The notes below the pieces were generated by a model that saw only the letters and a list, made by a program, of their open reading frames with translations, searched no databases and was not told the origin of the DNA. A stretch of 64,000 nucleotides of DNA from Gammaproteobacteria bacterium (lineage in GTDB: Bacteria > Pseudomonadota > Gammaproteobacteria > SZUA-152), in assembly GCA_021647705.1 (NCBI GenBank), contig JAKIUF010000005.1, positions 43,936-107,935 on the forward strand. Direction: 5' to 3'. Numbering within the stretch: position 1 is the stretch's first letter; each line of letters starts with the position of its first letter. The translations under genes and the position numbers were made by a program. Positions 1 through 64,000 of the stretch are shown here, piece by piece.

Positions 1-295
1 TCACACGGGTTTTCACTATCAAATCAACGGCTAAGCGCTCAGTTTCTTTATTGTTATTGACTATTCACGCCGCGCTGATTAATCAGCTTGTGATGCCTCT
101 CACAGGCATGACAGTTATGCGGATAAAACACAGCACCATAACAGGGTGCCCAGGGAGCTAGACCCGGGAAAATACTACCCGGTAACACTACAAAAAACGC
201 AAACCGACGGGCTCCCTCAGCCAATCAGTTTGCGGGTAACAGTTTACCGATTCACAAGCAATGCAGCCAGCGTATCGACAAAACCTTTTTATATT

Positions 296-3214
296 TTATG
301 GTGGTGGCGCATCAAAAGTATTATTGAAATATTGTGCGCCAATATCTAACCATTCGTACAACAAACGCAATTCAGCGGGTGTTAACAAACCCATGTGTTC
401 CACAGTGCCTACCCCTGTTGTCGTAAAGCGATTAAAAAATCTTGAGCTGGCAGCTGCGCCTCTTACCCGCATAGACGGAGCTTCTTCAGCAGGGATATTT
501 CGCGTGACCATAATAGGAATTGGCAGCATCGTAACCGGATCAATGACCTGTACGATTTCCCCAGTCACCGGGTCAACCATCGTTTCAAACAACAGCTCAT
601 TAGTTACCGGGTCGCGCGCTTGCACTTCTTCAGTAACGGGCATCAATGCACCTCCCACTAACTGCCATTGCACTCGATCTTGTACCAATAACTCCTGATA
701 GGATTTAAAACGCTCCGGATCATTATCATTACCCCGCAGCCCATCACTAAGATCCAATTGAGCCATGGGCACCATAGGTGCATTTGCATTGGCGACATCC
801 TGATTACTGTGACAAGAAGTACAGGTGCGATCCAGCATTCCTGTCGCAAAATCAGTACGTGGTAAACTCCACAACGGATGAATACTGTCTTCGTAATTAA
901 TGATGGTACGACAAGTGAAGTCCCATTTTGCTCCTGCTACCGCACCGGGAATACATTGTGCAGTTGCCGGTATGCCGGCTGCCATGGCAACATCAAGTTC
1001 GGAATAGCGCAAGCTAATATCATCAGGGATAGGGCTCGCTTTTGCCCACACATCAAAGAACACTGGATTGGGACTCGGACTGAGCTCAGGGCAACCTGTG
1101 TCTGTTTTAAGCAAAACACCATTTGCATTAGTGCAACTGACTCGGATACGCGCCTGCGCCATGGTTTCACCATCCTGCGGGAAAATGGTCTCATCAACCG
1201 TTAGCGTCATCGGGTCATCCGTCGAAGTACCCGGAAAAGTCCAATCCGGCACGGTCAGTTCCGCACCAATATTGAGCGCCGTTGGCGCATCGGTGTAACC
1301 ATGAGGCACCGGTAACGCGGGTGCTGTGACACTGTGAGTATGGCAACCATTACATTCCAGAGTTTCGCCCCCGCGTACCTGTATCCAGTTCAGGTGTCGC
1401 CCGCCAATGCGACGGCCATCTTTATCCACTACCTGAATTGACAAGGGCACATTGGCGGGCACTTTAGTCATCACCGAACCATCCGGCTCGATGGTGGCAT
1501 AACCAATAATCTCACGCATGCCGCCGCGCCGACCACCGGCACCAAAGGCCACGCCAGCATCAAACTCTGTAGCAGCATCCTGGCGGTCCGGTATCGCCGT
1601 TGCTTTGACGATACGCAAATAGCGTGCATTACGTTGATCCGCGCCCGTTCTGGTGGGATTAGCCATTTCGGCCAGTGTAATGACCGGGTTGCTCATATTA
1701 TCTAAGGTACCCAGCGCATTAAAATTACCATCAAAATCGTAAACACTACGAATATGCAAAATACCGACAAACTCTTCTTCCGCCAGCGCCTGATCCAGCT
1801 CCAGACCAACAACTTTATCAATCAACACCGCTGGACGCGGGCGTGGTGCCAACACGACAGGTTCATCAATGATGATATTTTCTTCAGGGATAAGCACTGG
1901 CAGCTGGGTATCCTGTGCAAAGTCGTATACATAAATACCGTATAACGGAAAAGCCTCTACAGCATCGGTAGGAATGACGCTCGGACAAGGCGTAGGAGCA
2001 GCATCGGGAATGCGCAAACCGTCTGAATCTGTAAGATGCAGACGGCATTGCGACCAGCTCACTAACGCGCGGTTGCTGCCATCCGCAAGCGGGTACACTG
2101 AACGATACCGGCCAGCCGGTGAAATGCTGTCATCGGTACGCACATCCTGATTAATCGCCAGCACTTGCCCCGGACCCGCCAACATACCCAGGTTGGGTAC
2201 CGTTGGTTGATTAATATCGGCGTAGTCCGCTACATTGATGGCCACTGGTGCGCCACCACCGCCCGAACCATTAAATGGTTTCAGCATGGTCAGCACACGT
2301 CCATCATTCAGTTCACGCGGATCCAGGAATTGTACTGTACTGCCATCGGTGCCCACGTCGGCATCATGTAAACCATAAAGCGCCTTCAGTTCGGTGCCAT
2401 CGGGATGTATCGTGTACAGCCTGATGGCACTGCGCGCCCTCGCACCATCCCAGCGTGAGAAAATAATCTCACCACTGCTTAATACACTGGCATCCAGGTC
2501 GTGGCTTTGGTTGAATGAAATCTGTTTGATGTCAGTGCCATCGGCATTCATCACATGCAATACCACGGCGGGTTCACGCAAATCTTCATCAAAAGGCGAA
2601 AACTGGCTTTTGCCCTCATTGAGCAAGGATTCTCGTGTCGTCACCGAGGCATTGGAGCTAAACACAATGCGCCCGTCAGGCAGGTAATGCGGGGCAACAT
2701 CATCACCCTTGGCGGCGGCAAAATCATCGGCGATAACCCGGGTCGGACAACCGCCTACTTCGGTGTCATATTCGTAGAGATTCCACTTGGGCACATCATT
2801 GCCATTGGTGAGGTCTTCCAGGCGCAAAGAAAAAATCAGTTTGGTGCCATCGTAAGAGGTTTCCAAGTCTCGTACATCACCCGTGCCAACACCATCATCA
2901 TCAATATCGGTAATACACAGGGTAATGTTTCGTTCCGCGGCGGATATCGAGGCACGCTCCCGTAGGTAAACATCCCCACCTTCATTAAAATCTGTGGCCT
3001 CACGCACGTCAGGATCCACGGGTATCGTTTCGTTGGTATCCTGATCTACTTCCGTAGGCACAGGGCGCTTGACATAGGCAATGGAAAAATCAGGTACGGT
3101 TTGATCCTGATTCTCTGCTCCACAACCCGCTAACAACAGTACAGCTACTGCAAAACACAGCATCCGCACACGTAATAGCTTCTTATATTTCAATGAATCA
3201 CTGCCAAAAAACAT
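296..3214 (-). CDS. Large lipoprotein (972 aa) with two CXXCH c-type heme-binding motifs and repeated beta-propeller-like (TolB/WD-like) segments
   Basis: Lipobox LLLAGC near the N-terminus. Motifs CNGCH and CTSCH in the C-terminal third. Repeated '...DGT.LIFS / DGRIVFSS' strand-like segments. Long uninterrupted ORF. Confidence 0.55.
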   Translation of the reverse strand: MFFGSDSLKYKKLLRVRMLCFAVAVLLLAGCGAENQDQTVPDFSIAYVKRPVPTEVDQDTNETIPVDPDVREATDFNEGGDVYLRERASISAAERNITLCITDIDDDGVGTGDVRDLETSYDGTKLIFSLRLEDLTNGNDVPKWNLYEYDTEVGGCPTRVIADDFAAAKGDDVAPHYLPDGRIVFSSNASVTTRESLLNEGKSQFSPFDEDLREPAVVLHVMNADGTDIKQISFNQSHDLDASVLSSGEIIFSRWDGARARSAIRLYTIHPDGTELKALYGLHDADVGTDGSTVQFLDPRELNDGRVLTMLKPFNGSGGGGAPVAINVADYADINQPTVPNLGMLAGPGQVLAINQDVRTDDSISPAGRYRSVYPLADGSNRALVSWSQCRLHLTDSDGLRIPDAAPTPCPSVIPTDAVEAFPLYGIYVYDFAQDTQLPVLIPEENIIIDEPVVLAPRPRPAVLIDKVVGLELDQALAEEEFVGILHIRSVYDFDGNFNALGTLDNMSNPVITLAEMANPTRTGADQRNARYLRIVKATAIPDRQDAATEFDAGVAFGAGGRRGGMREIIGYATIEPDGSVMTKVPANVPLSIQVVDKDGRRIGGRHLNWIQVRGGETLECNGCHTHSVTAPALPVPHGYTDAPTALNIGAELTVPDWTFPGTSTDDPMTLTVDETIFPQDGETMAQARIRVSCTNANGVLLKTDTGCPELSPSPNPVFFDVWAKASPIPDDISLRYSELDVAMAAGIPATAQCIPGAVAGAKWDFTCRTIINYEDSIHPLWSLPRTDFATGMLDRTCTSCHSNQDVANANAPMVPMAQLDLSDGLRGNDNDPERFKSYQELLVQDRVQWQLVGGALMPVTEEVQARDPVTNELLFETMVDPVTGEIVQVIDPVTMLPIPIMVTRNIPAEEAPSMRVRGAAASSRFFNRFTTTGVGTVEHMGLLTPAELRLLYEWLDIGAQYFNNTFDAPPP

Positions 3215-3499
3215 ACTGCCACCTTCGTTTGTAATCAGGTAAAATCGCCAGTGCGGGCTAACGCCAACTCAAGCTCCTCATTCATTAATACGACTATATC
3301 GACTTTTTTGCCGAGAGCTCAGTCACAAACTCGTTACCGCTCCTTTCGCAGTTATCGGGCACAATCCACGCGCACTTTATACAAAATTTTCTACGCCGTA
3401 CCTGTATACCTTTGCCACATGCCACGATAAACGTCGAAAAACTGACATTTGTTCCGCATACTGCCATAAATACTGGCCAATCTATCGCTGATTTACCGT

Positions 3500-3530
3500 G
3501 GTTTTAGCCGCTCACTGCACGTATAATCCG
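3500..3530 (+). promoter_or_regulatory. Putative sigma70 promoter of the gcv operon (perfect TATAAT at 3522-3527)
   Basis: TATAAT lies about 20 nt upstream of the first riboswitch aptamer. The -35 element is weak (GGTTTT/TTTAGC region). Confidence 0.35.
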
Positions 3531-3545
3531 CAGTTCAATGGAATA

Positions 3546-3736
3546 TCACTGCGGGAGAGTGTGGTTCTCTGATTATTATTTGTCAGGGTAAAAAACCACC
3601 GCCGAAGGCGCAACCGCCCGGAATCGCTCAGGCAACCGGACCGCAGACCGACAATCGTTGACTCTGGAGAGAGACTGAAGCTACAGGCGTCAGTCCGCCG
3701 AAGGGGCTAAAGCTCTCAGGCACCACGGACAGAGGG
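3546..3736 (+). promoter_or_regulatory. Tandem glycine riboswitch (two aptamers) in the gcvT leader
   Basis: Aptamer 1: GCGGGAGAG...CACCGCCGAAGGCGCAACC...CTCAGGCAACCGGACCGCAG. Aptamer 2: CTCTGGAGAGAG...GTCCGCCGAAGGGGCTAAAGCTCTCAGGCACCACGGACAGAGG. Both carry the conserved GGAGAG / CCGAAGG / CTCAGGCA glycine-aptamer blocks. They sit immediately 5' of gcvT. Confidence 0.8.
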
Positions 3737-3799
3737 GTGGCAAAACAGCACAATTGCTGTTTGAAAACCCGTGTCCATAAAAACCAGAGGTCTACACGT

Positions 3800-4939
3800 A
3801 TGTCATCATCACCGTCAGCAACACTTTCGCCAGCACGCACCCCACTGTACGCGCAACATCTTGTCGCCGGGGCAAAAATGGTGGATTTTGCTGGCTGGAA
3901 AATGCCCATCCACTACGGCTCACAACTCGAAGAACATCATCAGGTGCGTAATGACGCAGGCATGTTTGATGTCTCCCACATGGTGGTGCTGGATCTCACG
4001 GGTAGCGGCATCACTGATTTTTTGCGTTATCTGCTAGCTAATGACGTGGCACGGATCCAAACTCCTGGCAAAGCACTGTATTCCTGTCTGCTTAACGAGC
4101 GCGGTGGCGTTATTGATGATCTCATCATCTATTTTATGGCTGAGGACAGGTACCGCATGGTGGTTAACGCCGCCACCCGCGACAAAGACCTAGCCTGGGT
4201 TCGTCAGCAAGCTTTAAACGCGAATAATAATAAAAAATGCAACGTGGAAATCCACGAGCGCGACGACCTGGCAATGATCGCCGTACAAGGTCCCAATGCG
4301 CGCGATAAAGCCCACGCCGCACTGGGTACAGACATCGATGCCGCCCGCGAACTCAAGCCCTTTTTTGCCGCAGATTGCAATGACAGCAAGGGCAACCTGT
4401 TTGTTGCCCGCACCGGTTATACTGGCGAAGATGGCTACGAAATCATCCTGCCCGCCGAACAGGCAGGTGCAACCTGGGAGGCACTACTGGCCTCCGGAGT
4501 CAAACCCATCGGTCTCGGTGCGCGTGACACCTTGCGACTGGAAGCCGGTATGAATCTGTACGGCCAGGATATGGATGAAGACATCAGCCCGCTGGAAGCC
4601 GGGCTCAGCTGGACAGTGGCCTTCACGCCGGAAGAGCGTGACTTCATCGGTCGCGCCGCTCTAACCCAACAAAAAACCGATGGTCCGGCAAACAAACTCG
4701 TTGGCCTGATCCTCGAAGATCGCGGCGTATTACGCGCCCACCAAAAAGTCATCACCGAACACGGCGAGGGCGAAACCACCAGCGGTAGTTTTTCCCCCAC
4801 CTTGGGTAAATCCATTGCCCTGGCCCGCGTACCCACTGCCGCAACTGAGCACTGCCAAGTAGAAATACGTGGTAAACAATTGGCCGCACGCATCGTAAAA
4901 TACCCCTTTGCCCGAAAGGGTAAAAGTCTGTTTGATTAA
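3800..4939 (+). CDS. gcvT: Glycine cleavage system T protein (aminomethyltransferase)
   Basis: N-terminus [41 protein letters not shown]... is typical of GcvT. Followed by gcvH and gcvP. The ATG at 3800 was chosen inside the longer tool ORF (3737). Confidence 0.9.
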
Positions 4940-4986
4940 GCATCCATAACAAACAATTTAAAGAAACAATCAGTGAGGAGACAGCC

Positions 4987-5382
4987 ATGAGCAATGTGCC
5001 AAGCGAATTAAAATACACCAAAAGTCACGAGTGGATTCGTACCGAGGTCGACGGCAGCATTACCGTAGGCATTACCGATCATGCGCAGGAATTGCTGGGT
5101 GACATGGTCTTTATCGAATTGCCAGAAACCGAGGCCAATTACACCGCCGGTGATGAATGCGCTGTCGTAGAATCCGTAAAAGCGGCTTCTGATGTATACA
5201 GCCCAATCACCGGTGAAGTGATTGCCATCAATGAAGAATTGGCCGACGCCCCCGAAACTGTCAATGAGGATGCCTTTGATACCGGCTGGATGTTCAAAAT
5301 GCAGCCCGAAGACGCCGGTGAAATTGACGAGTTGATGAGCGCTGAAGCCTACGCCGAATTGATTGCCGAAGAAGAGCATTAA
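4987..5382 (+). CDS. gcvH: Glycine cleavage system H protein (lipoyl carrier)
   Basis: [18 protein letters not shown]...[17 protein letters not shown] contains the lipoyl-lysine motif region. 131 aa. Confidence 0.9.
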
Positions 5383-5387
5383 GCCTA

Positions 5388-5421
5388 AACCCTGCAAGTG
5401 ATCGTACTTGCAGGGTCCAGG
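5388..5421 (+). terminator. Perfect 10-bp stem-loop (CCCTGCAAGT-GATCGT-ACTTGCAGGG) between gcvH and gcvPA; possible attenuator or processing hairpin
   Basis: Perfect inverted repeat read directly from the sequence. A T-rich tract follows after a few nt (TTTTGTTTTTATC). Confidence 0.3.
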
Positions 5422-5465
5422 TTAAATTTTGTTTTTATCAAAACCAACATTAAGTAGATATCGCA

Positions 5466-6824
5466 ATGCCTTTTATTCCCCATACTGAAAATGACACTCG
5501 CACCATGCTCGACACCATCGGTGCCGATTCCATCGAAGACCTGTTTGATGAAATACCCGCTGAATTGCGTGCCCAACCCTTGAGCGAAGTCCCCGCAGGC
5601 CGAAACGAAATGGCCGTCTCCCGACTGCTACAGGCACGCGCGGCACAAGACATACAGGCGTTGTCATTTTTGGGGGCGGGTGCTTACGAACATCATATCC
5701 CTGCGGCAGTGTGGGAACTGACCACCCGTGGCGAATTCTACACCGCTTACACTCCCTATCAGGCCGAAGCCAGTCAGGGAACTTTGCAGTTATTGTATGA
5801 ATTCCAGACCATGATGACCGAACTCACCGCCATGGATGTCTCCAACGCTTCCTTGTACGACGGTGCCTCAGCACTGGCTGAAGCAGTATTGATGGCAGTA
5901 CGTGCCAATCGAAAATCCAAAAGCAAGCGTATTTTGATACCCACCACGGTAAATCCTACTTATCGCAGCGTGGTCAACACTATCGTGCGTCATCAGGGCA
6001 TCCAACTGGAATTAGTAAATTATGATACACAGAGCGGATACATCGACCCAGCCAGCCTGCCAACCGATCCCGGTGACATCACTGCACTGGTGATCCCACA
6101 ACCCAACTTCTTTGGCGCACTGGAAGATGTCGATGCTCTCACCGACTGGGCACAAGCCCACGGCGCACTGGTGATCGGCGTGGTCAACCCCACCGCCATG
6201 GCATTGATTACACCGCCCGGCGAATGGGGTAACGGTACAGGTGCCGATATTGTTTGTGGTGAAGGCCAACCGCTAGGCGCACCGTTGTCTTCCGGCGGCC
6301 CCTATTTTGGTTTTATGTGCTGTGCGCAAAAACATGTGCGGCAAATGCCTGGGCGTATCATTGGTCGCACCGACGATATCGAGGGAAAAACCGGTTATGT
6401 ACTGACACTGCAAGCCCGCGAGCAGCATATCCGCCGCTCCAAGGCCACTTCCAACATTTGCACCAACCAGGGACTACTGACCACAGCAGCCACTATCTAT
6501 TTGTCCTTAATGGGCCCGGAAGGATTACGCCAAACTGCCGAGCACAGCCACGCCAATACACACAAACTGGCAGAAAAACTGTGCGCGATTAAAGGTGTCG
6601 AAAAAATATTTAACCGCCCCTGTTTTCACGAAACTGTATTGCGTCTGCCTAAACCAGCCAATGAGATATTGAGCGCGCTGGATACACAGGGAGTGCTGGG
6701 TGGTTTTGATCTGTCTCAGACTTATCCTGAGCTGGGTAATGCCATCTTGGTCTGCGCGACAGAAACCAAAACCGACAATGATCTTGAGCAATACGCCACG
6801 GCACTGCGCAATGTTCTTGCATAA
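5466..6824 (+). CDS. gcvPA: Glycine dehydrogenase (decarboxylating) subunit 1
   Basis: [35 protein letters not shown]... is typical of GcvPA. 452 aa. Confidence 0.9.
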
Positions 6825-6867
6825 CTTTCTCACAACCAACAGCGCAAATTAAACACGCCCTCAGCAT

Positions 6868-8760
6868 ATGCCATCCTACGAAAAAACCCACATTATTCAC
6901 CCGGCAGAAAAAGCACCAAGCCGCAGCGAATTATTGCGTTGGGCTGGCTGGTTTTTTCTTGCCAACAGTTTTATTGCACTGTTGATTGCACTGCGATACC
7001 TGACGGCGGTGCAATTTCCTGACGGTGATTACACCGTAACGTTCAGCATACTGGCCTTCATTGGTCACTTTGCCTCGATGGGATTCATCGGGGCAATATT
7101 GTTATTTCTGCCCATTCTGCTTTTCCCGCGCCGATCATTTATTTTTGGCTTAGGCATCGTTATCGCACTCATTTTTATCCTGGGAATCACCCTGGACACG
7201 TTCATTTTCAGTCAATACCGTTTTCACTTCAACGGCATGGTAATGAACCTGTTGCTCGGCGGTGCTGCTGAAGAAATTTTCACCTTCTCCGCTTTTTTAT
7301 GGACGCTGCTGGGTCTGTTTGTGTTAGCCCTGATTGGCTTTCAATTCTGGTTAAGCCGACGCATATGGTCTTTTGTGCTGGCCACACCTCATCGCCCCTT
7401 CGGTTACATTGTTGGTTTTTTACTATTCACAATATTTTTTGCGCAAAACGTTTTATATGCCTGGGCCGATGCTAATACCTATACGCCCATCACCAAACAA
7501 ATCCGTTTTTTACCGGCTTATAAACCTCTCACTGCTGATCGATGGTTTATTGCTCGCGGTTGGGCAGACCCCAAAAACGGTGCCAAACTGGCACATATCG
7601 ATACTAGCAGCTCACTTGACTACCCAACGCAGCCGCTAACCTGCACAGCGAAAAACACGCCATTTAACATCGTTTATATTGTGGTGGACTCCTGGCGTTT
7701 TGATACTCTCACAGCTCGAGCGACGCCCAATATTTACCGTTTTGCAAAAGATGCCCTAGTGTTTAACAACCACTACAGCGGAGCCAATTCCACTCGCACC
7801 GGAATCTTCACGCTGTTTTATGGCCTACCCGGCACCTATTGGCATGCCATGCTGGCAGAACAACGTGGCGCAGAATTTATCAATCAACTCATTGTTCAAG
7901 ATTACCAGCTGGGTATTTTTGCCAGTGCCAAGCTCTATAGTCCGGAATTTGATCGCACCGTATTTGCCAACGTTAAAAATCTGCGCCTGCAATCCAAGGG
8001 GAATTCACCTCGCCAACGCGACCAAAATATCCGCGATGAGTTTCTTGTCTTTCTTGATAAACAGATGGAAGAAAAAAACAGGCGATCTCCCTTCTTTGGT
8101 TTTCTGTTTTTTGACTCCCCGCACGGCTACGATTTCCCCAGCGACTATCCTTTGACCTTTGAGCCCAGTCTGAAAACTGTCAACTACATCGCGCTTAACA
8201 ACGACTATGATCGCACGCCATTTTTTAACCGCTACAAAAACTCCGTGCATTTTGTCGATAGTCTTATCGCACCGATTCTCGACAAATTAAAGACTGACAA
8301 GCTATTGGACAATACAATAGTCGTCATCACCGGCGACCATGGCCAGGAATTCAATGACAACAAGCTGAATTACTGGGGACACAACAGTAATTTTTCACCT
8401 TGGCAAACACAGGTACCAATGGTCATTCACTGGCCCGGAAAAGACGCACAGCATATCAACAAACAAACCAGCCATTTTGATATTTCACCGACACTGATGA
8501 AGGATGTACTGGGTTGCAGCAATGACCTGCACGACTACAGCAGTGGCAACCACTTACTCACTGAAGAGCCCGGGCCTTACCTTTTACTTAGCAACTATAA
8601 CCAGTTTGCGGTCATGGAAAAGGACCGCCTCACCGTGGTAGATGAATTTGGTAATGTCGATATTCTGGACAAACATTACCGCAACATTCCCGATGCCAAA
8701 TTATCCAATACACTCATGCTCTCGGTGATGGATGAAATGAGCCGCTTTTATAAAAAATAA
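6868..8760 (+). CDS. YejM/PbgA-like inner-membrane protein (N-terminal 5-TM domain plus periplasmic sulfatase/alkaline-phosphatase-superfamily domain)
   Basis: Hydrophobic N-terminal third with multiple TM segments. Sulfatase-fold signatures follow ([18 protein letters not shown]). Lower GC than the flanking gcvP genes. Confidence 0.6.
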
Positions 8761-8810
8761 ACGTAAGCTGTTTTTATAAAAATACACTTGATACACAACA
8801 GGCAAAACAC

Positions 8811-10277
8811 ATGCACGATACACACACACCCTTGATTTTTGAACATTCCCGACCAGGCCGGATAAACAATACACATACCCAACGCAGCACCGCTCAAACG
8901 AGCATCATTCCTGACGCCATGCTGCGTAAAACACCGCCACGCCTACCGGAAGTGTCAGAAATGGATGCCGTACGTCACTATACCCGCCTGTCGCAAAAAA
9001 ACTTTTCCATCGACACCCATTTCTACCCGCTGGGTTCCTGCACGATGAAACACAACCCGCGCGCCTGTAATACGCTAGCCATGCTACCCGGCTTTCTCAG
9101 TCGCCACCCACTGTCTCCAGAGCAGCATGGCCAAGGCTATTTGAGCTGCATGTGGGATTTGCAGGAAATTCTCAAAGACGTGACCGGCATGACGGCCGTT
9201 TCCCTCACCCCCATGGCCGGGGCCCAAGGTGAGTTTGCTGGTGTCGCCATGATACGTGCCTATCACGATGCCAATAATGACACCACACGCAGTGAAATTC
9301 TGGTACCCGATGCAGCCCACGGCACTAATCCTGCCACGGCCACTATGTGTGGTTATGCCACTAAAGAAATCCCCACCGACGCCAATGGTGACGTGGATGT
9401 CGATGCACTTAAAGCCGTCGTAGGCCCGCAAACGGCAGGCATCATGCTCACCAACCCCTCTACGCTAGGTGTGTTTGATCGACGCATTAAAGAAATTGCC
9501 GGGATCGTACACAAAGCAGGAGGATTGCTCTATTACGACGGAGCCAATCTCAATGCCATACTCGGCAAGGTCAAACCCGGCGATATGGGTTTTGATGTGA
9601 TTCACATGAACTTGCACAAAACATTTTCTACCCCGCATGGCGGTGGTGGACCGGGAGCCGGGCCCGTGGGTGTCAGCGAACGCCTCAAACCCTTTATGCC
9701 AATTCCCGTTGTGGGAAAAAATGACAATGGTTATTACTGGCTGACAGAAAAAGATCTTCCACAAAGCATTGGCCGTCTTTCCGCCTTCATGGGCAATGCC
9801 GGAGTATTGTTACGCGCCTATATTTATGCCTTGCTGCTAGGGCGTGAAGGCATGACACGGGTTGCGGATTACGCCACACTCAATGCCAATTACCTAATGG
9901 CAAAACTCAGTCAGGCCGGTTTTGACATGGCTCTGCCTGAGCGACGTGCCACTCACGAATTTATTCTAACCCTGAAACGGCAGGCTAAAGAGCAAGGCGT
10001 TACCGCCATGGACTTTGCCAAACGATTGCTGGATTATGGCTTCCATGCACCCACCACTTATTTTCCATTGATCGTGCCGGAGTGTCTGCTCATTGAGCCA
10101 ACAGAATCGGAATCCAAAGAAACACTGGATGCCTTTGTGGAGGCCATGGCAGCAATACAAAAAGAAGCAGAATCTGATGCGCAAACGTTAAAAGGTGCCC
10201 CATATACCATGCCCATGCGCCGTTTGGATGATGTTAAAGCGGCACGCGAACTTGATTTGCGCTACAAACAGTCATGA
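8811..10277 (+). CDS. gcvPB: Glycine dehydrogenase (decarboxylating) subunit 2
   Basis: [18 protein letters not shown]-dependent motifs, 488 aa. Confidence 0.9.
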
Positions 10278-10636
10278 GCAAACCCGGTAATACAGGACTG
10301 AAGCGCGTCATCAAGGCCGCGGGCTATTCCTGGGCCGGTCTCAAAGCCGCCTTCAAACACGAAGCCGCCTTTCGACAGGAACTGGCACTATGCCTTGTGC
10401 TGATTCCAACTGGATTGTGGCTGGGAGAAAGCGGTATTGAGCGCGCCCTGCTCGTCGGCAGCCTGCTGCTAGTGTTAATCATCGAATTGTTAAACTCAGC
10501 CATCGAGGCTGTGGTGGATCGTTTTGGTGGAGAACAACATGAATTGTCAGGGCGCGCCAAAGATATTGGCTCGGCTGCTGTGTTTATTGCCTTGTTAAAT
10601 ACCGTGGTGGTTTGGGTTTTGTTATTGATCCCATAG
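10274..10636 (+). CDS. dgkA: Diacylglycerol kinase
   Basis: [36 protein letters not shown]... is the classical DgkA N-terminus with 3 TM helices. Its start overlaps the gcvPB stop (ATGA). Confidence 0.85.
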
Positions 10637-10720
10637 GATATTACGTTTTCGGATTATCAATATAGCTCTTTCTCCTTTCAAATAACCCGCGACATTTGAA
10701 ACCGCATATTTTGGCGGAAT

Positions 10721-10905
10721 CCTGATGCATATACCCGTAGCGATTGAGATTTAGGTCGTGTGCACGCCCTATTTGCTCCATGGCTGCGTTGTTGTCCTTG
10801 CAATAGAGTGACTATTACGCGTCATTTCGCCTTGCCATGAAACAAATATGACGCACACTTAAACCTAACTCCCAAACGCTACGGGTATATATGAATATGA
10901 TCAGG
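10721..10905. repeat. 185-bp MITE-like element with ~36-40 bp imperfect terminal inverted repeats
   Basis: Left end CCTGATGCATATACCCGTAGCGATTGAGATTTAGGT. Right end (reverse complement) CCTGATCATATTCATATATACCCGTAGCGTTTGGGAGTTAGGT. No ORF inside. Confidence 0.4.
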
Positions 10906-11288
10906 CATCAAGCAGTCTTCTTTAATAAGCACATCTTTTTCACCTGACTAATTTATGTAGCATCTCACCCGTGTTTTTCAATTGATTGATGGGGCTCCCT
11001 ATTTATTAAAAGTCCGAAATATCGTTTAAAAAAACCAAATCTTATAACCATAACGCTTACGGTAAATCCAGAATCGCACTAATCATTCTCTATACCACTG
11101 ATCAACCATGAAGTTTTTCAAATAAATACAAGATGGCCTGATTCTTGTATATCTGTTTATTATTATCTGTAAAAAAACATTACCCAATGAAACTTATAAG
11201 CCTTTATTTCGTATCACTTACAGCATTTCTTATTGCGGTTATTTTTCTGAAAATGATCATGTCAGCTATAACTATTAATTAGATACAA

Positions 11289-12650
11289 TTGATGTTAACC
11301 GAAGTAATTACTGCTGAATCAGACCTTGTCAATACATTATCACGCATACAATTCGGCATTACAGCCAGCTATCACATTATTTTCCCCAGCCTTTTGATTG
11401 GCTTGTCTACGCTACTCACTTATCTTTACGGCAAGTGGCTTCAAACAAACAATCATGTGTACCTTGTCAGCTATGAATTCTGGCTAAAATTAGTCGCTAT
11501 CGTATATCTACTCGCGGCTATCACAGGCGTCGCGCTTTCTTCACAAATAGATAATGTCTTTGGTGGTTTTTACCAGCAGTTGGAAAGCGCTTTATCTCCT
11601 ATACGGCAAATCGAATTGATTCTTGCTATCGTTTTAGAGGGCGGCTGCATAGGTGTAATGCTTTTTTATGCCCGCACTCAACGATCTTACGGCCGTTTTT
11701 CCGCAACTATTTTATTCAATATTGGAATCTTCTTAACGGCATTATTTGTTATCAGCAGAAATTCATGGATGAATACACCAGCAGGCATCGAGTGGATTGA
11801 CAATGAAATTCATGTACTAAATTATATCGATATTCTTTTTAACCCAAGCTTCCCATTGCGTTATCTGCATATGATTGTGGCGGGATTAATGGCTACCAGT
11901 TTTGTTGTTATGGGAATTGCGGCCTTTAGGTTACTTAAATATAACCATGATATCGTTGCCATTAAAAGCTTTAACATTGGATTCAAATCGGCATTAGTAT
12001 TTACGATATGCCAATTCATTATTGGTGACCTACACGGCCTTAACGTATACAAACATCAACCATTAAAAATAGCCAGTATGGAAGGGCACTGGGAGACCAA
12101 AAAAGGGAGTGATTTTATTCTTTGGGCAAACCCCAGTGAAGAAAATGAACTCAATCACCACGAAATAAAAATACCGTATGCATTAAGCATAATCCTTACT
12201 CACGAAATTAATGGCGAAGTACTAGGCATAAAGGAGATGCCAAAAAATGAACGGCCTAATATAAGCCTCGCGTTCTATACCTTTCGGATAATGCTTGCCT
12301 TGTCACTACTGATGTTAGCCATGGTGTTAATCGGTGTAATCAAATCAAAATCAAACCCGCTCCATCAGCAGAAATGGTTTTTAAGAATAGCATTATTTAT
12401 GTCACCTTCTGGCTTAATCGCAATTATTGCCGGATGGATTGTCGCCGAAGTTTCCCGACAGCCCTGGGTAGTTTACGGCATGATTAAAACCAGCCAAACA
12501 ATTAGCGCTCACTCAGCCGAGCAAATAATCACTTCGATGATCACCTTCTCACTCCTGTATCTGCTTTTATCGATTGCTGCAATAATATTTGTCGGCAAAG
12601 TTATTCTTAATGGAAACGTACAAACAAAATATAGGATAGGAAGCGATTAA
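11289..12650 (+). CDS. Cytochrome bd-type quinol oxidase subunit I-like protein (CydA family), apparently orphan (no cydB)
   Basis: N-terminal [23 protein letters not shown] matches the CydA signature. Nine or more TM segments. The gene is AT-rich (~36% GC) relative to its neighbours. No subunit-II gene follows. Confidence 0.7.
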
Positions 12651-14431
12651 TGTTTGGCGGCGATTACATCAGTTATATTGATGCCAAGTTTTATCATACG
12701 TGAACGTAAAGTATTGGGGTGCATGGACAATACTGCAGCGGCACCTCTTGTGCCAGAAATAATACCGCGAGTATGCATTAAAATGCGTTCAATGTGTGCG
12801 CGTTCTACTTCTGCCAGTGTCAGTAGCTGTTGAGAATCAGCCCCCGCTACTTCTAGCCTCTTTGGGATAAGACTTATCACATCGACACTGGACATTGTTG
12901 CCAATATTGCGGCACGCTCGATAACATTCCTCAGCTCGCGGATATTCCCTGGCCAGTCATATGCCTCTAACATTGCCAAACCATCACCGGAAAACCCGGT
13001 AAGCGTCTTACCAAATTTGCGTGCTGCACAACTGAGAAAATGTTTCGCCAACAATGCAACATCTTCGTGACGCTCACGTAATGCCGGGGCTTCTATCGGG
13101 AATACATTTAAACGATAATAGAGGTCTTTTCGGAAGCTGCCTTCTTCGACCAACTGAGCCAAGTCACGATTCGTTGCAGCGATAATCCTGACATTAACAC
13201 GGATCAGTTTTTCACCACCAAGGCGCTCGAACTCTTGCTCTTGCAGCACACGCAAGAGTTTTACTTGCGTATCTAACGGCAATTCACCAACCTCATCAAG
13301 AAACAAAGTGCCACCATCAGCAAGCTCAAAGCGCCCTCTGCGGCGATCATGCGCACCAGTAAAGGCTCCCTTTTCATGACCAAAAAGCTCACTCTCTACC
13401 AGGCTTGATGACAACGTCCCACAATTCACCTTTACCAGCGGGTGATCACGCCGCGGGCTATTTTCATGTACTGCATGGGCGATTAATTCTTTACCTGTCC
13501 CGCTTTCTCCTAATACCAGAACGCTCGCATCCGTCGGTGCGACATGTTCAATTTTTTCCAGCATTCGTCGAACAGGTAACGATGTACCGACAACCTCACC
13601 AAAAGCCAACTCTTCTCGAATTTCTTCCTGTAAGTAATTGTTTTGCTCTTCAAGCTGCTCTTTTAATTTTGCTACCTCATCAAATGCTTCAAGAAGATCT
13701 TTTTTAGCCTTTTTTTGCGCAGTGGTATCTTTAAAAACCGCAACAGCTCCCACTAATGTTCCATTCTCATAGATGGGAGTACTGGTGTATTCCACCGGAA
13801 AACAGGTACCATCTTTACGCCAAAATACCTCGCCTTCAATATGATGGATTACACCATCTTTTATTGCGGCATAAATTGGACATTCTTCCTGGGGGTAGGG
13901 CGTTCCATCTTCGTGACTATGATGATGAAGATAATGAATTGAGTGACCAATCATCTCTGCGGCACTCCAACCTGTCATGCGTTCTGCGGCTGGATTAACA
14001 AACGTTGCCTTACCTTCGAGATTAAGCCCGTAAATGCCTTCGCCAGCGGCGTTCAGAATCGACTCAGCATGGTGCTTAAGCACCTTTATGTCAGCTTCGG
14101 ATTTTTTATACTGGCTGATATTAGCCGCAATGACATCCACACCAACAACACTCCCACTCTTATCGTTCACGGGCGTCATCGTAAAAAGAAATAGGCGACT
14201 GGCAATACATTGTTCAAACGCCTGAACCTCGCCATTTAATGCTTTTTGACAGTTTTCAATTAATTCAGTGGAGATGCCAAGGCTGTGCAGCCGCTGCCCC
14301 AGTATTGATGCACCATCATAGGGAAACGGCCATTTTTGTCCTGCAAACTCGATAACACACATATCATGACCCACCCTCCAATAAAAACTTTGGGCGATCT
14401 CTTTTAGCTCATTGCTCATCACGATTTTCAC
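12647..14431 (-). CDS. Sigma-54-dependent transcriptional activator with tandem PAS sensor domains (NtrC/Fis family enhancer-binding protein)
   Basis: Central AAA+ sigma54-interaction domain ([21 protein letters not shown]-type motif region). C-terminal HTH. N-terminal PAS-like repeats. Confidence 0.85.
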
Positions 14432-14802
14432 TTTTACGTTACTGATGTTACGCAGAATTCAGCTATGGGTTCATTATTCGAGAGCGTGGCATCAGTTGCT
14501 TTAAAAAAGACACTTTACTGTCTATTCGTCACCCAATAGAGCATCAAGCCTAACGAAATATCGTGCAAAAGCCAAACAAAGACATAAACCTTCTTTTCTT
14601 GTCACTATATTTCGTACATTTACTATATATCGTAACACTCTGTACGCACCGTAATTCATATTGCATCCGCACGAAACATCTATCCTGTTGAATTAAAAAG
14701 AAATTCATTACAAATAAAAAGATGGCTCATTTTTTGCCTTATCACTGCGAAGGGCTGCACTTAAATAGTGTGCTACCCGCACTAAATCATCTGGAAAACT
14801 CA

Positions 14803-15849
14803 ATGACAAAAGATATGAGCCTTAACATTACCACCGCCCTATTATTGATAATAAGCACTCACACACTAGCAGGCTTCGAACCACTACCACTTATTGCTCC
14901 AGAGCCATCAGACAACCCAAGCTCTGTCGCCAAAATAAACTTAGGGAAACAACTTTTTTTTGACCCTCGCCTGTCACTTGACGGAACAATATCCTGCAAT
15001 ACTTGCCACGATGTTTCTGGTAACGGCACCGATAGCGCCGCAGTCTCAACGGGTATCGGTGGACAAAAAGGAGAGCGTTCTGCACCCACCATATGGAACG
15101 CCGCCTTCTTAAGCTCACAATTTTGGGATGGGCGCGCCGCTACGCTTGAGGAACAAGCAAAAGGTCCGATTCTCAACCCTATTGAAATGGGAATGCCACA
15201 TCAGGAGGCTGCTGTTGAGCGTATTGCGGCAATCCCTGGATACCGAAAACAATTCGCCGCGATCTTTGATGAAAAAAAACCCGTAACTTATGACAATATC
15301 GCCAAAGCAATCGCGGCCTATGAGCGCACACTCATCACACCCAACAGTCCGTTTGATCGTTTTTTAAGAGGGGATAAAACAGCGCTGTCTGCACAAGCAC
15401 AGAAAGGCATGAAGGAGTTCGAAGAAATTGGCTGTATTCTTTGCCATAAAGGGCCAGCTCTCGCAGGACCATCGACGCTGAAAAAAGGTGAAATTTATTT
15501 TCAATGGTTCCCGGCCATGCCCAGCGACTACGATGAAAAATACAAACTTAAAGAAGACCTTGGATACAATCAGGGAAATGATAAAGCCCCTACAGGTAAA
15601 TGGCGTGTACCCACTCTGCGTAACATCGCCCTCACAGCACCATACTTTCATAACGGCTCAGTAAAAACATTAAATGAAGCCGTGCGAGTAATGGCCCGCG
15701 CACAACGCAATCGCGTACTAACAGATCAACAAGCTGCAAACCTTGTCGCATTTCTTGAGAGTCTGACAGGTGAATTTGTTGTACAAAAAAGACCTGAACT
15801 TCCGCCAATGGGCGATGAGGATCAACAATCAACGCTTTCAAACTATTGA
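14803..15849 (+). CDS. Di-heme cytochrome c peroxidase (CcpA/MauG family)
   Basis: Signal peptide, then two CXXCH motifs (CNTCHD and CILCHKG) with CCP-typical spacing. The ATG at 14803 was chosen inside the longer tool ORF. Confidence 0.85.
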   Translation: MTKDMSLNITTALLLIISTHTLAGFEPLPLIAPEPSDNPSSVAKINLGKQLFFDPRLSLDGTISCNTCHDVSGNGTDSAAVSTGIGGQKGERSAPTIWNAAFLSSQFWDGRAATLEEQAKGPILNPIEMGMPHQEAAVERIAAIPGYRKQFAAIFDEKKPVTYDNIAKAIAAYERTLITPNSPFDRFLRGDKTALSAQAQKGMKEFEEIGCILCHKGPALAGPSTLKKGEIYFQWFPAMPSDYDEKYKLKEDLGYNQGNDKAPTGKWRVPTLRNIALTAPYFHNGSVKTLNEAVRVMARAQRNRVLTDQQAANLVAFLESLTGEFVVQKRPELPPMGDEDQQSTLSNY

Positions 15850-15966
15850 AATAAGCTCCACAGAGCAGAGATGGGGGGCACAGACACATGAACAAAATAA
15901 AAAGAGGAAAGCCTGTGATTTACAATAAAATACAGTCAAACAGCCATGACCTTTGAGGTGTAGACA

Positions 15967-17169
15967 TCAAAACCCTAACATCACGCTTAGAACTAACCTT
16001 GAGTCAGATGCAAATGATTTTAATGCTGGATCATTATCGACATGGGAAAATTTATACAGGTTTGCTTCAACAAACCATTGATGCTTGATACGTGTTTTGG
16101 CTCGAAGATCCCAAAGAGTTGAATCATAATCCAGGTCACGGGTTAATCGCAGCTCATATTCGGTGCTGTTTAAGTCATTTACAGCAAGGCGAAGACCAAG
16201 AAAAATATCATTCTGAAAAGGCGTTATAGGCGAGCTACTATCAGATTTTCGTCCATCATAATAATACTCACCATACAATGTCAGCGCATTTTTGCTGGAA
16301 CCCATACGTGGAAATTCACGTTCCAGACCAATACCCAAACCGGTAAAATTATCATCACTCGTAGAGCGATAAGTTGACTCCAGCTTCACCAACAATTGCC
16401 CTTTGATCCATAACAGTTCAAGCCCGGCTTGTTCTATCCGGGCATAATTGGGTTGTAATGTGATGACATGAGCAATGCCATCCAGATTTGGTGTAAAATA
16501 AGGTGTCCGGGCATGGCCTTTGTAATAAGAGACAGCAAACTCCAGGGATGCCAGCATTTGTGAAATACGCACTGCGGAAGAAAGTGTATTTTGTCCCTTT
16601 TCAAACTCTGCATCAGAATATGCAAATGCTGAGTTCCTGAACCGGTCTTTCCTTTCAGCCAAACGCTCTTCCCGGCTATAAGGCAATAACCATACATCAG
16701 CCCTACCATTATCCAGTAACCAGGAAAGCCTCCCTCCTGGAATACCTTGCTTTATGTCCCCCTGGAAATCCTCAACGCGATCTCTCGGGTTCAGTATGTC
16801 CACCGGGCTGAATGCTTCCAGCACACCCCAGCGTTCCATTAACATACCGCCAGACATTTCAAGCTGTGAAGCGTAGTAACTCAATGCAAGTTCACGCACA
16901 TCACCCCGCCCGGATTTATTCGCCGCAGGATGATAACGGCCAAAAACAGACACATTGATGTCGGTATTACGATTTATCTGACCGTTATAATCCAAGGTTG
17001 TAGCAAGCGCATACTGACTTTGACGATCAGACTGTTCACTGAACAGCGGGGCTTCAGCATAATACTCATACCGGCCTTCCACCTCTCCTTTAAATGTTGC
17101 TCCATTGGCTATCGAATATAGTGCTAACATCGAAAAAACCAATAATACAGAAGCGTGGCCTTTCTTCAT
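15967..17169 (-). CDS. Outer-membrane beta-barrel protein (DUF1302-like), last gene of the PKS/MMPL operon
   Basis: Signal peptide. Alternating amphipathic beta-strand pattern rich in Y/G. C-terminal ...SVMLGF ending in Phe. Sits directly downstream of the LolA-like gene. Confidence 0.55.
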   Translation of the reverse strand: MKKGHASVLLVFSMLALYSIANGATFKGEVEGRYEYYAEAPLFSEQSDRQSQYALATTLDYNGQINRNTDINVSVFGRYHPAANKSGRGDVRELALSYYASQLEMSGGMLMERWGVLEAFSPVDILNPRDRVEDFQGDIKQGIPGGRLSWLLDNGRADVWLLPYSREERLAERKDRFRNSAFAYSDAEFEKGQNTLSSAVRISQMLASLEFAVSYYKGHARTPYFTPNLDGIAHVITLQPNYARIEQAGLELLWIKGQLLVKLESTYRSTSDDNFTGLGIGLEREFPRMGSSKNALTLYGEYYYDGRKSDSSSPITPFQNDIFLGLRLAVNDLNSTEYELRLTRDLDYDSTLWDLRAKTRIKHQWFVEANLYKFSHVDNDPALKSFASDSRLVLSVMLGF

Positions 17170-17171
17170 TA

Positions 17172-17951
17172 TTATTTGGACCATCTTCTCAGCGCGGTGG
17201 GATTAAGGTCGCTTTCCTTGAAGTCTGCACCAAACTCATAATCAGACCAAATAATCGTCGAGACAGCACCGGTCCTCAGGTTGCTCATCACCATTTTCAT
17301 CGGTCGCCAATACTTACCTGCAAATTTTTTATAGTCATAAAAATGCATTTCTTTTAACGGCCTTCCGTTACTATCATGATATAACAACCGCAAGGGATGA
17401 TAGATTTCCTGGTCCACCCACTCTTTTATCATTTTGTAACTGGAATAAGGATAAGCAGGTGTATTTTCAACGACAAATGTTGGTTTGCCATCCAGCAGCT
17501 CATCTTTGATGTATTTGTAGGTGTATTTTTTGACTTCCCAGGTGCCAATATCTTCAAATGACAATTCACTACCTGCAAAACTTCCACTTTTATCTCTGGC
17601 GGCAAGGCGTTTAGTACGACGAAGTGCGGGCATATAAATCCATTGGTCATCCGGCTCCAAACCATGTGAGTAAGTTAAAGAGACCATTCCGGCCAGGTCT
17701 CTGGGCTCCAGAAAATTGACCAGCCGTTTGTCGCCGTCATCAGGAACTTCAATTGTATACATTTTAAATTTTCGTTCACTGGTAAACCCTCCCGGCCCTT
17801 CCAGGGTCATTATTCCCGATACCGCATAGTTACCAAATCCGGAATCTCGACGCTGTGTTTCTTCTGCAATTTCCAAACCCCGGTCAATATCGGCAAAAAC
17901 CGAAAATGTTGCCAGCAGACTTGCTCCAAATAACAGTGCTCGTTTTTTCAT
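17172..17951 (-). CDS. Periplasmic LolA-like (DUF1329-type) lipid-binding protein
   Basis: Signal peptide MKKRALLFGASLLATFSVFA. Size and sequence pattern match the LolA-like proteins that accompany MMPL exporters. 1-nt overlap with the MMPL gene (ATGA). Confidence 0.5.
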   Translation of the reverse strand: MKKRALLFGASLLATFSVFADIDRGLEIAEETQRRDSGFGNYAVSGIMTLEGPGGFTSERKFKMYTIEVPDDGDKRLVNFLEPRDLAGMVSLTYSHGLEPDDQWIYMPALRRTKRLAARDKSGSFAGSELSFEDIGTWEVKKYTYKYIKDELLDGKPTFVVENTPAYPYSSYKMIKEWVDQEIYHPLRLLYHDSNGRPLKEMHFYDYKKFAGKYWRPMKMVMSNLRTGAVSTIIWSDYEFGADFKESDLNPTALRRWSK

Positions 17952-20239
17952 TATAATTTCCTTGTCTTATAAACAACGGATGGCAGAAACAGGAAGTCGA
18001 ATATCAGGGCCAGAAAAATAACAATCGCTGTCATCAATCCCATCCATGCGTTGATTTGAAATCCTGAAATCGCCAGGCAGGAAAAACCGGCGACCAACAC
18101 AATGGTTGTAATGAGAATCCCCGGCCCTGAATTTTTCATCGCATTCAGGATTGCCTGACTGTGATCAACATCCTTGCCTTTTCGTTCCCTGCGCAATGCT
18201 TCAATCAAGTGTATGGTGTCGTCCACGACAATACCCAGGGTAACGGCAACAATGGCAGCAACCGCCATACCGACTTCACCAACGATCAGCGCCCAGCCAC
18301 CCAATGCGGCAACCGGAGGAATAAAATTGGCCAGAGTGGCAAACACACCTAATACAAAAGATTTAAACAAGAAGAAAAGAAGGACAGAGACCGCTAGCAG
18401 CGCAAGCAGCGTTCCTTTTAGCATTTGGTCAATATTACGTTGGCCAATATAAGAAAAAAGAATACTTGTCCCTGTTGCTTTAGCCGTTTTATGCAATAGT
18501 GGAGTATGCTCTCCCATCCATTGCTCAGCGCGCTGAACAAGATCAAGCATTTCGGATGTTGAGGCATCATACAGTGATACTGTCAGCCTGCTTTCACTTT
18601 TATCCACGGTCACCTGATCCCTCAGTCCAAGCCCCATGGGCAGGGACATTTCGTATAACCATAAATATTGAGCAGCCACATATTTGTCGGTGGGCAAAAT
18701 ATAGTTTTCTTCATCACCACCATTCATGGCTCGATTGATCGTTTTCATGATGTCGGCCAAAGAGTGGACGTGAGACACTTCAGGCTGTTCTCTCAGCCAG
18801 TCTGAAAACTGGTTTAACTGATTTAAGTACTCAGGGTCTGTGATGCCATCCGGGTCGGTTGCCGGTGAGTAATCAATGGTATAAAAACCACCGATATGCT
18901 GATTCATATAATCTGTATCATTTCTGAAATCGAAGCGCTCATCAAAATACTGTACATAACGATCATCCAGTTTATTGGTCAGTGCCAGACTGGCTAGGCC
19001 AAGGCCCAATACAAGAGAGGTCACAATCACTTTGTTTGTGTGACGGGTCACCAGTCCATGCAAAAAAATCCACAGTGACTCTGGCACCAATGGACGTTGC
19101 TGAGAGACACGCCAGGGCAACATCAGAAGCAAAACCGGTAACAAAGTAAGGCTGAAGCCCCAGGCAAACAAGGTACCAAAACCGGCAATCATGCCCAGAT
19201 GGGCAAAGGGAGGTGATTCACTGAACATTAAGGAAAAGAAACCCACGGCGGTGGCCAGACTGGTCATGGTGATGGGACGAATCGTTTCTTTCAGACCCTG
19301 TTGTATTGCCCAGGATTTATCCTTATCAGGGTTTTCCCGGCGAAACCGGGAAACCGCCGAAACAAGGTGTATACAATCTGCGGTTGCAAGCGTCAGAATG
19401 ATAAAGGGTGCAGTGACACTGGGAGATGAGAGGGGTATACCCAACATTCCGGCAACCCCCATTCCACAAGCAATAGCCGCCAGCATAATGACCGTTATTG
19501 CCGAAACTACCCAGACTGACCTGAAGATTAACCAGAGCAGAAAAAGCATCAGCGTAATCATAATCGGGGTTAATAATGCCCCATCATTGGCACCGGCTTC
19601 ACCGAATGCATTGTCCAGCGCCAATGAGCCGGACAGCCGTAAATCAAGCTCATCCTGTGTTGATTCAAAATCGGTAATAATTTTCCTTGCCTGTTCCGTT
19701 AAATTAAATGCAGGGTCTCCCTGTAAAGTGTCATCCAGACGAAACTCCACAGCTACCAATCCTACCTTTGCATCACGGCTCAACAGTTGCCCAAGTAACA
19801 TGGGCTCCTGTATGGCGGCTTGTTTTAAAGCCTGTGCATCCAGGAGAGAAATCTCATCCCCTTTCCGATAAAGATGGTCGATGACAATATCGTCTCCCCG
19901 TGCAACAACACGTTGGAAGTTCGTCACTGAGTCCACACGTTTGGTGTGTGACATCGCCCAGGCTTTATCCGTTAATGTGGTTAACGCTTTTAGTTTTGAG
20001 GGGGTAAACAGGTCGCCCTCTCGGGCGGAAACAATAAATACCAGCGTATTTTCACGGCCATATTTTTTTTCAAAGCGCTCCAATTCCAGAAGTTCCGCGT
20101 TTTCATCTGAGAAAAACACTCGAGCATCACTTCTGAATTCCAACCCGGCAATGCCTGCCGAAATAATAGAGGTCAATAACAACGATATCGAAAAAACAAA
20201 CCAGGGGCGCGCCAGTATCCATTTGGCATAACAATCCAT
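17951..20239 (-). CDS. MMPL-family RND-superfamily lipid exporter
   Basis: 762 aa with two blocks of ~6 TM helices, each preceded by a large periplasmic loop. Typical MMPL topology. N-terminus MDCYAKWILARPWFVFSISLLL. Confidence 0.8.
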   Translation of the reverse strand: MDCYAKWILARPWFVFSISLLLTSIISAGIAGLEFRSDARVFFSDENAELLELERFEKKYGRENTLVFIVSAREGDLFTPSKLKALTTLTDKAWAMSHTKRVDSVTNFQRVVARGDDIVIDHLYRKGDEISLLDAQALKQAAIQEPMLLGQLLSRDAKVGLVAVEFRLDDTLQGDPAFNLTEQARKIITDFESTQDELDLRLSGSLALDNAFGEAGANDGALLTPIMITLMLFLLWLIFRSVWVVSAITVIMLAAIACGMGVAGMLGIPLSSPSVTAPFIILTLATADCIHLVSAVSRFRRENPDKDKSWAIQQGLKETIRPITMTSLATAVGFFSLMFSESPPFAHLGMIAGFGTLFAWGFSLTLLPVLLLMLPWRVSQQRPLVPESLWIFLHGLVTRHTNKVIVTSLVLGLGLASLALTNKLDDRYVQYFDERFDFRNDTDYMNQHIGGFYTIDYSPATDPDGITDPEYLNQLNQFSDWLREQPEVSHVHSLADIMKTINRAMNGGDEENYILPTDKYVAAQYLWLYEMSLPMGLGLRDQVTVDKSESRLTVSLYDASTSEMLDLVQRAEQWMGEHTPLLHKTAKATGTSILFSYIGQRNIDQMLKGTLLALLAVSVLLFFLFKSFVLGVFATLANFIPPVAALGGWALIVGEVGMAVAAIVAVTLGIVVDDTIHLIEALRRERKGKDVDHSQAILNAMKNSGPGILITTIVLVAGFSCLAISGFQINAWMGLMTAIVIFLALIFDFLFLPSVVYKTRKL

Positions 20240-20246
20240 ATTAATT

Positions 20247-21563
20247 TTACACTCCTGCGTAAGCTGTGGTATTCGCCAGTATTCGTTTTAAGGAATCCAG
20301 CGTATAAATAAAGTCTTCCTGTGTATGTTCTGAGGTAATAAAAAAACGAAGACGCGCTTCATTTTCAGGAACCACGGGATACATGACAGCATGGGCAATA
20401 ATGCCAACCTGTTGTAAATCTGACATCAGGTGAACAGCTAACATGCTATCTCCCAACATCACAGGCACTACGGCTGAGGCACCACTCCCTCCTGTATCAA
20501 ACCCCCGTTCTCTTGCCAGTTGGGAAAACTGTCTGACATTATTTTGCAGTCTTTCCACTCGCCATGATTCTTCCAGCATTATTTTTATTGCCCTGTTCGC
20601 GGCAGCGGCAGATGCAGGAGGGAGTCCGGTACTGTACAGAAGCACACCGGGTGCAAAGAAACGCAGCAGTCTTATCATTTCTTCAGAACCACCCAGAAAA
20701 CCACCGCAGCTGGCAAAACTCTTGCTCAGCGTCCCCATAATAATATCAACCTGACTGGCATTAATGTTCCAGTGTTCGCATAAACCCCGCCCGCTTTTTC
20801 CTACCACACCCAATGAGTGAGCCTCATCCACCATCAGCCAACAGTTGTGTTTCTTTTTAAGTTCAACAAGGCGGGGAAGATCTGCCAGATCACCATCCAT
20901 GCTGTAAGCGCCTTCAACAATGATAATTGCTTTTTCATAATTTCCCCGATTCTCATCCAGTAAAGTCGCCAGAGCATCGAAATCATTATGGGGGAAAACA
21001 ATCCGGCGGCTATCAGCCATAACAGCGCCCATAACACCACTGTTATGCATATATTCATCCATAATGATCAGGTCGCGTTTACCCATGAGGTAGCCAATAG
21101 TTGCCACGTTTGTCATATAACCACCCACAGTGGTTACACAACTTTCAAAACCAAACGCATCACACAGGGTGTGTTCCAGCTCCGCATGTATCGCCATCTC
21201 TCCCCCCACCATGCGTGCAGCACCTGCATGTGTCCCATATTGATCGAGAGAGTGTTTGGCGGCATTAATAACGCGCTCATCATTAGCCAGACCAAGATAG
21301 TTGTAACCCGAATAACAAATAAATTCTTTTTTTCTGCTGGTGACCTTGTTGGACAAATGACCGGAGCGCGGCATAAAGTAGGGATTATTCATCCCTTCCC
21401 GTCCATACACATCATCAATTTTTTCAATGATTTTATAATCTGCGGTCTTTGTAACATCCATGGCATGGATACGGGTGTTATCAATACCAGCATCTGTGTT
21501 GATCTTCTTTTTTCCCAAAAACTCGGACTTAAATGATTCTAATAAATCTGCATTCACACTCAT
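20247..21563 (-). CDS. Alpha-oxoamine synthase family PLP-dependent acyltransferase (8-amino-7-oxononanoate synthase / serine palmitoyltransferase-like)
   Basis: Class-II aminotransferase fold. PLP-lysine motif GTLSKSFASCGGFLGG. Start taken at MSVNADLL..., 20 bp downstream of the PKS stop. Confidence 0.85.
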   Translation of the reverse strand: MSVNADLLESFKSEFLGKKKINTDAGIDNTRIHAMDVTKTADYKIIEKIDDVYGREGMNNPYFMPRSGHLSNKVTSRKKEFICYSGYNYLGLANDERVINAAKHSLDQYGTHAGAARMVGGEMAIHAELEHTLCDAFGFESCVTTVGGYMTNVATIGYLMGKRDLIIMDEYMHNSGVMGAVMADSRRIVFPHNDFDALATLLDENRGNYEKAIIIVEGAYSMDGDLADLPRLVELKKKHNCWLMVDEAHSLGVVGKSGRGLCEHWNINASQVDIIMGTLSKSFASCGGFLGGSEEMIRLLRFFAPGVLLYSTGLPPASAAAANRAIKIMLEESWRVERLQNNVRQFSQLARERGFDTGGSGASAVVPVMLGDSMLAVHLMSDLQQVGIIAHAVMYPVVPENEARLRFFITSEHTQEDFIYTLDSLKRILANTTAYAGV

Positions 21564-21582
21564 CAAACATCTCCATATTTTG

Positions 21583-24500
21583 TTATGCCGCAATATCTTC
21601 CTGATTATCAATTTGTAATTGATCGCGGCATTTGTGCGCCAAAGCGGATATTGAACTACTGCCAATCAACTCCAGCGCTGAAACCGATACTCCCAGAGTT
21701 GCATCCAAACTCACACGGATCTCTGTTGCCATCAGGGAATCAACACCCAGTGATTCCAGAGGGCGGGACGGGTCAATCTGTTCTACCGGCATTTTTAATG
21801 CTGTGGCAAAAACCTCTGACACCAATGAAGTCAGCACTTGTGTTTGCACTTCCTGATCCAGCACCGCAAGTTTTGCTGACAAACGTGACTTGACAGAATC
21901 ATCATGTTCTTCCCTTGCGTCCTCAAGCACTGTGCGATAGCGCGATGAATGAACCGCATTTATCTCATACCCACTCCATTTTCCCCATTCGGGCTGAGAG
22001 GAAATACTGATATTGACCTGGCCCGTTGATATTGCACGCTCCATACCATTCAATCCCAGATTAAATGAGAGCGGTGAAAGCCCGATTTGAGTCAGGTGAT
22101 CACCGATCTTGCTATCCTGACTCAACATGCCCACAGAACCAATTGCACCCCAGTTGATACTCATGCCTGCTTGGTTATGCAACTGGCGATACCTTGCCAA
22201 GGCATCAAGAAAACCATTTGCCGCACAATAATTAGCCTGACGGCTATTACCCAGCAAAACAGAAATGGAGGAGTACAAAACAAAATGATCTAGTTTATGC
22301 ACCTGTGTGGTGACGTGAAGATTCCAGGCACCTAATGCTTTGGGAAGCATGACCTTGTGCATGTCCTCTTTTGTCATTTTTTCAATGGGTTTGTCTTCCA
22401 GCAAACCTGCGGTATGGAAAACCCCCTTAAAGGGCATCCCTATTCCTTCGATCATCTTGATCATATTCTGAACGGAAGCCGTCTTTGAAAGATCACAGGG
22501 TTGTGCCGTGGCATGCGACCCCATGGCGGCTAGCGTCTCCATAAATACTTGGTCATCACGACTCTCTCCGGCCCTTCTGCTACACAACACAATATGTCCA
22601 GCCCCGCGTCTGGCCAGCCATTTTGCCGTCTCTTTTCCCAGGCCGCCAAACCCTCCTGTGACAAGATAAACAGCATCGGGAAAAATATTAACGGTATCCA
22701 TTGCCTGTGCAGGCAACTCTGAATCATCATCAAAATTCAGCACTAAATTATCATCTGTCATTGATGGACCATGATGAACAAACTGTTTTAATTTCGTGCT
22801 TTGTCCTTTGAATTTTTCTGTATTGCCTGTCATCACCTCATGCAAGCATTGAACAACTTGTGCTTTGTTATTTTTCAGGTCACTGGCCAGACTGTAACGA
22901 ATCATCGAACCTATGTTGTACCGACACATAAAGGCACTTTCATTATTCGCAAGGTCAACAACAATACCGCCCTGTACCAGCATATTAAACCCAAAAAATT
23001 TGTCCCATTCCTCAACAGGTACGGCAAGTAGCGAAATGTTTTTATCACCAACAATATCGTCTATTGAAGTCTTGCCCCAATCGTGTTGGTTCGCCGACAC
23101 CGTGATAACGTCGATTTGTTTTTCCTTAAGCAGGGATGAGAGCGCCTGACCCAGCGCGTTCTCACATACCAGCGCGGTTGATCCCGCAGACAGTGAAACA
23201 GCATTCATGATCCGTCGGGCAGAAACCCTGCAAATTGCCTCGCTGGCAACAAAAGACGCTGATACAGCATTATCAATTTTCACCAACAACCCTGCATCCA
23301 GAGATATCAGAGCATGAGAAGAAAGTGCGAAAGGAATAATTCCCGCAACACGATCACCTACATTATAATCACTTACATTCATGCCAACACGAGTTATGCG
23401 AGCACACACTCCTGTCAATCCAAGTTCACTGGCATTGTCCTGAGAGCCGGTTATATTTTTGGGCAGATTAATCGTCTCAATTTTTAATTCAACCTCATCG
23501 GCAGCAACTTTAGGTGCCGCCATCTCGATTAATCCAAAAGCATTTCCATTCTCTGCTGGCATCAACTCAAACCTGTCATTCGACCCGGCAGACAGTGTCG
23601 TTTCATGAGCTTCCAAAAATATCCCTGACGGCAACAATTCCGAGAAATAACGCCCCGAACTTCGTAATGCAACTTCATCTTTATTACGATTAGAAAGAAG
23701 CTCTTTCAACAATGCCGTAATATTTTCATCATCAACCATTTTTGGCAGATCAATAATAGTGGTATTGAGATTTTTTATTTCATTGAACGCCACCCGACTC
23801 AACCCCACCAACGCCCCCTGGGCCGGAATAATGCTGGTATCAAAAGTATCAATAATAAAGGCACTTCGCGTCACGATATAAAGCCGGGGAGTGGATGGGG
23901 CTTTTGCCAGTATTTGTATTAATTCGAGCAGGTGTGTACTGGCCTGTATCCCGACAGGGTCCAGAGCATTGTCATAACCTGAATCAGCCATATATAAAAC
24001 GGCATCAAATTTTGTTGTGTCTATGCTTCCCGATACCACTTCATCCATAGAGGCGACGGTACAGTCGGTGGTGGTCTGCTGTGTAATATTAGTGCATATC
24101 GTGCCGAAAATTGAGACATCACCCTCTTCAATAGCCAACCATTTTTTGTTGGCTATCGTAAAATCATCAAGCTCTTCAGCTTTCCACTCAAATCGGAGAT
24201 CACCCTCGGGATATTCTTTATGCTTATCTTTGTTCAGCAATGCCGAACAGACCAAGCCATTGATACTGGCAACTATATTGCCATCCTCATCACACACCCA
24301 TAAATCACATTCGATTTTTCGTGCAGTGCGTTTCTTCATGCGACCATGACAATAAACTCGCGCAGGAAGTACACCGTAAATTTTCATTTCATTAATCGCT
24401 GTTGGCAAAAATGTCCCTTTTTCAGGATCCAGCAAACATAATACGGTTTGCAGGCAACCATCCAGCAGACTTGGATGAACTTGATAGTGATGACTATCCT

Positions 24501-27500
24501 GAGCAAGGTCATCCGGTAAAACTAATTGGCTGATAACCTCACTGCCATTATCTTTCAAATAACAGCAGACTATTGGTTGAAACAGCGGCTTGTATTGCAT
24601 AGAAAATTTTGCAAAGTTCTGATAAACCTCATTAGCCTGTAGTGGTTTCTCAAGCCTTGTTAACAGATCTTGAATATCGACTCTGGAATTTCCAGCTGAG
24701 CGCAACGGATAAATAAACGCACTTGCATGCCGACTGACCTGATCAGGATTTTGTTCATCAAAACTTTTTACGGTAAATGTATCTCCCGCTTCATTCACGG
24801 TTACTTCCATATTGAGTGCTTTGTCTGAGTCAAGCACCAGCGCTTTCTCAATAGAAATATCCGTCAGTCGCCACCCCTTGCCCAAATCCATCGACGTGCC
24901 CTGAGCACATTCAATCATGGCTTCGATATACCCTGCGGCAGGCATAATGGAAAGCCCATCAACAACATGGTCTTGCAGATAATTCAACCGATAATCGGCG
25001 AGATCGCTACGCCACACATTGGCTGCGGGGATTTTCATTCCCAATAATGGGTGTTCAATATCGTCCAGGCGATCACGTCGCTGGGCCTCGGATTCACGCC
25101 ACAAAACTTCACGTTGCCAGGGATAAACAGGCAGCTTTATAAAGCGGCCCTCCGGGTGACGAAGCTGCCATTGCAGCTCGGCTCCTTCTGCATAGGCGGT
25201 AGCGATGGACTGATAAAAAGATTCAAGCTCCCGTTGTTTTCTGTTTAAAGTTTGACACAAATTTACTTCTGTTCCGGCATCAGTACAAATTTCCTTAATG
25301 GCATTACGCAATACAGGATGAGGGCCCACTTCGATAAACACACGGTAATCGTCATCAATCAATGTGCGTATTGCTTTTTCAAAATAAACGGGGTTGCGCA
25401 CATTTTCACACCAATAAGCAGCGTCATAACGTATGTCTGTTATGCATTCTCCAGTGACGGTTGAATAAAGCGGTATAGTGGGCTCAACAGGTGTCAGTGA
25501 TGACAGCTTCTCCATTAGTTCCGGCTTAAGTGGCTCCATCATGGGGCTGTGATAAGGCACTTCAACAGCCAATGCCCGGGCAAACACATCACGCGCTTCT
25601 AGTTGCGCTCGCAATTCATCCAGACAGTCGGAATCACCCGCCAGCGTCACCCCGGTGGGGCTGTTGATTGCGGCAATACTGACCTTTCCCTGGTAAGTCG
25701 TGATCGCTTCCAATGCCGCTTCGTGTGTTAAACCAACCGCCAGCATACCGCCCTGGTGTGCTGCTTTTTTCTGAATCTGGCTACGATAAAAAGCCACATG
25801 TAACGCATCTCGTAGGCTTAACATACCAGCAGCCCAGGCAGAACTTATCTCCCCCACCGAATGACCCACTACTGCCGCAGGCTCCAGGCCTTCCGATCGC
25901 ATTGTCTCGGTCAGCGCATATTGAATAACAAAATTTGCCGGTTGTGCGTATTGGGTTTCTGTAATGCGGGAATCTTTTTCAGACTTCATCATTTCCGCTT
26001 TAATGGAAAAATCGGCAATCTCTTGAAAGATTTTGTCAGCGTGCTCTACGGCTTCTCTGAACACAGCATTGCCTTGATAAAGCCCCTGACCCATCCCCCA
26101 CCATTGCGGCCCCATTCCCGTATAAATAAAAACAGGTTTTACCTGGCCAGTAAAAGGTTTACTGCCTTCCGCTGCCTGCGGTGAATATCCCTTCTCAACA
26201 TATTCACCCAATACACTAAGCATTTCCTTGTCATTTTTACCCCACAGTGCGAGACGATACTCCAGGTGTCCCCGTCGCCGTGAGGCTGAATAAATAACAT
26301 CATCCAGCTTGCTGCCAGAATGCAACAACTGTAAATAATCTTTCGCTAAGGTTTTTACGGCTTCCTGACTACGTGCAGAAATGGGTAACAATTTGCAAGA
26401 CTGTTTGCCAACCGTTCTTTTACACTCTCCCATTACCTCATTGTTTATTTCTGGAGGCAGGCTCAATATGGCATGCGCATTGGTACCACCATAACCAAAA
26501 GAGTTAATGGCAATACGTCGGGTTTCACCTTCCGCTGCCAACGAACTCAATTCTGTCGCCAGCATCAAGCCATTTTCACCAAAAGGAATATTGGGATTGG
26601 GTTCTTTAAATGTCGCCAGAGGCGGTACTTTGTTATGTTTTAACATCATGCAGACTTTGATGATGCTGGCAACACCGGCCGCCGCTTCCAGGTGTCCTAT
26701 ATTACTTTTCAAGGAGCCTATCTTGCATAAATCGGTACGCTGTTGACCGTAAACTGAAGCAATAGCTGATGCCTCTATGGGATCGCCCACCGGGGTGCCG
26801 GTTCCATGCGCTTCTACATATTGAATACTTTGCGCAGCCAGCGAGGCACGGGCAACCACCTTTTCCATCAAAACCTGTTGAGACTTCGCGCGGGGAACGG
26901 TAATGCCACTGGTACGGCCATCCTGATTAACACCCACAGCATCAACAATCGCCAGAATAGGATCACTGTCCGCCAATGCCTGCTGAAGTGATTTCAGAAT
27001 GACAACGCCAGCTCCTTCACCACGGCCATAACCATCTGCCCGTGAATCAAAACTTTTTGACAAGCCATCACGCGCCAGGAATTGCCCCTTTGACATGGCA
27101 ATCGGGTATTCCGGGCGCAACATAAAGTTTACCCCTCCGACAATAGCCATTTCACACACACCACTGCCAATGTCATTCACTGCATATGAAAACGCGACCA
27201 GTGAAGATGAACAGGCTGTATCAACAGAAATACTGGGACCGCGCAGATCATAAGCATATGAGAGACGATTGGAGAGCATGGTCAGTGTTGCACCGGAAGC
27301 ACTGTGTGTACCGATTTCACTTCGCGCACTACTGCCCAGTTGATTGAGCATATGATCCAGGGTAAATCCACCCACATAAACACCGACATCCCGCCCTGCC
27401 AATGTCGTCGGATCTATTCCCGCATCTTCCAGTGCTTCCCATGACACTTCCAGCAACAGGCGTTGCTGGGGGTCATAAAACTCTACTTCCCGAGGTGCAA

Positions 27501-27753
27501 AATTAAAAAACCCTGCATCAAATTCTTTATAATTCCAGTCAACAAAATGCCCTTTACGCACATATGATTTTCCGGATGCCGTGCCTTCCGTATTATAAAA
27601 CCGTTTCGCTTCCCAGCGATTTTGAGGAATATCACTTATTGCATTTTTACAATCGGCAATATTTTCCCAGAATGCGTCTGCTGTATTCGCACTTCCGGGG
27701 AAACGGCACCCCAGCCCGACAATCGCGATCTTTGATTCCTTATCAATATTCAT
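21583..27753 (-). CDS. Type I polyketide synthase, single fully reducing module (KS-AT-DH-ER-KR-ACP), 2056 aa
   Basis: KS active-site Cys DTACSSSLVA. AT serine GHSVGE. DH HPLLGMKIP...DGLSIMPAAGYIEA. MDR-type ER segment (...GDRVAGIIPF...). KR Rossmann VYLVTGGFGGLG with YxxxN (YCAAN). ACP LGVDSLMATE. Confidence 0.9.
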   Translation of the reverse strand: MNIDKESKIAIVGLGCRFPGSANTADAFWENIADCKNAISDIPQNRWEAKRFYNTEGTASGKSYVRKGHFVDWNYKEFDAGFFNFAPREVEFYDPQQRLLLEVSWEALEDAGIDPTTLAGRDVGVYVGGFTLDHMLNQLGSSARSEIGTHSASGATLTMLSNRLSYAYDLRGPSISVDTACSSSLVAFSYAVNDIGSGVCEMAIVGGVNFMLRPEYPIAMSKGQFLARDGLSKSFDSRADGYGRGEGAGVVILKSLQQALADSDPILAIVDAVGVNQDGRTSGITVPRAKSQQVLMEKVVARASLAAQSIQYVEAHGTGTPVGDPIEASAIASVYGQQRTDLCKIGSLKSNIGHLEAAAGVASIIKVCMMLKHNKVPPLATFKEPNPNIPFGENGLMLATELSSLAAEGETRRIAINSFGYGGTNAHAILSLPPEINNEVMGECKRTVGKQSCKLLPISARSQEAVKTLAKDYLQLLHSGSKLDDVIYSASRRRGHLEYRLALWGKNDKEMLSVLGEYVEKGYSPQAAEGSKPFTGQVKPVFIYTGMGPQWWGMGQGLYQGNAVFREAVEHADKIFQEIADFSIKAEMMKSEKDSRITETQYAQPANFVIQYALTETMRSEGLEPAAVVGHSVGEISSAWAAGMLSLRDALHVAFYRSQIQKKAAHQGGMLAVGLTHEAALEAITTYQGKVSIAAINSPTGVTLAGDSDCLDELRAQLEARDVFARALAVEVPYHSPMMEPLKPELMEKLSSLTPVEPTIPLYSTVTGECITDIRYDAAYWCENVRNPVYFEKAIRTLIDDDYRVFIEVGPHPVLRNAIKEICTDAGTEVNLCQTLNRKQRELESFYQSIATAYAEGAELQWQLRHPEGRFIKLPVYPWQREVLWRESEAQRRDRLDDIEHPLLGMKIPAANVWRSDLADYRLNYLQDHVVDGLSIMPAAGYIEAMIECAQGTSMDLGKGWRLTDISIEKALVLDSDKALNMEVTVNEAGDTFTVKSFDEQNPDQVSRHASAFIYPLRSAGNSRVDIQDLLTRLEKPLQANEVYQNFAKFSMQYKPLFQPIVCCYLKDNGSEVISQLVLPDDLAQDSHHYQVHPSLLDGCLQTVLCLLDPEKGTFLPTAINEMKIYGVLPARVYCHGRMKKRTARKIECDLWVCDEDGNIVASINGLVCSALLNKDKHKEYPEGDLRFEWKAEELDDFTIANKKWLAIEEGDVSIFGTICTNITQQTTTDCTVASMDEVVSGSIDTTKFDAVLYMADSGYDNALDPVGIQASTHLLELIQILAKAPSTPRLYIVTRSAFIIDTFDTSIIPAQGALVGLSRVAFNEIKNLNTTIIDLPKMVDDENITALLKELLSNRNKDEVALRSSGRYFSELLPSGIFLEAHETTLSAGSNDRFELMPAENGNAFGLIEMAAPKVAADEVELKIETINLPKNITGSQDNASELGLTGVCARITRVGMNVSDYNVGDRVAGIIPFALSSHALISLDAGLLVKIDNAVSASFVASEAICRVSARRIMNAVSLSAGSTALVCENALGQALSSLLKEKQIDVITVSANQHDWGKTSIDDIVGDKNISLLAVPVEEWDKFFGFNMLVQGGIVVDLANNESAFMCRYNIGSMIRYSLASDLKNNKAQVVQCLHEVMTGNTEKFKGQSTKLKQFVHHGPSMTDDNLVLNFDDDSELPAQAMDTVNIFPDAVYLVTGGFGGLGKETAKWLARRGAGHIVLCSRRAGESRDDQVFMETLAAMGSHATAQPCDLSKTASVQNMIKMIEGIGMPFKGVFHTAGLLEDKPIEKMTKEDMHKVMLPKALGAWNLHVTTQVHKLDHFVLYSSISVLLGNSRQANYCAANGFLDALARYRQLHNQAGMSINWGAIGSVGMLSQDSKIGDHLTQIGLSPLSFNLGLNGMERAISTGQVNISISSQPEWGKWSGYEINAVHSSRYRTVLEDAREEHDDSVKSRLSAKLAVLDQEVQTQVLTSLVSEVFATALKMPVEQIDPSRPLESLGVDSLMATEIRVSLDATLGVSVSALELIGSSSISALAHKCRDQLQIDNQEDIAA

Positions 27754-28618
27754 AATCCATTATCCTCACGGTAAACGTACAGACATTACCCATATTTCCC
27801 TATTTACTTTTCATCGATCACAACAAAAACATGACCTCCCCGTCAATCACAGATCAACTTAATATATTTTTGCATTGATGACGAACAACTTTATCACAGA
27901 AAAATATGTAATATTTACATTCCTACACAATCTCCTTATTCGACCACTAAATACTGTTATAAATTTATGGAAATAAAAAAAATAACTGTATATTTATAAT
28001 CGCTATTATTTTTATAAATAATATCTATCAGTATTTTTCTATCAATTTTTTGTTATACAAAATGCGCTTGATCACTTTGCACCCAAAAACCAAGGAACAC
28101 TCTCAACTAAGTCGGGTTAATTATGAAAATCAAAAAACTTGCTGCAAGAAAATAATTTTTCTTCGTTCACTCACAACACATTACACCCCGACAAAAATAT
28201 TTCGCTTACTGATTCCGGTTTTATTTTTTGAACGGAAAGGAAAAATGCTCGACAAAATTTTTCCAATACTGCTCAGAAAGCATTTTCAATACACCCGGTT
28301 ATTATTAAGTGCCCTGTATTTATTCAAATCTATCCTTTTTCCTGAATACGCTTCAATTGACAACACCCCTCAACTAAACAGGTAACATTACCCGGGAAGT
28401 TATACCCATAGCGTTTAGGACTCAGATCTGATTGAACACCTCACAATGAAATAACGATATACGTGTATTTTGTCTTGCCATGGAGAAAATATGCCCACAC
28501 GTAAACCTGAACCCCAAACGCCACGGGCATATGCCAAAAGTCTATTTATTTTTGCTTAACTGGGCAGTAGTGATAAAATGCAGGGATTTCCCCTACAAGA
28601 ACATACAAAGGAAGATTC
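27754..28618. other. 865-bp strongly AT-rich non-coding region upstream of the PKS operon (probable promoter/regulatory region; the 111-aa ORF inside is unlikely to be real)
   Basis: Long A/T runs (e.g. AAATAATAATTTTTATAAATAATATCTATCAGTATTTTTC). Composition differs sharply from the flanking genes. Confidence 0.5.
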
Positions 28619-29551
28619 ATGTCTGCGCTCATCTGTGGTTCCTATGCCTACGACACCATCATGGTGTTTCCGGACAAATTCAAACATCACATCCTGCCGG
28701 ACAAGGTGCATATGTTGAATGTGTCATTTCTGGTGCCTGAGATGCGCCGGGAATATGGTGGCTGTGCGGGCAACATCGCCTACAACCTCAAACTGCTGGG
28801 TGATGCCCCATTACCTATGGCAACCGTCGGCAAAGACTTTGACCTCTATGCCAACTGGATGGACCGATGCGATATCACACGCAATCACATCAAGGTTTAT
28901 GACAGCACCTTCACCGGTCAGGCCTTTATCACTACAGATCAGGATGACAATCAGATTACTGCCTTCCATCCCGGTGCCATGAATCTCTCCCACGAGAATC
29001 AGGTCTCTGATGCTGAAGGCGTCACTATCGGCATTGTTTCTCCCGATGGTCGTGACGGCATGATTCAACATGCACAGCAATTTGCCGAAGCCAACATTCC
29101 GTTTATTTTTGATCCCGGCCAAGGCATGCCCATGTTTGACGGTACAGACCTGCTGCGCTTTGCTGAACAAGCCACCTGGATCACCCTCAATGATTATGAA
29201 GCTCAGTTATTCGAAGAACGCACCGGTAAATCACCCCATGAAATTGCTGAAATGGTCGATGCCCTGATCATTACTCGGGGCGGCGAAGGTTCGCATATCT
29301 ATACCCGTGAACATCGCACTGAAATCCCTGCCGTTCCGGCCAAGCAACTGCTCGACCCCACCGGCTGTGGTGACGCCTACCGCGCCGGCCTGCTCCATGG
29401 CCTGATGCACGATATGGACTGGGAAACCACTGGGCGCATTGCCTCGTTAATGGGTGCCATAAAAATTGAACAGCACGGCACACAAAACCACAGTTTTACT
29501 CGTGATGCCTTTGATACGCTCTTTCAGGAGGCTTTTGGGCGTTCTATTTAA
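28619..29551 (+). CDS. PfkB-family carbohydrate/nucleoside kinase (ribokinase-like)
   Basis: Ribokinase-like N-terminal glycine-rich region. C-terminal DPTGCGDAYRAG is the PfkB ATP/anion-hole signature. Confidence 0.8.
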   Translation: MSALICGSYAYDTIMVFPDKFKHHILPDKVHMLNVSFLVPEMRREYGGCAGNIAYNLKLLGDAPLPMATVGKDFDLYANWMDRCDITRNHIKVYDSTFTGQAFITTDQDDNQITAFHPGAMNLSHENQVSDAEGVTIGIVSPDGRDGMIQHAQQFAEANIPFIFDPGQGMPMFDGTDLLRFAEQATWITLNDYEAQLFEERTGKSPHEIAEMVDALIITRGGEGSHIYTREHRTEIPAVPAKQLLDPTGCGDAYRAGLLHGLMHDMDWETTGRIASLMGAIKIEQHGTQNHSFTRDAFDTLFQEAFGRSI

Positions 29552-29641
29552 CCCAGGCTTAACATTCGTTCCCTATTAAAAGCATTACAGCCATCATCCC
29601 GATACGGATCGGGATGATGCACCCGCCAAAAACAGGCACTT

Positions 29642-31630
29642 GTGGATAGAAACACACCCGTGAAGGGCCGGACAATCACTCACAAACTCATTCAAAAGCT
29701 CGCTCCTCTCGGCCCTCTCGCTCCGGCCATCGCCTTTGCCTGCTTCTTTTTATTGTTTTTCAGTATCAGCCGTTTATTGCTCGCACTGGTTTATTTTTCA
29801 GAAATCAATGCTGTAAATGGCGCACTATGGCTATTTCCGGTGGGCGTGCGCATGGACGTGATGATTATTTCCGCCCTGCTACTCATCCCCACCCTTCTAC
29901 TATTACTCATGCCACCCTTCGCCCAACGCTGGTGGTATTTTTTTATTACCAGCCTGCTTGCCTTGTTCAGTATTGTGCTCATTTATTTTGAAATCACCAC
30001 ATACACCTTTTTGTCCGTTTACAATGCGCGGCCCAATCATTTGTTCGTGGAATATATGGCAAACCCTGGCACGGTGCTGGATATTGTGCTGACCAATTAC
30101 AAGTTGCCGTTGTTTTTCGGCCTGTTGGTAATGGCCGCCATCGGCGGGTGGATGGCACGCTTCACTTATCAGCTCATGTGCAATGCATCACAGTGGCTTT
30201 GGTGGAAACGTCTGCTGATTACACCGGTTGTTGTATTGTTGCTGATGCTGGGTATACGTTCATCGTTAAGTGACAGCCCGGCCAACCTAGGCAGTGCCGC
30301 TTTTTCAGAAGACAGCTTGGTTAACGAACTTGCCCTTAATTCCAGTTATGCCGTAGCTTACGCCACATATAACTTTTTTAATCAACAGCAAAACCTCGCA
30401 GAAAAATACGGCCACATGGCGGAAGATGAAATTATTCGTCGTGTACAACAACAAACCGGCCTACCCGCAACCGCTTTTGATGATCCGGCCATTCCGTTGG
30501 CTCATGTACAAACAGCCAACACGCCACTTGTCCAGCCACGCAACCTGGTCATCATTTTATCTGAAAGTCTCAGTGCAGAATTTATTGGCAGCCTGGGTGG
30601 TCTACCCCTATCACCGCAATTTGATGCGCTGAGCCAACAAGGTATTTTTTTCGACAATCTGTATGCCACGGGTAAGCGCACCAACCGCGGCCTGGAATCC
30701 GTTATTACCGGCGCATTACCCATTCCCTTCACCAGCGCCATTAAACTGCGTCTGGCACAGTCTGATTTTTTCACCTTACCTGCGCTGCTGAAAACTCACG
30801 GCTATCAAACCAGCTTTTTATACGGTGGTGATACCAACTTCGATAATATGCGACGTTTTCTCAGCTACAACGGTGTAGACCGGATTATTGAGGGTAGCGA
30901 CATCAACAATGCCCGTTTTCGCAACCACTGGGGAGTATCGGACGACGATATTTTCTCCACCGCCAATAACTTCTTTCGTACCCAAGCCGACAACGTCCAG
31001 CCTTTTGCCAGCATTATTCTCACGCTCTCCAACCATGAGCCCTTTGATTTTCCCGACAGTGATTTTGAGCTTTACGAACAACCCCGCGCCACACAAAACA
31101 ACGTCGCCAAATATGCCGACCATGCCCTTGGTCGTTTTTTTACGCAAGCCCGCACGGAAGCCTATTTCGACAACACCGTATTTCTCATTGTCGCTGACCA
31201 CGGCGTGGAAATTCAGGCTCGCGGGTTGATTCCTGCCGCCAAATATCATGTGCCCGCACTGATTCTCGGGCCCGACATTACACCGCAACGTATCAAGATA
31301 CTGGCCAGCCAAATTGACCTGCCACCCACCGTGCTGGGCCTGCTGGGCATTACCACACGCCATCCCATGCCCGGTCGCAACCTGCTGCGCCTGCCAGCTA
31401 ACCTCCCGGGGCGGGCCATTTATCATCTTGGCGGTACCTATGCCTATCAAATCGAAAACCGCGTGGTTTTGCTGCGCCCTGGCCATGCAAACCGCCAATA
31501 CCAACTTCGTGATAGCAAGCTCACACCAATGACGCTCGACGCCGAACTGGAAAAAGACGCCCTGGCTCACCTGCTGCTGCCCGACCTCCTGCATCGCCAA
31601 CAACGCTATCGGCTGTCAGCTCAACCCTGA
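29642..31630 (+). CDS. LTA-synthase/MdoB-like sulfatase-family membrane transferase (5 TM plus periplasmic alkaline-phosphatase-superfamily domain)
   Basis: GTG start. N-terminal multi-TM segment, then sulfatase-fold region (LVIILSESLSAEF..., VADHGVE). Confidence 0.7.
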   Translation: MDRNTPVKGRTITHKLIQKLAPLGPLAPAIAFACFFLLFFSISRLLLALVYFSEINAVNGALWLFPVGVRMDVMIISALLLIPTLLLLLMPPFAQRWWYFFITSLLALFSIVLIYFEITTYTFLSVYNARPNHLFVEYMANPGTVLDIVLTNYKLPLFFGLLVMAAIGGWMARFTYQLMCNASQWLWWKRLLITPVVVLLLMLGIRSSLSDSPANLGSAAFSEDSLVNELALNSSYAVAYATYNFFNQQQNLAEKYGHMAEDEIIRRVQQQTGLPATAFDDPAIPLAHVQTANTPLVQPRNLVIILSESLSAEFIGSLGGLPLSPQFDALSQQGIFFDNLYATGKRTNRGLESVITGALPIPFTSAIKLRLAQSDFFTLPALLKTHGYQTSFLYGGDTNFDNMRRFLSYNGVDRIIEGSDINNARFRNHWGVSDDDIFSTANNFFRTQADNVQPFASIILTLSNHEPFDFPDSDFELYEQPRATQNNVAKYADHALGRFFTQARTEAYFDNTVFLIVADHGVEIQARGLIPAAKYHVPALILGPDITPQRIKILASQIDLPPTVLGLLGITTRHPMPGRNLLRLPANLPGRAIYHLGGTYAYQIENRVVLLRPGHANRQYQLRDSKLTPMTLDAELEKDALAHLLLPDLLHRQQRYRLSAQP

Positions 31631-31928
31631 CTGAGCCCAGCCATGCAACGCTAAAAAGACGCTGCGACATGCCTACAACCAGGCAACAGCAGACCAAAGC
31701 CCATAAAAAGCAAATGGGCATAGGTAAATATACTGTTCCATACGGGCAAATACCATGACCCCTCTCCTGTAATTTCTCTGGTTTTAGGCCCGGCCAGCTT
31801 TTATACTCCACGCTGCTGAATAATGCAGGTTGCCCACATCGTCAGCCAGGAAGGCCAACGCCCCGGTAACAACGCCTAAGACAAGGCGCACTGCCCACCC
31901 AAAGCTGTATTTAGGAGTCAAACGCCCC

Positions 31929-32762
31929 ATGCAAGCCAACATTCTGTTTCACAATAATGGACACATGGTCCTTACCTTCACTGATCTGGTCACCGGTGAA
32001 GGCATACAAGCCAATCAAATGGTCATTATCCAGGAAGGTCACTCAGCCGTTTTTGATCCGGGCGGCGATCTCACCTATATGCCGTTAAGCATGGCCATCA
32101 CCAAATATGTAAAAATTAAAGACATCGACTACGTCATCGCCAGCCACCAGGATCCCGATATCATCTCCTCCCTGGACAAGTGGCTAATGTACAGCGACGC
32201 CAAAATCGTGGTCTCCAAACTCTGGGAGCGCTTTGTACCACATTTAGTGCCCGGCTACATGAAAGAAAAAGCAGAAGGCCGCATGATTGCGATCCCGGAC
32301 CAGGGCATGTACATCCCCATGGGACGCTCGGTTATCAAAGCCATTCCCGCACATTTCCTACACTCGGTAGGCAATTTTCACTTCTACGACCCCATCAGTA
32401 AAATCCTGTTTTCTGGTGATGTGGGAGCCTCAATGGTGGATAAACATCCTGAACGGGCGGTACAGGATTTTGACCGACACATCTCTAAAATGCAGGCATT
32501 TCACGAACGTTACATGGTCTCCAACAAAGTCTGCCGACTGTGGACAAGAATGGTGCGTAATATGGATGTCGAGATGATCGTGCCACAACATGGCCGCCCC
32601 TTTCAGGGCAAAGAAATGATCAGCAAATTTCTTGACTGGTTTGAAACCCTGGAATGCGGTATCGACAAGCTGACCCAGCATGATTATATGGTGCCACAAA
32701 ACAGTGGAGGAAAAATAAACGACGAAAAGGAAGAGCCATTACCCCTTCTTTCTCCGATGTAA
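31929..32762 (+). CDS. MBL-fold metallo-hydrolase / di-iron ODP-like protein
   Basis: Metallo-beta-lactamase fold motifs (IASHQDPD, later His/Asp ligands). AGGAG RBS 10 nt upstream of the ATG at 31929. Confidence 0.65.
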
Positions 32763-34841
32763 TCCGGCAAGGCTCTCCAACGGTGGCAAACAATGTCCCT
32801 CGCGACAGATATAAGCCCGGACTCCAGTTGCTGGCACCGCATAAGCTGCCAGCATACCGGGAAGCATAGGCGCATCATCAGGAATAACCACCTGTAAACG
32901 ACGCGGCGCATATTCCTGATTCAGTGCCACAGTCCATTGCGCCATTTTTTCCGCCGCCTCCACCCCAGCGCTACGCAACACAATGGTTTCTGTCGGATAT
33001 AAAAATTCCTCGGCTGCCGTTAACAACGCATTGTGTGCATGGGGAAAACCACGCACATCCTGCCAAGCCGCATGTAACGTTTTTTCCGCCGCATCCACAT
33101 AACGACGGTTACCCAACAAATAACCCACGCGCAATAATACCTGTGCAGCAATACCGTTGCCCGATGGCGTCGCTTCATCCATCCATGGCCGGGGACGCTG
33201 AATCAGTTTTTCGTGATCATCCGCAGTAAAATAAAACCCACCATCATCTGCAGAAAAATGCGCCAACATGGCATCGAGCAAAGCGATGAGCATGTGAAAA
33301 TCATCATCACACCAACGCGCCTCCAGTAATGCCAAGACACCGTCCGCCAAAAAAGCGTAATCATCAAGATAAGCCATAAGATGCGCCTTGCCATCTTTAC
33401 TGGTGGCCAACAAACGGCCATTCACCCACAAATTTTTGCGCACAAAATCCAGCGCCTGCTCTGCCGAAGTAATAAAGTCCTTCCGCCCCAAACGTCGGCC
33501 AGCCACCGCCATGCCCTTGATCATCAAACCATTCCAACTGGTAAGAATTTTTTCATCACGACCGGGGCGCACCCTTGTTTCACGCACCGCCAATAATTTT
33601 TCCCTGCCTGCTCTCAGTATTGATTGCGCCAAAGACAACTCAAGATGCAATTCATCTGCAATATTTTCCAGACTGCAAAACACATGCAAATGCCAAGCAC
33701 CCTCAAAGTTCGGCGTACGATCCAAACCGTAATGCCGCGACAGTACCGCGTATTCCTCATCGGTTAACAGTTGCTGTACTTCCACCAACTGCCAGGCATA
33801 AAACTTTCCTTCTTCACCTTCCGAATCAGCGTCTAACGTGGAATAGTACCCCCCTAAAGGTGATTGCATTTCGCGCATCACCCATTGAGCCGTTTCTTCT
33901 GCCACCTGCCGAAAAACAGCATCCCCGGTGGCAGCATAAGCATCGGCATACAACACCAGTAACGGCCCATTGTCATAAAGCATTTTTTCAAAGTGCGGAA
34001 TCATCCACTGCTCATCAACAGAATAACGACAAAAACCACCCCCCAACTGATCATAGATCCCTCCGGAAGCCATGGCATGCAAGGTCGTACGCGCCATTTC
34101 CAGCGCCTGTGCATCCGACCCGTCTGTGGCAGACCAATGGCGTAATAAACGCTCAATATTGGTGGGGTGAGGAAACTTCGGTGCCGTACCAAAACCTGCA
34201 TAGTGTTTATCGTAACTCTTCTCTAGCTGGCGTCGTGCCTCATCCAATACCGCAGCTTCTATTTCAGTATCAGCCGATGCCCGTCCCTCACTGGCACGTT
34301 GCAGATATTCGCGCACCGAATCACTTTGTTTACCCACATCATCCGGGTGCTCATGATAAAAATCTGCCACGCGCTGCAAAATATCAGCAAAGGCAGGCAT
34401 GCCATGACGTGGCTGTGGTGGAAAATAAGTACCACCAAAAAAAGGGGTATGGTTATCAGCCGTTAAAAACATATTCAGCGGCCAGCCACCACCGCGCTGA
34501 TTCAGCAACTGATACGCAAACTGATAAATTTTATCCAGATCAGGACGCTCTTCACGGTCTACCTTGATATTAATAAACAAGGTATTCATCAGCCTAGCCG
34601 TGGCTTCATCCTCGAAAGACTCATGCTCCATCACATGACACCAGTGACAAGCGGAATACCCTATCGACAACAAAATCGGTTTGTTTTCCGCGCGGGCTTT
34701 GCTCAATGCCTCCTCACCCCAGGGGTGCCAGTCCACTGGATTATGGGCATGCTGCTGGAGATAAGGACTGGTTTCATTAATTAGCGAATTGGGCACTGCG
34801 TAATTCCTATGAGGTACTCGAATGAAACGCCACCGTAGCAA
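32739..34841 (-). CDS. Thioredoxin-domain protein of the YyaL/SSP411 family (DUF255 plus six-hairpin glycosidase-like domain)
   Basis: N-terminal [22 protein letters not shown]...[16 protein letters not shown] is the DUF255 thioredoxin-like signature. About 700 aa. Confidence 0.8.
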
Positions 34842-34929
34842 ATGGAATCCGCAAATAACAGATGACAGTTTGTAGGGAATTTATCGGCTTCCACAGCCCC
34901 CTGTGAAAACCCACATCGAATTTGATAAC

Positions 34930-35230
34930 CGTAGGGTGGGCACGTTTTTTGTGCCCACGCGTGTACCAGCTCGGCCTGCATTAAACCAACTGTGATAAAA
35001 ATGTCTTGGCAGAAACAATTACCGGACGCTTTATATCAATAAACTCGCCATCAATTGCCACATTGTAAAATAGTCAAGACCAAAACAAGACACCCCTTAA
35101 AATGGTCGAGATTATACTGACTATGCTGACTGGGCCTGAATAAATGAAAATCCAACGCAAAGGCGCGAAAACGCAGAGGACGCAAAGAAAAGGGGGCGTA
35201 GGGTGGGCACGTTTTTTGTGCCCACGCGCA
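34930..35230. repeat. Pair of direct REP-like palindromic units CGTAGGGTGGGCACGTTTTTTGTGCCCACGCG (34930-34961 and 35197-35228)
   Basis: Identical 32-bp units, each a GTGGGCAC/GTGCCCAC hairpin with a GTAG head. They lie in the YyaL-rlmI intergenic space. Confidence 0.55.
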
Positions 35231-35354
35231 TACTGAATGAATCAGCTGAATCACAACAAACGTAACAGGATTAGATTGTAAGCTTGCCCACAGCTAGCGA
35301 TAATAGCACTTTCTCCCGCACGACAACTCGTGCAAAAAATAGGAATCACCCACC

Positions 35355-36554
35355 GTGAGCAAAACCCTCCCTCCCCTGCGTCTCAAAAAAAATGAAGAAC
35401 GTCGCCTCAAGGCAGGCCATTTATGGGTCTACAGCAACGAAATCGATATCGACAAAACGCCACTGAAAGATTTCTCCCCCGGCACAGCCGTCAGCATCGA
35501 AGATTCGCAGGGTCATGTGCTAGGCAATGCCTACGTCAATCCGCATTCACTGATCAGCGCACGGCTGATTAGTCGTGATACAAAATATGTACTGGACCAA
35601 TCACTGATAACCCACCGCCTGAACATTGCTCTCTCACTGCGCGAACAATGTTTCGCACAACCCTTTTATCGCCTGGTACACGGTGAAGGGGACAACCTGC
35701 CCGGACTGATAGTGGACCGCTTCGCGGACGTACTGGTGGTGCAAATCACCACTGCAGGCATGGAAATGCAAAAACAGGCCATCATCGCCGCGCTGGAAAA
35801 AACCCTCAAACCTGCGGCCATCGTATTGCGCAACGACAGCCCCTCCCGCAAAGCCGAAGAACTGGATAGCTACGTCGAAACCGCCAGCGGCAAGTTACCG
35901 GAATCAGTGCTACTGGAAGAAAACAACACCCGTTTTGAAATCGATGTACTCAGCGGTCAAAAAACCGGCTGGTTTTACGACCATCGCATGAACCGTGCGC
36001 GCATGCAGCATTACGTCAAAGACAAGCGGGTACTGGATGTCTTCAGCTACATCGGCGGCTGGGGGATTCAGGCGCTCACCGCCGGGGCCAACGAAGTGAT
36101 GTGTATTGATGCTTCAGCCAAAGCCGTTGATCGCATGCATCACAATGCCTGCCTGAACAACGTAGAAGATAAACTGGTGAGCGTAGAAGGCGACGCCTTC
36201 GAAGCACTAAAATCCCTGCGCCAGGAACGCGAACGTTTTGACGTAGTGATTATCGACCCACCCGCCTTCATCAAACGCAAAAAAGATTTCAAAGAAGGCC
36301 TCACCGCCTATCGACGCATTAATCAAATGGCCTTGCAGGTACTCAACAAAGGCGGCTATCTGATCAGCGCCTCCTGCTCGTTTCATCTCACACGCGCGCA
36401 ACTGCACGACACCATTTTAAAAGCCAGTCGTCATATTGATCGCAATGCGCAAATTATCGAGCAAGGTCACCAGGGGCCAGATCATCCGGTACACCCAGCC
36501 ATTGCGGAAACCGATTATTTAAAGGCATTTATCACCCGCATTTTGTCGAATTAA
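35355..36554 (+). CDS. rlmI: 23S rRNA m5C1962 methyltransferase (PUA plus class-I SAM MTase)
   Basis: MSKTLPPLRLKKNEERRLKAGHLWVYSNEID... matches the RlmI N-terminus. SAM-binding motif region present. GTG start. Confidence 0.85.
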   Translation: MSKTLPPLRLKKNEERRLKAGHLWVYSNEIDIDKTPLKDFSPGTAVSIEDSQGHVLGNAYVNPHSLISARLISRDTKYVLDQSLITHRLNIALSLREQCFAQPFYRLVHGEGDNLPGLIVDRFADVLVVQITTAGMEMQKQAIIAALEKTLKPAAIVLRNDSPSRKAEELDSYVETASGKLPESVLLEENNTRFEIDVLSGQKTGWFYDHRMNRARMQHYVKDKRVLDVFSYIGGWGIQALTAGANEVMCIDASAKAVDRMHHNACLNNVEDKLVSVEGDAFEALKSLRQERERFDVVIIDPPAFIKRKKDFKEGLTAYRRINQMALQVLNKGGYLISASCSFHLTRAQLHDTILKASRHIDRNAQIIEQGHQGPDHPVHPAIAETDYLKAFITRILSN

Positions 36555-36574
36555 TGAATTAAGTATTGCACCCT

Positions 36575-36960
36575 CTTGTGCATCACACTGTTGATCTGGA
36601 TATGATCCTTCCGATGCGTATGCCAAAAAACGCAATAAAGCAGAACGGTTCACCGGCATCTTCTTTGCCCATAGGAAGATGACAAGCTTATCGAAACTGA
36701 GTTAAGGCTCCTTCGGGAGCCTTTGTCATTCATAACGCTCTTAAAAACATAGCGCTATCCCCGTCAGCCAACAAGCCAAGTCGGGTAGGGTGGAACAAGC
36801 GTAGCGGTTCCACCAAACAGGATAAGGGACATATTCAAGGTTCGATTGCTATCGACGTCCACCTTGACTCACCGTTTGCTGGTGAGTTGTTGTTGAATAA
36901 GAGATTTTTTCTCCGACTTCAGGCAATCGGAGTTTTGTTGCAGAGTGTTGATTTTTTGTC
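36575..36960. repeat. Copy 1 of a ~300-390 bp structured repeat (UUCG-tetraloop hairpin GGCTCC-TTCG-GGAGCC, REP unit, two hairpins followed by T-runs)
   Basis: About 90% identical to 38320-38890, with a ~150-bp indel between the copies. Ends with CTCCGA-CTTCAGGCAA-TCGGAG-TTTTGTTG. Confidence 0.6.
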
Positions 36961-37029
36961 AGCGGTCGTAAGCTATAGAGGTGATTTGTTGTTCCGTAAT
37001 CGCCTGTTGGTGGAACCGCTGCGCTTGTT
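36783..37029. repeat. Inverted pair of REP-like units GTAGGGTGGAACAAGCGTAGCGGTTCCACC (36783-36815 forward, 36996-37028 reverse) flanking ~180 bp
   Basis: The two 30-bp units are reverse complements of each other with 1 mismatch. Each is itself a GGTGGAAC/GTTCCACC hairpin. A third forward copy lies at 38719-38751. Confidence 0.6.
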
Positions 37030-37524
37030 CCACCCTACGGGTTTACTCTGTGCTGAATAGAGAAAATCAAAAGGGATCAAGTATCATATTGACGATTTAT
37101 TTTAACCGCTAATTTAATGGAATTAATCTCATCCTTCATACGCAACTTCCACTTTGAATAGTTTAAGCATTTCTGAAGAAATAATTTTCTACCAACTAAC
37201 CGCTAATATGATACTTGACCTTCATTTTTTTATCACCCGCATTTTGTCGAACTAACGAATTAAGCAAAATCATCAAGTTAAAAATAGGTTGGCGGTGAGT
37301 TTGCGAACCCCAACGCTACCTCAGCATGCAGTTTAAGAGGCACTGGGAATTAGGTCGCATTTTCAATAAAATAAATTTTATGGGAATAGATAACATTCAT
37401 ATCTTTATCCTGTTTTTATAAAAAAGTGGCTTGCCCCTTGTGCCAAAAACAATCTATAAAACGGATGAATTAAGTATTGCGCTCTCTTATTTTGATAGAA
37501 AAATGGCTCATATGGTCAGCCGTT

Positions 37525-37926
37525 TTATATATTGAATAGCTGTATTGGGGTGTATTTTTTATAATGAGAAAAATCCTTATCCGTCGTGAATATTTCTGAT
37601 TTCAGTCGAAACGCAACCGCACAAATCAAAAAATCAACATGTGAACCTTGAACACCTTTTGACCGACAGGTATTCGAAAATGTTGCTGCCTGAACATAGT
37701 CACCGTCAATGATTTGCTCATTTTCAAAATAGCGTAATTTGCTATTTAATTTCTCAAACTTAGATTTGACGCTATAGCCCGACAAAACCTCCTGCCTGAT
37801 TGGACCAAGCATTACCACCCTTTGGTCTGAAATCAGGGTTTCAAGCTCCTTAACACAAGCCTCATATCCTTTTTTTTTGGATCTTAAAGCGTATGACCAT
37901 ATTGGCGTATCTACGATGACCTTCAA
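37525..37926 (-). CDS. vapC: PIN-domain toxin (VapC family)
   Basis: MKVIVDTPIW... with conserved acidic residues of the PIN fold. 133 aa. 4-bp overlap with the upstream antitoxin gene. Confidence 0.7.
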   Translation of the reverse strand: MKVIVDTPIWSYALRSKKKGYEACVKELETLISDQRVVMLGPIRQEVLSGYSVKSKFEKLNSKLRYFENEQIIDGDYVQAATFSNTCRSKGVQGSHVDFLICAVAFRLKSEIFTTDKDFSHYKKYTPIQLFNI

Positions 37927-38120
37927 TGCGCTCTGCCCTTTTTATAATCGTAATCAGCATCAGGATCCAGCTTCCCAAACAACTCTATAATTTCCAATTG
38001 CTTACGACGATTCACAAACTCTTTTAAAGCATAATTAACCGTATCTTTTTTAGTTTTTAACCCGCTGAGCAATAGAGCTTCTTCCAATAATTTGTCGTCA
38101 ATTGCTAAATTCGTTGCCAT
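37923..38120 (-). CDS. vapB: VapB-type antitoxin (small DNA-binding protein)
   Basis: 65-aa MATNLAIDDKLLEEALLLSGLKTKKDTVNYALKEFV... translationally coupled to the PIN gene. Confidence 0.5.
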   Translation of the reverse strand: MATNLAIDDKLLEEALLLSGLKTKKDTVNYALKEFVNRRKQLEIIELFGKLDPDADYDYKKGRAH

Positions 38121-38319
38121 TTTGCATCTCCTTTTTCTCACACAATAGGCGACACATAGCAGTGTGTCAACAACGAATCCTCACAGGGTACCGGTAAAAA
38201 ACCCAGGTACGGCTAACGCCATACTCAGTGCCCGCCCTGAAGGCGCATGCTTCCAATAATCTCCCGCTCAACAATGTTAATTTGAAGAACATCTGCGCCC
38301 GTGAGCAGCTTAAATCGGC

Positions 38320-38890
38320 GTTTCCTGAGCCACTTATACAACACACTGTTGATCTAGATATGGTCATTCCGATGCGTATACCAAAAAATGCAATAAAGCA
38401 GAATGGTTCATTGGCATCTTCTTTGCCCATAGGAAATTGACCATCCTCGGTTACCCAAATACTGCATCCTGGTGCTAAAAAAATGTACGGATAACCCCTC
38501 TCACGGGACATTAATCCGCTAGAAAAAACCGGTAACGGCATACGCCCCAGTCTTGCAATCAAGCAGAAATGTATTCAACAGTGAACAGTGCAGTCAGCCC
38601 GGCAAAGCGGTGACAAGCTTCTCGAAGCTGAGTTAAGGCTCCTTCGGGAGCCTTTGTCATTCATAACGCTCTTAAAAACATAGCGCTCCCCCCCCTCCGT
38701 CAGCCATCAAGACAAGTCGGGTAGGGTGGAACAAGCGTAGCGGTTCCACCAAACGGGATAAGAGACATATTCACGGTTCGATTGCTATCTACGTCCACCT
38801 TGACTCGCCGTTTGCTCGTGAGCTGTTGTTGAATAAGGGCTTTTTTCTCCGGCTTCAGGCAACCGGGGTTTTGTTCACTGCAACATAGAC
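38320..38890. repeat. Copy 2 of the ~300-390 bp structured repeat (carries an extra ~150-bp internal segment)
   Basis: Shares CACACTGTTGATCT...GCAATAAAGCAGAA... and ...CTGAGTTAAGGCTCCTTCGGGAGCCTTTGTCATTCATAACGCTCTTAAAAACATAGCGCT...GTCGGGTAGGGTGGAACAAGCGTAGCGGTTCCACC... with copy 1. Confidence 0.6.
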
Positions 38891-38945
38891 CATACACTGG
38901 CAGACAAAGAGATTGACAACTGATTAAGGCGGTAAACAAAAGAAA

Positions 38946-39057
38946 AATAGGGGTCAAGTTTATTGTATAAAATCAAAAAATATTTTCGTACTCAATTTTT
39001 GCTGGGAAGGGTATGGGTAGCTAATGTCATTATACAATAGGCTTGACCCCTTCACTC
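38946..39057. repeat. 110-bp TIR element copy 1 (MITE-like; ends AATAGGGGTCAAG...CTTGACCCC)
   Basis: Near-identical to 40661-40770 and 42629-42757. Terminal inverted repeats GGGGTCAAGTTTATTGTATA / TATACAATAGGCTTGACCCC. Confidence 0.6.
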
Positions 39058-39233
39058 TTACGAGACTAAATCACTTCAACTTTCGTTTACGGCCTGCTGC
39101 CTTGCGGCACGTCGTGCTTAACATTTAGGATTACTCCCGCCTGCCCGACGCTTGCTACCCGGTGGCTGACCTGCCTTGCCGGGGCGGGTTTCTCACCCGC
39201 TGGAATAATCGACCTGGCTCGGCCGCACACCCC

Positions 39234-39725
39234 TTAACTTTTTTTGTTGTCTGAAAAATTCTCATTTCTAATAATTTGTTTTAACTTCAGATAATACCCA
39301 TTTGAGGTCTCTACCCAAACGCCGTCCCATTCACCGCCTTTGTTTGTCCATCGACTAGCAAGGAAAAATTCAACAGAATGACCGACATCTACACCCTTGT
39401 TTTTTAAGTCTGCACGCAAACTTAAAAATGCATCTTGTGATTTTATCGTCATGATTTTTTCAGGTTTATTAGTAAACTCGCTTTTTGTATAAATTATTCG
39501 CCAAATAAATATGCTACTGACTCCCCTGTCAGCCTCTTCACGATACAACAACTTAGCATCTGCTGGAAATTCCAGGCCGCTTATTTTTTCTATATGCTCA
39601 ACCGGTTCAGACAATACCTGATCCGGTACTTCTAATAGGCGCGAAACAGAAAAAACACCCAGTACAAAGAGAAAACTCAGTACTATCACGAATAGTAGGA
39701 TCAGCTTTTTCACATTACCTACCAC
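39234..39725 (-). CDS. Hypothetical membrane-anchored protein (163 aa) in the integron cassette region
   Basis: N-terminal TM helix LILLFVIVLSFLFVLGVF. 11-bp overlap with the upstream ORF 39715-40398. Confidence 0.5.
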   Translation of the reverse strand: MVGNVKKLILLFVIVLSFLFVLGVFSVSRLLEVPDQVLSEPVEHIEKISGLEFPADAKLLYREEADRGVSSIFIWRIIYTKSEFTNKPEKIMTIKSQDAFLSLRADLKNKGVDVGHSVEFFLASRWTNKGGEWDGVWVETSNGYYLKLKQIIRNENFSDNKKS

Positions 39726-40398
39726 TGGATATGGGCTCCATTTTGGATAAAACGGTTTTATCGCCCCATTTATGCTGACTTTTAATTTGACCGCACAAAT
39801 TAAATTCTTGAGCTAAACCTTGTCGATGGAACAACCCCATGAATTCGTCGGTAATGTCTACATTGAAAATTGTTACCGACTTGCCTTTATCCCAATTGTA
39901 TCTATCGACACAATTGAAAACGAAATCCATTTGATATCCTTTACCGCCCACACCGTCATGTTCCACAATAAGGTTCGCTTTCCCCCATATTGAATATCCA
40001 CCAACCGCAAAAAACCAGTTTTTACTTTCAATTTGTCTGTTATACTCTTGCACCATTCGAGAAGCTACGATATTGTATGCTCCGGGCGGCAAAGTCTCAG
40101 CGAAAACCTTTGCTTCAGCTGCTTCCCTAGTATGTAGCAATTTAGCACTTTCCACTTCATCAACCATCCCCTGTAAATCAAACTCGTACTCTTTTCCCGA
40201 ATTCAATAAGTAGTGTAGCATGTGCTTGGCGGCATCATCACCAACTAGAACAGTTGCATGCACCATATAATTCAATATTGCGACTTTTAACGCGATCATT
40301 TTAGCTTCAGGTTTCTCACTATTCCAGAGTCCTGCGCCGGGATCATATTTTACGACTGGGTCAGTCGTTCCAATTATAAAATTTGGCATCACTCTCAT
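39715..40398 (-). CDS. Hypothetical protein (227 aa) in the integron cassette region
   Basis: Uninterrupted ORF, minus strand like all cassette ORFs. No recognisable motif. Confidence 0.5.
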   Translation of the reverse strand: MRVMPNFIIGTTDPVVKYDPGAGLWNSEKPEAKMIALKVAILNYMVHATVLVGDDAAKHMLHYLLNSGKEYEFDLQGMVDEVESAKLLHTREAAEAKVFAETLPPGAYNIVASRMVQEYNRQIESKNWFFAVGGYSIWGKANLIVEHDGVGGKGYQMDFVFNCVDRYNWDKGKSVTIFNVDITDEFMGLFHRQGLAQEFNLCGQIKSQHKWGDKTVLSKMEPISSGR

Positions 40399-40660
40399 CC
40401 CTTAATTTTTTCAATCTAAATTTCCTCCACCCTATAATGACAAAATCATACTGTCAAACGAACGAAAGGCTTGTACTGTGCTTTGTTTTAACACTGATGA
40501 AAGAAGGAGAGACCTTTCGATTTCTGCTCAGCTCAATCAGTGCCACTCTGCAAATTGTCCGCGTTAATCACTTTTGTTAGCCTTTTATTGGCACCCACAA
40601 CAATTTCGCTCCAATATGCTTATGGATTAAAACAGATAGTAATCTATGTTTATAAAATAG

Positions 40661-40770
40661 AATAGGGGTCAAGTTTATTGTATAATATCAAAAAATATTT
40701 TCGTACTCAATTTTTGTTGGGAAGGGTATGGGTAGCTAATGTCATTATACAATAGGCTTGACCCTTTTAC
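40661..40770. repeat. 110-bp TIR element copy 2
   Basis: 97% identical to copies 1 and 3. Abuts the truncated 3' end of the IS91 N-terminal fragment. Confidence 0.6.
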
Positions 40771-41046
40771 TTTCAGGTCATTGAGCGCCAAGGGTATTGT
40801 GAAGATGGCGTGGTGATGTGGGCAGTCCAGCAATACCCTTTGGGTGTTAATCAGCCATTCTTCGGTTGGCATGCCTCGACATTGGGGGCAGGCGCAGTGT
40901 TTACAGGAGTTGTACCAGATGCCGTTGAGGTGGTTGTTTTCACAGTATTGCGCATGTCCGCCCAGGGCGGCGGTACGACAGGTGGAGAGTTTGTCCAGGG
41001 CTTTCAGATGATGTAGCGGTAAGCTGACTTTTTGTCCGCTTGTCAT
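40675..41046 (-). mobile_element. IS91-family transposase, N-terminal zinc-binding fragment (pseudogene; reading frame runs into the 110-bp element)
   Basis: LGGHAQYCENNHLNGIWYNSCKHCACPQCRG...HHHAIFTIP matches the N-terminal Zn-binding and first conserved block of IS91/Y2 transposases. No HUH/Tyr catalytic region follows. Confidence 0.6.
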
Positions 41047-41103
41047 GTGCTACCAAAGCACAAACGAAACGTTGCGGAGGCCTGTCCGGCTCTACTGCGC
41101 CTG

Positions 41104-41781
41104 TTATGCATTGGCTTTTATACGTGACAACATTGAAATGTATGGGTTTGCTCTGATAGTTATCAATTTTTTAAACGTAGCTTCAATACTTTTATCATTC
41201 TCAGGCATTCGTTTTAAAAGACTAGAATTGCTACCCTCATAATACTGAAAAATAGAAATGTATGTTTCATACCACATTACCCACTCAGCCTCTTTGGGAA
41301 CCCACCCAACTAAGTCCAAATATTCTTTTTGCAGATGTAAAGATTCTTCACTCACACCATGCGCCTTAAAAGGGTATATATACAAGAATCTAATAAACTC
41401 ATCCAGCAACGCACCAGCCCATGTCGTAATCTCTAGATCGCTAACTGCCTTTTCTACTCTTTTGTCTAGAATATCTTTTTGATAATGGTAAACAGCATTC
41501 CTACAGCGCTTTATTGTTAGAACATAGTCTTCATATACTGATAGAAGCTCATTTATTGCTTTATCTGACTCTTTTAGGCTATACCAGCCTTCTACAACAA
41601 CGTACAAAGATGCCAACCATTGACTACTGTATATAAAATATTTTACCCCACTTTCTTCGTTTTTAATTTTTCGCTCAAAATTATGGCGTTCAATATCAGA
41701 ACGATAAATGTATTTACCCCACGAAGCCACCTCAAGTATTTTTTCTGGCATAGGTATCTTCCAATGCATAACGATAGCCAT
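41104..41781 (-). CDS. Hypothetical cassette protein (225 aa)
   Basis: Long minus-strand ORF. Its stop overlaps a GTTATGC core-like motif at 41100-41106. Confidence 0.5.
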   Translation of the reverse strand: MAIVMHWKIPMPEKILEVASWGKYIYRSDIERHNFERKIKNEESGVKYFIYSSQWLASLYVVVEGWYSLKESDKAINELLSVYEDYVLTIKRCRNAVYHYQKDILDKRVEKAVSDLEITTWAGALLDEFIRFLYIYPFKAHGVSEESLHLQKEYLDLVGWVPKEAEWVMWYETYISIFQYYEGSNSSLLKRMPENDKSIEATFKKLITIRANPYISMLSRIKANA

Positions 41782-41832
41782 AAGCCGCGCGGCTTTTTTG
41801 CGTCGGCTTGATGGCCTGGTTATGCCAGAAAT

Positions 41833-42297
41833 TCAAAATAGTTGCCCAACTATATAATGCCAACTCATCAGGCTCGCAATAACAATTAATGCTGGAGCAT
41901 GAGGTATTAGTACAGGTGCCAAAAACATGTTAGATAATATTTCTTTGTACCATGACTGAGAAGAGGAAAATACCTCAAACCAACTTGTATAAGCTTGTAA
42001 TGGAAATATTTCTTCTGATTCTCCTCTGAAGTATTCCTCAATTGCAGATATCCTTGGTCCTGAGCAATACTGAAAGAATTTCCACAACGCCTCCATGACC
42101 CAGAGAAAAAGTGCGGCGAGGCCCGCTAGCACCATAATTGACATTGACTTTGATTGAAATGCCAAGCCGATACCGCCAAGCGCGACAGTTATAGACCACC
42201 CCTTAATAAGCAACGCTCTTCTATCAAAATCTTCATAAGCATTTTGCAGTAACAGATACTCATCCTTAAGAAGATTATCTAAGTGCTCTTTTTCCAT
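41833..42297 (-). CDS. Hypothetical membrane protein (154 aa) cassette
   Basis: Two or three predicted TM helices. Its ATG is preceded (minus strand) by GTTATGACCAATTAGGAATCTATGA, i.e. a core-like GTTATGA next to an attI-like sequence. Confidence 0.5.
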   Translation of the reverse strand: MEKEHLDNLLKDEYLLLQNAYEDFDRRALLIKGWSITVALGGIGLAFQSKSMSIMVLAGLAALFLWVMEALWKFFQYCSGPRISAIEEYFRGESEEIFPLQAYTSWFEVFSSSQSWYKEILSNMFLAPVLIPHAPALIVIASLMSWHYIVGQLF

Positions 42298-42490
42298 TCA
42301 TAGATTCCTAATTGGTCATAACTTATTAGTATTAGGCATATTTGCCCGGTTATCCGGCAGTATTACACGAAGAATCAGGCACATTTGCCTGCTAATCACT
42401 GAAAACCGGTCAACTTGCCCTGATATGTTGATATTGGGGTGGTATTTAGGCATATTTACCCGCTATTTTTCTCAAACTCTATGCTTCGGA
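42298..42490. other. Second, degenerate attI-like region (duplicate of 44659-44739 with a ~100-bp insertion)
   Basis: AACTTATTAGTATTAGGCATATTTGCCCG at 42322 and GGTATTTAGGCATATTTACCCGCTATTTTTCTCAAACTCTATGCTTCGGAAATCACC at 42440 match the sequence immediately upstream of intI at 44676-44739. Confidence 0.55.
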
Positions 42491-42491
42491 A

Positions 42492-42628
42492 ATCACCATG
42501 TCAACTCAGAATTCTGGAAAAGATTTATTGACAGAAATGCGCGATTTAATGCGACGGTTGCATTATTCCATCCATACTGAACGCGCTTATTGCGACTGGG
42601 TTGCGCGCTTTATTCGTTTTCATCAGAG
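42492..42628 (+). pseudogene. Integron integrase 5' fragment (first ~43 codons of an intI paralogue), truncated by the 110-bp element
   Basis: [43 protein letters not shown] is 95% identical to the N-terminus of the intact intI at 44740. The frame then runs into the repeat. Confidence 0.7.
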
Positions 42629-42757
42629 AATAGGGGTCAAGTTTATTGTACAATATCAAAAAATATTTTCGTACTCAATTTTTGTTGGGAAGGGTATGGG
42701 TAGCTAATGTCATTATACAATAGGCTTGCCCCCTTCACTCAGCCCCCTTCACTCAAG
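42629..42757. repeat. 110-bp TIR element copy 3 (with a 12-bp tandem duplication CCCCCTTCACTC at its right end)
   Basis: Near-identical to copies 1 and 2. Lies between the intI fragment and the IS91 C-terminal fragment. Confidence 0.6.
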
Positions 42758-43207
42758 CACTATCCGGAAAAATGGGTCGTTGATTGTAAATCGGTCGGTT
42801 CCGGTGAACAGGCGCTGATTTATCTGGGGCGTTATCTCTACCGGGGTGTTATTCGGGAGAAGGATATTGTGAGCTGTGAAAATCGGAAGGTGACTTTTCG
42901 TTACCAAAACAGCAAGACAAAGCAGTGGGATTTCAAAACGGTTTCGGGCGAACAATTCTTGTGGCTGATTCTCCAACACGTACTCCCGAGACGCTTTCGA
43001 CGCACACGCAATTTTGGTTTCCTGCATCCCAACAGTAAACGGTTGATTCAGGTGATTCAGCTTTTGTTTGGGCTCGATATAAACCGGACTCTGGCATGGA
43101 TGAAAGAAAGACCCAAAATGATTTGTCGGTGTTGTGGTGGAAAGATGACGATCATCAAAACCCGGCTTTCTCCCATCCGTCTGCTGGCGGCTTTGGTTCC
43201 AACTTGA
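42758..43207 (+). mobile_element. IS91-family transposase, C-terminal fragment (pseudogene)
   Basis: EKWVVDCKSVGSGEQALIYLGRYLYRGVIREKDIV...CRCCGGKMTIIKT matches the C-terminal conserved block and terminal Cys cluster of IS91-family transposases. The N-terminal two-thirds are missing. Confidence 0.6.
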
Positions 43208-43540
43208 TGATGGAGAATAATGACCCGTTATGTAACCTCACCTCATAAAGCAGAAAAAATTTCAGTGGTACGTGCTGAGGGGTGAACTTGCCTGCGATTA
43301 GGGAAAAACTGACAACTATCCTTCTGATACAAGAAAAAATTGCCGCAATGGTAATATAAGGGCTTAAGTTCAAGGCTTGCGGAATATTATTCGCCTCGAA
43401 TGGCAGCGAACTCAAAAAGCTATCTTCATGGTCAATCTATACTCCAGCCACCGGGCTTGTCCAACAAACCGGTTCAGATCGCGGTTCGTTCCTCACGCGA
43501 TCTAACCTAATTCGTTATGTTGATTTTGTTTTAAACATAT

Positions 43541-43990
43541 TTAATTTAGATACCTAATACCTACGATAAATGCTGCTAGTGAACCAAGCTGAATTACACA
43601 ATAATTGATCATGAATTCTACTCGATGCTCCTCTCTTTGCATTAACCTACAAAACGGCCCAAGAAAATACCCTGTCGATTTCATTTGGTAAGCACTAAAC
43701 GATGCCAAAGCAGACAGCATGAACCAAAATATTGCACCACCAAAATCACCTACATCGTCTGCAACAATTATGTAGAAGATGGAGATTACAATAAGTCCGT
43801 AAACTGGTCTCATTAATTTTTTGTTAATTGTTTTTTCTAAATTATTTTTCCTGACATATTCACGCTGCTGATTATCGCTTACTTCCAATATTGAGTTATA
43901 TTTTTCTAACGCAATACCGCAATTGGCACACTGCCAATCTGGAACAGCATTTTTTTCGTTTTTAATATACTTGCACTTAGGGCATTTCAT
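43541..43990 (-). CDS. Integron cassette 2: membrane protein with N-terminal zinc-ribbon (CPKC...CANC), 149 aa
   Basis: MKCPKCKYIKNEKNAVPDWQCANCG, then 2-3 TM helices. Its ATG lies ~33 nt downstream (minus strand) of the attC1 crossover site. Confidence 0.55.
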   Translation of the reverse strand: MKCPKCKYIKNEKNAVPDWQCANCGIALEKYNSILEVSDNQQREYVRKNNLEKTINKKLMRPVYGLIVISIFYIIVADDVGDFGGAIFWFMLSALASFSAYQMKSTGYFLGPFCRLMQREEHRVEFMINYCVIQLGSLAAFIVGIRYLN

Positions 43991-44019
43991 AATTAACTAT
44001 TACCGATCTACAATTTTTT

Positions 44020-44136
44020 ACATAACGCCAACATCAGCGGTTGCTGAAAGCGACGGTTTTTTGTGTGACAATGAGCGACAGCGAATAACACAAAAAAACG
44101 GCGCTTTTGGCGATCCGCTGGATGTTCTGGTTAGGC
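44020..44136 (-). other. attC site of cassette 1 (117 bp)
   Basis: On the minus strand: R'' GCCTAAC overlaps the stop of ORF 44140-44658; the site ends in R' GTTATGT. Imperfect internal palindrome (CCGCTGGATGTTCTGG... / ...CCAACATCAGCGG) with extrahelical bases. Confidence 0.6.
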
Positions 44137-44139
44137 GAT

Positions 44140-44658
44140 TTACGTATATTCCGCAGGCGGCAGATCACCGCACACCATTGCTGGTTTAAAAATAAACTTT
44201 GTCTCATATCGTTTTTTTCCAAAAATTCTTCTGTGTAGCGAGAACAACCAATTGAGCATTGATTTAGGTGCATTGTATTTAGCGGTAATCTGAAATGAAT
44301 CAGATTTAATACCTAAAGACTTCCCTCCACCATCAGGATATTCGTTTAAATTCTGTTCATCGAACCTAAAAAGGTGGATCATCTGTCCAGGTGCCATTTG
44401 AGGTATTACTGTTTCCATAATTTCTCCAAGGCTTTCCCTTGGCTTATTTCTTTTTAATCCTCCAGATACTTCTAACTCGATATCCTCAGCTCTAACACTT
44501 CCAATATTTACAATACTAAATTGAATGAAAATATCTTGTTCAGGGCTGAATCTATTTCTTAACTCATAATATATTTCAAGAACAGGTTTATTGTGATTGG
44601 ATATTATTTGTAATCCAACTCTCATCATTCCGGCGACAGTTGATCCTGCGACTTCCAT
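44140..44658 (-). CDS. Integron cassette 1: hypothetical protein (172 aa)
   Basis: ATG is 14 nt downstream (minus strand) of the attI core GTTAGGC. No recognisable domain. Confidence 0.55.
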   Translation of the reverse strand: MEVAGSTVAGMMRVGLQIISNHNKPVLEIYYELRNRFSPEQDIFIQFSIVNIGSVRAEDIELEVSGGLKRNKPRESLGEIMETVIPQMAPGQMIHLFRFDEQNLNEYPDGGGKSLGIKSDSFQITAKYNAPKSMLNWLFSLHRRIFGKKRYETKFIFKPAMVCGDLPPAEYT

Positions 44659-44739
44659 ATTTTTTATCCTCGCCTAACTTATTAGTATTAGGCATATTTA
44701 CCCGCTATTTTTCTCAAACTCTATGCTTCGGAAATCACC
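44659..44739. other. attI recombination site of the integron (core GTTAGGC on the minus strand at 44672-44678)
   Basis: Lies between intI and the first cassette. Contains the TATTAGGCATATTTACCCG repeat, also present twice in the degenerate copy at 42298-42490. Confidence 0.55.
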
Positions 44740-45720
44740 ATGTCAACTCAGAATTCTGGAAAAGATTTATTGACAGAAATGCGCGATTTGATGCGGCGTT
44801 TGCATTATTCCATCCATACTGAACGCGCTTATTGCGACTGGGCTGCGCGTTTTGTTCGTTTTCATCAGATGAAGGCGCGGGATGCACTTTTTGTGGATGC
44901 AGAAAAAAATGTGGAGGATTTTTTGACGCATTTGGCGGTACAGGAGGCTGTAGCGGCTTCGACGCAGAACCAGGCTTTCAATGCGTTGGTCTTCCTGTAT
45001 AAGCGGGTACTGCTACAACCTCTGGAAAATGTGTCGGCAACCCGTTCGCGTAGAGAACCACGAATTCCGGTGGTGTTGACGCGAGAGGAGGTGAAGCAGG
45101 TATTGACTTTGCTGGAAGGAACAGCGGAGTTGGTGGTAAAGCTGTTGTACGGTTGTGGTTTACGGATTACCGAGGCGGTGCGTTTGCGGGTGCAGGATAT
45201 CGATTATGGGTACAAGCAGGTCACTGTGCGTAATGGTAAGGGTAATAAGGATCGAGTGACACCGTTCCCCGCCATTCTGGAGTCTCTGCTAAAGAATCAT
45301 CTGGAGCGGGTGATGGCCGTTCATGAGCGGGATCTTGAGGATGGGTTTGGCGCGGTTTATTTGCCTTATGCTCTGGCTCGCAAGTATCCAAATGCGGAGA
45401 AGGAGTGGAATTGGCAGTATGTTTTTCCCAGCAGGAAGTTGTCGGAAGACCCTCGGAGTGGGATGACGCGTCGGCATCATGTGGATCAGTCGGTGGTGAA
45501 TAAGGCCATTCGGCAGGCGGTGCGCACAGCGGAAATCACGAAAAAAGTGAGTGCGCATACCTTTCGTCACAGCTTTGCGACCCATTTGCTGCAACGGGGC
45601 ACAGATATTCGCACTATTCAATCGCTGTTGGGGCATCGGGATGTGCAGACAACCATGATTTATACTCATGTATTAAAGCAGGGTGGAGAGGGTGTGGTCA
45701 GTCCTTTGGAGGATTTGTAA
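44740..45720 (+). CDS. intI: Integron integrase (tyrosine recombinase, IntI family)
   Basis: N-terminal [22 protein letters not shown]. IntI-specific additional domain [21 protein letters not shown]...[11 protein letters not shown]. Catalytic box [12 protein letters not shown]...[16 protein letters not shown]. Divergent from a minus-strand cassette array. Confidence 0.9.
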
Positions 45721-45785
45721 CAAACAAAACGAATACTCTGTAGGCCACAATTATATTGCTCTCTGACGGGGCTACCGATTAACCG

Positions 45786-46997
45786 CTATTGCACCAACTG
45801 ATTCAAGTCAAAGATCGGTAATAAAATAGCCAGAACAATCACCAGTACAATAGCACCCATACTCAAAATCAGCAGCGGTTCAAACAACCCCATCAGCCCG
45901 GAAATCAGTGTTTCCATTTCCCGCTCCTGACCACCCGCTGCACGTTCCAGCATATCTTCAAGGTTGCCACTGGCTTCACCACTGGCAATGAGATGCACGG
46001 TCATGGGTGGAAAATAACCGCAAGACTCCAGCGCCAAATGGATGCCCGAGCCTTCGCGCACGCGCCTGGCCGCAGCATCCACCGCTTCGCGCATGGGCAG
46101 GTTGTTCATTACCTGTGCGGAAATCCGCATACCATCCAGTACGGGCACTCCACTGGCTACCAGAATACTAAACGTACGGGCAAAACGTGCAGTTTCCAAA
46201 CCCTTCACCAAGCGCCCAATCAATGGCATAACTAACAATAGCTGGTGAAAACGGAAACGCACGGCATGCGATTTCAATGAGTATGCAAAAGCCACTCCTG
46301 CAATCAATAGAACGAAAAAAATACCTGCACCATAGTTTTGCACAAACTCGCTGCTGGCAATCAGCCCTCGGGTCAGTGCGGGCAATTCCTGGCCGATGTT
46401 TTCAAACACTTGCACTACTTGCGGCACTACATACGCTAGCAGCAAAATGACTACTGCAATTGCCACTAAGGTCAACAGGGCGGGATAGATCAGCGCCAGC
46501 ATCATTTTCTGTGAGAGTTGCTGACGTGATTCAGTGTAATCTGCCAAGCGCTCCAATACGATTTCCATATGCCCTGACTGTTCGCCCGCCGCTACCGTGG
46601 AACGAAACAGGTCCGAGAATACATGGGGAAAATCAGCCAGCGCGTCGGCCAGGGCATGGCCTTCCAAAACCCGTGAGCGTACCGCTGCCATCATGCTTTT
46701 GAGGCGGGGTTTTTCGGTTTGCTTGGAAACCGTTGCGAGGGTTTCATCAATGGGCATGCCGGAGCGCACCAGGGTCGCCCATTGGCGGGTAATCAGTGCA
46801 AGGTCGGTGGAGCTAATGCCGCGCTGAAACAGGGAGCGTTTACTGCGGGCTTCACGCTGTTGCACGACTTCAACGGATAAAGGTGTTAACCCTTGCTCTC
46901 GCAGCTGCTGGCGAATTTGCCGTGCGGCATCGCCTTCCAGCACACCGCTTTTTTCGCGGCCACGTTCATCCAGTGCGGTGTATTCAAATGCGCCCAT
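45786..46997 (-). CDS. gspF: Type II secretion system inner-membrane platform protein
   Basis: MGAFEYTALDERGREKSGVLEGDAARQIRQQLREQGLTPLSV is the typical GspF N-terminus. 403 aa, 3 TM. Confidence 0.85.
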   Translation of the reverse strand: MGAFEYTALDERGREKSGVLEGDAARQIRQQLREQGLTPLSVEVVQQREARSKRSLFQRGISSTDLALITRQWATLVRSGMPIDETLATVSKQTEKPRLKSMMAAVRSRVLEGHALADALADFPHVFSDLFRSTVAAGEQSGHMEIVLERLADYTESRQQLSQKMMLALIYPALLTLVAIAVVILLLAYVVPQVVQVFENIGQELPALTRGLIASSEFVQNYGAGIFFVLLIAGVAFAYSLKSHAVRFRFHQLLLVMPLIGRLVKGLETARFARTFSILVASGVPVLDGMRISAQVMNNLPMREAVDAAARRVREGSGIHLALESCGYFPPMTVHLIASGEASGNLEDMLERAAGGQEREMETLISGLMGLFEPLLILSMGAIVLVIVLAILLPIFDLNQLVQ

Positions 46998-47042
46998 AAT
47001 CGAGTATCAGGTATCCGGTTGTCAGCAACCCGTGACCCGTTT

Positions 47043-48599
47043 CTAATCCTCCTTCGTTACGCGCAGCACTTCTTCAACACTGGTATCACCCGCCAATACA
47101 CGGCGCAGACCATCATGCCGAATACCGGGAGATTGCTGTCGCGCATAACGTTCAATTTCGTGCTCACTGGTGCCGTCATGGATCATGTTGCGCAGGTTGT
47201 CATCCACGTTTACCAATTCATAAATGCCGGTACGGCCGGAGTAACCCTGAAAATTACAGTGCTTACAGCCTTCGGCTTTGTAAAAAGTCGGTGGATTGGC
47301 TGCATCCAATGCAAAGCGCTCACAATCAACGTCGTTAACCGTGTACGGTTGCTTGCATTCTTTACACAGCAGACGCACCAGACGTTGCGCCAGCACACCC
47401 AGCAAAGTCGATGACAATAGGAAGGGTTCCACACCCATGTCACGCAACCGGGTAACGGCACCCACGGCGCTGTTGGTGTGCAGGGTGGATAACACCAGAT
47501 GGCCGGTGAGTGATGATTGCACCGCAATTTCGGCAGTTTCCAGATCACGGATTTCACCCACCATCACTATATCTGGATCTTGGCGCAAAATTGCGCGCAG
47601 GCCACGAGCAAAGCTCATATCAACTTTTGCATTCACGTTGGTCTGGCTGATGCCGTCGAGGTCGTATTCCACGGGGTCTTCGACGGTCATGATGTTGCGT
47701 TTGTTATCGTTGAGCTGTGTTAATACGGCATAAAGCGTGGTGGTTTTACCCGAGCCGGTGGGGCCGGTCACCAAAATAATGCCATGCGGTTTACGGATGA
47801 CCTTGTCCATATTTTGATGAGTCTGTTTGTCCATACCCAGGTGCGATAAGTCCAGACGCCCAGCCTGCTTGTCGAGCAAACGCATCACCACGCGCTCACC
47901 CTGTCCGGTGGGGATAGTGGAGACGCGCACGTCCACCGCACGCCCGGCAATACGCAAACCAATACGTCCATCCTGCGGCAGGCGTTTTTCGGCAATATCC
48001 AGTTTTGCCATCACTTTAATACGTGACACTAACAACGGTGCCAGCACGCGACGCGGCGTCAGCACTTCTCGCAACATGCCGTCCACACGAAAACGCACCA
48101 CCAGTCGCGTTTCGTAGGGTTCGATGTGGATATCCGAGGCATCTTCCTTGATGGCTTGCGTCAGCAGTGCATTGATCAAACGAATAATCGGTGCATCGTC
48201 TTCGCTTTCTAAAAGGTCTTCCGGTTCGGGCAGGGCTTGTGCAACCGCAAACAGATCGGCCTCGTCATCAAGGTCATCCATCATTTGCATGGCTTCGCCG
48301 GAGTGCTGCTCGTAGGCCTTTTGCAGACGCGCATCAAATTCATCAGCATCAATGCATTCAAAATGCACCGGACGTGACAGAAAACGACGCACTTCAGCCA
48401 GCGTCGTACTGTTCACACCGGGGCGCATCAGCACCACAACATGTTCGGGTTTTTTTTCGCTTACCAGTACACCATTGCGCTTGGCAAAGATGAAGGGGAG
48501 CGCAGGAATGGCCGGGGCAACAGGGGGGGCACTGTCAGTCAACACAGTCTCGGCTGTGTTGTCAGGTGCAATATCGACGACGCTATTCATGAGTGGCAT
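47043..48599 (-). CDS. gspE: Type II secretion system ATPase
   Basis: Walker A GPTGSGKTT. C-terminal tetracysteine motif (CKEC...CKHC). 518 aa. Confidence 0.9.
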   Translation of the reverse strand: MPLMNSVVDIAPDNTAETVLTDSAPPVAPAIPALPFIFAKRNGVLVSEKKPEHVVVLMRPGVNSTTLAEVRRFLSRPVHFECIDADEFDARLQKAYEQHSGEAMQMMDDLDDEADLFAVAQALPEPEDLLESEDDAPIIRLINALLTQAIKEDASDIHIEPYETRLVVRFRVDGMLREVLTPRRVLAPLLVSRIKVMAKLDIAEKRLPQDGRIGLRIAGRAVDVRVSTIPTGQGERVVMRLLDKQAGRLDLSHLGMDKQTHQNMDKVIRKPHGIILVTGPTGSGKTTTLYAVLTQLNDNKRNIMTVEDPVEYDLDGISQTNVNAKVDMSFARGLRAILRQDPDIVMVGEIRDLETAEIAVQSSLTGHLVLSTLHTNSAVGAVTRLRDMGVEPFLLSSTLLGVLAQRLVRLLCKECKQPYTVNDVDCERFALDAANPPTFYKAEGCKHCNFQGYSGRTGIYELVNVDDNLRNMIHDGTSEHEIERYARQQSPGIRHDGLRRVLAGDTSVEEVLRVTKED

Positions 48600-48614
48600 T
48601 AACAGACAGAGCTT

Positions 48615-50720
48615 TTAAAACTCGCCTTCCTCATCTTCCCAGTCAGAAAATATAGACACGGAATCCTGTTTCGCGGGCGCACGCTGATCCTGCTGTTGAT
48701 TTTCAGATGGTTTTTGTTGCTGCGAGCGAGTAATAAAGGGGGCTGGCAATTCCAGAAACTCTTCAGCCTCAGGCATCACTGGGTGCGATTCATTTGACAT
48801 TAAACTCACACCATCTTCACCCAACCGTAGTTGTTCGGAACGAATAAAATTGTATTTGCTGCGCGTCAGTTTAAAACTGTCTTCTTTGGTGCGTAGAATG
48901 GTGGGACGTAAAAACACCATCAGGTTGGTTTTCACTTTTTTCACCGAGGTATAGCGAAATAAAGCGCCCAGCAACGGGATATCTCCCAGCAAGGGTACTT
49001 TTTGCTCAGTTTCCACCAGATCGTCTTTAATCAAACCACCCAGTACCAGCATTTTGCCATCATCCACCAATACGCTGGTTTTAAACGAACGTTCGCTGGT
49101 AATAATGTCGCCCGCACCGGCCGCACCACCTGCAATACCATCTATCGTTTGCTCAATATCCAGACGAATGGCATCGCCTTCGTTGATTTGCGGTTTTACT
49201 TTCAAGCGAATACCCACCTGTTTACGCTCGAAGGTTGTGAAGGGGTTAACGGAGGAATTTCCTCCACCAGTGTTGGCAAAAGCGCCGGTAGGAATCGACA
49301 GTTCCTGACCCACAAAAATTTCTGCTTCTTCGTTATCCATAGTGACCAGACTGGGCGTGGATAACACGTTGGTAATGCCGTCACCTTCCAGCGCGCGGAT
49401 TAGCCCGGCAAAGTTAAAGGTACCGCTGCTGAATTGACCCAGGCCGATGGTCACACCCGAGCCAATGGCTGACAGTGCCGCAGCCGTACCACCCGCACCG
49501 GATGCCGCCGCCCTTGCAGCGCCCTGTGCGAGTCCGGAGATACTGCTACTGCCGCTACCGAAGTTGATTGCACCCACCGGGTTATCACCACCGCTGCCAT
49601 CAAACAACCATTGTACGCCCAGTTCCGCAGCCCGATCCGAGGATACCTCGGCAATAACCGCTTCTACCATCACCTGCGCACGGCGCACATCCAGCTGGGC
49701 AATCACGGATTTCAGTGAACGAAACACCGTGGGTGCAGCGGTAATCACCAGCGCATTGGTGCTTTCATCCGCCTGAATATCAAAAGGCTGGCGAGATGAT
49801 GTAGGCGCTGCCTTGGCTTTTTTATCAGTGGTATTTTTGGTTTTGCCCACCCCAGTCAGTACCGGCACCAAATCCTTGGCCTTGGCGTAGCGCAAATAAA
49901 TAACATGAGTATCTCCCACCACTTCGGAGGGAGTATCCAAGTGTGAAATAATGGCACGCAGCTGCAAACGTTCGGCGCGCTCGCCACCAATCAAAATACT
50001 GTTGGTACGCTCATCCGCCACCAACATGGGCTTGCTGCCCTTGAGGTTCTTTTTACCGGCCTGCTGTCGCAGGCTAGTGAGCACTCGCACCAGGTCCGAG
50101 GCCACGGCGTTTTCCAGCTGTACAATTTCGATTTCACCGCTGGTCGGCTGATCGATGCGTTTGATGATTTTCACCAGTCGCGCAATGTTGGCTGCACGAT
50201 CAGAAATAATCAGCACGTTGCTTTGCGGGTAAGCGGCGAGGTGGCCCTGCGGCGGAACCAGAGGACGAAGAATGGGTACCAATTGAGCGGCGGTGACATG
50301 CTCAATTTCGATCACTCGGGTTACCGCCTCGTCACCTTTTCCCGGCTGGCGTGATGAAACAAACGGCATGGCACTGTGTTTGGCGTCGGCATCAGGCACA
50401 ATTTTAATCGCCTTGCCACTGGGGACAGCGGTATAACCGTGTACTTCAAGAATGGACAAAAAAACCTTATAGACTTCATCCTTACCCATGGCGCGATTGG
50501 AAATCAGCGTCACTTTGCCTTTGACGCGTGGATCAACAATAAAGTTTTTGCCGGTGACTTCCGCAATAGAGCTGATCACTGCACGGATATCAGCTCCCTT
50601 GAACTTCAGCGTGCTGGTTTCGGCAGCAAAGCCAGGGGATAACCACAGCAGCCCAACTGCCAACAAGACATAGCTTAATTTTCGCCACTGCGATTCCATT
50701 TGTACTCGTTCAATCTTCAT
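48615..50720 (-). CDS. gspD: Type II secretion system secretin
   Basis: 701 aa. Signal peptide, N domains and secretin C-domain (...VPLLGDIPLLGALF...). Confidence 0.85.
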   Translation of the reverse strand: MKIERVQMESQWRKLSYVLLAVGLLWLSPGFAAETSTLKFKGADIRAVISSIAEVTGKNFIVDPRVKGKVTLISNRAMGKDEVYKVFLSILEVHGYTAVPSGKAIKIVPDADAKHSAMPFVSSRQPGKGDEAVTRVIEIEHVTAAQLVPILRPLVPPQGHLAAYPQSNVLIISDRAANIARLVKIIKRIDQPTSGEIEIVQLENAVASDLVRVLTSLRQQAGKKNLKGSKPMLVADERTNSILIGGERAERLQLRAIISHLDTPSEVVGDTHVIYLRYAKAKDLVPVLTGVGKTKNTTDKKAKAAPTSSRQPFDIQADESTNALVITAAPTVFRSLKSVIAQLDVRRAQVMVEAVIAEVSSDRAAELGVQWLFDGSGGDNPVGAINFGSGSSSISGLAQGAARAAASGAGGTAAALSAIGSGVTIGLGQFSSGTFNFAGLIRALEGDGITNVLSTPSLVTMDNEEAEIFVGQELSIPTGAFANTGGGNSSVNPFTTFERKQVGIRLKVKPQINEGDAIRLDIEQTIDGIAGGAAGAGDIITSERSFKTSVLVDDGKMLVLGGLIKDDLVETEQKVPLLGDIPLLGALFRYTSVKKVKTNLMVFLRPTILRTKEDSFKLTRSKYNFIRSEQLRLGEDGVSLMSNESHPVMPEAEEFLELPAPFITRSQQQKPSENQQQDQRAPAKQDSVSIFSDWEDEEGEF

Positions 50721-50792
50721 CCTGTTCCCCGGCCATTGTATTTCTGACCATTACATTCCTGGCCAGTACGGCCTGTTGTTAATTCTCTCACG

Positions 50793-51758
50793 TCATTCCA
50801 CCTGAAAGGCAAAAGATTCCATCACTCCGTTGCGCTCCACATCCAAGATCACCGAGCTTGCCGTAGACAAGTCGCGCATAATTTCCAAGGCTTTAATAGG
50901 GTTGTCCAGCGCTACACCGTTCACCCCTGTCACTACATCACCACTTTTCAGCCCGAAACGCCCCAGCAGTTTTCGGTCTTTGCCAGGACGAATGCGATAA
51001 CCTTTGAGTCTGCCCGTGGCCTTGTCGGTTACCGGTGAAGCGTTCACCAAATTCATCAGTGTTTGTGGCTCGCTCATCAACGCATCGCGATACTGGCGTA
51101 ACAAGGCAGCATTATCTGCGGTACCGGCTTGCGTTGTACCACGGCCACGACCACGCGCTCGTGATGTGTTCTGTGTCGCCGTGCGCGCGACCATCGCACT
51201 GACAATCTCATCTTTCGGCAAACGCAAGGTTTCAAGTCGGCCACGGTGCTCAAGGATCACCCTATCTACATAAATTTCACGCAATACCGCATTACCAGGC
51301 AATTCTTCATCTATGGCATATGCCTCTTCCATACCTTTGCCATCGGCAATAATCGCTCGTGCCTCAGAAGGATCAGAAGATGCCAGTAAACCATGCAACT
51401 TCAAATTCAGTCGGGTATCCGGAGCCTCAGTCATTTGCGCCATAGGCACCGATGCAACTTTCTGAATTTCACCGAACAGGTGCCATTGAGCAATACGGTT
51501 GATATCGGAAGCACGCGGTTGAGCAACCTTTGCAGTGGATTGAAGCGACGTACGAGGTAGTAACATCGGTTCCGATGGCTGGCTGGGCAACACCTGCCAA
51601 GTCAGCTGCGCAAGGCTTTGCGCCAACAATATGATAAGCAATAGTAGCACCAGCAGAGGCAGGCGTTTATCCATGCCTACGGCTACCAGCCGTGCCATAA
51701 CATTTGCGCCTATATCCGTGCGAAGGGGTGTGCCCCAATCAGCCATTGCCTTGTCCAT
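50793..51758 (-). CDS. gspC: Type II secretion system protein C (C-terminal PDZ domain)
   Basis: Lies upstream of gspD. TM segment LLVLLLLIILLAQSL. C-terminal PDZ-like GDVVTGVNGVALDN. The exact start is uncertain. Confidence 0.55.
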   Translation of the reverse strand: MDKAMADWGTPLRTDIGANVMARLVAVGMDKRLPLLVLLLLIILLAQSLAQLTWQVLPSQPSEPMLLPRTSLQSTAKVAQPRASDINRIAQWHLFGEIQKVASVPMAQMTEAPDTRLNLKLHGLLASSDPSEARAIIADGKGMEEAYAIDEELPGNAVLREIYVDRVILEHRGRLETLRLPKDEIVSAMVARTATQNTSRARGRGRGTTQAGTADNAALLRQYRDALMSEPQTLMNLVNASPVTDKATGRLKGYRIRPGKDRKLLGRFGLKSGDVVTGVNGVALDNPIKALEIMRDLSTASSVILDVERNGVMESFAFQVE

Positions 51759-52086
51759 CGGTCATGCTATTTTACTACCCTTTTGATTACTGACCAGCAC
51801 TGTCGGCCAAGTCAGGCAAACTCGGCAGAGTCGCCAAATTTTGGTATATGCAGCGAGGCTTTGCACCTTTCCACCACAAATCTTGCTGTAATCCTCGCGA
51901 AGCACCTAGAAATCGCCTTCTTTTAACAGCCCTTACCTTTGAATTTAATACACTTTTCATACCACCCAGACAGGCAGCACTACAAAATACCAGTATTTCA
52001 CGGCAATCACCAGCCCGCCAGAAGTCGCAGGTCAACGAATGCATACCCAAAACCAATGAACAGGTTACAATGTGGGCGTTACCGTT

Positions 52087-52728
52087 ATGCGACACAATAA
52101 GCTACTGCACAATTCTTTCATAATGATCACCGTCCTGTTCCTCGGGGCGGTAGACGCCGGAGAACCCCGGTTTGTTCCGCTGGGGCATAATGGCGAACCG
52201 TTGCCTGCGAGTGAGCGCAAACAGTTGCAAGAATGGCCTTGCATACTTGATCAAGACACCGGGTTGATCTGGGAGGGAAAATCCAGAACCGCCGGCCTGC
52301 ATTACCGCAATAATACCTTTAGTTGGTTTGACCCAAATCACACACAAAACGGCGGCCTGGCGGGACAGCCCGGCAACAAACAATGTCGCGAAGGTGCCCA
52401 AAAAAATGCCTGTGATACCCATCGCTTTGTGCAAGCCGTAAATGACGAAGAACTCTGTAATGCTCACAACTGGCGCCTGCCACGCCGAGAAGAGCTCCGC
52501 AGTCTGGTGAACTATAGTATTCCTTACCCTGGCCCCACCATAGACACGCTGGCCTTTCCCAACACTATCTCACAATTTTACTGGTCCGCCGACTCCAATG
52601 CCAGCGAGCCACTGGAAGCCTGGGGCATCGGTTTTTCTTTTGGTTTTGATTACGCCTATTTCAAAAGTAACCGGGTACATGCCCGGCTGGTGAGCAGTAG
52701 TCAGCAAACCGTGCAGACACAACCATGA
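52087..52728 (+). CDS. Secreted DUF1566 (Lcl C-terminal-like) domain protein
   Basis: Signal peptide, then WRLPRREELRSLV, the DUF1566 hallmark. Divergent from the gsp operon. Confidence 0.6.
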   Translation: MRHNKLLHNSFIMITVLFLGAVDAGEPRFVPLGHNGEPLPASERKQLQEWPCILDQDTGLIWEGKSRTAGLHYRNNTFSWFDPNHTQNGGLAGQPGNKQCREGAQKNACDTHRFVQAVNDEELCNAHNWRLPRREELRSLVNYSIPYPGPTIDTLAFPNTISQFYWSADSNASEPLEAWGIGFSFGFDYAYFKSNRVHARLVSSSQQTVQTQP

Positions 52729-53225
52729 AATTGTTTCGTTGCTTTTTCATCATGCTGTTGGGTTCCGTCGCTGGTGCCAGCAGCCCTGTTGTCATGGCAC
52801 AAAGCTGCAACAGTAAAATAGCGACCACATCACCCACACAACGCTTTCATGATAATCAGGATGGCAGCGTCACTGACCAACAAACCGGCCTGCAATGGTC
52901 TCGCTGTAGTCTGGGCCAATACTGGGAAGATAACACCTGCCTGGATGAACCCCGAGCCTTGCCTTACGCTATCGTTGCACTGGCCGTAGAGGAAGGTTGG
53001 CGACTACCGAGCATTAGCGAGCTTAGCTCTCTGGTTGAGTTACGTTGTTCAGCCCCTGCGATCAACAATAAAATATTCCCGGCCACAACGCCTGCTGCTT
53101 ACTGGACGGCAACCCGCTTCATCAATCGTGACGGCTATTTTTGGCAAATGCATTTTTTACACGGCGAAGGCATACCAGAGAAAGCAGATAGTATGGCGTA
53201 TGTACGTTGGGTACGAGGCAAGTGA
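52725..53225 (+). CDS. Secreted DUF1566 domain protein (paralogue)
   Basis: Signal peptide MKLFRCFFIMLLGSVAGA. GWRLPSISELSSLV motif. Overlaps the upstream paralogue by 4 bp. Confidence 0.6.
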   Translation: MKLFRCFFIMLLGSVAGASSPVVMAQSCNSKIATTSPTQRFHDNQDGSVTDQQTGLQWSRCSLGQYWEDNTCLDEPRALPYAIVALAVEEGWRLPSISELSSLVELRCSAPAINNKIFPATTPAAYWTATRFINRDGYFWQMHFLHGEGIPEKADSMAYVRWVRGK

Positions 53226-53271
53226 CCCAGAGGGAGGAAACACTCCCTAGTTGCCGGATTAAAGAACCCTT

Positions 53272-54852
53272 CTAATGCTCCCGCGTCGCATGAAACTCAA
53301 TTTCCGGCCAGCGTTCTTTAATCAGTTCCAAATTAATACGGGTGGGTGCTATGTAAGTCAAATTACCATCACCGTCTATCGCTAAATTGTCACTCGCCTT
53401 GCGCTTGAAATCATCCAGCATTTTTTCATCGTCGCATTCTACCCACCGTGCTGTAGCCACATTAACATTCTCGAAACGACATTCCACGTTGTATTCGTGT
53501 TGCAGACGATGGGCAACCACATCAAACTGCAACACACCCACTGCACCGACAATAAGATCATTGTTATTCATGGGTCGAAATAATTGTGACGCGCCCTCTT
53601 CACACAGTTCCTGTAATCCTTTTTGCAATGCTTTCATGCGCAACGGGTCCAGCAGGCGCGCGCGTCGAAACAGCTCCGGCGCAAAATGCGGTATACCAAT
53701 AAATTTCAGCTCTTCACCTTGTGTGAAGGTATCACCAATCTGAATACTGCCGTGATTATGTAAACCAATGATGTCCCCCGAATAGGCATTTTCCACATGT
53801 TCGCGATCAGAAGCCATGAAGGTGATGGCGGTGGGAATTTTTATATCACGAGCAATGCGCACATGCCTGACTTTCATGCCCTTGCTGTAGGTGCCGGAGC
53901 AAATACGTAGGAAGGCGATGCGATCACGATGTTTGGGATCCATATTGGCCTGAATTTTAAACACAAAACCGGTAAATTTTGCTTCGTCTGATTTCACCTC
54001 ACGACTTTTACTCATGCGTGATGGCGGTGGCGGTGCAAAATTCACCAATGCATCCAGCAACTCCTGCACACCAAAGTTGTTGATGGCAGAACCAAAATAC
54101 ACAGGCGTGAGCTTACCGGCTAAAAAAGCATCAAGAGAAAACTCATGACTGGCACCACGGACTAACTCCACCTCTTCACGAAACTCATTCATCATACTGC
54201 CAAACAGTTCGTCCAGACGCGGGTTATCCAGCCCTTCGATAACTTCACCTTCTTGTACCTTGCCACCGTGCGTGGCGCTGAACAGGTGAATATTATCACT
54301 GTACAAATCGTATACACCTTTGAAGTTTTTGCCCATGCCAATAGGCCAGGTCATAGGTGCGCACTGAATTTTCAGCACATCTTCCACTTCATCCAACAGT
54401 TCCAACGGATCACGGCCTTCGCGGTCCAGCTTATTGATGAAACTGATAATGGGCGTATCGCGCAGACGGCAGACGTCCATCAACTTGACCGTGCGCTGCT
54501 CAACACCCTTGGCACAATCAATGACCATCAAGGCAGAATCAGCCGCAGTCAGCGTGCGATAGGTATCTTCCGAGAAATCTTCATGGCCCGGCGTATCCAG
54601 CAGATTGATGATTTTATCCCGATAGGGAAACTGCATGATGGAGGTGGTGACCGAGATGCCACGCTCCTGTTCCAGCGCCATCCAGTCGGAAGTGGCATGA
54701 CGCGCAGCTTTGCGGCCCTTGACGGTACCGGCCAACTGAATGGCGCTACCGAACAACAGCAGTTTTTCAGTGAGTGTGGTCTTACCCGCATCGGGGTGGG
54801 AAATAATCGCAAAGGCCCGGCGTCGCTGAACTTCTTGCAGGAACTCGGACAT
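53272..54852 (-). CDS. prfC: Peptide chain release factor 3 (GTPase)
   Basis: [32 protein letters not shown]... matches the classical RF3 N-terminus with G1 motif. 526 aa. Confidence 0.9.
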
Positions 54853-54936
54853 ATCGCTAACTCAGTGTCAGAAAAATAAACGGTTACGTGGATGCCACTA
54901 CGCCACATCTCAGTGGCAAGCGATGGCGAAAAAAAA

Positions 54937-55012
54937 TGGTGGGCCGTCCGCGACTCGAACGCGGGACCATCGGATTAAAAGTCCGGTGCTCTACCAACTG
55001 AGCTAACGGCCC
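54937..55012 (-). tRNA. tRNA-Lys (anticodon UUU)
   Basis: The reverse complement reads GGGCCGTTAGCTCAGTTGGTAGAGCACCGGACTTTTAATCCGATGGTCCCGCGTTCGAGTCGCGGACGGCCCACCA. This is a cloverleaf with a TTT anticodon and encoded CCA, closely resembling E. coli lysT. Confidence 0.85.
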
Positions 55013-55153
55013 AAAAAAAGGAATGCAAATCATACAGAAATGACGGGGAATAACAAGGTAAAGTGTTGCGTTGTTCGACAAATATAGTTATTGGCTACAC
55101 ATTTGCGCACAACACGCTGCAATTTACGCCTAAATCCTGCAAGTAATCGTAAC

Positions 55154-56416
55154 TTATACGGCGTCGAGCTTGCGCAGCCGGTTGGGCAACAACTTCATAT
55201 CAGCCAAACCAGCCACTAATGCCTTCACAAAAGAGGCTTCTTCTTCGTACACCAGCTTGTAATATTGCACTTTCATGGTAATAGCGCTACCAAATACGAT
55301 AGCGACCAATGCCAAAAAGGAACCCGCTGCCAGCGTAGAGACACCGGTAATGCCTTGGCCAATGGTACAACCTAAAGCCAGCACACCACCAAAACCCATC
55401 AGCATAGCCCCAACAATATGCGTGACAAAGTCCTTAAACGAAATAAACCATTCAAAGCGCAGGCTTTTACTCAGCAGCGACCATAGGAATGAACCGACAA
55501 TCACCCCCATCAGCGCCATAATGCCAAAGGTCAGCATGGAGCGACTCAAGCCGCTACCGATATAAGCAAAGGTCTGCCCCATAGGGTTAATAAAAGTAAA
55601 TGACTGTGGGCTCAAGGGTCGCCCCACAGCGGGCTTACCTTCCTCTGAATCGGCCAACATATCCCATTCGCCATAATAGTCACTAAGGCTGTACAACTCC
55701 TCATCCACGGTGATTTCCACATTGCTGCTCACATACCAGCCACCCAGCACAACCAAACCAACAACGATACCACCCAGAATATTGTCACGACTGTTACGGA
55801 AATCTGCCGATTTAAACACAAAAACCAATGTTGCCAGCACCAGCACAATACCAATCAGCAAACGGGCCATCACTGCATTATCAGGATTGAGTAGCGTACC
55901 AAAATCCTGTGCCTCACCAACATCGATGGCTAATGGGCGAATCCAGTCATAAAAAAGCAGACCGAACAGAGTTTTATCTGAATCAGGAAAGGGATTTGTC
56001 ATAAAGTAGGCAATCACCGCAATCACCACTAACACCACAACCGACTTAAAGTTGCCCCCTCCAATGCGAACCAGAGTCTTGTTACCGCAACCACTGGCCA
56101 AAGTCATACCAATACCAAACAAAACACCGCCCAGCAGATTTTCAGCCCAGATGAGCTGTGAATTGCGATAAGGCGGAAAAGCAGCATCGGCATTAATCAG
56201 CCCCATCGTTTCAAGAATCACAACACCCAGCATGGCAACTGCTATGGCTAATAACCAAGCGCGAATCCGCCCCAGGTCACCCATATTGACCCAGTCAGAA
56301 ACAGCACCCATGGTACAAAAATTAGTTTTATTCGCCACAACCCCCAGCAACAGAGCAAGAGCAAAGGTGACCCACAAAAAAACCGTTTCCGCTTCAATAA
56401 AGCCTTCGAATATCAT
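55154..56416 (-). CDS. YeeE/YedE-family inner-membrane protein (putative thiosulfate/sulfur-compound transporter)
   Basis: Two conserved Cys-containing motifs (NFCTMGA and LGCTIGQG) in a ~10-TM protein. Confidence 0.7.
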   Translation of the reverse strand: MIFEGFIEAETVFLWVTFALALLLGVVANKTNFCTMGAVSDWVNMGDLGRIRAWLLAIAVAMLGVVILETMGLINADAAFPPYRNSQLIWAENLLGGVLFGIGMTLASGCGNKTLVRIGGGNFKSVVVLVVIAVIAYFMTNPFPDSDKTLFGLLFYDWIRPLAIDVGEAQDFGTLLNPDNAVMARLLIGIVLVLATLVFVFKSADFRNSRDNILGGIVVGLVVLGGWYVSSNVEITVDEELYSLSDYYGEWDMLADSEEGKPAVGRPLSPQSFTFINPMGQTFAYIGSGLSRSMLTFGIMALMGVIVGSFLWSLLSKSLRFEWFISFKDFVTHIVGAMLMGFGGVLALGCTIGQGITGVSTLAAGSFLALVAIVFGSAITMKVQYYKLVYEEEASFVKALVAGLADMKLLPNRLRKLDAV

Positions 56417-56821
56417 GCGCCACCCTCTTGTCCCTTTGTATATTTGATGCTCTAACTCAAATCCACACCGTTCTGGAATTTTTGATACTCGGTTAATGAA
56501 ACAACGATATCGCTTCGCGGAAAAGCACTGAATCTGAGAGTCTGTCCGAGAAGCGCATCAGCCAAGTCTAATACTATTAACGAGCACTCTGGTGGATTTT
56601 TTTATCAAAATTTTCTATCGGGACATTACAAGCCCAAGCAAACCGGTTAAATGCAGGTTAAGCGTCAAAAACACGCGGCATTTAACGCAGCACCGGGTAT
56701 TTAACGCAAAGTTTTTGGTGTTTTCTCTGCGTCCTTTGCGTCTCTGCGACCTCTGCGTTTATAACACCCCACTTGTTTAGTGCCACTAAACATAATCTCC
56801 AGCAGGCAAATTTCAGGCACA

Positions 56822-56856
56822 AAAAAACCAGGCATATAGCCCGGTTTTTTTAAGAT
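56822..56856 (-). terminator. Rho-independent terminator downstream of rplQ (A-tract / imperfect GC hairpin / T-tract; potentially bidirectional)
   Basis: AAAAAAACCAGGCATATAGCCCGGTTTTTTT lies immediately 3' of the rplQ stop. Confidence 0.6.
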
Positions 56857-56877
56857 ACCATTACAGGATCGGTAAAC

Positions 56878-57297
56878 TTATTCTTTCGTCTCCGCCACAG
56901 TCTCGACGTCAGCGCCTTCCGTTTCATCAACAGCCAACTCAGGGCGGTCCACCAGCTCAACAATAGCCATGGGTGCATTATCACCAGGACGGAAACCGCA
57001 CTTGAGGATACGCAGGTAACCCCCCGGGCGTGATTGGTAACGCGGACCCAACTCAACAAACAATTTGCTTACCATGTCGCGATTACGAATACGATTAAAC
57101 ACGATACGACGATTTGCAACCGAGTCTGATTTTGCACGGGTAATCAGCGGCTCAACCACACGACGCAATTCCTTGGCCTTGGGTACCGTGGTCTTGATCA
57201 CTTCATGTTCAAACAGTGATGAGGCCATATTACGAAACATCGCCTTGCGATGACTGCTGTTTCGATTCAATTGACGACCTGATTGACGATGACGCAT
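56878..57297 (-). CDS. rplQ: 50S ribosomal protein L17
   Basis: [32 protein letters not shown]... Confidence 0.95.
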
Positions 57298-57379
57298 GGA
57301 ATGTTCCTTTAAACTCTATTTCTTGGTACAAAAATTTAATAAGCCGAACCCGGACAAAAAGCCCAGCAATATGCGACTT

Positions 57380-58372
57380 TTATGTAAGCTCGCGCTGTTC
57401 TTTCAGGCTGGCAGGCGGCCAGTTTTCCAGTCGCAATCCCAGAGAAAGCCCCTTGGTGGCCAATACGCTCTTTATTTCGGTAAGCGATTTTTTGCCCAGG
57501 TTCGGTGTTTTCAGCAATTCCACTTCAGTACACTGAATCAGATCACCGATATAATAAATTTGCTCAGCTTTCAGACAATTTGCCGAACGCACAGTAAGTT
57601 CGAGATCATCAACCGGACGCAGCAGCACTGGATCCACTTCAGGCTCGTCAGACTTAGCTGTATCTTCTTCACGACTTTGCAAATCAACAAAAGTCGATAA
57701 CTGATCCTGAAGAATGGTTGCAGCAGAACGCACAACTTCTTCCGGATTGAGAGAGCCATCAGTTTCCAGCTCAATAATTAATTTGTCGAGATCAGTACGC
57801 TGTTCAACACGGGCACGTTCCACTGTATAAGCAACACGCTCAATCGGGCTGAAGGAGGCGTCCAGTTGCAAACGACCAATCGCACGACCCTCACCTTCTG
57901 AGTCACGAGTCGTTGACGCTTCATAGCCACGACCGGTACTGACCTTCAAGGTCATCTTCAGCGAACCATTTTTGGTCATGTGCGCAATAACATGATCCGG
58001 GTTCACTAATTCAATATCATGATCCAGGGTAATATCAGCAGCCGTTATCGGACCTTCACCGGATTTTTCCAGTTTCAGCACAACTTCGTTGCGCGTATGC
58101 ATGCGAAATGACAACCCTTTGAGATTAAGCAGGATATCGATCACATCTTCCTGCACGCCTTCAATAGTGCTGTATTCGTGCAACACACCTTCAATTTCAA
58201 CTTCAACAACTGCACATCCAGAAATTGAAGACAGCAAGATGCGGCGCAAGGCATTACCCAAGGTATGGCCAAACCCTCGCTCCAAAGGCTCTAAAGTCAC
58301 TTTGGCGTGTCGGTCATTATAGACTTGGACGTTAACAATACTTGGTTTCAAAAATTCAGACACTAAACCCTG
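57380..58372 (-). CDS. rpoA: DNA-directed RNA polymerase subunit alpha
   Basis: [17 protein letters not shown]...; 330 aa. Start moved to the internal Met of the longer tool ORF. Confidence 0.95.
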
Positions 58373-58484
58373 CATGGATTTTCCTCTCTGGCCATCTGGC
58401 ACACTGTCATAAAACGCTTATAAAAATCGTTTTTACAAACAACACCATCTATGGCTGACTTGTGTTTCTGGTTTGTACCACCAA

Positions 58485-59111
58485 TTACTTGGAATACAAT
58501 TCAACAATCAAATGCTCATTAATGTCAGATGACAATTCAGCACGTTCCGGACGCGCTTTAAACACACCGGTGAACTTTTTAGCATCAACTTCAATCCATT
58601 CCGCGAACCCGCGTTGGCCTGCCATATCTAGCGCAGATTGGATGCGTAATTGATTGCGGCTACCTTCGCGCACAGCAACTTCATCCGCAGGGTTAACCTG
58701 ATAAGATGGAATAGTTACTGTCACGCCATTCACGCTGATTGCTTTGTGACGCACCAACTGACGCGCTTCGCTGCGTGATGCCGCAAAACCCATGCGGTAT
58801 ACCACATTGTCTAAACGCGATTCTAATGCCTGTAATAGATTTTCGCCGGTCGCGCCTTTACTGCTATCAGCAGATTTATAATAAAGACGGAACTGGTTTT
58901 CCAGAATGCCGTAAGTACGACGCATCTTCTGCTTTTCACGCAACTGCGTTGCATAATCAGAAGTACGGGTACGGCGTTGACCGTGCTGTCCCGGAGGAAA
59001 AGCTCGATTTTCCATCGCGCATTTGCTGCCGTAACATTTCTCGCCTTTCAGAAAGAGTTTCTCGCCTTCACGACGACATTGACGACATTTTGGACCTACA
59101 TATCTAGCCAT
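58485..59111 (-). CDS. rpsD: 30S ribosomal protein S4
   Basis: [26 protein letters not shown]... Confidence 0.95.
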
Positions 59112-59154
59112 TCTTCACTTGCTCCAAAAGATGCTCAAACTTAAATCCGCGAAC

Positions 59155-59538
59155 TTAAACGCGACGACGTTTCGGCGGGCGACAGCCATTGTGCGGAATC
59201 GGCGTTACATCAGTAATACTTGTGATGTTAAAACCGTTTGCGTTGAGTGCGCGGATAGCAGACTCACGACCTGGACCTGGACCTTTTACACACACATCAA
59301 GATTTTTCATGCCCATTTCCTTGACCATAGCGGCAACACGTTCAGCCGCAACCTGTGCCGCGAACGGTGTGCTTTTACGCGAACCTCGGAAACCGGAACC
59401 ACCCGCAGTCGCCCAAGCCAAAGCATTACCTTGACGATCAGTGACTGTGACAATGGTATTATTGAAGGTCGCATGCACATGCGCGATACCATCAACCACG
59501 TTCTTTTTAACTTTCTTGCGAGTGCGAGGACTTGCCAT
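59155..59538 (-). CDS. rpsK: 30S ribosomal protein S11
   Basis: ...[46 protein letters not shown]... Confidence 0.95.
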
Positions 59539-59632
59539 TCGGATAACCTGTATTAATCAATACTGCATTAATGAAAAAGTAAGTAGTGCGCAGCGTCTAC
59601 ACGCCTTGGCGGTACTTATTTGGCTGTGTAAT

Positions 59633-59989
59633 CTAGTTACGCACCATGCGACGAGGGCCTTTACGTGTACGAGCATTCGTTCGTGTACGCTGGCCGCGCA
59701 ATGGCAGACCACGACGGTGACGAATTCCACGATAGCAACCCAGATCCATCAAACGTTTGATGTTCATGGAAACTTCACGTCGAAGATCACCCTCAACGTC
59801 GAACTTGCCCACTTCAGCACGTAACAAATCGAGCTCTTGCTCGGTCAGGTCCTTGATCTTGGCATCTTCTTTCACACCCGAAGCCGCACAGATTTGCTTT
59901 GCACGTGTCGGCCCAATACCAAAAACCGCCCTCAGCCCAATCACCGTGTGCTTGTGCGCTGGAATATTAATACCCGCAATACGAGCCAT
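59633..59989 (-). CDS. rpsM: 30S ribosomal protein S13
   Basis: [19 protein letters not shown]... Confidence 0.95.
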
Positions 59990-60078
59990 TCAAACAATCT
60001 CCAAAATAACGCCGCAGAAAGCCGGCTATTGTAATCAGTTTCCTACCCATCAGCAAGTGCGACGAGTAAAAGTCAATA

Positions 60079-60192
60079 TTAACCCTGTCGCTGCTTATGG
60101 CGAGGGTCTACACAAATCACGCGAACCACGCCCTTGCGGCGCACAACCTTGCATTTATTACAAATCTTCTTAACCGAAGCACGTACTTTCAT
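60079..60192 (-). CDS. rpmJ: 50S ribosomal protein L36 (38 aa; not in the ORF track because it is short)
   Basis: The reverse complement translates to [37 protein letters not shown]. It lies between rpsM and secY as expected. Confidence 0.9.
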
Positions 60193-60274
60193 GGTCTGTC
60201 TCCAAACAGCTAACGGCCTACTTTGGCCCGGGCCTTGCCCAATTTACTTATTCACAGTACTCATTCACAACAGC

Positions 60275-61621
60275 TTAAATACCGCTGCGACCATACCCCT
60301 TCAAGCTGGCCTTCTTCATCAGACCTTCATACTGGTGCGACATCAGGTGCGCCTGAATCTGGGAAATAAAGTCCATTACCACAATCACGATAATCAGCAA
60401 AGATGTGCCCCCAAAATAAAACGGGACATTCCAGTACACAATCATAAATTCTGGCAGCAAACACACGGCGGTTATGTACATCGCGCCAACAAGCGTTAAT
60501 CGTGACATGACTCCATCAATATACTTCGCCGTATTCTGGCCGGGGCGAATTCCGGGAATAAACGCACCGGAGCGCTTCAGATTATCGGCAGTATCTTTCG
60601 GATTAAACTGTAACGCCGTATAAAAAAAGCAAAAGAAAATAATCGCCATCGCATACATAAATACATATACCGGCTGCCCAGGCGACAACGTACCCGCAAT
60701 ATCTTTCAGCCAGCCCATGCCTTCTGTCTGACCAAACCAGCTAGCCAACGTAGCTGGAAATAAAATAATACTTGAGGCAAAAATCGGCGGAATCACACCT
60801 GCCATATTGACCTTCAATGGCAAATGGCTTTTCTGCGCCGCATACACCTTGCGTCCCTGTTGACGTTTGGCATAGTTAACCGTGATACGTCGCTGCCCAC
60901 GCTCCACAAAAACTACAAATCCGGTTACACCAATCGCAAGCACCAGCAAAATCAGTACTAGGAATGCGCTTATTTCACCGATACGCGCCAGCTCCAGAGT
61001 CCCGCCAATCGCTGATGGCAGTCCCGCAACAATACCCGCAAAAATGATTAACGAGATACCATTACCAATACCTCGTTCAGTCACCTGCTCACCCAACCAC
61101 ATCAAAAACATGGTGCCGGTCACCAGACTGATAACCGCAGTAAATACAAACCCTGGGCCCGGTGAAGGCACTAATGCTAACGCACCCGCTGTCTGCCCCT
61201 GTAGCGCAATAGCAATACCAATAGACTGAAAAAGCGCCAGACCTAATGTACCGTAGCGTGTGTACTGGGTAATTTTGCGTCGCCCAGACTCACCTTCTTT
61301 TTTCATCTGCTCCAGCTTGGGCACCACCGCAGTCAACAGCTGCATGATGATCGAGGCAGAGATATAAGGCATAACGCCCAAGGCAAACAATGACAAACGG
61401 CCTAAAGCACCACCAGAGAACATGTTGAACATGTCAAGAATGGTACCCTTTTGTTCCTCAAACAATACTGCCAGTGCCCCAGGATCAATTCCAGGAACAG
61501 GAATAAATGTACCAATGCGGAAGACCACCATCGCCATGACCACAAACAGTAAACGTTGCTTGAGTTCAGATAATTTACCCGAACCCATTGCGCCAAGCAT
61601 TGAAGAGTTTGTAGCTGACAC
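60275..61621 (-). CDS. secY: Preprotein translocase subunit SecY
   Basis: ...[23 protein letters not shown]...[15 protein letters not shown]...; about 443 aa. Confidence 0.95.
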
Positions 61622-61627
61622 CGGTTT

Positions 61628-62062
61628 TTAGTCCTCGACCTTTCCGCCAGCGGCTTCAATTGCCGCGCGTGCGCCCTTGGTAACACCTAAGCCACTGACT
61701 GTAACGGCTTTCGATATTTCACCTGACAGGATCACCTTGGCACGTTTAATCTGCTGACCGACAATGTTCGCTGTTTTCAGCGCAAGCAAATCCACTGTGT
61801 CGCCCTCAACCATCGCCAGCTCATGCAACCTGATTTCGGCAACATACCGTGCGGTGCGTGAAGTGAAGCCCACTTTAGGTAAGCGACGCTGCAAAGGCAT
61901 CTGCCCACCTTCAAATCCAACTTTGGTGAACCCACCGGAGCGTGATTTTTGACCCTTGTGGCCACGGCCACCAGTCTTACCCAGACCAGAACCAATACCA
62001 CGACCTACACGTTTGGCATTTTTCTTTGAGCCATCCGCAGGTTTAAGTGTATTTAAATACAT
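61628..62062 (-). CDS. rplO: 50S ribosomal protein L15
   Basis: [44 protein letters not shown]... Confidence 0.9.
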
Positions 62063-62063
62063 T

Positions 62064-62246
62064 TTATGCTTCCTCAACCTTCAGCAGATAAGACACTGTA
62101 TTAATCATTCCACGATTACACGGCGTGTCTTCAACGGAAACCGTCTGATGTATGCGACGCAAACCTAAGCCGGCAACACAGGCCCTGTGCGCTGGTAACC
62201 GACCAATAACGCTTTTGCTTAATGTAATTTTGACTTGATTAGCCAT
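62064..62246 (-). CDS. rpmD: 50S ribosomal protein L30
   Basis: [36 protein letters not shown]... Confidence 0.9.
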
Positions 62247-62249
62247 GAC

Positions 62250-62756
62250 TTACCCCGAAATCTCTTCAACACTTTTACCGCGCTTGGCAGCAACAGCTTC
62301 CGGTGTTGTCATTTCACTTAATCCTTTGAACGTAGCCCGCACAACATTGATCGGGTTATTTGAACCGATACATTTTGCCAACACATCACGCACGCCCACA
62401 GCCTCAAATACCGCCCGCATAGGACCGCCGGCAATAATTCCGGTACCTTCAGAAGCAGGAAGCATGACGACCTTGGCCGCGCCATGATTACCAATAAGCG
62501 GATATTGCAAAGTGCCGCCTTTCAGATTGACTTTGCGCATGTTTTTGCGAGCATCTTCCATAGCCTTTTGCACAGCAACCGGCACTTCGCGCGCCTTGCC
62601 TCGTCCAAAACCAATCTTGCCTTCACCATCGCCCACTACTGTCAGCGCAGTAAAACCAAATATGCGACCACCCTTTACCACTTTTGCCACGCGATTGATA
62701 TTAACCAGCTTCTCAATCAAACCGTCGCTATTAGCTTGTGCATCAAATTTAGCCAT
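62250..62756 (-). CDS. rpsE: 30S ribosomal protein S5
   Basis: ...[47 protein letters not shown]... Confidence 0.95.
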
Positions 62757-62778
62757 GCCAGATACCTTATTCCTATTT

Positions 62779-63132
62779 TTAGATAGTCAAACCGCTTTCA
62801 CGAGCGGCATCGGCAAGCGCTTTCACGCGGCCATGATATTTGAATCCCGAACGATCAAAAGCTACTTGATCAACACCGGACGCCTTTGCACGCTCTGCGA
62901 TGAGCTGTCCGATTTTAACCGCAGCCTCAACGTTACCCGTATGTTTCAGAGCCGACTTCACATCAGTTTCTAATGTCGAAGCGCTGGCAACAACACTGGA
63001 ACCATCTGGTGAAATCACCTGTGCGTAAGTGTGTTGCGCAGTACGATGCACACAGAGACGGTGCGCACCCAGTTCGCGAATTTTGGAACGTGTGCGTAAT
63101 GCACGACGTAAACGACTTTGTCTTTTATTCAT
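62779..63132 (-). CDS. rplR: 50S ribosomal protein L18
   Basis: [40 protein letters not shown]... Confidence 0.95.
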
Positions 63133-63146
63133 TTTGTAATGCGCCC

Positions 63147-63680
63147 CTACTTCTTCTTGGCTTCTTTACGGACAACATGCTCATCCGTATAACGAACACC
63201 TTTACCTTTGTACGGCTCGGGTGGGCGATAAGCGCGAATATTTGCAGCCACTTGCCCGACCTTTTGCTTATCAATACCCGTCACTACAATTTCTGTCTGG
63301 CTGGGCGTTTCAATACTGATGCCTTCAGGCACTTGGTATTCAACCGGGTGTGAAAAACCCAGTGACAAGTTCAGCTTTTTACCCTGTGCTTGCGCACGAT
63401 AACCCACACCGACTAGCGTCAGCTTTTTCTCAAAGCCCTGCGACACGCCTGTCACCATGTTATTTAACAAGGCACGGGTGGTGCCCGCCAATGCATTTGA
63501 GCTTTGCTCAGTATTGCGAGCAGCAAAAGTCAATGATGACTCTTCCTGACTGACTTCAACCAATTTATGAATTTCGTGATTCAACTCACCCTTGGCACCC
63601 TTCACTTTGACCAACTGGCCATTCAAGGTAACTTCAACGCCTGAAGGAATTTGTACCGGATTATTTGCAACGCGTGACAT
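63147..63680 (-). CDS. rplF: 50S ribosomal protein L6
   Basis: [33 protein letters not shown]... Confidence 0.95.
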
Positions 63681-63691
63681 TGTTCTCCTCC

Positions 63692-64000
63692 TTATGCAAC
63701 GTAGCAGATGACTTCGCCACCGTGGCCTGCTTTACGCGCAGCACGATCTGTCATCAAGCCTTTAGAGGTGGATACAACGGCCACACCCAGCCCGTTCATC
63801 ACAGAAGGCAGTTCATTTTTGCCTTTATAAACACGCAAACCAGGGCGGCTCACGCGCTTAATCATATCAATAACCGGCTTACCCTCATAATACTTAAGGG
63901 CAACTTCCAATACCGGCTTGCCATCGATATCCTGTGTGTTAACACCTGTGATATAACCTTCTTTCACCAACAAATTCGCAATTGCGATTTTCTTTGTGGA
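63692..64000 (-). CDS. rpsH: 30S ribosomal protein S8 (partial; N-terminus lies beyond the window edge)
   Basis: C-terminal ...[24 protein letters not shown]. Confidence 0.85.

Follow-up and report, generated by a model that had tools for sequence, protein, structure and literature searches.

A DUF3413 sulfatase-fold gene between gcvPA and gcvPB in a glycine-riboswitch-led operon: a candidate lipid-headgroup transferase near dgkA

The stretch of 64 kb analysed here (the window) carries a tandem glycine riboswitch which is followed, on a single strand throughout, by gcvT, gcvH, gcvPA, a gene designated here as X, gcvPB and dgkA (Table 1). An earlier note on this DNA had reported that a PbgA-like membrane protein gene splits gcvPA from gcvPB; this was confirmed, and the open reading frames lie exactly where the note had placed them. 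The two aptamers scored 59.8 and 48.7 bits with the Rfam model RF00504 (gathering score 32). The TATAAT hexamer upstream of them is accompanied by a weak -35 element and was missing from the list of a consensus scan because this -35 hexamer is poor; it can be regarded as a candidate -10 element of the operon. The ATG of gcvT agrees with the deposited gene call (379 aa in L001), and the mechanically derived ORF begins at GTG 3737 within aptamer 2. Ahead of the gcvPB start, at a distance of 6–8 nt, a conserved ACAGGCAA is likely the ribosome-binding site. The gcvPB stop and the dgkA start share a 4-nt ATGA overlap, which makes dgkA the final gene of the conserved unit; the DNA downstream of dgkA differs among relatives at the 98–99% level. 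Two genes located further downstream in the window, pfkB and S2, formerly adjoined dgkA, and the order gcvPB-dgkA-pfkB-S2 is uninterrupted in loci L007 and L092.

Table 1. Features of the riboswitch-led gcv operon and of two displaced genes; coordinates refer to the window.
Feature	Coordinates	Strand	Remarks
Candidate -10 element of the operon promoter	3522..3527	+	Perfect TATAAT, 15 nt upstream of aptamer 1; read from sequence
Tandem glycine riboswitch	3542..3742	+	Aptamer 1, 3542-3653; aptamer 2, 3654-3742
Expression platform	3743..3799	+	8-bp hairpin AAACAGCA/UGCUGUUU, no U-run; then AGAGG Shine-Dalgarno-like motif before ATG 3800
gcvT (aminomethyltransferase)	3800..4939	+	NCBIfam GcvT 489.5 bits vs 300
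gcvH (lipoyl carrier H protein)	4987..5382	+	NCBIfam 183.6 bits vs 117
gcvPA (glycine dehydrogenase subunit 1)	5466..6824	+	NCBIfam equivalog 620.9 bits, cutoff 364
gcvPA-X spacer, 43 nt	6825..6867	+	Unstructured, terminator-free; folding z +1.06
X, 630 aa, DUF3413 five-TM and periplasmic alkaline-phosphatase-superfamily domain	6868..8760	+	
X-gcvPB spacer, 50 nt, A+T-rich	8761..8810	+	Without G+C hairpin; folding z -0.27
gcvPB (glycine dehydrogenase subunit 2)	8811..10277	+	NCBIfam equivalog 740.7 bits, cutoff 441
dgkA (integral-membrane diacylglycerol kinase)	10274..10636	+	Pfam DAGK_prokar 126.7 bits
pfkB-family kinase	28619..29551	+	Displaced former dgkA neighbour
S2, 662-aa LtaS/OpgB-like sulfatase-fold membrane protein	29642..31630	+	Displaced former dgkA neighbour

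Both spacers flanking X folded no better than shuffled sequence and contained no terminator-like site. The gcvPA-X spacer measures 21–82 nt among relatives in which these genes adjoin, and the three spacers of locus L025 are 21, 29 and -1 nt long. In the earlier note, a promoter/terminator pair isolating X had been named as evidence against a common transcript, and the sequence scan found none. Transcription of X from a promoter in the 3′ end of gcvPA and of gcvPB from one within X, which would leave the genes neighbours without co-regulation, is quite improbable: long operons often have internal promoters, and X itself contains a weak sigma-70-like match (8294-8321), but promoter-like matches numbered fewer than in shuffles (8 versus 11.4 ± 3.3), termination sites after gcvPA or X were missing, and read-through from upstream would persist even with internal promoters. 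Judged by the short unstructured spacers, the gcvPB/dgkA overlap and the lack of an isolating pair, the six genes from gcvT to dgkA are most probably co-transcribed from the riboswitch promoter. The further claim that X stands under glycine-riboswitch control is unproven. The expression platform (MFE -15.2 kcal/mol, z -1.5) carries neither a U-tailed terminator nor any terminator-like site on the + strand between 3743 and 3799, so control may act on gcvT translation and reach the downstream genes only indirectly; operon-wide control is not established.

X matches the DUF3413 (174.5 bits) and Sulfatase (131.3 bits) families, and its AlphaFold model consists of five long N-terminal helices (residues 19-47, 54-85, 89-117, 142-172 and 177-202) followed by an alpha/beta domain. 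The best sequence match was LapC/YejM/PbgA (E 1e-59) and the closest fold match full-length PbgA (6xlp, E 3e-27; TM 0.86 on the periplasmic domain). The residues typical of catalysis in EptA and LtaS are nevertheless kept in X (D274, T309, H419, D490-H491, H505 and H536), including an Asp-His pair which is absent from LapC. Apart from scattered substitutions, essentially all 76 X-type sequences retain the motifs DSWR, NSTR, DSPH, GDHG, WGH and SHFD, whereas E. coli LapC shows DGLN, TTDN, none and AGRG at X-type motif positions. Arg451 of YejM was reported to occupy the position of EptA His453 and LtaS His476 (PMC7576196); X has His491 there, directly preceded by Asp490. The typical catalytic residues have likewise been described as absent from PbgA (PMC7018646). 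From its sequence, X looks like an active lipid-headgroup transferase and not like the LPS sensor YejM/PbgA.

The alternative that X is the organism's LapC/YejM/PbgA, i.e. an LPS sensor with no enzymatic activity, or with weak phosphatase activity, that restrains the LapB/FtsH-mediated degradation of LpxC, appears distinctly unlikely. The two proteins share the two-domain architecture and the D-x9-H dyad of DUF3413 (D110-x9-H120 in X; PMC7018646), YejM/PbgA gives the best PDB matches by sequence and structure, the NCBIfam LapC model aligns over its full length, and a second DUF3413 gene was not seen within the 64-kb window. This alignment, however, scored 290 bits against a cutoff of 825, and identity to E. 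coli LapC is 24–29% (about 26%). X-type proteins of several phyla are 38–67% identical to X; those of Vibrionaceae, Shewanella and Aeromonadaceae are 39–42% identical to X and only 27–28% to LapC, as is the pattern of paralogues, and LapC occupies a long separate branch. None of about 80 X-type loci has yejL adjoining the X-type gene, and X is dispensable at the gcv position, being absent from L092. The V. cholerae gene vc2041 presumably lies outside the LPS-core cluster, to judge from locus numbering, which we count against the LapC assignment too. We also count against it that vc2041 is the essential DUF3413 gene of this species (PMC4222735). Orthology of X to LapC/YejM/PbgA was consequently rejected on the sub-cutoff score, the low identity, Asp-His in place of Gly-Arg and the missing yejL neighbour. 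X thus belongs to a distinct X-type subfamily rather than to YejM/PbgA as the earlier note had it, and transfer of a role in LPS/cardiolipin balance is unwarranted since X is not an orthologue. No characterised X-type protein was found in the literature searched.

The lower GC of X that the earlier note had pointed out holds for total GC (0.46 versus 0.52–0.54 in the gcv genes), but it reflects amino-acid composition and is no sign of foreign origin, as GC3 is equal (0.52 versus 0.52–0.56 in the neighbours). Equality of GC3 between X and its neighbours extended over 13 loci spanning a host GC3 of 0.52–0.86. The GC of the whole window is 0.47, so it is the gcv genes which lie above average rather than X which lies below. 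A recent horizontal insertion merely interrupting the operon, for which the total GC and the patchy distribution of X-type genes might speak, is very improbable and already contradicted by GC3, by a dN/dS of 0.05–0.06 equal to that of the gcv genes and by an orthologous position held down to 49% protein identity; mobile-element genes or repeats flanking X were not found. The gene order outlasts synonymous saturation (dS above 1.2–2). These sequence features point to a long-resident and functional X.

Gene order was mapped with tblastn in 83 loci from genomes and 80 from metagenomes. The adjacency of split P-subunit genes, presumed in the earlier note, fails in this lineage: about 60 of roughly 95 related riboswitch-led gcv loci carry the thiol peroxidase gene tpx (Tpx equivalog, 248 bits versus 123) between gcvPA and gcvPB. 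Most of the wider lineage shows the order PA-tpx-PB-(dgkA)-(pfkB), with dgkA and/or a pfkB kinase gene after gcvPB. As most related operons have tpx at this junction, X is one of several passengers, which across riboswitch-led gcv operons comprise tpx, X, dgkA, pfkB and lipA. No description of a gcvPA-tpx-gcvPB order was found in the literature searched. The order PA-X-PB-dgkA was present in every sampled close relative that carries X at 81–99% identity and in L025 (X 49%), PA-tpx-X-PB-dgkA in L014, L015, L016, L017 and L019 (X 53–56%) and PA-PB-X-dgkA in L071. The comparison of related genomes proposed in the earlier note thus yielded an X order kept in close relatives, but X itself is a sub-clade addition and not lineage-wide. 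The PA/PB split is an old, lineage-typical arrangement, and its junction routinely hosts passenger genes.

In a GcvPB tree, X-bearing loci fell into neighbouring clades. X is missing from the relative L092 (GcvPB identity 90%), and in the L009 group, which branches inside the clade of gcv-linked X, it lies in an LPS-core cluster. These arrangements demonstrate the history of X in gcv operons in large part, the order of gains and losses being a parsimony argument as the neighbour-joining trees are without bootstrap. The junction would already have hosted tpx, and dgkA (with or without pfkB and S2) would already have stood behind gcvPB, when an X-type gene, whose usual place is an LPS-core cluster, was recruited beside dgkA; the probable intermediate PA-tpx-X-PB-dgkA survives in one clade. 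Loss of tpx in the clade of the window would have left PA-X-PB-dgkA, and X would later have moved behind gcvPB (L071), returned to an LPS-core cluster (L009 group) or been lost (L092).

In all 13 gcv-linked genome loci extending far enough, dgkA is at most one gene away from X. In many related loci dgkA follows gcvPB even where X is missing; this linkage predates X and exists without it, so DgkA does not have to work for X, and S2 might also supply diacylglycerol. Seven loci, most of them annotated as Desulfuromonadales/Geobacterales-type MAGs, have an unrelated DAGK_cat lipid kinase gene (PF00781, E 2e-20) downstream of their X homologue, 6–116 nt away in six of them and about 2 kb away in L031. 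The DAGK_cat family also covers kinases of other lipids, and both kinase associations represent only few independent evolutionary events. For eptA and mcr, co-expression with dgkA and a requirement for DgkA have been documented (PMC12064563, PMC7559476). Of roughly 60 loci in which the X homologue is not linked to gcv, about 19 have a gene for WaaA, a GT9 heptosyltransferase or a TagF-like protein no more than 8 kb away from it; L009 and L010, the nearest relatives without gcv linkage, are among these. In four Vibrionaceae loci, kdkA is located directly upstream.

A reading of function, history and expression together, in which X and dgkA form an envelope-lipid pair travelling as passengers inside the glycine-riboswitch-led gcv operon, appears to us slightly better than an even chance. 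As a catalytically competent paralogue with PbgA/YejM architecture, X would probably face the periplasm and move a phospho-headgroup (phosphoethanolamine or glycerophosphate) off a glycerophospholipid, with the LPS inner core, lipid A or another envelope glycan as the predicted acceptor. The reaction would leave diacylglycerol, which DgkA could re-phosphorylate to phosphatidic acid. The riboswitch promoter would transcribe the six genes together, so that X and DgkA would get whatever expression the gcv operon gets.

Alternatively, glycine excess sensed by the riboswitch might deliberately co-induce envelope remodelling (X and DgkA; Tpx in relatives) with glycine catabolism, possibly because excess glycine perturbs peptidoglycan synthesis. 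Such a coupling, which we consider unlikely, would fit the persistence of the gene order past synonymous saturation, the translational coupling of gcvPB and dgkA, the occurrence of X-type genes at two different positions around gcvPB and the riboswitch found upstream of gcvT in 21 of 21 related loci scanned, all of them operons with passengers. Against it stand the absence of X from L092 and its LPS-core location in the L009 group, and the passengers (tpx, X, pfkB, lipA) vary by lineage, which suggests tolerance rather than design. We are not aware of any biochemistry that ties glycine to the predicted X reaction, and the terminator-free platform leaves operon-wide control unproven. No demonstrated glycine logic ties X and DgkA to gcv, and the pair most plausibly hitch-hikes on a well-expressed housekeeping transcript instead of forming part of a designed glycine-to-envelope circuit.

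Like canonical glycine-riboswitch gcvT-gcvH-gcvPA-gcvPB operons, the operon described here has tandem aptamers directly upstream of gcvT and four intact gcv genes in their usual relative order; it differs in the non-adjacent gcvPA and gcvPB and in its embedded non-gcv passengers (here X and dgkA; in relatives tpx, pfkB and lipA). With LapC/YejM/PbgA (E. coli b2188; Salmonella PbgA; PDB 6xlp, 6v8q, 6vat), X shares the N-terminal five-helix membrane domain with its dyad, the linker helices, the periplasmic alkaline-phosphatase-fold domain and the C-terminal subdomain. Besides its low identity and sub-cutoff score, it differs in having Asp490-His491 (Gly-Arg in LapC), His419 (without counterpart in LapC) and WGH (WSH in LapC), and in the partners of its homologues, which are LPS-core genes or diacylglycerol kinases in place of the yejL-lapC-proL context.

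The glycerophosphate transferases LtaS and OpgB (MdoB) likewise combine five transmembrane helices with an extracytoplasmic sulfatase-fold domain, a Thr nucleophile and an Asp-His metal site. They use phosphatidylglycerol as donor and release diacylglycerol, so that DgkA is needed for recycling. TagF-like glycerophosphotransferase genes flanking X in L009 and L010 are a further likeness, and LtaS was reported as nearest to the YejM periplasmic domain (PMC7576196). The matches of X to this group are nonetheless weak (sequence E 1.6e-9; fold E about 1e-8), its membrane domain differs, and the window encodes a separate LtaS/OpgB-like protein, S2. From the phosphoethanolamine transferases EptA/MCR, EptB and CptA, X differs by its PbgA-type DUF3413 membrane domain in place of the EptA-type N-terminal domain, and in sequence it resembles them only over the catalytic core (weak NCBIfam matches, X residues 75-539, E 5e-10), the transferase activity of X being predicted. 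In common with these enzymes, X has a membrane anchor joined to a periplasmic alkaline-phosphatase-superfamily domain and the metal-ligand pattern of an acidic residue, a Thr nucleophile, Asp-His and His, and it shares with EptA/MCR the pairing with a diacylglycerol kinase gene known from dgkA-eptA and mcr-3-dgkA (PMC12064563, PMC7559476).

The open reading frames matched a layout in which the gene of a 630-aa protein (X) lies between gcvPA and gcvPB and is followed by an overlapping dgkA, and curated models confirmed the products, so that this proposal of the earlier note was borne out. GcvT and GcvH scored 489.5 and 183.6 bits with their curated models, and the full-length GcvPA and GcvPB reached 620.9 and 740.7 bits with the models of the split-subunit glycine dehydrogenase (equivalog cutoffs 364 and 441, respectively). 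DgkA covered profile positions 1-102 of 102 in Pfam DAGK_prokar (PF01219, 126.7 bits) and matched no NCBIfam model. X comprises a DUF3413 (PF11893, 174.5 bits) and a Sulfatase domain (PF00884, 131.3 bits); its AlphaFold model (mean pLDDT 73.6) revealed five long N-terminal helices followed by an alpha/beta domain, with full-length PbgA/YejM (6xlp, 6v8q) as top structural matches (E 3e-27; TM 0.86 for the periplasmic domain). Spacers of 43 nt and 50 nt separate X from gcvPA and gcvPB, and dgkA starts before gcvPB has ended (ATGA overlap). A protein with a hydrazine-synthase-alpha middle domain (PF18582) is encoded divergently upstream of the operon, and this arrangement is kept in the related loci L005, L006, L007, L013 and L092 (58-91% identity).

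Positions of the features discussed. L-prefixed handles denote related genome or metagenome loci; all other positions refer to the window.
Feature	Sequence	Position	Strand	Remark
PF18582 protein	window	296-3214	-	972 aa
Tandem glycine riboswitch	window	3542-3742		RF00504
Expression platform	window	3743-3799
Platform hairpin	window	3745-3764		8 bp
SD-like AGAGG	window	~3787-3791
gcvPA	window	5466-6824
X	window	6868-8760	+	630 aa
Hairpin within X	window	7070-7096		11-bp perfect stem
gcvPB	window	8811-10277
dgkA	window	10274-10636
Two nested insertions	window	10637-28618
cydA / sigma-54 activator / di-haem peroxidase block	window	about 10.64-15.9 kb
A+T-rich left insertion boundary	window	10.8-11.4 kb		GC 0.31-0.34
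cydA	window	11289-12650		cytochrome bd subunit I, 453 aa
Window-clade-only block	window	15967-27753
pfkB-family kinase	window	28619-29551
Sulfatase-fold membrane protein S2	window	29642-31630		662 aa
Group II intron D1-D4 match	window	39081-39202	-	54.1 bits
tRNA gene	window	54940-55012	-
lipA	L071	2155-3063
lipA	L146	1664-2524
tpx between gcvPA and gcvPB	L095	2516-3010
tpx between gcvPA and gcvPB	L097	5470-5970
tpx between gcvPA and gcvPB	L014	4685-5281
REP-like palindromes	L014	7176-7365, 8851-8964
REP-like palindromes	L019	9114-9331
X-type gene after kdkA	L045, L061, L063, L068	8001
DAGK_cat gene	L026	6307-7185
DAGK_cat gene	L027	4193-5059
DAGK_cat gene	L028	5785-6657
DAGK_cat gene	L031	11914-12780
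DAGK_cat gene	L032	1847-2713
DAGK_cat gene	L034	2172-3038
DAGK_cat gene	L073	9845-10612

The riboswitch consists of two aptamers with 59.8 and 48.7 bits (gathering score 32), which adjoin the downstream gcvT and are preceded by a perfect TATAAT 15 nt upstream of aptamer 1. A glycine riboswitch likewise leads all 21 of 21 related gcv operons scanned. In some relatives, lipA (lipoyl synthase) stands between riboswitch and gcvT, a functionally sensible passenger because GcvH is lipoylated. As the platform combines a hairpin without a U-tract with an SD-like AGAGG, the switch may act either on transcription of the whole operon or on gcvT translation alone.

A promoter/terminator pair isolating X, named in the earlier note as an argument against coupling, was looked for and not found. 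Neither the gcvPA-X nor the X-gcvPB spacer contained a terminator-like site, and both folded no better than shuffled sequences (z +1.06 and -0.27, respectively); promoter-like matches over 3.2-11.4 kb were below expectation (8 vs 11.4 +/- 3.3 in shuffles). A hairpin within X with a U-rich tail (-17.4 kcal/mol, z -4.3) was considered as a terminator and judged to be due to chance, because relatives that share 81-97% identity with X, such as L013, L004 and L005, carry synonymous changes that break it. Of the possible states, joint transcription of X and dgkA with the gcv genes is the likeliest, and we regard it as probable.

The lower GC content ascribed to X holds for total GC (0.46 vs 0.52-0.54), which is close to the window mean of 0.47, but not for GC3 (0.52 vs 0.52-0.56). 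Parity of GC3 with the gcv neighbours was also observed in twelve orthologous loci with GC3 values of up to 0.86. The dN/dS values of X (0.05-0.06; three orthologues, dS 0.8 to >2) were indistinguishable from those of the gcv genes. A recent horizontal insertion was rejected on the strength of dN/dS and of GC3 in 13 orthologous loci; X is an old, ameliorated resident maintained by selection.

Gene order was compared in one genome per species, using an X-homologue alignment as query (L004-L083), and in metagenomes, using GcvPB as query (L085-L164); both locus sets were mapped by tblastn. In reverse complement, the window corresponds to part of contig JAKITR010000009.1 in the metagenome-assembled genome GCA_021647965.1, and its sequence recurs in SRR32233990 and SRR32233993. 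The relatives are MAGs with the annotation Gammaproteobacteria, Ectothiorhodospiraceae or Thiohalomonadaceae. All close relatives of the window (X 81-99% identical) share the order gcvT-gcvH-gcvPA-X-gcvPB-dgkA, as does the Thiohalomonadaceae MAG L025 (X 49%; spacers of 21, 29 and -1 nt). A groundwater clade (L014-L019, X 53-56%) shows gcvPA-tpx-X-gcvPB-dgkA-pfkB, with tpx encoding thiol peroxidase, and carries REP-like G+C-rich palindromes (cccttccccctgcaagggggaagg) in its X-gcvPB and gcvPB-dgkA spacers. In L071 the order is gcvPA-gcvPB-X-dgkA. L092 (GcvPB 90% identical) has gcvPA-gcvPB-dgkA-pfkB and no trace of X; no remnants of X or tpx were detectable in its 164-nt gcvPA-gcvPB spacer. In the L009/L010/L012/L018 group (X 64-68%), X lies outside gcv in a waaA-GT9-X-TagF-like LPS-core cluster, and these X proteins nest within the gcv-linked X clade.

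In the wider lineage (GcvPB 72-79% identical), gcvT-gcvH-gcvPA-tpx-gcvPB followed by dgkA and/or pfkB is the dominant order. The junction is occupied by tpx in about 60 of roughly 95 loci, and direct gcvPA-gcvPB adjacency is the minority state; the encoded Tpx (165 aa) is an NCBIfam equivalog (248 bits vs 123). The premise that the two split P genes are normally adjacent therefore fails in this lineage, where tpx sits at the junction in most related operons: this junction has long been permissive, and the linkage of dgkA with gcvPB predates the arrival of X. A possible rationale for Tpx at this position is the dihydrolipoyl group of GcvH as its reductant. The searchable literature yielded no description of the gcvPA-tpx-gcvPB order, and a search for a relocated Tpx elsewhere in the window or in locus L001 gave no match. 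Identity of the pfkB gene with RfaE/HldA of the ADP-heptose pathway would have strengthened a link to LPS; this assignment was rejected, as the best match was a generic nucleoside/ribokinase and rfaE_dom_I scored 51.7 vs 345 bits. On unbootstrapped NJ trees, the parsimonious history would start from an ancestral gcvPA-tpx-gcvPB-dgkA-pfkB, into which X would have been inserted beside gcvPB and dgkA; the window clade would then have lost tpx, and secondary moves or losses would have occurred elsewhere.

The pfkB gene and the gene of S2, a protein with weak matches to LtaS and phosphoglycerol transferase, followed dgkA in the ancestral gene order. The three genes are contiguous in L007 and L092, and L006 retains dgkA-pfkB up to the contig end. 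In the window, two nested insertions follow dgkA. The cydA block is present in the window and L085 only and is missing from L086 (GcvPB 99%, X 98% identical); no cydB follows cydA, whose downstream neighbour is encoded on the other strand. The window-clade-only block encodes a hypothetical protein, a TP_0789-like protein, MMPL, an aminotransferase and a 2056-aa type I PKS. A group II intron match and a tRNA gene farther downstream are unrelated to the gcv finding.

Of the earlier proposal that envelope genes fall under glycine control, co-transcription stands as the likeliest state, but no evidence was found for glycine-responsive envelope control as a selected function. An adaptive link, such as an envelope response to glycine stress, appears unlikely: passenger genes vary from lineage to lineage, close relatives have lost X or moved it out of gcv, and no biochemical logic is known to join glycine cleavage to the predicted reaction of X. 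Each component is of a known kind: DgkA, a membrane transferase of the alkaline-phosphatase superfamily, and a gcv operon led by a riboswitch. The searchable literature seems to contain no account of passengers interrupting gcvPA/gcvPB throughout a lineage. A textbook riboswitch operon can hold changing, unrelated passengers (tpx, X, dgkA, pfkB, lipA) at fixed junctions over long evolution, and gene-neighbourhood methods would misread these as functionally coupled to glycine.

The genomic partners of X-type genes, the DUF3413 subfamily to which X belongs, point to the envelope. Genes for WaaA, a GT9 heptosyltransferase or a TagF-like protein occur within 8 kb of X homologues in about 19 of roughly 60 non-gcv loci, and such LPS-core neighbours are present also in the nearest non-gcv relatives of X. 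In the LPS-core clusters of four Vibrionaceae loci, kdkA (Kdo kinase, PF06293) directly precedes the X-type gene, ending 28-71 nt before it, a hint at phosphorylated Kdo as the possible acceptor. In the gcv-linked lineage, dgkA is at most one gene away from X in all 13 genome loci long enough to show it. Seven other loci, annotated mostly as Desulfuromonadales/Geobacterales-type MAGs, carry downstream of the X homologue a soluble-type DAGK_cat lipid kinase (PF00781, E 2e-20) not homologous to DgkA, at a distance of about 2 kb in L031 and of 6-116 nt in the other six. It appears that the same partner role has been taken over by a non-orthologous gene, and the recurrent pairing of the X-type family with two unrelated lipid kinases appears not to have been described in the searchable literature. 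Against a specific pairing with DgkA it must be considered that dgkA was already in place before X and that another sulfatase-fold membrane protein, S2, was ancestrally located two genes downstream of dgkA (L007, L092).

LtaS and OpgB free diacylglycerol from phosphatidylglycerol. EptA and MCR depend on DgkA and leave diacylglycerol behind as a dead-end product; operons that join the genes, dgkA-eptA and mcr-3-dgkA, have been documented (PMC12064563, PMC7559476). Based on three lines of genomic context, X is probably an envelope transferase releasing diacylglycerol, for which phosphoethanolamine and glycerophosphate fit equally well as the transferred group. Literature searches, which were not aimed specifically at such an enzyme, found no characterised X-type DUF3413 enzyme, and a catalytically complete sister family of PbgA/LapC appears undescribed there. 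The far-reaching combination, in which X-type proteins would be still-enzymatic sisters of the pseudo-enzyme-like LPS sensor PbgA/LapC, forming a widespread class of diacylglycerol-generating phospho-headgroup transferases for LPS or the envelope, and X and DgkA would here be controlled by the glycine riboswitch, with glycine availability tuning envelope modification, is distinctly improbable. A large multi-phylum family with PbgA architecture, a complete EptA/LtaS-type active site and LPS-core and lipid-kinase contexts constitutes a testable hypothesis; one characterised member could reveal a new LPS/envelope modification or the ancestral activity behind PbgA/LapC.

X-type members are annotated as Gammaproteobacteria, Deltaproteobacteria/Desulfuromonadales-type MAGs, Pedobacter, Verrucomicrobiota and Planctomycetota. 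One homologue (P0047, 52% identical to X) bears the label Kaarinaea lacus, a cyanobacterium of the Nostocales; its contig probably derives from an associated proteobacterium. X shares with LapC (YejM, PbgA) homology over its whole length, including a DUF3413 five-TM domain with a D-x9-H dyad (D110 and H120, both invariant) and a periplasmic alkaline-phosphatase-fold domain. The assignment as YejM/PbgA nevertheless could not be upheld at the level of orthology. The full-length alignment with the LapC model (NCBIfam NF038282) gave 290 bits, below the 825-bit cutoff. X-type proteins are 38-67% identical to X and 24-29% to LapC (X itself 26% to E. coli LapC), and this pattern holds also in Vibrionaceae, Shewanella and Aeromonadaceae, taxonomic neighbours of E. 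coli. LapC forms a long separate branch in the unbootstrapped NJ tree. Unlike in E. coli, where the order is yejL-lapC-proL, no yejL was found near X-type genes among the mapped loci. An X-like match nearby in L020 (27% identical), considered as a coexisting LapC, proved to be a Sulfatase-only protein lacking DUF3413. Consequently, X-type proteins should not receive YejM/LapC names by similarity.

The active sites differ as well. X-type proteins contain the motifs D-[SA]-W-R (D274), N-x-T-R (T309), D-x-P-H (H419), G-D-H-G (D490-H491), W-G-H (H505) and H-x-D (H536), which are kept in essentially all 76 sequences with few scattered substitutions. In E. coli LapC, DGLN and TTDN stand in place of the first two and AGRG in place of GDHG, and the DSPH and WGH of X are missing. 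PbgA was described as being without the typical catalytic residues of the superfamily (PMC7018646). Structurally, Arg451 of YejM corresponds to His453 of EptA and His476 of LtaS (PMC7576196); X carries the canonical His at this position, directly after the canonical Asp. With an acidic metal residue, a Thr nucleophile, the Asp-His pair and further His residues, the periplasmic domain of X resembles EptA/MCR, LtaS and OpgB, although X scores far below the curated cutoffs of these enzymes (P_eth_NH2_trans 38.4 vs 500 bits; LtaS 36.9 vs 970 bits). As it carries the canonical Asp-His where PbgA lacks the typical residues, X joins a PbgA-type membrane domain to an EptA/LtaS-type catalytic centre.

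Follow-up and report, generated by a model that had tools for sequence, protein, structure and literature searches.

The cydA-like gene and its neighbours in the window (the whole stretch of DNA analysed, 64 kb) probably belong to a sigma-54 regulon for scavenging O2 and H2O2, centred on a bd-type enzyme without CydB. A PAS-type enhancer-binding protein would bind ACGA-N4-TCGT palindromes and, on a signal that is probably O2, peroxide or redox state, would turn on two -24/-12 promoters. One would drive a two-gene transcript encoding a 31-residue membrane protein and then CydA, and the other a periplasmic di-haem cytochrome c peroxidase (CCP). The orphan CydA subfamily appears to have lost an adjacent cydB while keeping its quinol site, all three haem sites and the glutamates of the proton channel; its CydB-facing helices would have been remodelled, and it would always occur with the small membrane protein, with which it most likely forms a CydB-less bd-type quinol oxidase. 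This oxidase would clear O2, and perhaps H2O2, at the membrane and the peroxidase would clear periplasmic H2O2, together protecting a microaerobic or anaerobic sulfur-oxidising gammaproteobacterium. The proposal is built on the established gene identities and catalytic residues, the lack of a nearby cydB, the co-inherited small gene, the residue signature and the conservation of promoters and palindromes. The oxidative-stress or microaerobic role is suggested by the gene products.

Orphan CydA and its small neighbour

The reading frames of the first-pass annotation (cydA, 11289-12650; activator, 12647-14431 on the minus strand; CCP, 14722-15849) needed small corrections, and Pfam confirmed all three genes (Table 1). 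The 31-residue gene, the putative sigma-54 promoter of ccp, the common palindromes and the family-wide CydB-less signature are additional to that annotation.

Table 1. Coordinates of genes and candidate regulatory elements in the window.
Feature	Position	Strand	Basis
Candidate activator site (UAS) CCGAAATATCGT	11014..11025	+	ACGAWWWWTCGT with 1 mismatch
Degenerate second copy of candidate UAS	11034-11045	+	~20 nt downstream of CCGAAATATCGT
Sigma-54-type -24/-12 element TGGCCTGATTCTTGT, putative, for the small ORF-cydA transcript	11134..11148	+	Sequence, conservation
Unannotated 31-codon gene, single-helix membrane protein MKLISLYFVSLTAFLIAVIFLKMIMSAITIN	11187..11282	+	Conservation, codon differences
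cydA (cytochrome bd subunit I)	11292..12650	+	PF01654, functional residues, AF2 model
Sigma-54 enhancer-binding protein	12647..14419	-	Pfam: Sigma54_activat, PAS, HTH_8
Perfect palindrome ACGAAATATCGT, candidate activator site	14553..14564	+	Exact ACGAWWWWTCGT match
Degenerate palindrome copies ACTATATTTCGT (14604-14615) and ACTATATATCGT (14622-14633)	14604..14633	+	Spaced 18 nt
Sigma-54 -24/-12 element TGGCTCATTTTTTGC, putative, for ccp; canonical GG-N10-GC	14723..14737	+	Scan, conservation
ccp, classical periplasmic di-haem bacterial cytochrome c peroxidase with signal peptide	14803..15849	+	Pfam CCP_MauG, homology

The likely true start of cydA is the ATG at 11292, and the TTG at 11289 is also readable. 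The product aligned with nearly the whole PF01654 profile (398.7 bits; positions 1-416, profile length 418) and is a complete short-Q-loop CydA, in which the channel glutamates have the qOR1-type spacing. The Q-loop and haem-ligand residues, singled out earlier for inspection, proved to be a short Q-loop and a full set of ligands: H19, E99, E107, H186, K252, E257, R391, M393, E445 and R448 (E. coli numbering) are conserved, and all haem ligands, proton-channel residues and quinol-site residues are kept. The AF2 model (pLDDT 80.7) had TM-scores of 0.85-0.87 against solved CydA chains. The cydA and activator genes are convergent, and TTAA is common to both stop codons. A pseudogene reading of cydA was rejected, as its ORF is unbroken and no functional residue has been lost.

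That cydA has no cydB partner beside it was borne out by tblastn with two CydB probes, which found none in the 64-kb window and scored the positive control locus. Further, no cydB was found beside ~45 orphan-type loci of relatives with 38-100% identity, in flanks of up to 10 kb searched with locus L039 as the scored control. In the closed isolate genome of Sulfuriflexus mobilis aks1 (AP018725.1), the cydA locus is laid out alike, and distant CydA relatives (38-43% identity) are likewise orphan. The nearest canonical relatives have cydB or cioB downstream of cydA, and in the Stutzerimonas control cioA is accompanied by cioB, with a 36-residue ORF downstream.

D88, Y95, R106 and R157 are present in 100% of the orphan CydAs, the cydA product of the window included, whereas canonical CydAs have G, S, L and A at these positions and do not carry the signature. 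The four gained residues are invariant, polar or charged, and lie in TM2-TM4, the CydB-facing helices; the orphans have also lost canonical-invariant residues, with the changes clustered in residues 69-157 (TM2-TM4). TM2 and TM3 flank the proton path where CydA meets CydB. CydB is regarded as required: with the exception of the Geobacillus enzyme, every solved structure has it contributing the O2 channel and some of the proton path (PMC8951039). The signature was found in five of ~105 full-length CydA representatives at 50% identity, and there were no intermediates. Judged by their sequences, the orphan CydAs make up a subfamily within cytochrome bd subunit I that is both small and discrete, and in which the lack of CydB is a family-wide trait with its own signature.

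The 650 bp ahead of cydA, described previously as a leader, is so only in part; it also contains the 31-codon gene, a repeat element at positions 10729-10890 and a palindrome that resembles an activator site. The small ORF is not in the NCBI annotation. Wherever the DNA upstream of cydA in a close relative reaches far enough, the ORF is there with exactly 31 codons; it lies directly 5' of cydA in 40/40 close relatives, and its HMM gave one match per locus in 40 loci (E 1e-10 to 1e-16). Single-nucleotide codon differences (synonymous:nonsynonymous) numbered 1879:1034 in frame, and 727:2697 and 212:3060 in the other frames; by this measure, the ORF is under purifying selection. M1, Y7, S10, F14, L21 and K22 are invariant in the product, which matched no family in Pfam or NCBIfam (in Pfam even at E up to 10, including CydX and DUF2474). 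In distant orphans, longer ORFs upstream of cydA bear a similar C-terminal helix. The small protein may serve the orphan CydA as a small subunit or help in its assembly; the two may be physically associated, and the pair would be active without CydB. Because CydB is never adjacent and the 31-residue membrane protein is always present, this may be a bd-type oxidase unlike all described builds.

Activator, candidate promoters and conservation of the module

The activator, whose likely true start (ATG at 14419) was chosen by orthologue comparison, consists of a variable N-terminal PAS-like domain, a nearly invariant PAS domain, an AAA+ domain and HTH_8, with GESGTGK (Walker A) at residue 308 and GAFTGA at residue 355. 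Two PAS domains had been reported. One (residues 123-240) passes the Pfam cut-offs; the second is only sub-threshold, the N-terminal 110 residues matching PAS_4 with E 0.0023 and 18.6 bits against a cut-off of 23.1. Residues 119-245 are almost identical among activator orthologues of 71-77% overall identity. All NCBIfam equivalog scores were far below their cut-offs, which places the protein outside every named activator family.

The di-haem CCP noted beside the activator was also confirmed by Pfam (CCP_MauG). Its likely true start is the ATG at 14803; the ATG at 14722 is formed by an A and the TGG of the -24 element. The best solved relative was Shewanella CcpA (3o5c; 271.6 bits, E 9e-80), followed by other bacterial cytochrome c peroxidases (BCCPs), and the protein has CXXCH motifs at residues 65 and 211. 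Scores against MauG (~123 bits) and MbnH (6e1c; 143 bits) were lower, and the protein does not reach the NCBIfam cut-off of either.

A putative -24/-12 element is present ahead of cydA, as the first-pass annotation had suggested, at 11134-11148 instead of 11128-11142. Its GG and spacing are canonical, and its -12 part is TTGT instead of TTGC; in most relatives this part is likewise TTGT or TTGA, not TTGC. In 6/6 activator-linked loci and in 0/12 others, a counterpart is found 53-61 nt ahead of the ATG of the small ORF. The six distinct loci represent three independent lineages, between which the DNA around the element has only 43-56% identity. The ccp element TGGCTCATTTTTTGC is more canonical and was among the top-scoring sites in the window-wide scan. 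It is kept 5' of orthologous ccp in five relatives as TGGCGCG(T/A)TTTTTGT, and ccp of a 79% relative is preceded by the very 15-mer that lies ahead of cydA in the window. Since consensus-like matches are frequent in the window by chance (96 candidates in 64 kb), it is conservation that argues for these elements. The window holds no rpoN gene.

Both elements sit downstream of ACGA-N4-TCGT palindromes. CCGAAATATCGT is 120 nt 5' of the -24 element of the putative small ORF-cydA promoter, and ACGAAATATCGT, the sole exact ACGAWWWWTCGT match in the window, is 170 nt 5' of that of ccp. At the one-mismatch level the 64 kb hold six ACGAWWWWTCGT matches, and four of them fall in the two promoter regions, where the palindromes are thus enriched. 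Orthologous upstream regions retain the UAS block, which in relatives consists of two sites ~21 nt apart. Further, the position of ACGAAATATCGT reads ACGAAATA(C/T)CGT in five relatives, degenerate copies like ACTATATTTCGT and ACTATATATCGT also occur in orthologous ccp regions, and exact copies of the palindrome were found only in activator-linked loci. We infer that the activator binds these palindromes and that the small ORF-cydA transcript and ccp are sigma-54 dependent.

The reported grouping of cydA, activator and CCP as a module holds in all relatives whose CydA is at least 69% identical; among them, the genes occur in two orders and in unrelated genomic contexts. Most 50-64% relatives have the small ORF-cydA pair without the activator or peroxidase, indicating that the peroxidase link is lineage-specific. 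The AT-richness ascribed to cydA and its leader is real in raw GC (0.39 and 0.37 versus 0.52 in gcvPB/dgkA) but not as a contrast at third codon positions, where GC is 0.40 in cydA and the activator and 0.39 in CCP; the extra AT-richness of cydA comes from the first and second codon positions, a pattern to be expected of a membrane protein. The block of low GC3 extends to ~27.8 kb. Acquisition of the module, also proposed earlier, was not upheld: its signs are limited to low GC3, common to the next 12 kb, and flanking repeats, and no integrase or tRNA was found at the region borders.

Alternative explanations

The orphan CydA could be an ordinary subunit I that partners CydB from elsewhere in the genome, such as from a cydAB or cioAB operon. 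In that case it would not be a CydB-less enzyme but an alternative form of the catalytic subunit under separate regulation. CydB is present in all solved bd oxidases (PMC8951039), the CydAs of qOR1-3 pair with CydB (Murali et al., bioRxiv 10.1101/2021.01.16.426971), and our search covered, for this genome, the 64-kb window and, for relatives, flanks of up to 10 kb. We nevertheless regard this as rather unlikely, given that cydB is near none of ~45 loci across 38-100% identity, that residues invariant in CydB-partnered CydAs were lost and four gained in TM2-TM4, and that the orphans come with a small partner gene dedicated to them and a promoter of their own. Improbable to a greater degree is that CydA and the small protein are a quinol dehydrogenase feeding the co-regulated peroxidase, a two-part quinol peroxidase for which O2 is not the main substrate. 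In three separate lineages an orphan cydA does have a peroxidase gene for a neighbour: all relatives of at least 69% identity carry BCCP, L044 a di-haem CCP of 452 residues, and L040/L041 An_peroxidase. In addition, cydA and ccp have promoter and palindrome types in common, and the module has no gene for a cytochrome c donor. Yet a simple electron wire could do without the ligands of haem b595 and haem d and without the two channel glutamates, all of which are invariant; no peroxidase is nearby in most 50-64% relatives; and the An_peroxidase has no signal peptide and is thus probably cytoplasmic.

As to regulation, the -24/-12 look-alikes and palindromes might be non-functional, with the genes read from sigma-70 promoters and the activator targeting something else. 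This is quite doubtful. The chance frequency of look-alikes (the 96 candidates) and the missing -12 C of the cydA element would fit it, but the element position is fixed in three independent lineages with flanking DNA near random identity, elements are confined to the activator-linked loci (6/6 versus 0/12) as are the palindromes, an identical 15-mer serves ccp in one relative, and sigma-70-like sites are not in excess. Hardly credible is that cydA is a decaying cydAB remnant or that the absence of cydB is an assembly artefact: although the window comes from a metagenome-assembled genome, the intact ORF, the conserved functional residues and the like layout in dozens of independent assemblies and a closed isolate genome speak against it, and cydA and the activator converge so closely, with overlapping stop codons, that a lost gene would have no room.

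Comparison with known systems

The activator resembles sigma-54 activators of detoxification genes, such as NorR of the norVW system, in having AAA+ with GAFTGA and HTH_8, and a divergent target with a -24/-12 element and multiple upstream palindromes; NorR has a GAF sensor, whereas the activator here is PAS-type. The peroxidase shares full-length homology, two CXXCH motifs and a signal peptide with BCCPs (Shewanella CcpA, Pseudomonas CCP, Geobacter CcpA/MacA). BCCPs are usually under FNR or OxyR-type control; in contrast, ccp here follows a putative sigma-54 promoter, with a dedicated PAS activator, and would be co-regulated with a bd-type subunit.

Subunit I of CioAB, the short-Q-loop bd oxidase (qOR1, Murali et al.), is 38-40% identical to the orphan CydA and has the same fold, haem ligands, quinol-site residues and seven residues between the channel glutamates. 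It differs in that cioB/cydB adjoins, whereas the orphan CydA has D88, Y95, R106 and R157 and has lost the TM2-TM4 invariants. The archaeal CydAA' enzymes (qOR4a/qOR4b) are likewise bd-type without a CydB homologue, and O2 reduction by them has been shown (bioRxiv 10.1101/2021.01.16.426971). In these, a diverged CydA paralogue beside cydA replaces CydB, whereas the orphan locus has one CydA-like gene, which is bacterial and qOR1-like, and its conserved neighbour encodes the 31-residue protein. CydX/AppX, CydS, CydH (CydY) and the predicted CydY/CydZ (Allen et al., 2014) are hydrophobic single-helix proteins of ~30-40 residues from oxidase operons (PMC4325964; PMC8951039), and the small protein resembles them in this. 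Unlike them, it is encoded 5' of cydA, not 3' of cydB, is confined to CydAs that lack CydB and has invariant residues of its own (Y7, S10, F14, L21 and K22).

An intact cydA gene lacking an adjacent cydB

Pfam agreed with the identities that the first-pass annotation had given to three ORFs at the same coordinates, namely a CydA-like subunit, a PAS/sigma-54 activator and a di-haem cytochrome c peroxidase (CCP). Window CydA matched PF01654 with 398.7 bits over profile positions 1–416 of 418, and comparison with orthologues indicated ATG 11292 as the likely start. When the protein was aligned with E. coli CydA (6rko_A), H19, E99, E107, H186, K252, E257, R391, M393, E445 and R448 of the E. coli enzyme were all kept, and these positions were invariant or nearly so among 120 relatives. 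The haem ligands H19/H186/M393/E445 (H29/H194/M335/E387 in the window protein) and the channel glutamates E99/E107 (E109/E117) were invariant in these relatives, and the Q-loop residues of the quinol site, K252/E257 (K260/E265), were conserved. The Q-loop itself, which the first-pass annotation had singled out for inspection together with the haem ligands, is short. Because seven residues separate the two channel glutamates, window CydA is of the qOR1 type by the glutamate-spacing rule of Murali et al. (bioRxiv 10.1101/2021.01.16.426971). An AlphaFold (AF2) model built on 28 relatives (pLDDT 80.7, pTM 0.85) had the nine-helix CydA fold, and Foldseek aligned it with the solved CydA chains 5doq_A, 7nkz_A and 7ose_A at TM 0.85–0.87 and with CydB chains at only about 0.5. 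Thus, given its complete functional residues and CydA-like fold, window CydA is neither a pseudogene nor a degenerate paralogue. The pseudogene copy that had been envisaged earlier, as well as an assembly artefact, were rejected on account of the intact ORF, the retention of every functional residue and the recurrence of the layout in independent assemblies and a closed genome.

Coordinates and third-position GC content (GC3) of features in the window
Feature	Coordinates	Strand	Description	GC3
Candidate -24/-12 element	11134-11148		TGGCCTGATTCTTGT; 5' of sORF-cydA	
sORF	11187-11282	+	31 codons; product MKLISLYFVSLTAFLIAVIFLKMIMSAITIN; conserved in relatives	
cydA	11289-12650	+	ORF; 453-residue product; Cyt_bd_oxida_I (Pfam)	0.40
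Activator	12647-14431	-	PAS, Sigma54_activat, AAA_lid, HTH_8 (Pfam)	0.40
Second PAS domain	13690-14075		activator residues 119-245	
Candidate ccp sigma-54 element	14723-14737		TGGCTC-N5-TTGC; canonical GG/GC spacing; conserved in five relatives	
ccp	14722-15849		ORF; CCP_MauG (Pfam)	0.39
Next gene	15967-17184			0.39
RND transporter gene	17951-20239			0.48
LolA-like gene				0.42
Aminotransferase gene				0.42
Polyketide synthase gene			2,056 residues	0.425
gcvPB, dgkA, yejM-like				0.52-0.56
28 long window ORFs			median	0.51
MITE-like element, two copies	10729-10890; 28400-28532			

The cydA ORF runs to 12650, and its stop codon overlaps with the one of the convergent activator gene. We searched for cydB (PF02322) by tblastn with two probes, E. 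coli CydB and the CioB of a control locus. Neither probe matched anywhere in the 64-kb window or at any of about 45 related loci, which had been collected by exact-protein look-ups and scans of genome and metagenome collections; the cydB-containing control locus, L039, was positive with both. cydB was not found within up to 10 kb in any of about 40 loci with 50–100% CydA identity, and the closed isolate genome of Sulfuriflexus mobilis is among these cydB-less loci (flanks up to 10 kb). At 38–43% identity, cydA was also orphan in Hahella ganghwensis and in loci L040/41, L045, L046 and L048, and cioB/cydB was located 3' of cydA in two similarly distant relatives, Stutzerimonas cioA and P0056. 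Further, there was a single CydA tblastn match per locus and per window, and a second, diverged CydA paralogue next to cydA was absent. The lack of a cydB partner, as first noted from sequence, was thus confirmed by tblastn in the 64-kb window and recurs across related loci; over the flanks searched, the orphan state is a family trait.

The orphan proteins share a signature. D88, Y95, R106 and R157 (window numbering) were present in all orphans at positions that hold G, S, L and A in canonical sequences, and the canonical invariants N90, G103, F114, F115, F120, F126 and W153 were lost. Orphan-specific changes cluster in residues 69–157, corresponding to TM2–TM4. According to a review of the solved structures (PMC8951039), protons pass along the interface of CydA with CydB, which TM2 and TM3 flank, and the O2 channel enters via CydB in all enzymes except that of Geobacillus. 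A clade-profile search (E up to 0.001) of a library of 1.84 billion 50%-identity representatives detected 9,542 CydA-like proteins. Among the best 150 of these matches, D-Y-R-R was found in only 5 of roughly 105 full-length proteins, and a partial signature in none of them. On this sampling, the orphan CydA proteins make up a small, discrete subfamily. In a rough neighbour-joining tree without support values, verified orphans formed two groups outside the group containing verified canonical genes.

What had been described as a leader of cydA is in part a 31-codon gene (sORF), which ends 9 nt before the cydA start codon. The sORF was present 5' of cydA, always with 31 codons, in every 50–100% relative with enough upstream DNA, and its HMM matched each of 40 loci exactly once (E 1e-10 to 1e-16). 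When 24 distinct DNA versions were compared by single-nucleotide codon differences, the synonymous:nonsynonymous counts were 1879:1034 in frame versus 727:2697 and 212:3060 in the other frames; M1, Y7, S10, F14, L21 and K22 were invariant. The conserved amino acid sequence, the invariant residues and the synonymous excess make a mere regulatory leader peptide unlikely. A read-through fusion with cydA was rejected because the two genes are in frame in the window but, by their coordinates, not in several relatives, and a riboswitch or other known RNA because no Rfam match was found in the leader/module region at E up to 1.

Neither the 31-residue protein nor its longer versions matched Pfam or NCBIfam at E up to 10, and the 31-residue protein matched none of the known small-subunit families CydX/YbgT, CydS and CydZ/DUF2474. 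The sORF represents a new small-protein family, missed by gene callers and NCBI annotation: neither this MAG nor S. mobilis has it annotated, although it was called by two metagenome gene callers. In distant orphans, a longer ORF (55–89 residues) lies 5' of cydA and ends in a similar helix, (L/G)Y-x2-S-(L/V)-x2-F followed by a basic residue. Among 14,366 translated segments, the two best non-family matches to the sORF HMM were such ORFs in L045 and L046, with weak E values (0.057 and 0.23), and those of L040, L010 and L048 resemble the sORF helix by eye only. The sORF product is, we infer, a subunit or assembly partner dedicated to the CydB-less CydA.

The sigma-54 activator and candidate regulatory sites

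Comparison with orthologues indicated ATG 14419 as the likely start of the activator. The protein matched PF00158 with 245.8 bits and also HTH_8, and contains Walker A (GESGTGK) at residue 308 and GAFTGA at residue 355; by domains and motifs, it is assigned to the bacterial sigma-54 enhancer-binding proteins. The first-pass annotation had given it two PAS domains, one of which was above the Pfam thresholds, whereas the N-terminal 110 residues gave only a sub-threshold match to PAS_4. The N-terminal domain is variable among orthologues. The second PAS domain is nearly invariant among them and carries a His-rich motif followed by a Cys, which may form a metal, haem or redox-sensing site. Among solved PAS domains it comes closest to those of the short LOV-like and FixL types, but the LOV cysteine is absent. 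Wherever CydA identity was at least 69%, cydA was linked to an orthologous PAS activator and a ccp gene, and across these loci the module occurs in two gene orders and with unrelated neighbours.

A -24/-12 element had been proposed before cydA at 11128–11142; the sequence exists, but six bases further to the right. A TGG-N8-TTG element was found 53–61 nt 5' of the sORF in 6/6 distinct activator-linked loci, in which sORF-cydA travels with the orthologous activator, and was absent at that position in 12/12 loci without the activator. The six loci represent three lineages with flanking DNA only 43–56% identical, and the pattern has a background frequency of 4.5e-4 per position. According to the sigma-54 promoter rule, GG and GC doublets are exactly ten bases apart (TGGCAC-N5-TTGC). 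The sORF-cydA element has the GG and the spacing of this rule, with GT at -12 in the window, and is not fully canonical because -12 reads TTGT, TTGA or TTGC across loci. In a 79% relative, the element before ccp is the same 15-mer as that before cydA in the window. TGGCATCAGTTGC at 14487 was rejected as a sigma-54 site because its spacing is two bases short, and sigma-70 promoters were rejected because sigma-70-like sites in the region were no more numerous than in shuffled sequence. We found no rpoN in the 64-kb window.

ACGA-N4-TCGT palindromes are located 100–170 nt 5' of both candidate promoters. When up to one mismatch is allowed, the window contains six matches, four of them in these two regions, whereas 1.9 matches are expected for the entire window. 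Exact copies were found, among 47 loci, only in activator-linked ones, and relatives possess two palindromes about 21 nt apart 5' of cydA. Another, perfect palindrome, TGTAGT-N6-ACTACA, lies about 100–108 nt 5' of the sORF in five relatives without the sigma-54 activator (L004, which is S. mobilis, at about 9767–9784, and L006, L019, L023 and L037), and L034 has a partial match. GTAGT-N6-ACTAC gave only six matches in the 641 kb of sequence searched. This palindrome resembles an operator at which another regulator would control the sORF-cydA pair.

The stops of cydA and the activator gene (12647–12650) overlap in a palindromic TTAA, and in locus L002 the two genes overlap by 29 nt. There is no space for a terminator between them, and therefore the convergent transcripts must overlap.

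The peroxidase, base composition and neighbouring genes

Orthologue comparison indicated ATG 14803 as the likely ccp start, giving an N-terminal signal peptide. The best solved relative of the product was Shewanella CcpA (3o5c_A; 271.6 bits over residues 20–339), followed by the Geobacter, Pseudomonas, Paracoccus and Nitrosomonas di-haem peroxidases. The FWDGRA, PTLRN and PYFH(N/D)GS blocks aligned with 3o5c_A, and CXXCH haem motifs are present at residues 65 and 211. By these similarities, the ccp product is a classical bacterial di-haem cytochrome c peroxidase (BCCP). A MauG/MbnH-type protein-modifying enzyme, to which the best NCBIfam names pointed, was rejected because the scores were below the cut-offs (MbnH, 216 vs 363; MauG, 167 vs 444) and solved MauG and MbnH structures scored about half the BCCP values. 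A second CCP paralogue, 58–60% identical to window CCP, lies directly 5' of sORF-cydA in 70–72% relatives (L002, 1–855; L003, 8657–9670; L013, 1026–2015; L017, 3085–4074) and has its own terminator hairpin 3'. The two peroxidases are probably regulated differently, since the second has neither the sigma-54 element nor the palindromes.

The first-pass annotation had described cydA as far more AT-rich than the surrounding genes. Raw GC is low (0.31–0.39 across 10.8–12.0 kb versus 0.49–0.55 in the upstream gcvPB and dgkA), but GC3 is no lower than in the neighbours, and the lower total GC of cydA arises at codon positions 1 and 2. AT-richness of cydA as a mark of separate origin was rejected because its GC3 equals that of the neighbours. 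The low-GC3 block (0.39–0.425) extends over about 10.6–27.8 kb, the RND gene excepted, and so reaches beyond the three redox genes. Each border of the block carries a MITE-like element of about 135–165 bp with 28-nt terminal inverted repeats (in copy 1 the arms are 89% complementary); the two copies, which have the same orientation, are the only ones in the window, and 0.01 matches to the arm pattern are expected by chance. No tRNA was found near the block and no integrase among the identified window ORFs. Horizontal acquisition of the block is plausible.

A minus-strand gene set at 15967–27753, mostly of the same low GC3, adjoins the redox genes. It encodes a 405-residue signal-peptide protein with no Pfam match and a C-terminal Phe, which may be an outer-membrane barrel, a LolA-like protein, an HAE3/MMPL-type RND transporter, a class I/II aminotransferase and a KS-AT-DH-KR-ACP polyketide synthase of 2,056 residues, and may be a lipid synthesis and export cluster. 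The neighbours of distant orphan cydA genes are stress-related or unusual (L040/L041, 6001–9092; L048, 5707–7974; L045, 4281–7811). They include An_peroxidase directly 3' of cydA and beside NiFe hydrogenase, TspO/MBR together with GST, flavodoxin and hemerythrin genes and, at one locus, a cluster for type VI secretion with a Tle1-like lipase.

Proposed function and relation to known oxidases

Our preferred reading is that the module is a sigma-54 regulon scavenging O2 and H2O2. The PAS activator would turn on a CydB-less bd-type quinol oxidase, consisting of CydA and the small protein, and would also turn on the periplasmic peroxidase, with scavenging of O2 and H2O2 as the joint outcome. We propose tentatively, at somewhat less than an even chance, that CydA and the 31-residue protein form a complete quinol:O2 (or quinol:H2O2) oxidoreductase without CydB, possibly as a CydA homodimer using the face at which CydB normally sits, in which the invariant D88/Y95/R106/R157 cluster would replace CydB functions. 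The main rival, in which CydB is supplied from elsewhere in the genome, appears rather unlikely to us. Alternatively, CydA may serve as the quinol-side electron donor for the peroxidase. Orphan cydA adjoins a peroxidase in three lineages, including the unrelated An_peroxidase, as such a role would have it; however, the O2-site residues are invariant, the peroxidase neighbour is missing in most 50–64% relatives and An_peroxidase lacks a signal peptide.

Every characterised bacterial cytochrome bd, an enzyme that is a drug target, is described as requiring at least CydA and CydB; CydB contributes the O2 channel as well as a portion of the proton path. According to Murali et al. (bioRxiv 10.1101/2021.01.16.426971), the qOR1-3 CydA proteins pair with CydB. 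Neither a CydB-less qOR1 lineage nor such an upstream partner is mentioned in three surveys, by Murali et al. of the superfamily, by Allen et al. of small proteins (PMC4325964) and by Degli Esposti et al. of proteobacteria. Full-text searches of the literature library used found nothing relevant on an orphan CydA, the upstream small protein or a bd/CCP/sigma-54 operon, and the Sulfuriflexus genome paper lists no terminal oxidases. The lineage reported here possesses complete catalytic residues, never an adjacent cydB, and a signature of four residues on the helices that face CydB, and is invariably accompanied by an unannotated micro-protein. It opens the directly testable questions of what a minimal bd oxidase consists of and what CydB actually contributes, and has a cultured member with a closed genome, S. 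mobilis aks1. Further, the module would provide a clean example of sigma-54 control over respiratory and peroxide defence genes, with predicted operator sites.

Window CCP has two CXXCH motifs, a signal peptide and full-length homology in common with BCCPs. In canonical CydAB/CioAB, cydB is encoded with cydA, unlike at the window locus, and the sORF product falls outside the canonical small-subunit families. Archaeal CydAA' features an adjacent diverged CydA paralogue, which has no counterpart at this locus. If the CydB-less reading is true, it would be a third 'subunit II' solution, after CydB and archaeal CydA'.

What the first reader, a model, noticed from the sequence alone, without database searches (positions are those of the whole stretch)
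15967..27753. Single-module fully reducing type I PKS co-transcribed with an alpha-oxoamine synthase and a lipid-export trio (MMPL RND exporter, LolA-like protein, outer-membrane beta-barrel): a candidate amino-lipid biosynthesis and export pathway
Five minus-strand genes are packed with 1-20 bp spacers or overlaps (PKS stop 21583 / AOS start 21563; AOS stop 20247 / MMPL start 20239; MMPL and LolA-like share ATGA; LolA-like stop 17172 / OMP start 17169). That spacing is what an operon looks like. The PKS has a complete reducing loop (KS DTACSSS, AT GHSVGE, DH HPLLG..., MDR-type ER, KR GGFGGLG/YxxxN, ACP DSL), so it should make a saturated fatty-acyl-like chain on its ACP. AOS-family enzymes such as AONS, serine palmitoyltransferase, CqsA and Fum8 condense an acyl thioester with an amino acid, with decarboxylation, to give an alpha-amino ketone. 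Together the two enzymes predict a sphingoid-base-like or amino-ketone lipid. The MMPL / LolA-like / beta-barrel trio is the architecture used to move hydrophobic lipids across the envelope. I do not recognise this exact five-gene arrangement as a characterised pathway. It is flanked by an 865-bp AT-rich region, a PfkB kinase and an LTA-synthase-like transferase that could modify a head group.
Basis: partly seen in the sequence, partly recalled or inferred. Interest (0 to 1): 0.85.

Follow-up and report, generated by a model that had tools for sequence, protein, structure and literature searches.

The report
ER-less PKS–aminolipid synthase with exporter

Summary
The five co-directional, tightly packed minus-strand genes are real. 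They are a 2056-aa type I PKS, a 438-aa alpha-oxoamine synthase (AOS), an MMPL/HAE3 RND pump, a periplasmic LolA-like protein and a 400-405-aa outer-membrane protein (OMP) with an 18-strand barrel fold.

One claim fails. The PKS has no working enoyl reductase (ER), only a degenerate remnant: GGVG has become ALG, there are deletions, and Pfam finds nothing.

The same cassette ("class A") occurs in at least 15 loci. They come from Chromatiales-like MAGs, Chromatiaceae, Pseudomonas, Marinobacterium, Microbulbifer, Ketobacter and Nitrospirota, with unrelated flanks.

The closest characterised system is PfSgaAB of Pseudomonas fluorescens MYb115, where an iterative PKS plus a serine-specific AOS makes C24-C28 sphinganines. 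The window is not an orthologue of it:
- its AOS is 41% identical and falls in a separate clade (200/200 bootstraps);
- it has clade-specific changes in the amino-acid recognition loop;
- SgaA-type PKSs keep an intact ER;
- no ketosphinganine-reductase-like gene is adjacent.

The export trio also exists alone and beside SgaB-like or myxobacterial SPT-like genes.

Best reading: an exported, probably unsaturated, sphingoid-type amino lipid. The product, the amino acid and whether the PKS iterates are all inferred. I file it as a new variant of a known kind.

The parts
21583..27753 (-). Single-module type I PKS, 2056 aa: KS-AT-DH-[psiKR + degenerate ER remnant]-KR-ACP. It has no loading domain and no TE or R release domain.
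   Evidence: Pfam, NCBIfam, motif alignment. The same protein is called in the public record GCA_021647965.1.
26458..27735 (-). KS domain (aa 7-432). The Cys-His-His triad is intact: DTACSSS, EAHGTGT, NIGHLE.
   Evidence: Pfam PF00109 and PF02801; alignment.
25183..26133 (-). AT domain (aa 541-857). It has GHSVGE and VPYHS. It lacks the GHSQG / YASH methylmalonyl signature, so malonyl is the likely extender.
   Evidence: Pfam PF00698, E 4.7e-77; alignment. The specificity rule comes from established PKS knowledge and was not tested here.
24232..25053 (-). DH domain (aa 901-1174). It has HPLLG, the catalytic His in DHVVDGLSIMP (HxxxGxxxxP) and the Asp in HPSLLDGCLQ. These are conserved across class A.
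   Evidence: Pfam PF21089 and PF14765; alignment.
22774..23553 (-). Degenerate ER-like remnant (about aa 1401-1660). GGVG has become ALG, there are deletions, and it is the least conserved part of the protein.
   Evidence: No Pfam hit at E<=10. Weak alignment to the MAS ER. Motif alignment against intact class B ERs. 65% identity to the closest relative, against 80-95% for the other regions. Not found by tblastn with a real ER domain.
22141..22674 (-). KR domain (aa 1694-1871). It has TGGFGGLG, Ser...YCAAN, and an LED (LDD-like, B-type) motif.
   Evidence: Pfam PF08659, E 1.1e-61; alignment.
21634..21822 (-). ACP (aa 1978-2040), with the GVDSL phosphopantetheine attachment site.
   Evidence: Pfam PF00550; alignment.
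20247..21563 (-). PLP-dependent alpha-oxoamine synthase, 438 aa. It belongs to the class A clade, which is sister to the PfSgaB-containing clade. The catalytic residues His173, Asp246/His249, Lys281 and Arg404/406 are conserved. The substrate loop reads GTHAGAAR, where the SgaB clade has GTSxSASR.
   Evidence: Pfam and NCBIfam, all scores below the equivalog cut-offs. Best PDB matches are SPTs. Tree and bootstrap. Clade-specific columns.
17951..20239 (-). MMPL / HAE3-type RND inner-membrane transporter, 762 aa.
   Evidence: Pfam MMPL (two stretches), Sterol-sensing and Patched; TIGR00921 HAE3 at 174.7 bits, below its cut-off.
17172..17951 (-). Periplasmic LolA-like carrier, 259 aa. It has a Sec signal peptide (…SVFA/DIDRG) and no lipobox Cys.
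   Evidence: Pfam PF17131 LolA_like, E 2.4e-51; sequence.
15967..17184 (-). Outer-membrane beta-barrel protein, 400-405 aa (start at 17169 or 17184). It has a signal peptide, a C-terminal Phe and an 18-strand Occ/AlgE-like fold. No Pfam or NCBIfam family matches.
27754..28618 (.). 865-bp spacer of 33.9% GC, upstream of the PKS and shared with the divergent PfkB gene. It is the presumed promoter and regulatory region. The best sigma70-like match is at 28045-28018 (minus strand).
   Evidence: No Rfam hit. No sigma54 -24/-12 match.

Best explanation
This is a self-contained five-gene cassette, referred to here as class A.

Proposed mechanism:
1. The single-module PKS (KS-AT-DH-ER0-KR-ACP) builds or extends an acyl chain on its own ACP using malonyl units. 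It probably works iteratively, like SgaA.
2. KR and DH are intact and the ER is dead, so the chain as made by this protein alone should keep at least the alpha,beta double bond (2-enoyl or polyenoyl).
3. The discrete PLP-dependent AOS releases the chain by decarboxylative Claisen condensation with an amino acid. This gives a long-chain 2-amino-3-keto (sphingoid-type) lipid.
4. The MMPL/HAE3 RND pump extracts the lipid from the inner membrane, the soluble LolA-like protein shields it across the periplasm, and the 18-strand barrel receives or inserts it at the outer membrane.

Shown: gene content, domain integrity, ER decay, conservation of the cassette, the separate AOS clade, and the barrel fold.

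Inferred: iteration, chain length, unsaturation, the amino acid, export rather than import, and co-transcription.
For: 1. The cassette is conserved with unrelated flanks: window/L001-4, L005 Pseudomonas sp. M30-35, L006 Chromatiaceae, L007 Nitrospirota, L008/L009, L010 Marinobacterium, L013 Microbulbifer, L110 and L108. In addition, 9 of 9 metagenome loci with enough upstream DNA carry it.
2. The characterised analogue PfSgaAB proves the PKS + AOS to sphingoid-base chemistry (PMC12134224).
3. The window AOS lies in a clade together with the PfSgaB superclade, to the exclusion of SmSPT, LCB2a, Kbl, ThAOS and BioF (197/200). Its best solved relatives are SPTs.
4. The catalytic residues of KS, AT, DH, KR and ACP are all intact. 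The ER is degenerate in all 7 class A PKSs aligned (GGVG motif lost), 4 of which were also scanned against Pfam with no ER hit, and it is their least conserved region.
5. A related ER0-type PKS + AOS pair in Chamaesiphon (L068) is followed by a stand-alone MDR reductase. No such gene is found in the window or in the class A loci.
6. The trio recurs next to SPT-like genes:
- Thiomargarita L109, with an ER+ PKS and an AOS 56% identical to PfSgaB;
- Corallococcus L067;
- M. xanthus, where an MmpL downstream of spt is noted in bioRxiv 10.64898/2026.04.12.717747.
7. The aryl-polyene clusters use an analogous RND + LolA-like system for outer-membrane localisation (PMC8253772).
Against: - No product has been observed for any class A member.
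- An unlinked trans-acting ER or FabI-type enzyme could still saturate the chain.
- The AOS differs from serine-specific PfSgaB at 3 of 5 residues of the amino-acid recognition loop (the roles of the loop residues come from PMC10196870). Serine cannot be assumed.
- No 3-ketoreductase (SgaC-like SDR), N-acyltransferase or head-group enzyme is conserved with the cassette, so the final lipid is unknown.
- The direction of transport is not established. A similar MMPL-LolA fusion plus a 'porin' in Thalassolituus was interpreted as alkane uptake (PMC6304351).
- The trio also occurs without any PKS or AOS, so it is a generic module.
- Co-transcription is inferred from spacing only.
Confidence: 0.6

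Rival explanations
1. It is functionally the same as PfSgaAB. It makes saturated very-long-chain sphinganine-type bases from L-serine, with enoyl reduction supplied in trans by an unlinked reductase or by residual activity of the ER-like region. The exporter is simply an add-on.
For: - It has the same PKS + AOS logic.
- Thiomargarita L109 shows the same trio attached to an ER+ PKS and an SgaB-like AOS. That suggests the ancestral cassette was fully reducing.
- Fungal LovB/LovC and the stand-alone reductase in L068 show that an ER0 can be complemented in trans (LovB/LovC is from established knowledge).
Against: - No MDR-type reductase is detectable in the 64-kb window or in any class A locus.
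- Three of the four glycines of the GAAGGVG loop are replaced, and a further ~18-aa stretch after it is deleted.
- The AOS substrate loop differs consistently from that of the serine-specific clade.
Confidence: 0.2
2. It makes a diffusible alpha-amino or alpha-hydroxy-ketone signal of the CAI-1/LAI-1 type, or a pyrazine formed by amino-ketone dimerisation, rather than a membrane lipid.
For: - AOS enzymes of the CqsA/LqsA type make such signals (established knowledge).
- The cassette has no reductase or acyltransferase to mature a sphingolipid.
Against: - The CqsA-type NCBIfam model scores 158.9 bits against a cut-off of 428, well below the bioF, SPT and Kbl models.
- A 2056-aa PKS plus a three-component lipid-handling envelope system is out of proportion for a small signal.
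- The nearest characterised relative makes C24-C28 lipids.
Confidence: 0.08
3. The trio imports a hydrophobic substrate, such as an alkane or fatty compound. That substrate then primes the PKS, or the trio is functionally unrelated to the PKS-AOS pair and merely adjacent.
For: - In Thalassolituus oleivorans an MMPL-LolA fusion plus an adjacent 'porin' are induced on C28 alkane and were proposed to act in uptake.
- The trio occurs alone in Photobacterium and on a Pseudoalteromonas plasmid.
Against: - Within the reach of the OMP search, every locus with enough sequence has the PKS-AOS pair directly joined to the trio.
- Gene order varies (PKS-AOS-MMPL-LolA-OMP versus PKS-AOS-LolA-OMP-MMPL) while the linkage is kept across phyla.
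- Characterised MMPL/HAE-type RND pumps are PMF-driven exporters (established knowledge).
Confidence: 0.07
4. The AOS is BioF (biotin synthesis) and the neighbourhood is coincidental.
For: The best NCBIfam hit by score is TIGR00858 bioF (339 bits), and JGI names many homologues '8-amino-7-oxononanoate synthase'.
Against: - 339 bits is below the 426.45 cut-off.
- No bioA, B, C, D or H gene is nearby.
- The AOS groups with PKS-linked SPT-like enzymes and away from E. coli BioF.
- It is always linked to the PKS.
Confidence: 0.01

Closest known systems
PfSgaAB (with SgaC) of Pseudomonas fluorescens MYb115: PKS-dependent sphingolipid biosynthesis (Peters et al., Nat Commun 2025, PMC12134224)
   Same: - A monomodular type I PKS is immediately followed by a discrete AOS in the same orientation.
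- The AOS belongs to the same broad SPT-like superclade (197/200).
- Chain release is expected to be by decarboxylative condensation, giving a long-chain 2-amino-3-keto base.
   Different: - The AOS is only 41% identical to PfSgaB. Class A AOSs are the most distant from PfSgaB of all 87 loci compared, and form a separate clade (200/200).
- SgaA-type PKSs (L082, whose AOS is 84% identical to PfSgaB) are about 2500 aa with an intact ER (ADH_N, ADH_zinc_N, HGAAGGVG). The window PKS is 2056 aa with a dead ER.
- The substrate loop reads GTHAGAAR here and GTSVSASR in PfSgaB.
- No KDSR-like SDR is adjacent.
- The exporter trio is present here. It is absent within 10 kb of the class B loci examined.
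Fungal HR-PKS + AOS pairs (Fum1/Fum8 fumonisin; sphingofungin SphB/SphA; myriocin cluster)
   Same: A polyketide chain is condensed with an amino acid by an AOS to give sphinganine-analogue amino lipids (cited in PMC12134224 and PMC13612406; otherwise established knowledge).
   Different: These are eukaryotic clusters with tailoring oxygenases, reductases (Fum13, SphF) and MFS/ABC transporters. They have no envelope-spanning RND / LolA-like / barrel system. Homology to the window was not tested here.
Aryl-polyene export proteins ApeL (LolA-like), ApeM (RND) and ApeN (LolB-like DUF3261) (PMC8253772)
   Same: A biosynthetic cluster for a hydrophobic, possibly polyenic, acyl product carries its own RND pump plus a LolA-like periplasmic carrier for outer-membrane localisation.
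   Different: The outer-membrane partner here is an 18-strand barrel, not a LolB-like lipoprotein. APE synthesis is type II FAS-like with no AOS. Sequence relationship was not tested.
Myxobacterial spt-MmpL neighbourhood (hypothesised alternative sphingolipid exporter; bioRxiv 10.64898/2026.04.12.717747)
   Same: An SPT-like AOS lies close to an MMPL transporter. In Corallococcus L067 the MMPL is followed by a LolA_like protein (E 1.9e-47) and an ORF with faint DUF1302 similarity.
   Different: No PKS hit was found in the available DNA of L067. MMPL and LolA-like are only 23-27% identical to the window's. Function is untested in either case.
Stand-alone MMPL / LolA-like / unnamed-barrel trios (Thalassolituus TOL_3187-3188, PMC6304351; Photobacterium sp. 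GJ3 pGJ3-1; Pseudoalteromonas rhizosphaerae p1)
   Same: The three components are the same. In Photobacterium the order is also the same (MMPL-LolA-OMP). Identities to the window proteins are 33-41% for MMPL and LolA-like and 26-29% for the OMP.
   Different: No PKS or AOS is nearby. The Thalassolituus pair was proposed to act in long-chain alkane uptake.
ER0 PKSs complemented in trans (LovB/LovC paradigm)
   Same: An ER-like domain is retained structurally, but its NADPH motif is destroyed.
   Different: A candidate trans-ER is encoded next to the related Chamaesiphon cluster (L068) but not in class A cassettes.

Membership tests
Fully reducing type I PKS module (KS-AT-DH-ER-KR-ACP) | KS, AT, DH, KR and ACP are present with their catalytic motifs | tested here: met
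   Pfam; motif alignment.
Fully reducing type I PKS module (KS-AT-DH-ER-KR-ACP) | MDR-type ER with an intact NADPH-binding HxxxGGVG motif | tested here: not met
   No ADH_N or ADH_zinc_N hit at E<=10. The motif reads CENALG, with deletions. The same holds in the class A relatives.
SgaAB-type PKS-dependent sphingolipid cluster | Monomodular type I PKS directly followed by a co-oriented AOS | tested here: met
   19-nt spacer. The pairing is conserved.
SgaAB-type PKS-dependent sphingolipid cluster | AOS orthologous to PfSgaB (same clade) | tested here: not met
   41% identity, against 84% for L082. Class A forms a separate clade, 200/200.
SgaAB-type PKS-dependent sphingolipid cluster | SgaA-type PKS architecture (about 2500 aa, intact ER) | tested here: not met
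   L082 PKS is 2499 aa with ADH_N and ADH_zinc_N. The window PKS is 2056 aa with neither.
SgaAB-type PKS-dependent sphingolipid cluster | KDSR-like SDR (SgaC) in the cluster | tested here: not met
   The neighbours are a cytochrome c peroxidase, a sigma54 activator, PfkB, an LtaS-like protein and an ODP metallo-beta-lactamase. None is an SDR. Only the immediate neighbours were scanned, not the whole genome.
SgaAB-type PKS-dependent sphingolipid cluster | L-serine-specific SPT activity and a very-long-chain sphinganine product | not testable with these tools
   Requires enzymology and lipidomics. The loop substitutions caution against assuming serine.
Alpha-oxoamine synthase family (PLP fold type I) | Aminotran_1_2 fold with the catalytic Lys (T-L-S-K), the PLP-stacking His, the D..H pair and the carboxylate-binding Arg | tested here: met
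   Pfam E 2.5e-44. H173, D246, H249, K281, R404 and R406 are invariant in alignment A1 and align to SmSPT.
BioF (8-amino-7-oxononanoate synthase) equivalog | TIGR00858 score above its cut-off, and a bio-operon context | tested here: not met
   339 bits, below 426.45. No bio genes are adjacent.
Canonical bacterial SPT equivalogs (NCBIfam NF047600, NF047599, NF047603) | Score above the curated cut-off | tested here: not met
   288.5 against 640; 262.3 against 500; 207.5 against 670.
CqsA/LqsA autoinducer synthase | NF005526 score above its cut-off | tested here: not met
   158.9 against 428.
MMPL / HAE3 RND transporters | Two MMPL repeats with a sterol-sensing-type transmembrane bundle | tested here: met
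   PF03176 in two stretches, plus PF12349 and PF02460. The TIGR00921 subfamily model is below its cut-off (174.7 against 351.9), so the subfamily assignment is loose.
LolA_like (PF17131) periplasmic carriers | Pfam score above the gathering threshold, and a secreted non-lipoprotein | tested here: met
   174.5 bits against 30. The signal peptide has no lipobox Cys.
OprD/Occ porins | 18-strand monomeric barrel fold | tested here: met
OprD/Occ porins | Sequence membership (Pfam OprD or any porin family) | tested here: not met
   No Pfam or NCBIfam hit even at E<=10. Identity to the structural matches is 7-13%.

The most novel reading that the evidence does not exclude
Class A cassettes would make a new class of bacterial envelope amino lipids.
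- The acyl chain would be unsaturated by construction. It would be either a 4-ene, giving a sphingosine-type base without any desaturase, or a conjugated polyene.
- The AOS would join this chain to an amino acid other than L-serine. This is suggested by the clade-invariant H112, G114 and A116 in the substrate loop. Residue 114 aligns to SmSPT Ala79 and human SPTLC1 Cys133, the HSAN1 selectivity site.
- The lipid would be delivered to the outer membrane by a previously uncharacterised three-component route: an HAE3 RND pump, a LolA-like carrier, and a roughly 400-aa barrel from a family of 1447 clusters that has no Pfam model.
- That route would also be the missing alternative pathway for sphingolipid transport in bacteria that lack a second LptFG.
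Probability: 0.3. Interest if true: 0.78.

Novelty: new variant of a known kind. Interest (0 to 1): 0.58.

Why it matters
PKS-dependent sphingolipid synthesis in bacteria was shown only in 2025, for one cluster type. The window shows a second, phylogenetically separate cassette type. It spans Gammaproteobacteria and Nitrospirota, and its chemistry should differ because the ER is dead and the amino-acid loop is altered.

It is also physically coupled to a dedicated inner-membrane to periplasm to outer-membrane transport trio. How sphingolipids reach the outer membrane is an open question outside Caulobacter: a 2026 preprint proposes an MmpL route for Myxococcus without a test.

This cassette offers a compact, transferable five-gene unit in which synthesis and transport can be tested together. 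Cultured carriers are available: Pseudomonas sp. M30-35, Marinobacterium nitratireducens and Microbulbifer rhizosphaerae. The work also defines a large, unnamed outer-membrane barrel family.

Tried and rejected
- **Sigma54 promoter.** A sigma54-dependent activator lies about 1.5 kb downstream of the cassette, so I searched for TGGCAC-N5-TTGCW upstream of the PKS. With up to 2 mismatches there was no match in 27754-28618, and the window-wide count equals chance.
- **Intrinsic terminators between genes.** None at any junction, and the total equals the shuffle expectation.
- **Riboswitch or leader in the AT-rich spacer.** No Rfam hit in 15000-29000 at E<=0.1.
- **Family size from the ER-like region.** Searching this region against the 5.8-billion-protein index returned only 2 hits, because the word prefilter failed. 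This was uninformative.
- **LolA-OMP fusions.** Longer OMP-family representatives (518-917 aa) were checked. Pfam showed only DUF4114, SPOR or nothing, so there is no support.
- **BioF / biotin interpretation.** Rejected.
- **PfkB and LtaS-like genes as cassette members.** They are retained only in the 90%-identical relative L008 and are absent from L005, L006, L007, L010 and L013. An LtaS-like or phosphoglycerol-transferase-like enzyme could in principle make phosphoglycerol head groups like those of the MYb115 PG-sphingolipids, but that is speculation.
- **Literature.** Searches for this exact gene combination found no description of it.

Full report
**Source and observation**

The window is part of contig JAKITR010000009.1 of GCA_021647965.1, a MAG that NCBI labels only 'Gammaproteobacteria bacterium'. 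Its closest relatives are Chromatiales-like MAGs.

Five minus-strand ORFs occupy 15967-27753:
- PKS, 21583-27753, 2056 aa
- AOS, 20247-21563, 438 aa from the ATG that public gene callers also use
- MMPL, 17951-20239, 762 aa
- LolA-like, 17172-17951, 259 aa
- a 400-405-aa ORF, 15967-17169/17184

The junctions are 19 nt, 7 nt, an ATGA overlap, and a 2-nt gap (or a 13-nt overlap). Shine-Dalgarno-like motifs precede the downstream starts. No terminator-like hairpin lies at a junction, and the regional count equals the shuffle expectation. The packing is therefore operon-like, but co-transcription remains an inference.

**Domain check**

Pfam finds KS, AT, DH, KR and ACP in the large ORF. It finds Aminotran_1_2 in the second, MMPL and sterol-sensing domains in the third, LolA_like (E 2.4e-51) in the fourth, and nothing in the fifth.

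So do the true DH catalytic motif (DHVVDGLSIMP), the DxxxQ Asp, the KR Ser/Tyr/Asn and an LDD-like LED.

The exception is the ER.
- Residues 1175-1693 give no Pfam hit even at E<=10.
- phmmer against the PDB aligns part of this stretch to the mycocerosic acid synthase psiKR + ER. At the NADPH loop, MAS has 'HSATGGVGQA' and the window has 'CENALGQA'.
- Against three PKSs with Pfam-verified ERs (HGAAGGVGIAAIQ), all seven class A proteins show xALGxA. They share a 2-residue deletion there and a further ~18-residue deletion after it.
- The ER-like stretch is the least conserved part of the protein. It is 65% identical to the nearest relative, against 80-95% elsewhere, and 23-30% identical to more distant class A members, against 47-72% for KS, AT and KR.
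- A genuine ER domain does not detect it by tblastn.

I conclude that this is an ER0 pseudo-domain. The module is functionally KS-AT-DH-KR-ACP.

**The fifth gene**

An exhaustive HMMER search finds 1447 representative clusters (964 at E<=1e-10). This is a large family of roughly 400-aa proteins with no Pfam or NCBIfam model.

**Conservation of the cassette**

Looking up homologues of the AOS and scanning GTDB genomes and JGI metagenomes shows the same five genes together in the following loci:
- Pseudomonas sp. M30-35, next to gyrB-recF-dnaN-dnaA
- a Chromatiaceae MAG
- a Nitrospirota MAG, where the cassette is followed by a PPTase
- Marinobacterium nitratireducens
- Microbulbifer rhizosphaerae
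- a locus whose AOS is identical to a Ketobacter alkanivorans protein
- further MAGs
- 9 of 9 metagenome loci that extend far enough

The flanks are unrelated. The gene order of the trio varies (MMPL-LolA-OMP or LolA-OMP-MMPL) while linkage is kept. The PfkB and LtaS-like genes upstream of the window recur only in a 90%-identical relative.

**Comparison with the known system**

A literature search found Peters et al. 2025 (PMC12134224). In P. fluorescens MYb115 the iterative monomodular PKS SgaA and the AOS SgaB make C24-C28 sphinganines and phosphoglycerol sphingolipids. SgaB was shown in vitro to be an L-serine-specific SPT. A KDSR-like SDR (SgaC) is nearby.

I took the PfSgaB sequence from their Fig. 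S6. It is 84% identical to the AOS of Pseudomonas sp. S37 (L082) and 56-71% identical to a set of Bordetella, Accumulibacter, Halomonas, Methylococcaceae and Cocleimonas loci, which I call class B. It is only 41-46% identical to class A AOSs, and those are the most distant of all 87 loci compared.

Class B PKSs are about 2500 aa with an intact ER, and they lack the trio within 10 kb.

A neighbour-joining tree of 97 AOS sequences included E. coli BioF and Kbl, ThAOS, SmSPT, AtLCB2a and PfSgaB. Bootstrap support was as follows:
- the class A core is monophyletic in 200/200 replicates
- class A including Microbulbifer (L013) is monophyletic in 110/200
- class A plus the PfSgaB superclade groups to the exclusion of the reference enzymes in 197/200

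All NCBIfam equivalog models (bioF, three SPT models, Kbl, ALAS, CqsA-type) score below their cut-offs. The window is therefore a relative of SgaAB, not a member of it.

**Amino-acid loop**

Nine alignment columns are (near-)invariant within class A and differently (near-)invariant in the other 77 sequences. Three of them lie in the loop GTHAGAAR, which is GTSVSASR in PfSgaB and GTGCAGSR in SmSPT.

In the SmSPT crystal structures this loop contacts the amino-acid substrate (PMC10196870):
- Ala79, equivalent to human SPTLC1 Cys133, contacts the side chain through a water.
- The Gly80 main-chain amide contacts the serine hydroxyl through water.
- Ser81 contacts the carboxylate through waters.

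Window G114 aligns to Ala79 and A116 aligns to Ser81. The PDB entry 8S1Y differs from 7POA (ThAOS) by Val to Ala at the position aligned to A116. From memory, that site was engineered to change substrate scope; I did not verify this. The amino acid used by class A therefore cannot be assumed to be serine.

**The ER question in context**

A cyanobacterial cluster (Chamaesiphon, L068) pairs an ER0-type PKS carrying the same ALG motif with an AOS. A stand-alone ADH_N / ADH_zinc_N reductase follows immediately and is a plausible trans-ER. No such gene is detectable in the window or in the class A loci.

Conversely, Candidatus Thiomargarita nelsonii (L109) carries a PKS with an intact ER and an AOS 56% identical to PfSgaB. 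These are followed by MMPL, LolA-like and a 400-aa OMP homologue. The exporter is therefore not restricted to the ER-less form, and the ER loss looks like a derived feature of class A.

**The trio as a module**

- The trio occurs without any PKS or AOS on Photobacterium sp. GJ3 pGJ3-1, in the same order as in the window. It also occurs on a 24-kb Pseudoalteromonas plasmid.
- In Thalassolituus, an MMPL-LolA fusion with an adjacent domain-less 'porin' is induced on C28 alkane (PMC6304351).
- In Corallococcus (L067), an SPT-like AOS lies a few kb from an MMPL, a LolA_like protein and an ORF with faint DUF1302 similarity.
- A 2026 preprint proposes the MmpL downstream of M. xanthus spt as an alternative sphingolipid exporter.
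- Aryl-polyene clusters carry an analogous RND + LolA-like + LolB-like system (PMC8253772).

The trio is thus a general module for handling hydrophobic molecules that PKS-AOS clusters have recruited.

**Mechanism proposed**

1. The PKS builds a chain from malonyl units. GHSVGE and VPYHS are not the methylmalonyl signature. Iteration is likely by analogy with SgaA, but it is not shown.
2. With KR (B-type-like) and DH active and the ER dead, the ACP-bound product should be a trans-2-enoyl or polyenoyl thioester, unless an unlinked reductase acts.
3. The AOS condenses this product with an amino acid and releases a 2-amino-3-keto lipid.
4. The MMPL pump, the LolA-like carrier and the barrel move the lipid to the outer membrane.

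Steps 1-4 are inferences from domain content and analogy. Only the sequence-level facts are shown.

**Verdict**

The cassette is a new variant of a recently characterised kind of pathway. Its interest lies in three things: the probable change of chemistry, the distinct AOS clade, and the built-in transport system that could make outer-membrane delivery of sphingoid lipids testable.

Noticed in passing
window 37500-44700: A low-GC (0.37-0.44) stretch of short minus-strand ORFs. It contains a PIN-domain toxin (37525-37926) with a 72-aa upstream partner, and IS91-type transposase fragments (Zn_Tnp_IS91 at 40675-41046; Y2_Tnp at 42707-43207). It looks like a decayed mobile or accessory island.
   Followed up: partly
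window 28619-32762: Divergent from the cassette lie a PfkB-family kinase, a 662-aa membrane sulfatase-family protein and an ODP-type metallo-beta-lactamase. The sulfatase-family protein's best NCBIfam hits are LTA synthase and phosphoglycerol transferase I, far below their cut-offs. A phosphoglycerol transferase could in principle make PG head groups like those on the MYb115 sphingolipids, but the linkage is kept only in a 90%-identical relative.
   Followed up: partly
window 6868-10636: A DUF3413 + sulfatase protein (YejM/OpgB-like) and a split glycine-dehydrogenase subunit are followed by a prokaryotic diacylglycerol kinase. These annotations come from the public gene calls for L001 and were mapped to the window by me. 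The pairing of DAG kinase with a phosphoglycerol-transferase-like enzyme recalls DAG recycling in MDO/LTA synthesis.
   Followed up: no
L109 (Candidatus Thiomargarita nelsonii) 3403-14914: A PKS with an intact ER, called as two ORFs of 227 + 1630 aa (a possible frameshift), plus an SgaB-like AOS (56% identical), MMPL, LolA-like and a 400-aa OMP. This is an ER-positive version of the exporter-linked cassette. Toxin-like small genes follow it (Gp49/HTH, Tox-PL-2).
   Followed up: partly
L068 (Chamaesiphon sp. MAG) 3453-16633: An ER0-type PKS + AOS is followed by a stand-alone MDR reductase (a candidate trans-ER), a metallo-beta-lactamase-fold protein and two FAD-dependent oxidoreductases. This is a third, cyanobacterial architecture of PKS-AOS clusters.
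   Followed up: partly
L112 (Pseudoalteromonas rhizosphaerae plasmid p1) 6425-11926: A stand-alone MMPL + LolA-like pair lies divergent from an OMP homologue, directly beside the gamma-mobile-trio recombinases GmtX and GmtY and an integrase. The transport trio can therefore travel on mobile elements.
   Followed up: no
window 15967-17184 (family level): The OMP belongs to a family of 1447 representative clusters (at the 50% identity level) that has no Pfam or NCBIfam model. Some members carry 150-520-aa N-terminal extensions with DUF4114 or SPOR domains.
   Followed up: partly
window 12647-14431 versus L002 13590-15304: The sigma54-dependent PAS/AAA+ activator downstream of the cassette is one 594-aa ORF in the window. 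In a near-identical Logan assembly it is called as 91 + 478 aa, which suggests a frameshift or assembly variant. No sigma54 promoter was found upstream of the PKS.
   Followed up: partly
window 54937-55012: A single tRNA-Lys(UUU) on the minus strand. It is the only tRNA in the window.
   Followed up: no

Follow-up and report, generated by a model that had tools for sequence, protein, structure and literature searches.

The repeated 3′ end of an rlmI-like gene beside a chromosomal integron resembles an ordinary recombination scar more than a record of serial att-site insertions

In the 64-kb stretch of DNA analysed here (the window), the 3′ end of an rlmI-like gene recurs downstream of the gene, which raises the question of whether these repeats are att sites left by serial site-specific insertions, as the first-pass annotation had proposed. 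We argue below that the repeat looks like an ordinary recombination scar. The gene itself (35355..36554, plus strand) encodes a PUA domain and a SAM-dependent rRNA methyltransferase domain (Pfam PUA_3 and Methyltrans_SAM), and its product matched NCBIfam RlmI-type models with scores below the equivalog cut-offs. Copy 1 of the repeat (36528..36563, plus strand; TTTATCACCCGCATTTTGTCGAATTAATGAATTAAG) comprises the functional rlmI terminus and 9 nt past the stop, with the octamer GAATTAAG at its end. Copy 2 (37229..37264, plus strand; ending ...GAACTAACGAATTAAG), a displaced rlmI terminus 701 bases away, is identical to copy 1 at 34/36 positions (E 1.3e-9, blastn-short within the window), a better match than the 29/33 previously given. 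The two mismatches are a synonymous AAT-to-AAC change in the last codon and one base past the stop, so that the TAA stop is retained in both and copy 2 reads AACTAAC, the allele of the relatives L092, L087 and L090, versus AATTAAT in copy 1.

A third, partial copy (ATGAATTAAGTATTGCGCTCTCTT; 37465..37488, plus strand) was also real, matching positions 36554..36577 on the same strand, where GAATTAAG is joined to TATTGCACCCTCTT (the O-X junction), at 22/24 positions (ATGAATTAAGTATTGC.C.CTCTT; E 4.9e-4). It had been placed at 37445-37465, about 19 nt too far left, and GATGAATTAAGTATTGCGCTC in fact lies at 37464-37484; an end coordinate of 37465 cuts through this copy. Copy 1 is exactly the sequence obtained when the left half of copy 2 is followed by the right half of copy 3. 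Because the octamer GAATTAAG by itself is not unusual (4 matches in the window versus 2.2 expected), the significance of these similarities rests on the longer repeats.

The DNA comes from a metagenome-assembled genome (GCA_021647965.1), and related samples contain several co-occurring strains that differ in their alleles of the region downstream of rlmI, so that two strain haplotypes might have been concatenated during assembly. Logan contigs L082 and L083 reproduced window positions 35199-36726 and contig L094 positions 37015-38657, each at 100% identity, and the metagenome contig L096 (VAPF01072657.1) covered 36198-37670 unbroken at 99.3%, carrying the whole structure within 1472 bp. Since three independent assemblies thus reproduce both junctions, the repeat structure is not an assembly artefact, an explanation that we rejected as extremely improbable.

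Comparison with close relatives confirmed that DNA had been inserted beside the gene end. Five of these (L086, L089, L092, L099 and L100; about 91-97% nucleotide identity) have an empty site, so that the 701-bp block at 36564..37264 (equivalently 36528-37228; plus strand) is a true insertion, regenerating the rlmI terminus much as the first-pass annotation had supposed when it pointed to relatives lacking the insertion as a check. A shared C in TTTATCACC was considered as a sign of intragenomic origin and dropped, as L099 and L100 carry the same C.

The same relatives speak against a series of insertions. According to the earlier proposal, the DNA between copies 2 and 3 marked a second event of about 190 bp. 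Copy 2 runs on into this stretch of approximately 200 bp (Y-F-Z; 37265..37464, plus strand), which is found directly 3′ of rlmI in L086, L089, L092 and L100 and partly in L002, and copy 3 is conserved in the empty-site relatives; from this comparison, spacer and copy 3 are evidently ancestral intergenic DNA and not a second integration. In L086, L089 and L100 a perfect 13-nt repeat, GATGAATTAAGTA, occupies both the copy 2 and the copy 3 site, and is a ready substrate for deletion of the spacer. A single attachment site fared no better: the content downstream of rlmI varies among close relatives and so do the breakpoints, the variable region starting, in window-equivalent positions, after 37419 in L002, at about 37314 in L087, L090 and L091, and at 38256 in L086, L089 and L092, and never at GAATTAAG.

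The content of the block bears on its origin. Its left 412 bp mirror 1647 bp of adjacent DNA (37229-38875) in four blocks of the same order and orientation: the rlmI tail (36528-36563 and 37229-37264, 94%), the GAATTAAG-TATTGC junction (36554-36577 and 37465-37488, 92%), a pseudogene fragment (36569-36683 and 38327-38441, 86%) and a hairpin and REP block (36680-36939 and 38611-38875, 91%). Three gaps of about 0.2, 0.84 and 0.17 kb, with microhomology at their edges, separate the left copy from its longer counterpart. The earlier caveat that the repeats might belong to a larger repeat family holds in part, in that the block is collinear with downstream DNA. Four collinear blocks at 86-94%, the flanking repeat itself among them, are as expected of a duplication with deletion decay.

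The DNA to the right of the block contains features that the left copy lacks. A vapBC toxin-antitoxin pair on the minus strand (37525..38141; vapC 37525-37926, vapB 37923-38141), common to L086, L089 and L092, is absent from the left copy; copy 3 forms the 3′ flank of vapC, inside a weak palindrome with 19-nt arms. Beyond vapBC lie pseudogene X (38276..38441, plus strand, including its 5′ part) and the right copy of the hairpin and REP block (38611..38875, plus strand). A protein search with the repeated block yielded one homolog, P0016, and comparison with it reveals a frameshift, making the block a frameshifted pseudogene; the locus encoding P0016, L097, is 80% identical to the right copy over 140 nt and sets the pseudogene start at 38276. 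The left pseudogene fragment (36569..36683, plus strand) lacks the first ~55 nt of X and shares the 1-nt frameshift with the right copy, which shows the left copy to be the derived one.

The left hairpin (GGCTCC-TTCG-GGAGCC) and REP-containing block (36680..36939, plus strand) holds a REP-like element, GTAGGGTGGAAC...GTTCCACC, at 36785..36816 on the plus strand, and the same element recurs inverted, 97% complementary and 190 nt away, at 37007..37038 on the minus strand. The latter lies in segment U (36940..37228, plus strand), an AT-rich stretch of 289 bp with two perfect copies of TAACCGCTAAT and a 21-nt inverted repeat (37077-37097 and 37198-37218). No counterpart of U was found in the window, the fetched loci or the collections searched, whereas a duplication would supply one for every part of the insert. 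As U is missing both after the right-hand copy and elsewhere in the DNA searched, a plain tandem duplication would need a later loss on the right side or an unsampled donor allele. The 701 bp contained no ORF with a family match, a Pfam search of the repeated block for coding potential gave no match, and an Rfam E-value scan of 36400-39300 returned only a group II intron fragment and no structured RNA in the repeat blocks.

We consider it somewhat likely (a probability of roughly 55%) that unequal or illegitimate recombination produced a degenerate duplication, which was then carried in by flanking homology. The data show the indel, the collinear blocks, the ancestral state of the spacer and of copy 3, the derived left copy and the divergent tract described below; how the recombination took place, and in what sequence, we infer as follows. 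The 701-bp block would duplicate, in degenerate form, the DNA normally found 3′ of rlmI in this lineage. Either two diverged versions of the locus would have undergone unequal or illegitimate recombination that set the copies in tandem, or a tandem duplication would later have suffered deletions. In the ancestor, the rlmI tail (B-O) would have been followed in turn by the 200-bp spacer, O-X′, vapBC, pseudogene X, the hairpin and the REP, an order that the left copy would have kept while losing three segments. The spacer might have been deleted between two short direct repeats of 8-13 nt containing GAATTAAG, leaving copy 1 as copy 2 on its left and copy 3 on its right; vapBC and the 5′ end of X (about 0.84 kb) might have been lost at a CTCTT/CACTT junction, and a further 0.17 kb at a TGAC junction. 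The second rlmI end would owe its existence solely to the position of the right-hand join, 36 bp within the gene at a CATTT/TTATC microhomology. Given such a spacer deletion and such a join, GAATTAAG would be a slippage or recombination repeat and not an att core.

Several observations sit uneasily with a scar. The copies differ by 6-14%, so that the event would have to be old or the parental alleles already diverged, and neither parent was observed; the overlaps at all four novel junctions are short (4-10 nt) and lie in AT-rich DNA. Moreover, regeneration of a gene's 3′ end by an imperfect direct repeat of 36 bp, together with clean empty sites, is exactly the product of site-specific integration, and the two perfect 11-mers and the inverted repeat in U could be read as arm-type sites.

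We therefore weighed the integration of a small non-autonomous element, either CIME-like or the remnant of a decayed island, with the final ~36 bp of rlmI in its attP and a tyrosine recombinase that would be encoded elsewhere, copy 1 then being attL and copy 2 attR. Direct repeats of the target gene's end (34/36) flank the insert and leave rlmI intact, precise empty attB sites occur in the five relatives, copy 2 carries the relatives' allele and copy 1 a different one, as if one side had arrived with the element, and the TAACCGCTAAT pair and the inverted repeat adjoin copy 2. No recombinase, terminal inverted repeats or attC were found in the 701-bp block, though, and the 64-kb window encodes no tyrosine recombinase other than the integron integrase. 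No inverted repeat links the block ends (TATTGCACC... and ...CTTCATTTTT), and at 36 bp the flanking repeat is likewise unlike that of a transposon or MITE. Instead of unrelated cargo, the block has a left half that is collinear with DNA 0.7-2.3 kb downstream, and the supposed core-arm junction O-X also occurs 200 bp downstream of rlmI in relatives without the block. Nor does the site recur: the repeated gene end was absent in all 90 other rlmI loci examined, and metagenome matches, those to the hairpin block included, were confined to the same-strain, same-locus contigs L095 and L096 (99% to the window). No relevant match was found in the plasmids, phages or viral contigs searched (one viral match, to the AT-rich giant-virus contig L098, was a chance match), and no literature combining rlmI, "integration site" and "genomic island" was found. 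The cognate att core anticipated near 45720-45785 showed only a gapped partial resemblance, not above chance matches. Together, these data make a site-specific element unlikely. Quite improbable is the extended version, in which the block is a miniature non-autonomous integrative element with the last ~36 bp of the rlmI-like gene as attB, GAATTAAG in the crossover region and an unlinked recombinase acting in trans, the downstream O-X′-vapBC being the left end of an older member of that element family and the rlmI terminus an unrecognised island hotspot in vent Gammaproteobacteria.

The flanks of the block provided a further argument against integration. A window-specific tract enclosing the block (36051..37540) diverges from L086 by 8.2-9.3%, compared to 3.6-5.5% in its flanks (Fisher p = 1.6e-4), while the L092-L086 control was flat. 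Site-specific integration leaves this unusual divergence on both sides of the block unexplained; under a duplication, the whole arrangement was probably acquired by homologous recombination of a tract of ~1.5 kb from an unsampled, more divergent relative. We also considered that the mosaic rlmI had anchored, on one side only, an illegitimate join at copy 2, a reading weakened by the extension of the divergent tract ~300 bp to the right of the block. All sizeable repeats of the window fall in 34.9-44.9 kb, and a second indel of 267 bp, flanked by perfect 32-bp REP direct repeats, lies just upstream of rlmI, indicating that the locus is prone to rearrangement.

In such a setting, a RecA-dependent, Campbell-type single crossover might have brought a small circular DNA into rlmI via at least 36 bp of shared sequence, the circle having possibly arisen in a different cell, by looping out from a tandem duplication, before being taken up. 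It would give the same product as integration with no dedicated recombinase, and both the REP-flanked 267-bp indel and the abundant recombination at this locus fit the process. The available 23-36 bp are nevertheless at the lower limit for a RecA-dependent crossover, and the origin of such a circle would still require the duplication that we prefer; we regard this route as improbable. It differs from the duplication and its import only in the intermediate, and sequence alone may not separate the two.

The neighbouring integron offers another potential source, in that the block could be a gene cassette, or its remnant, that IntI inserted into a secondary site where the cassette array ends, far from the integrase. 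The integron context was confirmed: an integrase 7.5 kb away scored 447 bits with TIGR02249 (cut-off 265), the attI junction TAATAAG/TT (slash at the junction) occurs twice, cassettes carry attC hairpins, and the rlmI side is the distal end of the array. The block, in contrast, has no attC hairpin, its boundaries are not at G/TT, IntI recombination does not make a 36-bp target duplication, and vapBC was lost from the left copy without cassette-excision endpoints. Genuine attC sites of the array folded with z-scores of -4.6 and -4.1, as opposed to -0.03 and -2.2, with non-canonical cores, for the candidates near the block. One of these (38205-38335; z -0.03) was rejected because it folded into no attC-like hairpin, the sequence upstream of vapB being a terminator and the vapB promoter, and another in the 3′ flank of vapC because its palindrome is weak and non-canonical. 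An origin through IntI is thus largely refuted by the anatomy of the block and very unlikely. Equally, the suggestion that the entire rlmI-to-intI region accreted by insertions at rlmI is not upheld, because the part of this region past vapBC is an integron array that contains IS, MITE-like and intron debris.

The case calls for caution, since a gene whose 3′ end is regenerated, and whose relatives have clean empty sites, mimics an att duplication, yet the cargo is a collapsed copy of neighbouring DNA, and att-site or island callers that use direct repeats alone would mis-annotate the block. It also documents a hypervariable locus beside a chromosomal integron in an uncultured vent gammaproteobacterium, probably reshaped by duplication, short-repeat deletion and homologous import. 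Were the element reading true, the locus would instead present an integrative element of very small size and a gene-end attachment site that is new.

Among known systems, some integrative mobilizable elements target the 3′ ends of RNA-modification genes; trmE, for instance, is the target of SGI1, which has 18-bp imperfect direct repeats, and yicC that of MGIs. As with SGI1 and the MGIs, an imperfect repeat of a housekeeping gene's last bases flanks the insertion, the gene is intact and relatives have empty sites. Unlike them, the block has no integrase, excisionase, oriT or foreign cargo and consists of a deleted paralogue of the adjacent chromosome, its site is unoccupied in the other genomes examined, and its supposed core is also present in ancestral DNA 200 bp downstream. 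In the manner of a sedentary chromosomal integron array, it is located distally in an array that begins with a genuine IntI and attI, with toxin-antitoxin genes and small orphan ORFs nearby, but it is no integron cassette, lacking attC, ending away from GTTRRRY cores and carrying a 36-bp target duplication. Its two 32-nt REP-like sequences, each a GTAG start followed by a palindrome, are inverted inside the block as in REP/REPIN systems, and another REP pair flanks the 267-bp indel; unlike REPINs, they are spaced 190 nt apart, internal and not terminal, and the window showed no gene for a RAYT transposase. These elements mark a recombination-prone context and do not explain the repeated rlmI end. 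Tandem or segmental duplication by unequal or illegitimate recombination with deletion decay, which includes homology-facilitated illegitimate recombination during the uptake of diverged DNA, is a process from which the block departs in that U (289 bp) has no second copy, no parental allele was observed and a recent duplication within one genome would be expected to show less than the 6-14% divergence, and which it resembles in its collinear same-strand blocks, probable short-repeat deletion and mosaic, recombination-prone locus, the short overlaps at its junctions in AT-rich DNA being possible microhomology.

The last 27 nt of the rlmI-like gene (35355-36554, + strand) plus the next 9 nt (copy 1, 36528-36563) recur at 37229-37264 (copy 2) with 34/36 identity (E = 1.3e-9, search within the window). 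Of the two differences, one is synonymous (AAT/AAC) and the other is a single base 3′ of the stop; the TAA stop itself is kept. An overlapping second repeat, ATGAATTAAGTATTGC.C.CTCTT, matches 36554-36577 to 37465-37488 (copy 3; 22/24, E = 4.9e-4 within the window). In copy 1, the left half of copy 2 therefore meets the right half of copy 3 at GAATTAAG, an octamer that by itself is not over-represented (4 matches observed vs 2.2 expected). The gene-end repeats reported by the first-pass annotation thus exist, its third copy having been placed ~19 nt too low. The window stems from a metagenome-assembled genome (GCA_021647965.1). Logan contigs from SRR32233992/3 reproduce 35199-36726 at 100%, another from SRR32233990 does so for 37015-38657, and a single metagenome contig (VAPF01072657.1, 99.3%) spans 36198-37670, holding the rlmI end, the whole 701-bp block (36564-37264) with copy 2, the spacer and copy 3. 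Because independent assemblies reproduce the structure, it is real, and an origin of the repeats as an assembly artefact has a negligible probability. A 50-bp stretch inside rlmI (36380-36428) holds nine clustered substitutions that separate VAPF01072657.1 from the otherwise near-identical window; they may reflect strain variation or a patch of micro-recombination.

Comparison with relatives covered about 100 fetched rlmI loci (L-numbers). In L086, L089, L092, L099 and L100 (flanks ~91-97% nucleotide identity), the rlmI stop is directly joined to what stands 3′ of copy 2 in the window; on contigs of sufficient length, the agreement extends past copy 3 and vapBC as far as window-equivalent 38256. 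The 701 bp therefore constitute a real insertion relative to these relatives, while copy 2, the ~200-bp spacer (its first part also common to L002) and copy 3 are ancestral DNA, so that the supposed second integration of ~190 bp is no integration at all. A second copy of the gene end was found at no other fetched rlmI locus within the available flank. Divergence downstream of rlmI begins after window-equivalent 37419 in L002, from about 37314 in L087, L090 and L091 (with only 28 nt of vapC retained), at 38256 in L086, L089 and L092, and almost immediately 3′ of rlmI in L001 and L084, where the mnh operon comes next. These boundaries differ among relatives and never coincide with GAATTAAG, which argues against one attachment site. 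The internal vapC remnant of L087 (1747-1774), L090 and L091 (window-equivalent 37607-37634) is fused to a REP-like element 3′ of rlmI, and a DsbA gene comes next; the locus has here undergone a separate, independent deletion. A ~70-nt REP-like palindromic insert in the rlmI-vapC spacer (37283-37350, GGTTGGCGGTGAG...CCCCAACGC) is shared by the window, L086, L087 and L092, and is missing from L002.

The left 412 bp of the block consist of four segments in the order and orientation of 37229-38875: the rlmI tail (94% identical to its right-hand counterpart), the 36554-36577 junction (92%), a fragment of a pseudogene (36569-36683; 86%) and a UUCG-type hairpin with a REP-like element (91%). Three stretches of the right copy are missing from the left one: the spacer (about 0.2 kb), about 0.84 kb that holds vapBC with its promoter/terminator region as well as the pseudogene 5′ end, and another of about 0.17 kb. 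Short overlaps occur at each novel junction: GAATTAAG(+), CTCTT/CACTT, TGAC and, at the boundary with copy 2, CATTT/TTATC. In several relatives, a perfect 13-nt repeat, GATGAATTAAGTA, stands at the positions of both copy 2 and copy 3. With the pseudogene reading frame as protein query, a single homolog was detected, P0016 (JGI 3300028417), whose DNA is 80% identical to 38276-38414 and which shows that the pseudogene starts at 38276. Given this start, the same 1-nt frameshift in both window copies and the absence of the first ~55 nt from the left one, the left copy was derived by deletion from a right-copy-like arrangement, and not the reverse. P0016 has 101 aa and a hydrophobic C-terminus, and homology between its locus (L097, 1362-1501) and 38276-38441 starts exactly at G|TTAATTTGAAG in both.

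Nucleotides 1-350 of rlmI are 98.6% identical to L092 and nucleotides 701-1200 only about 92%, the window being roughly equidistant from all relatives there. Against L086, divergence is 3.6% over 35355-36050, 8.2% over 36051-36527, 9.3% over 37229-37540 and 5.5% over 37541-38256. The 36051-37540 tract, which takes in the last ~500 nt of rlmI and ~300 bp on the right-hand side of the insertion, is thus about twice as divergent as its flanks (8-9% vs 3.6-5.5%; p = 1.6e-4), with a flat L092-L086 control. Divergence being raised on both sides, the block is enclosed in a ~1.5-kb tract of more divergent origin. Most simply, homologous recombination with an unsampled relative would have brought in the tract together with the insertion, which would also explain why the two repeat copies differ by 6-14%; an integration of the site-specific kind would leave the flanks unaltered.

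All sizeable repeats of the window lie within 34.9-44.9 kb. Upstream of rlmI, a 267-bp intergenic indel (34930-35228), present in L092 and missing from L086, L089 and L002, lies between perfect 32-bp REP-like direct repeats (CGTAGGGTGGGCACGTTTTTTGTGCCCACGCG). Right of the block follow vapBC, the right-hand repeat copy, a truncated group II intron, palindromic repeats with IS91-type transposase halves, and a truncated attI-intI duplicate. The intron fragment (D1-D4, 39081-39202, - strand; RF02003, 54 bits) sits at a cassette end, and L006 shares 59 nt (93%) with 39178-39236. The palindromic repeats are three 90-96% identical copies of a MITE-like 124-nt element with ~22-nt terminal inverted repeats (GGGGTCAAGTTTATTGTATAAT...; 38933-39056, 40648-40771 and 42616-42739), of which two adjoin the N- and C-terminal halves of an IS91-family transposase, which lie apart and in opposite orientations (40675-41046, -; 42707-43207, +), and one truncates the intI duplicate. 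Beyond these, adjoining type II secretion genes, lies a genuine chromosomal integron, with intI (44673-45720; TIGR02249, 447 bits; attI junction TAATAAG|TTAGGC) and attC hairpins that fold with z -4.1 and -4.6. A second attI junction lies at 42319-42348, and the truncated duplicate (42446-42627) is a 97% identical copy that covers attI and the initial ~140 nt of intI. A promoter-like site of vapB (TTGACA-17-TATTGT; 38142-38224, -) overlaps a palindrome (GACACACTGCTATGTGTC) and is preceded by a terminator-like hairpin, putative expression signals of its own that set the vapBC unit apart from a typical promoterless cassette. At 3542-3742 (+), the window carries a tandem glycine riboswitch of two RF00504 aptamers (59.8 and 48.7 bits).

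Apart from the integron's intI, the ORF scan of 32.7-62 kb yielded no recombinase gene. In a search for a cognate att site beside intI, no sequence stood out as similar to the rlmI-end repeat, and the 701-bp block yielded neither terminal inverted repeats nor an attC-like fold, nor a recombinase or any ORF with a family match; its identity as an integron cassette, MITE or IS was rejected, and insertion by IntI is very improbable. Of the first-pass interpretation, a single real insertion that regenerates the gene end stands; insertion was not serial, and it does not account for the interval from rlmI to intI. A non-autonomous site-specific element is an unlikely source of the block, and Campbell-type insertion of a small circle by RecA is about equally doubtful. 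A query with 36520-37300 had no match in plasmids or phages. That query includes 289 bp (36940-37228) without counterpart in the window or any fetched locus. Within these 289 bp are an inverted REP copy, two exact copies of TAACCGCTAAT and a 21-nt inverted repeat.

We favor (probability about 0.55) the reading that the block is a degenerate second copy made by unequal or illegitimate recombination between two diverged rlmI-downstream versions, or by tandem duplication and later deletions; both type and order of events we infer. The right-hand join would have fallen 36 bp inside rlmI, and GAATTAAG would be the short direct repeat across which one copy's spacer was deleted. A deletion across the 13-nt repeat GATGAATTAAGTA would yield the copy-1 junction. 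The main weaknesses of this recombination model are the unexplained 289 bp and the unobserved parental alleles. Genomic islands such as SGI1, which inserts in trmE, are known to target RNA-modification genes at their 3′ ends. The block resembles SGI1-type islands in its flanking repeats and empty site, but not in the other features compared; site-specific recombination was probably not involved in its insertion, and its features agree with an ordinary segmental duplication, with deletion, at a hotspot of recombination.
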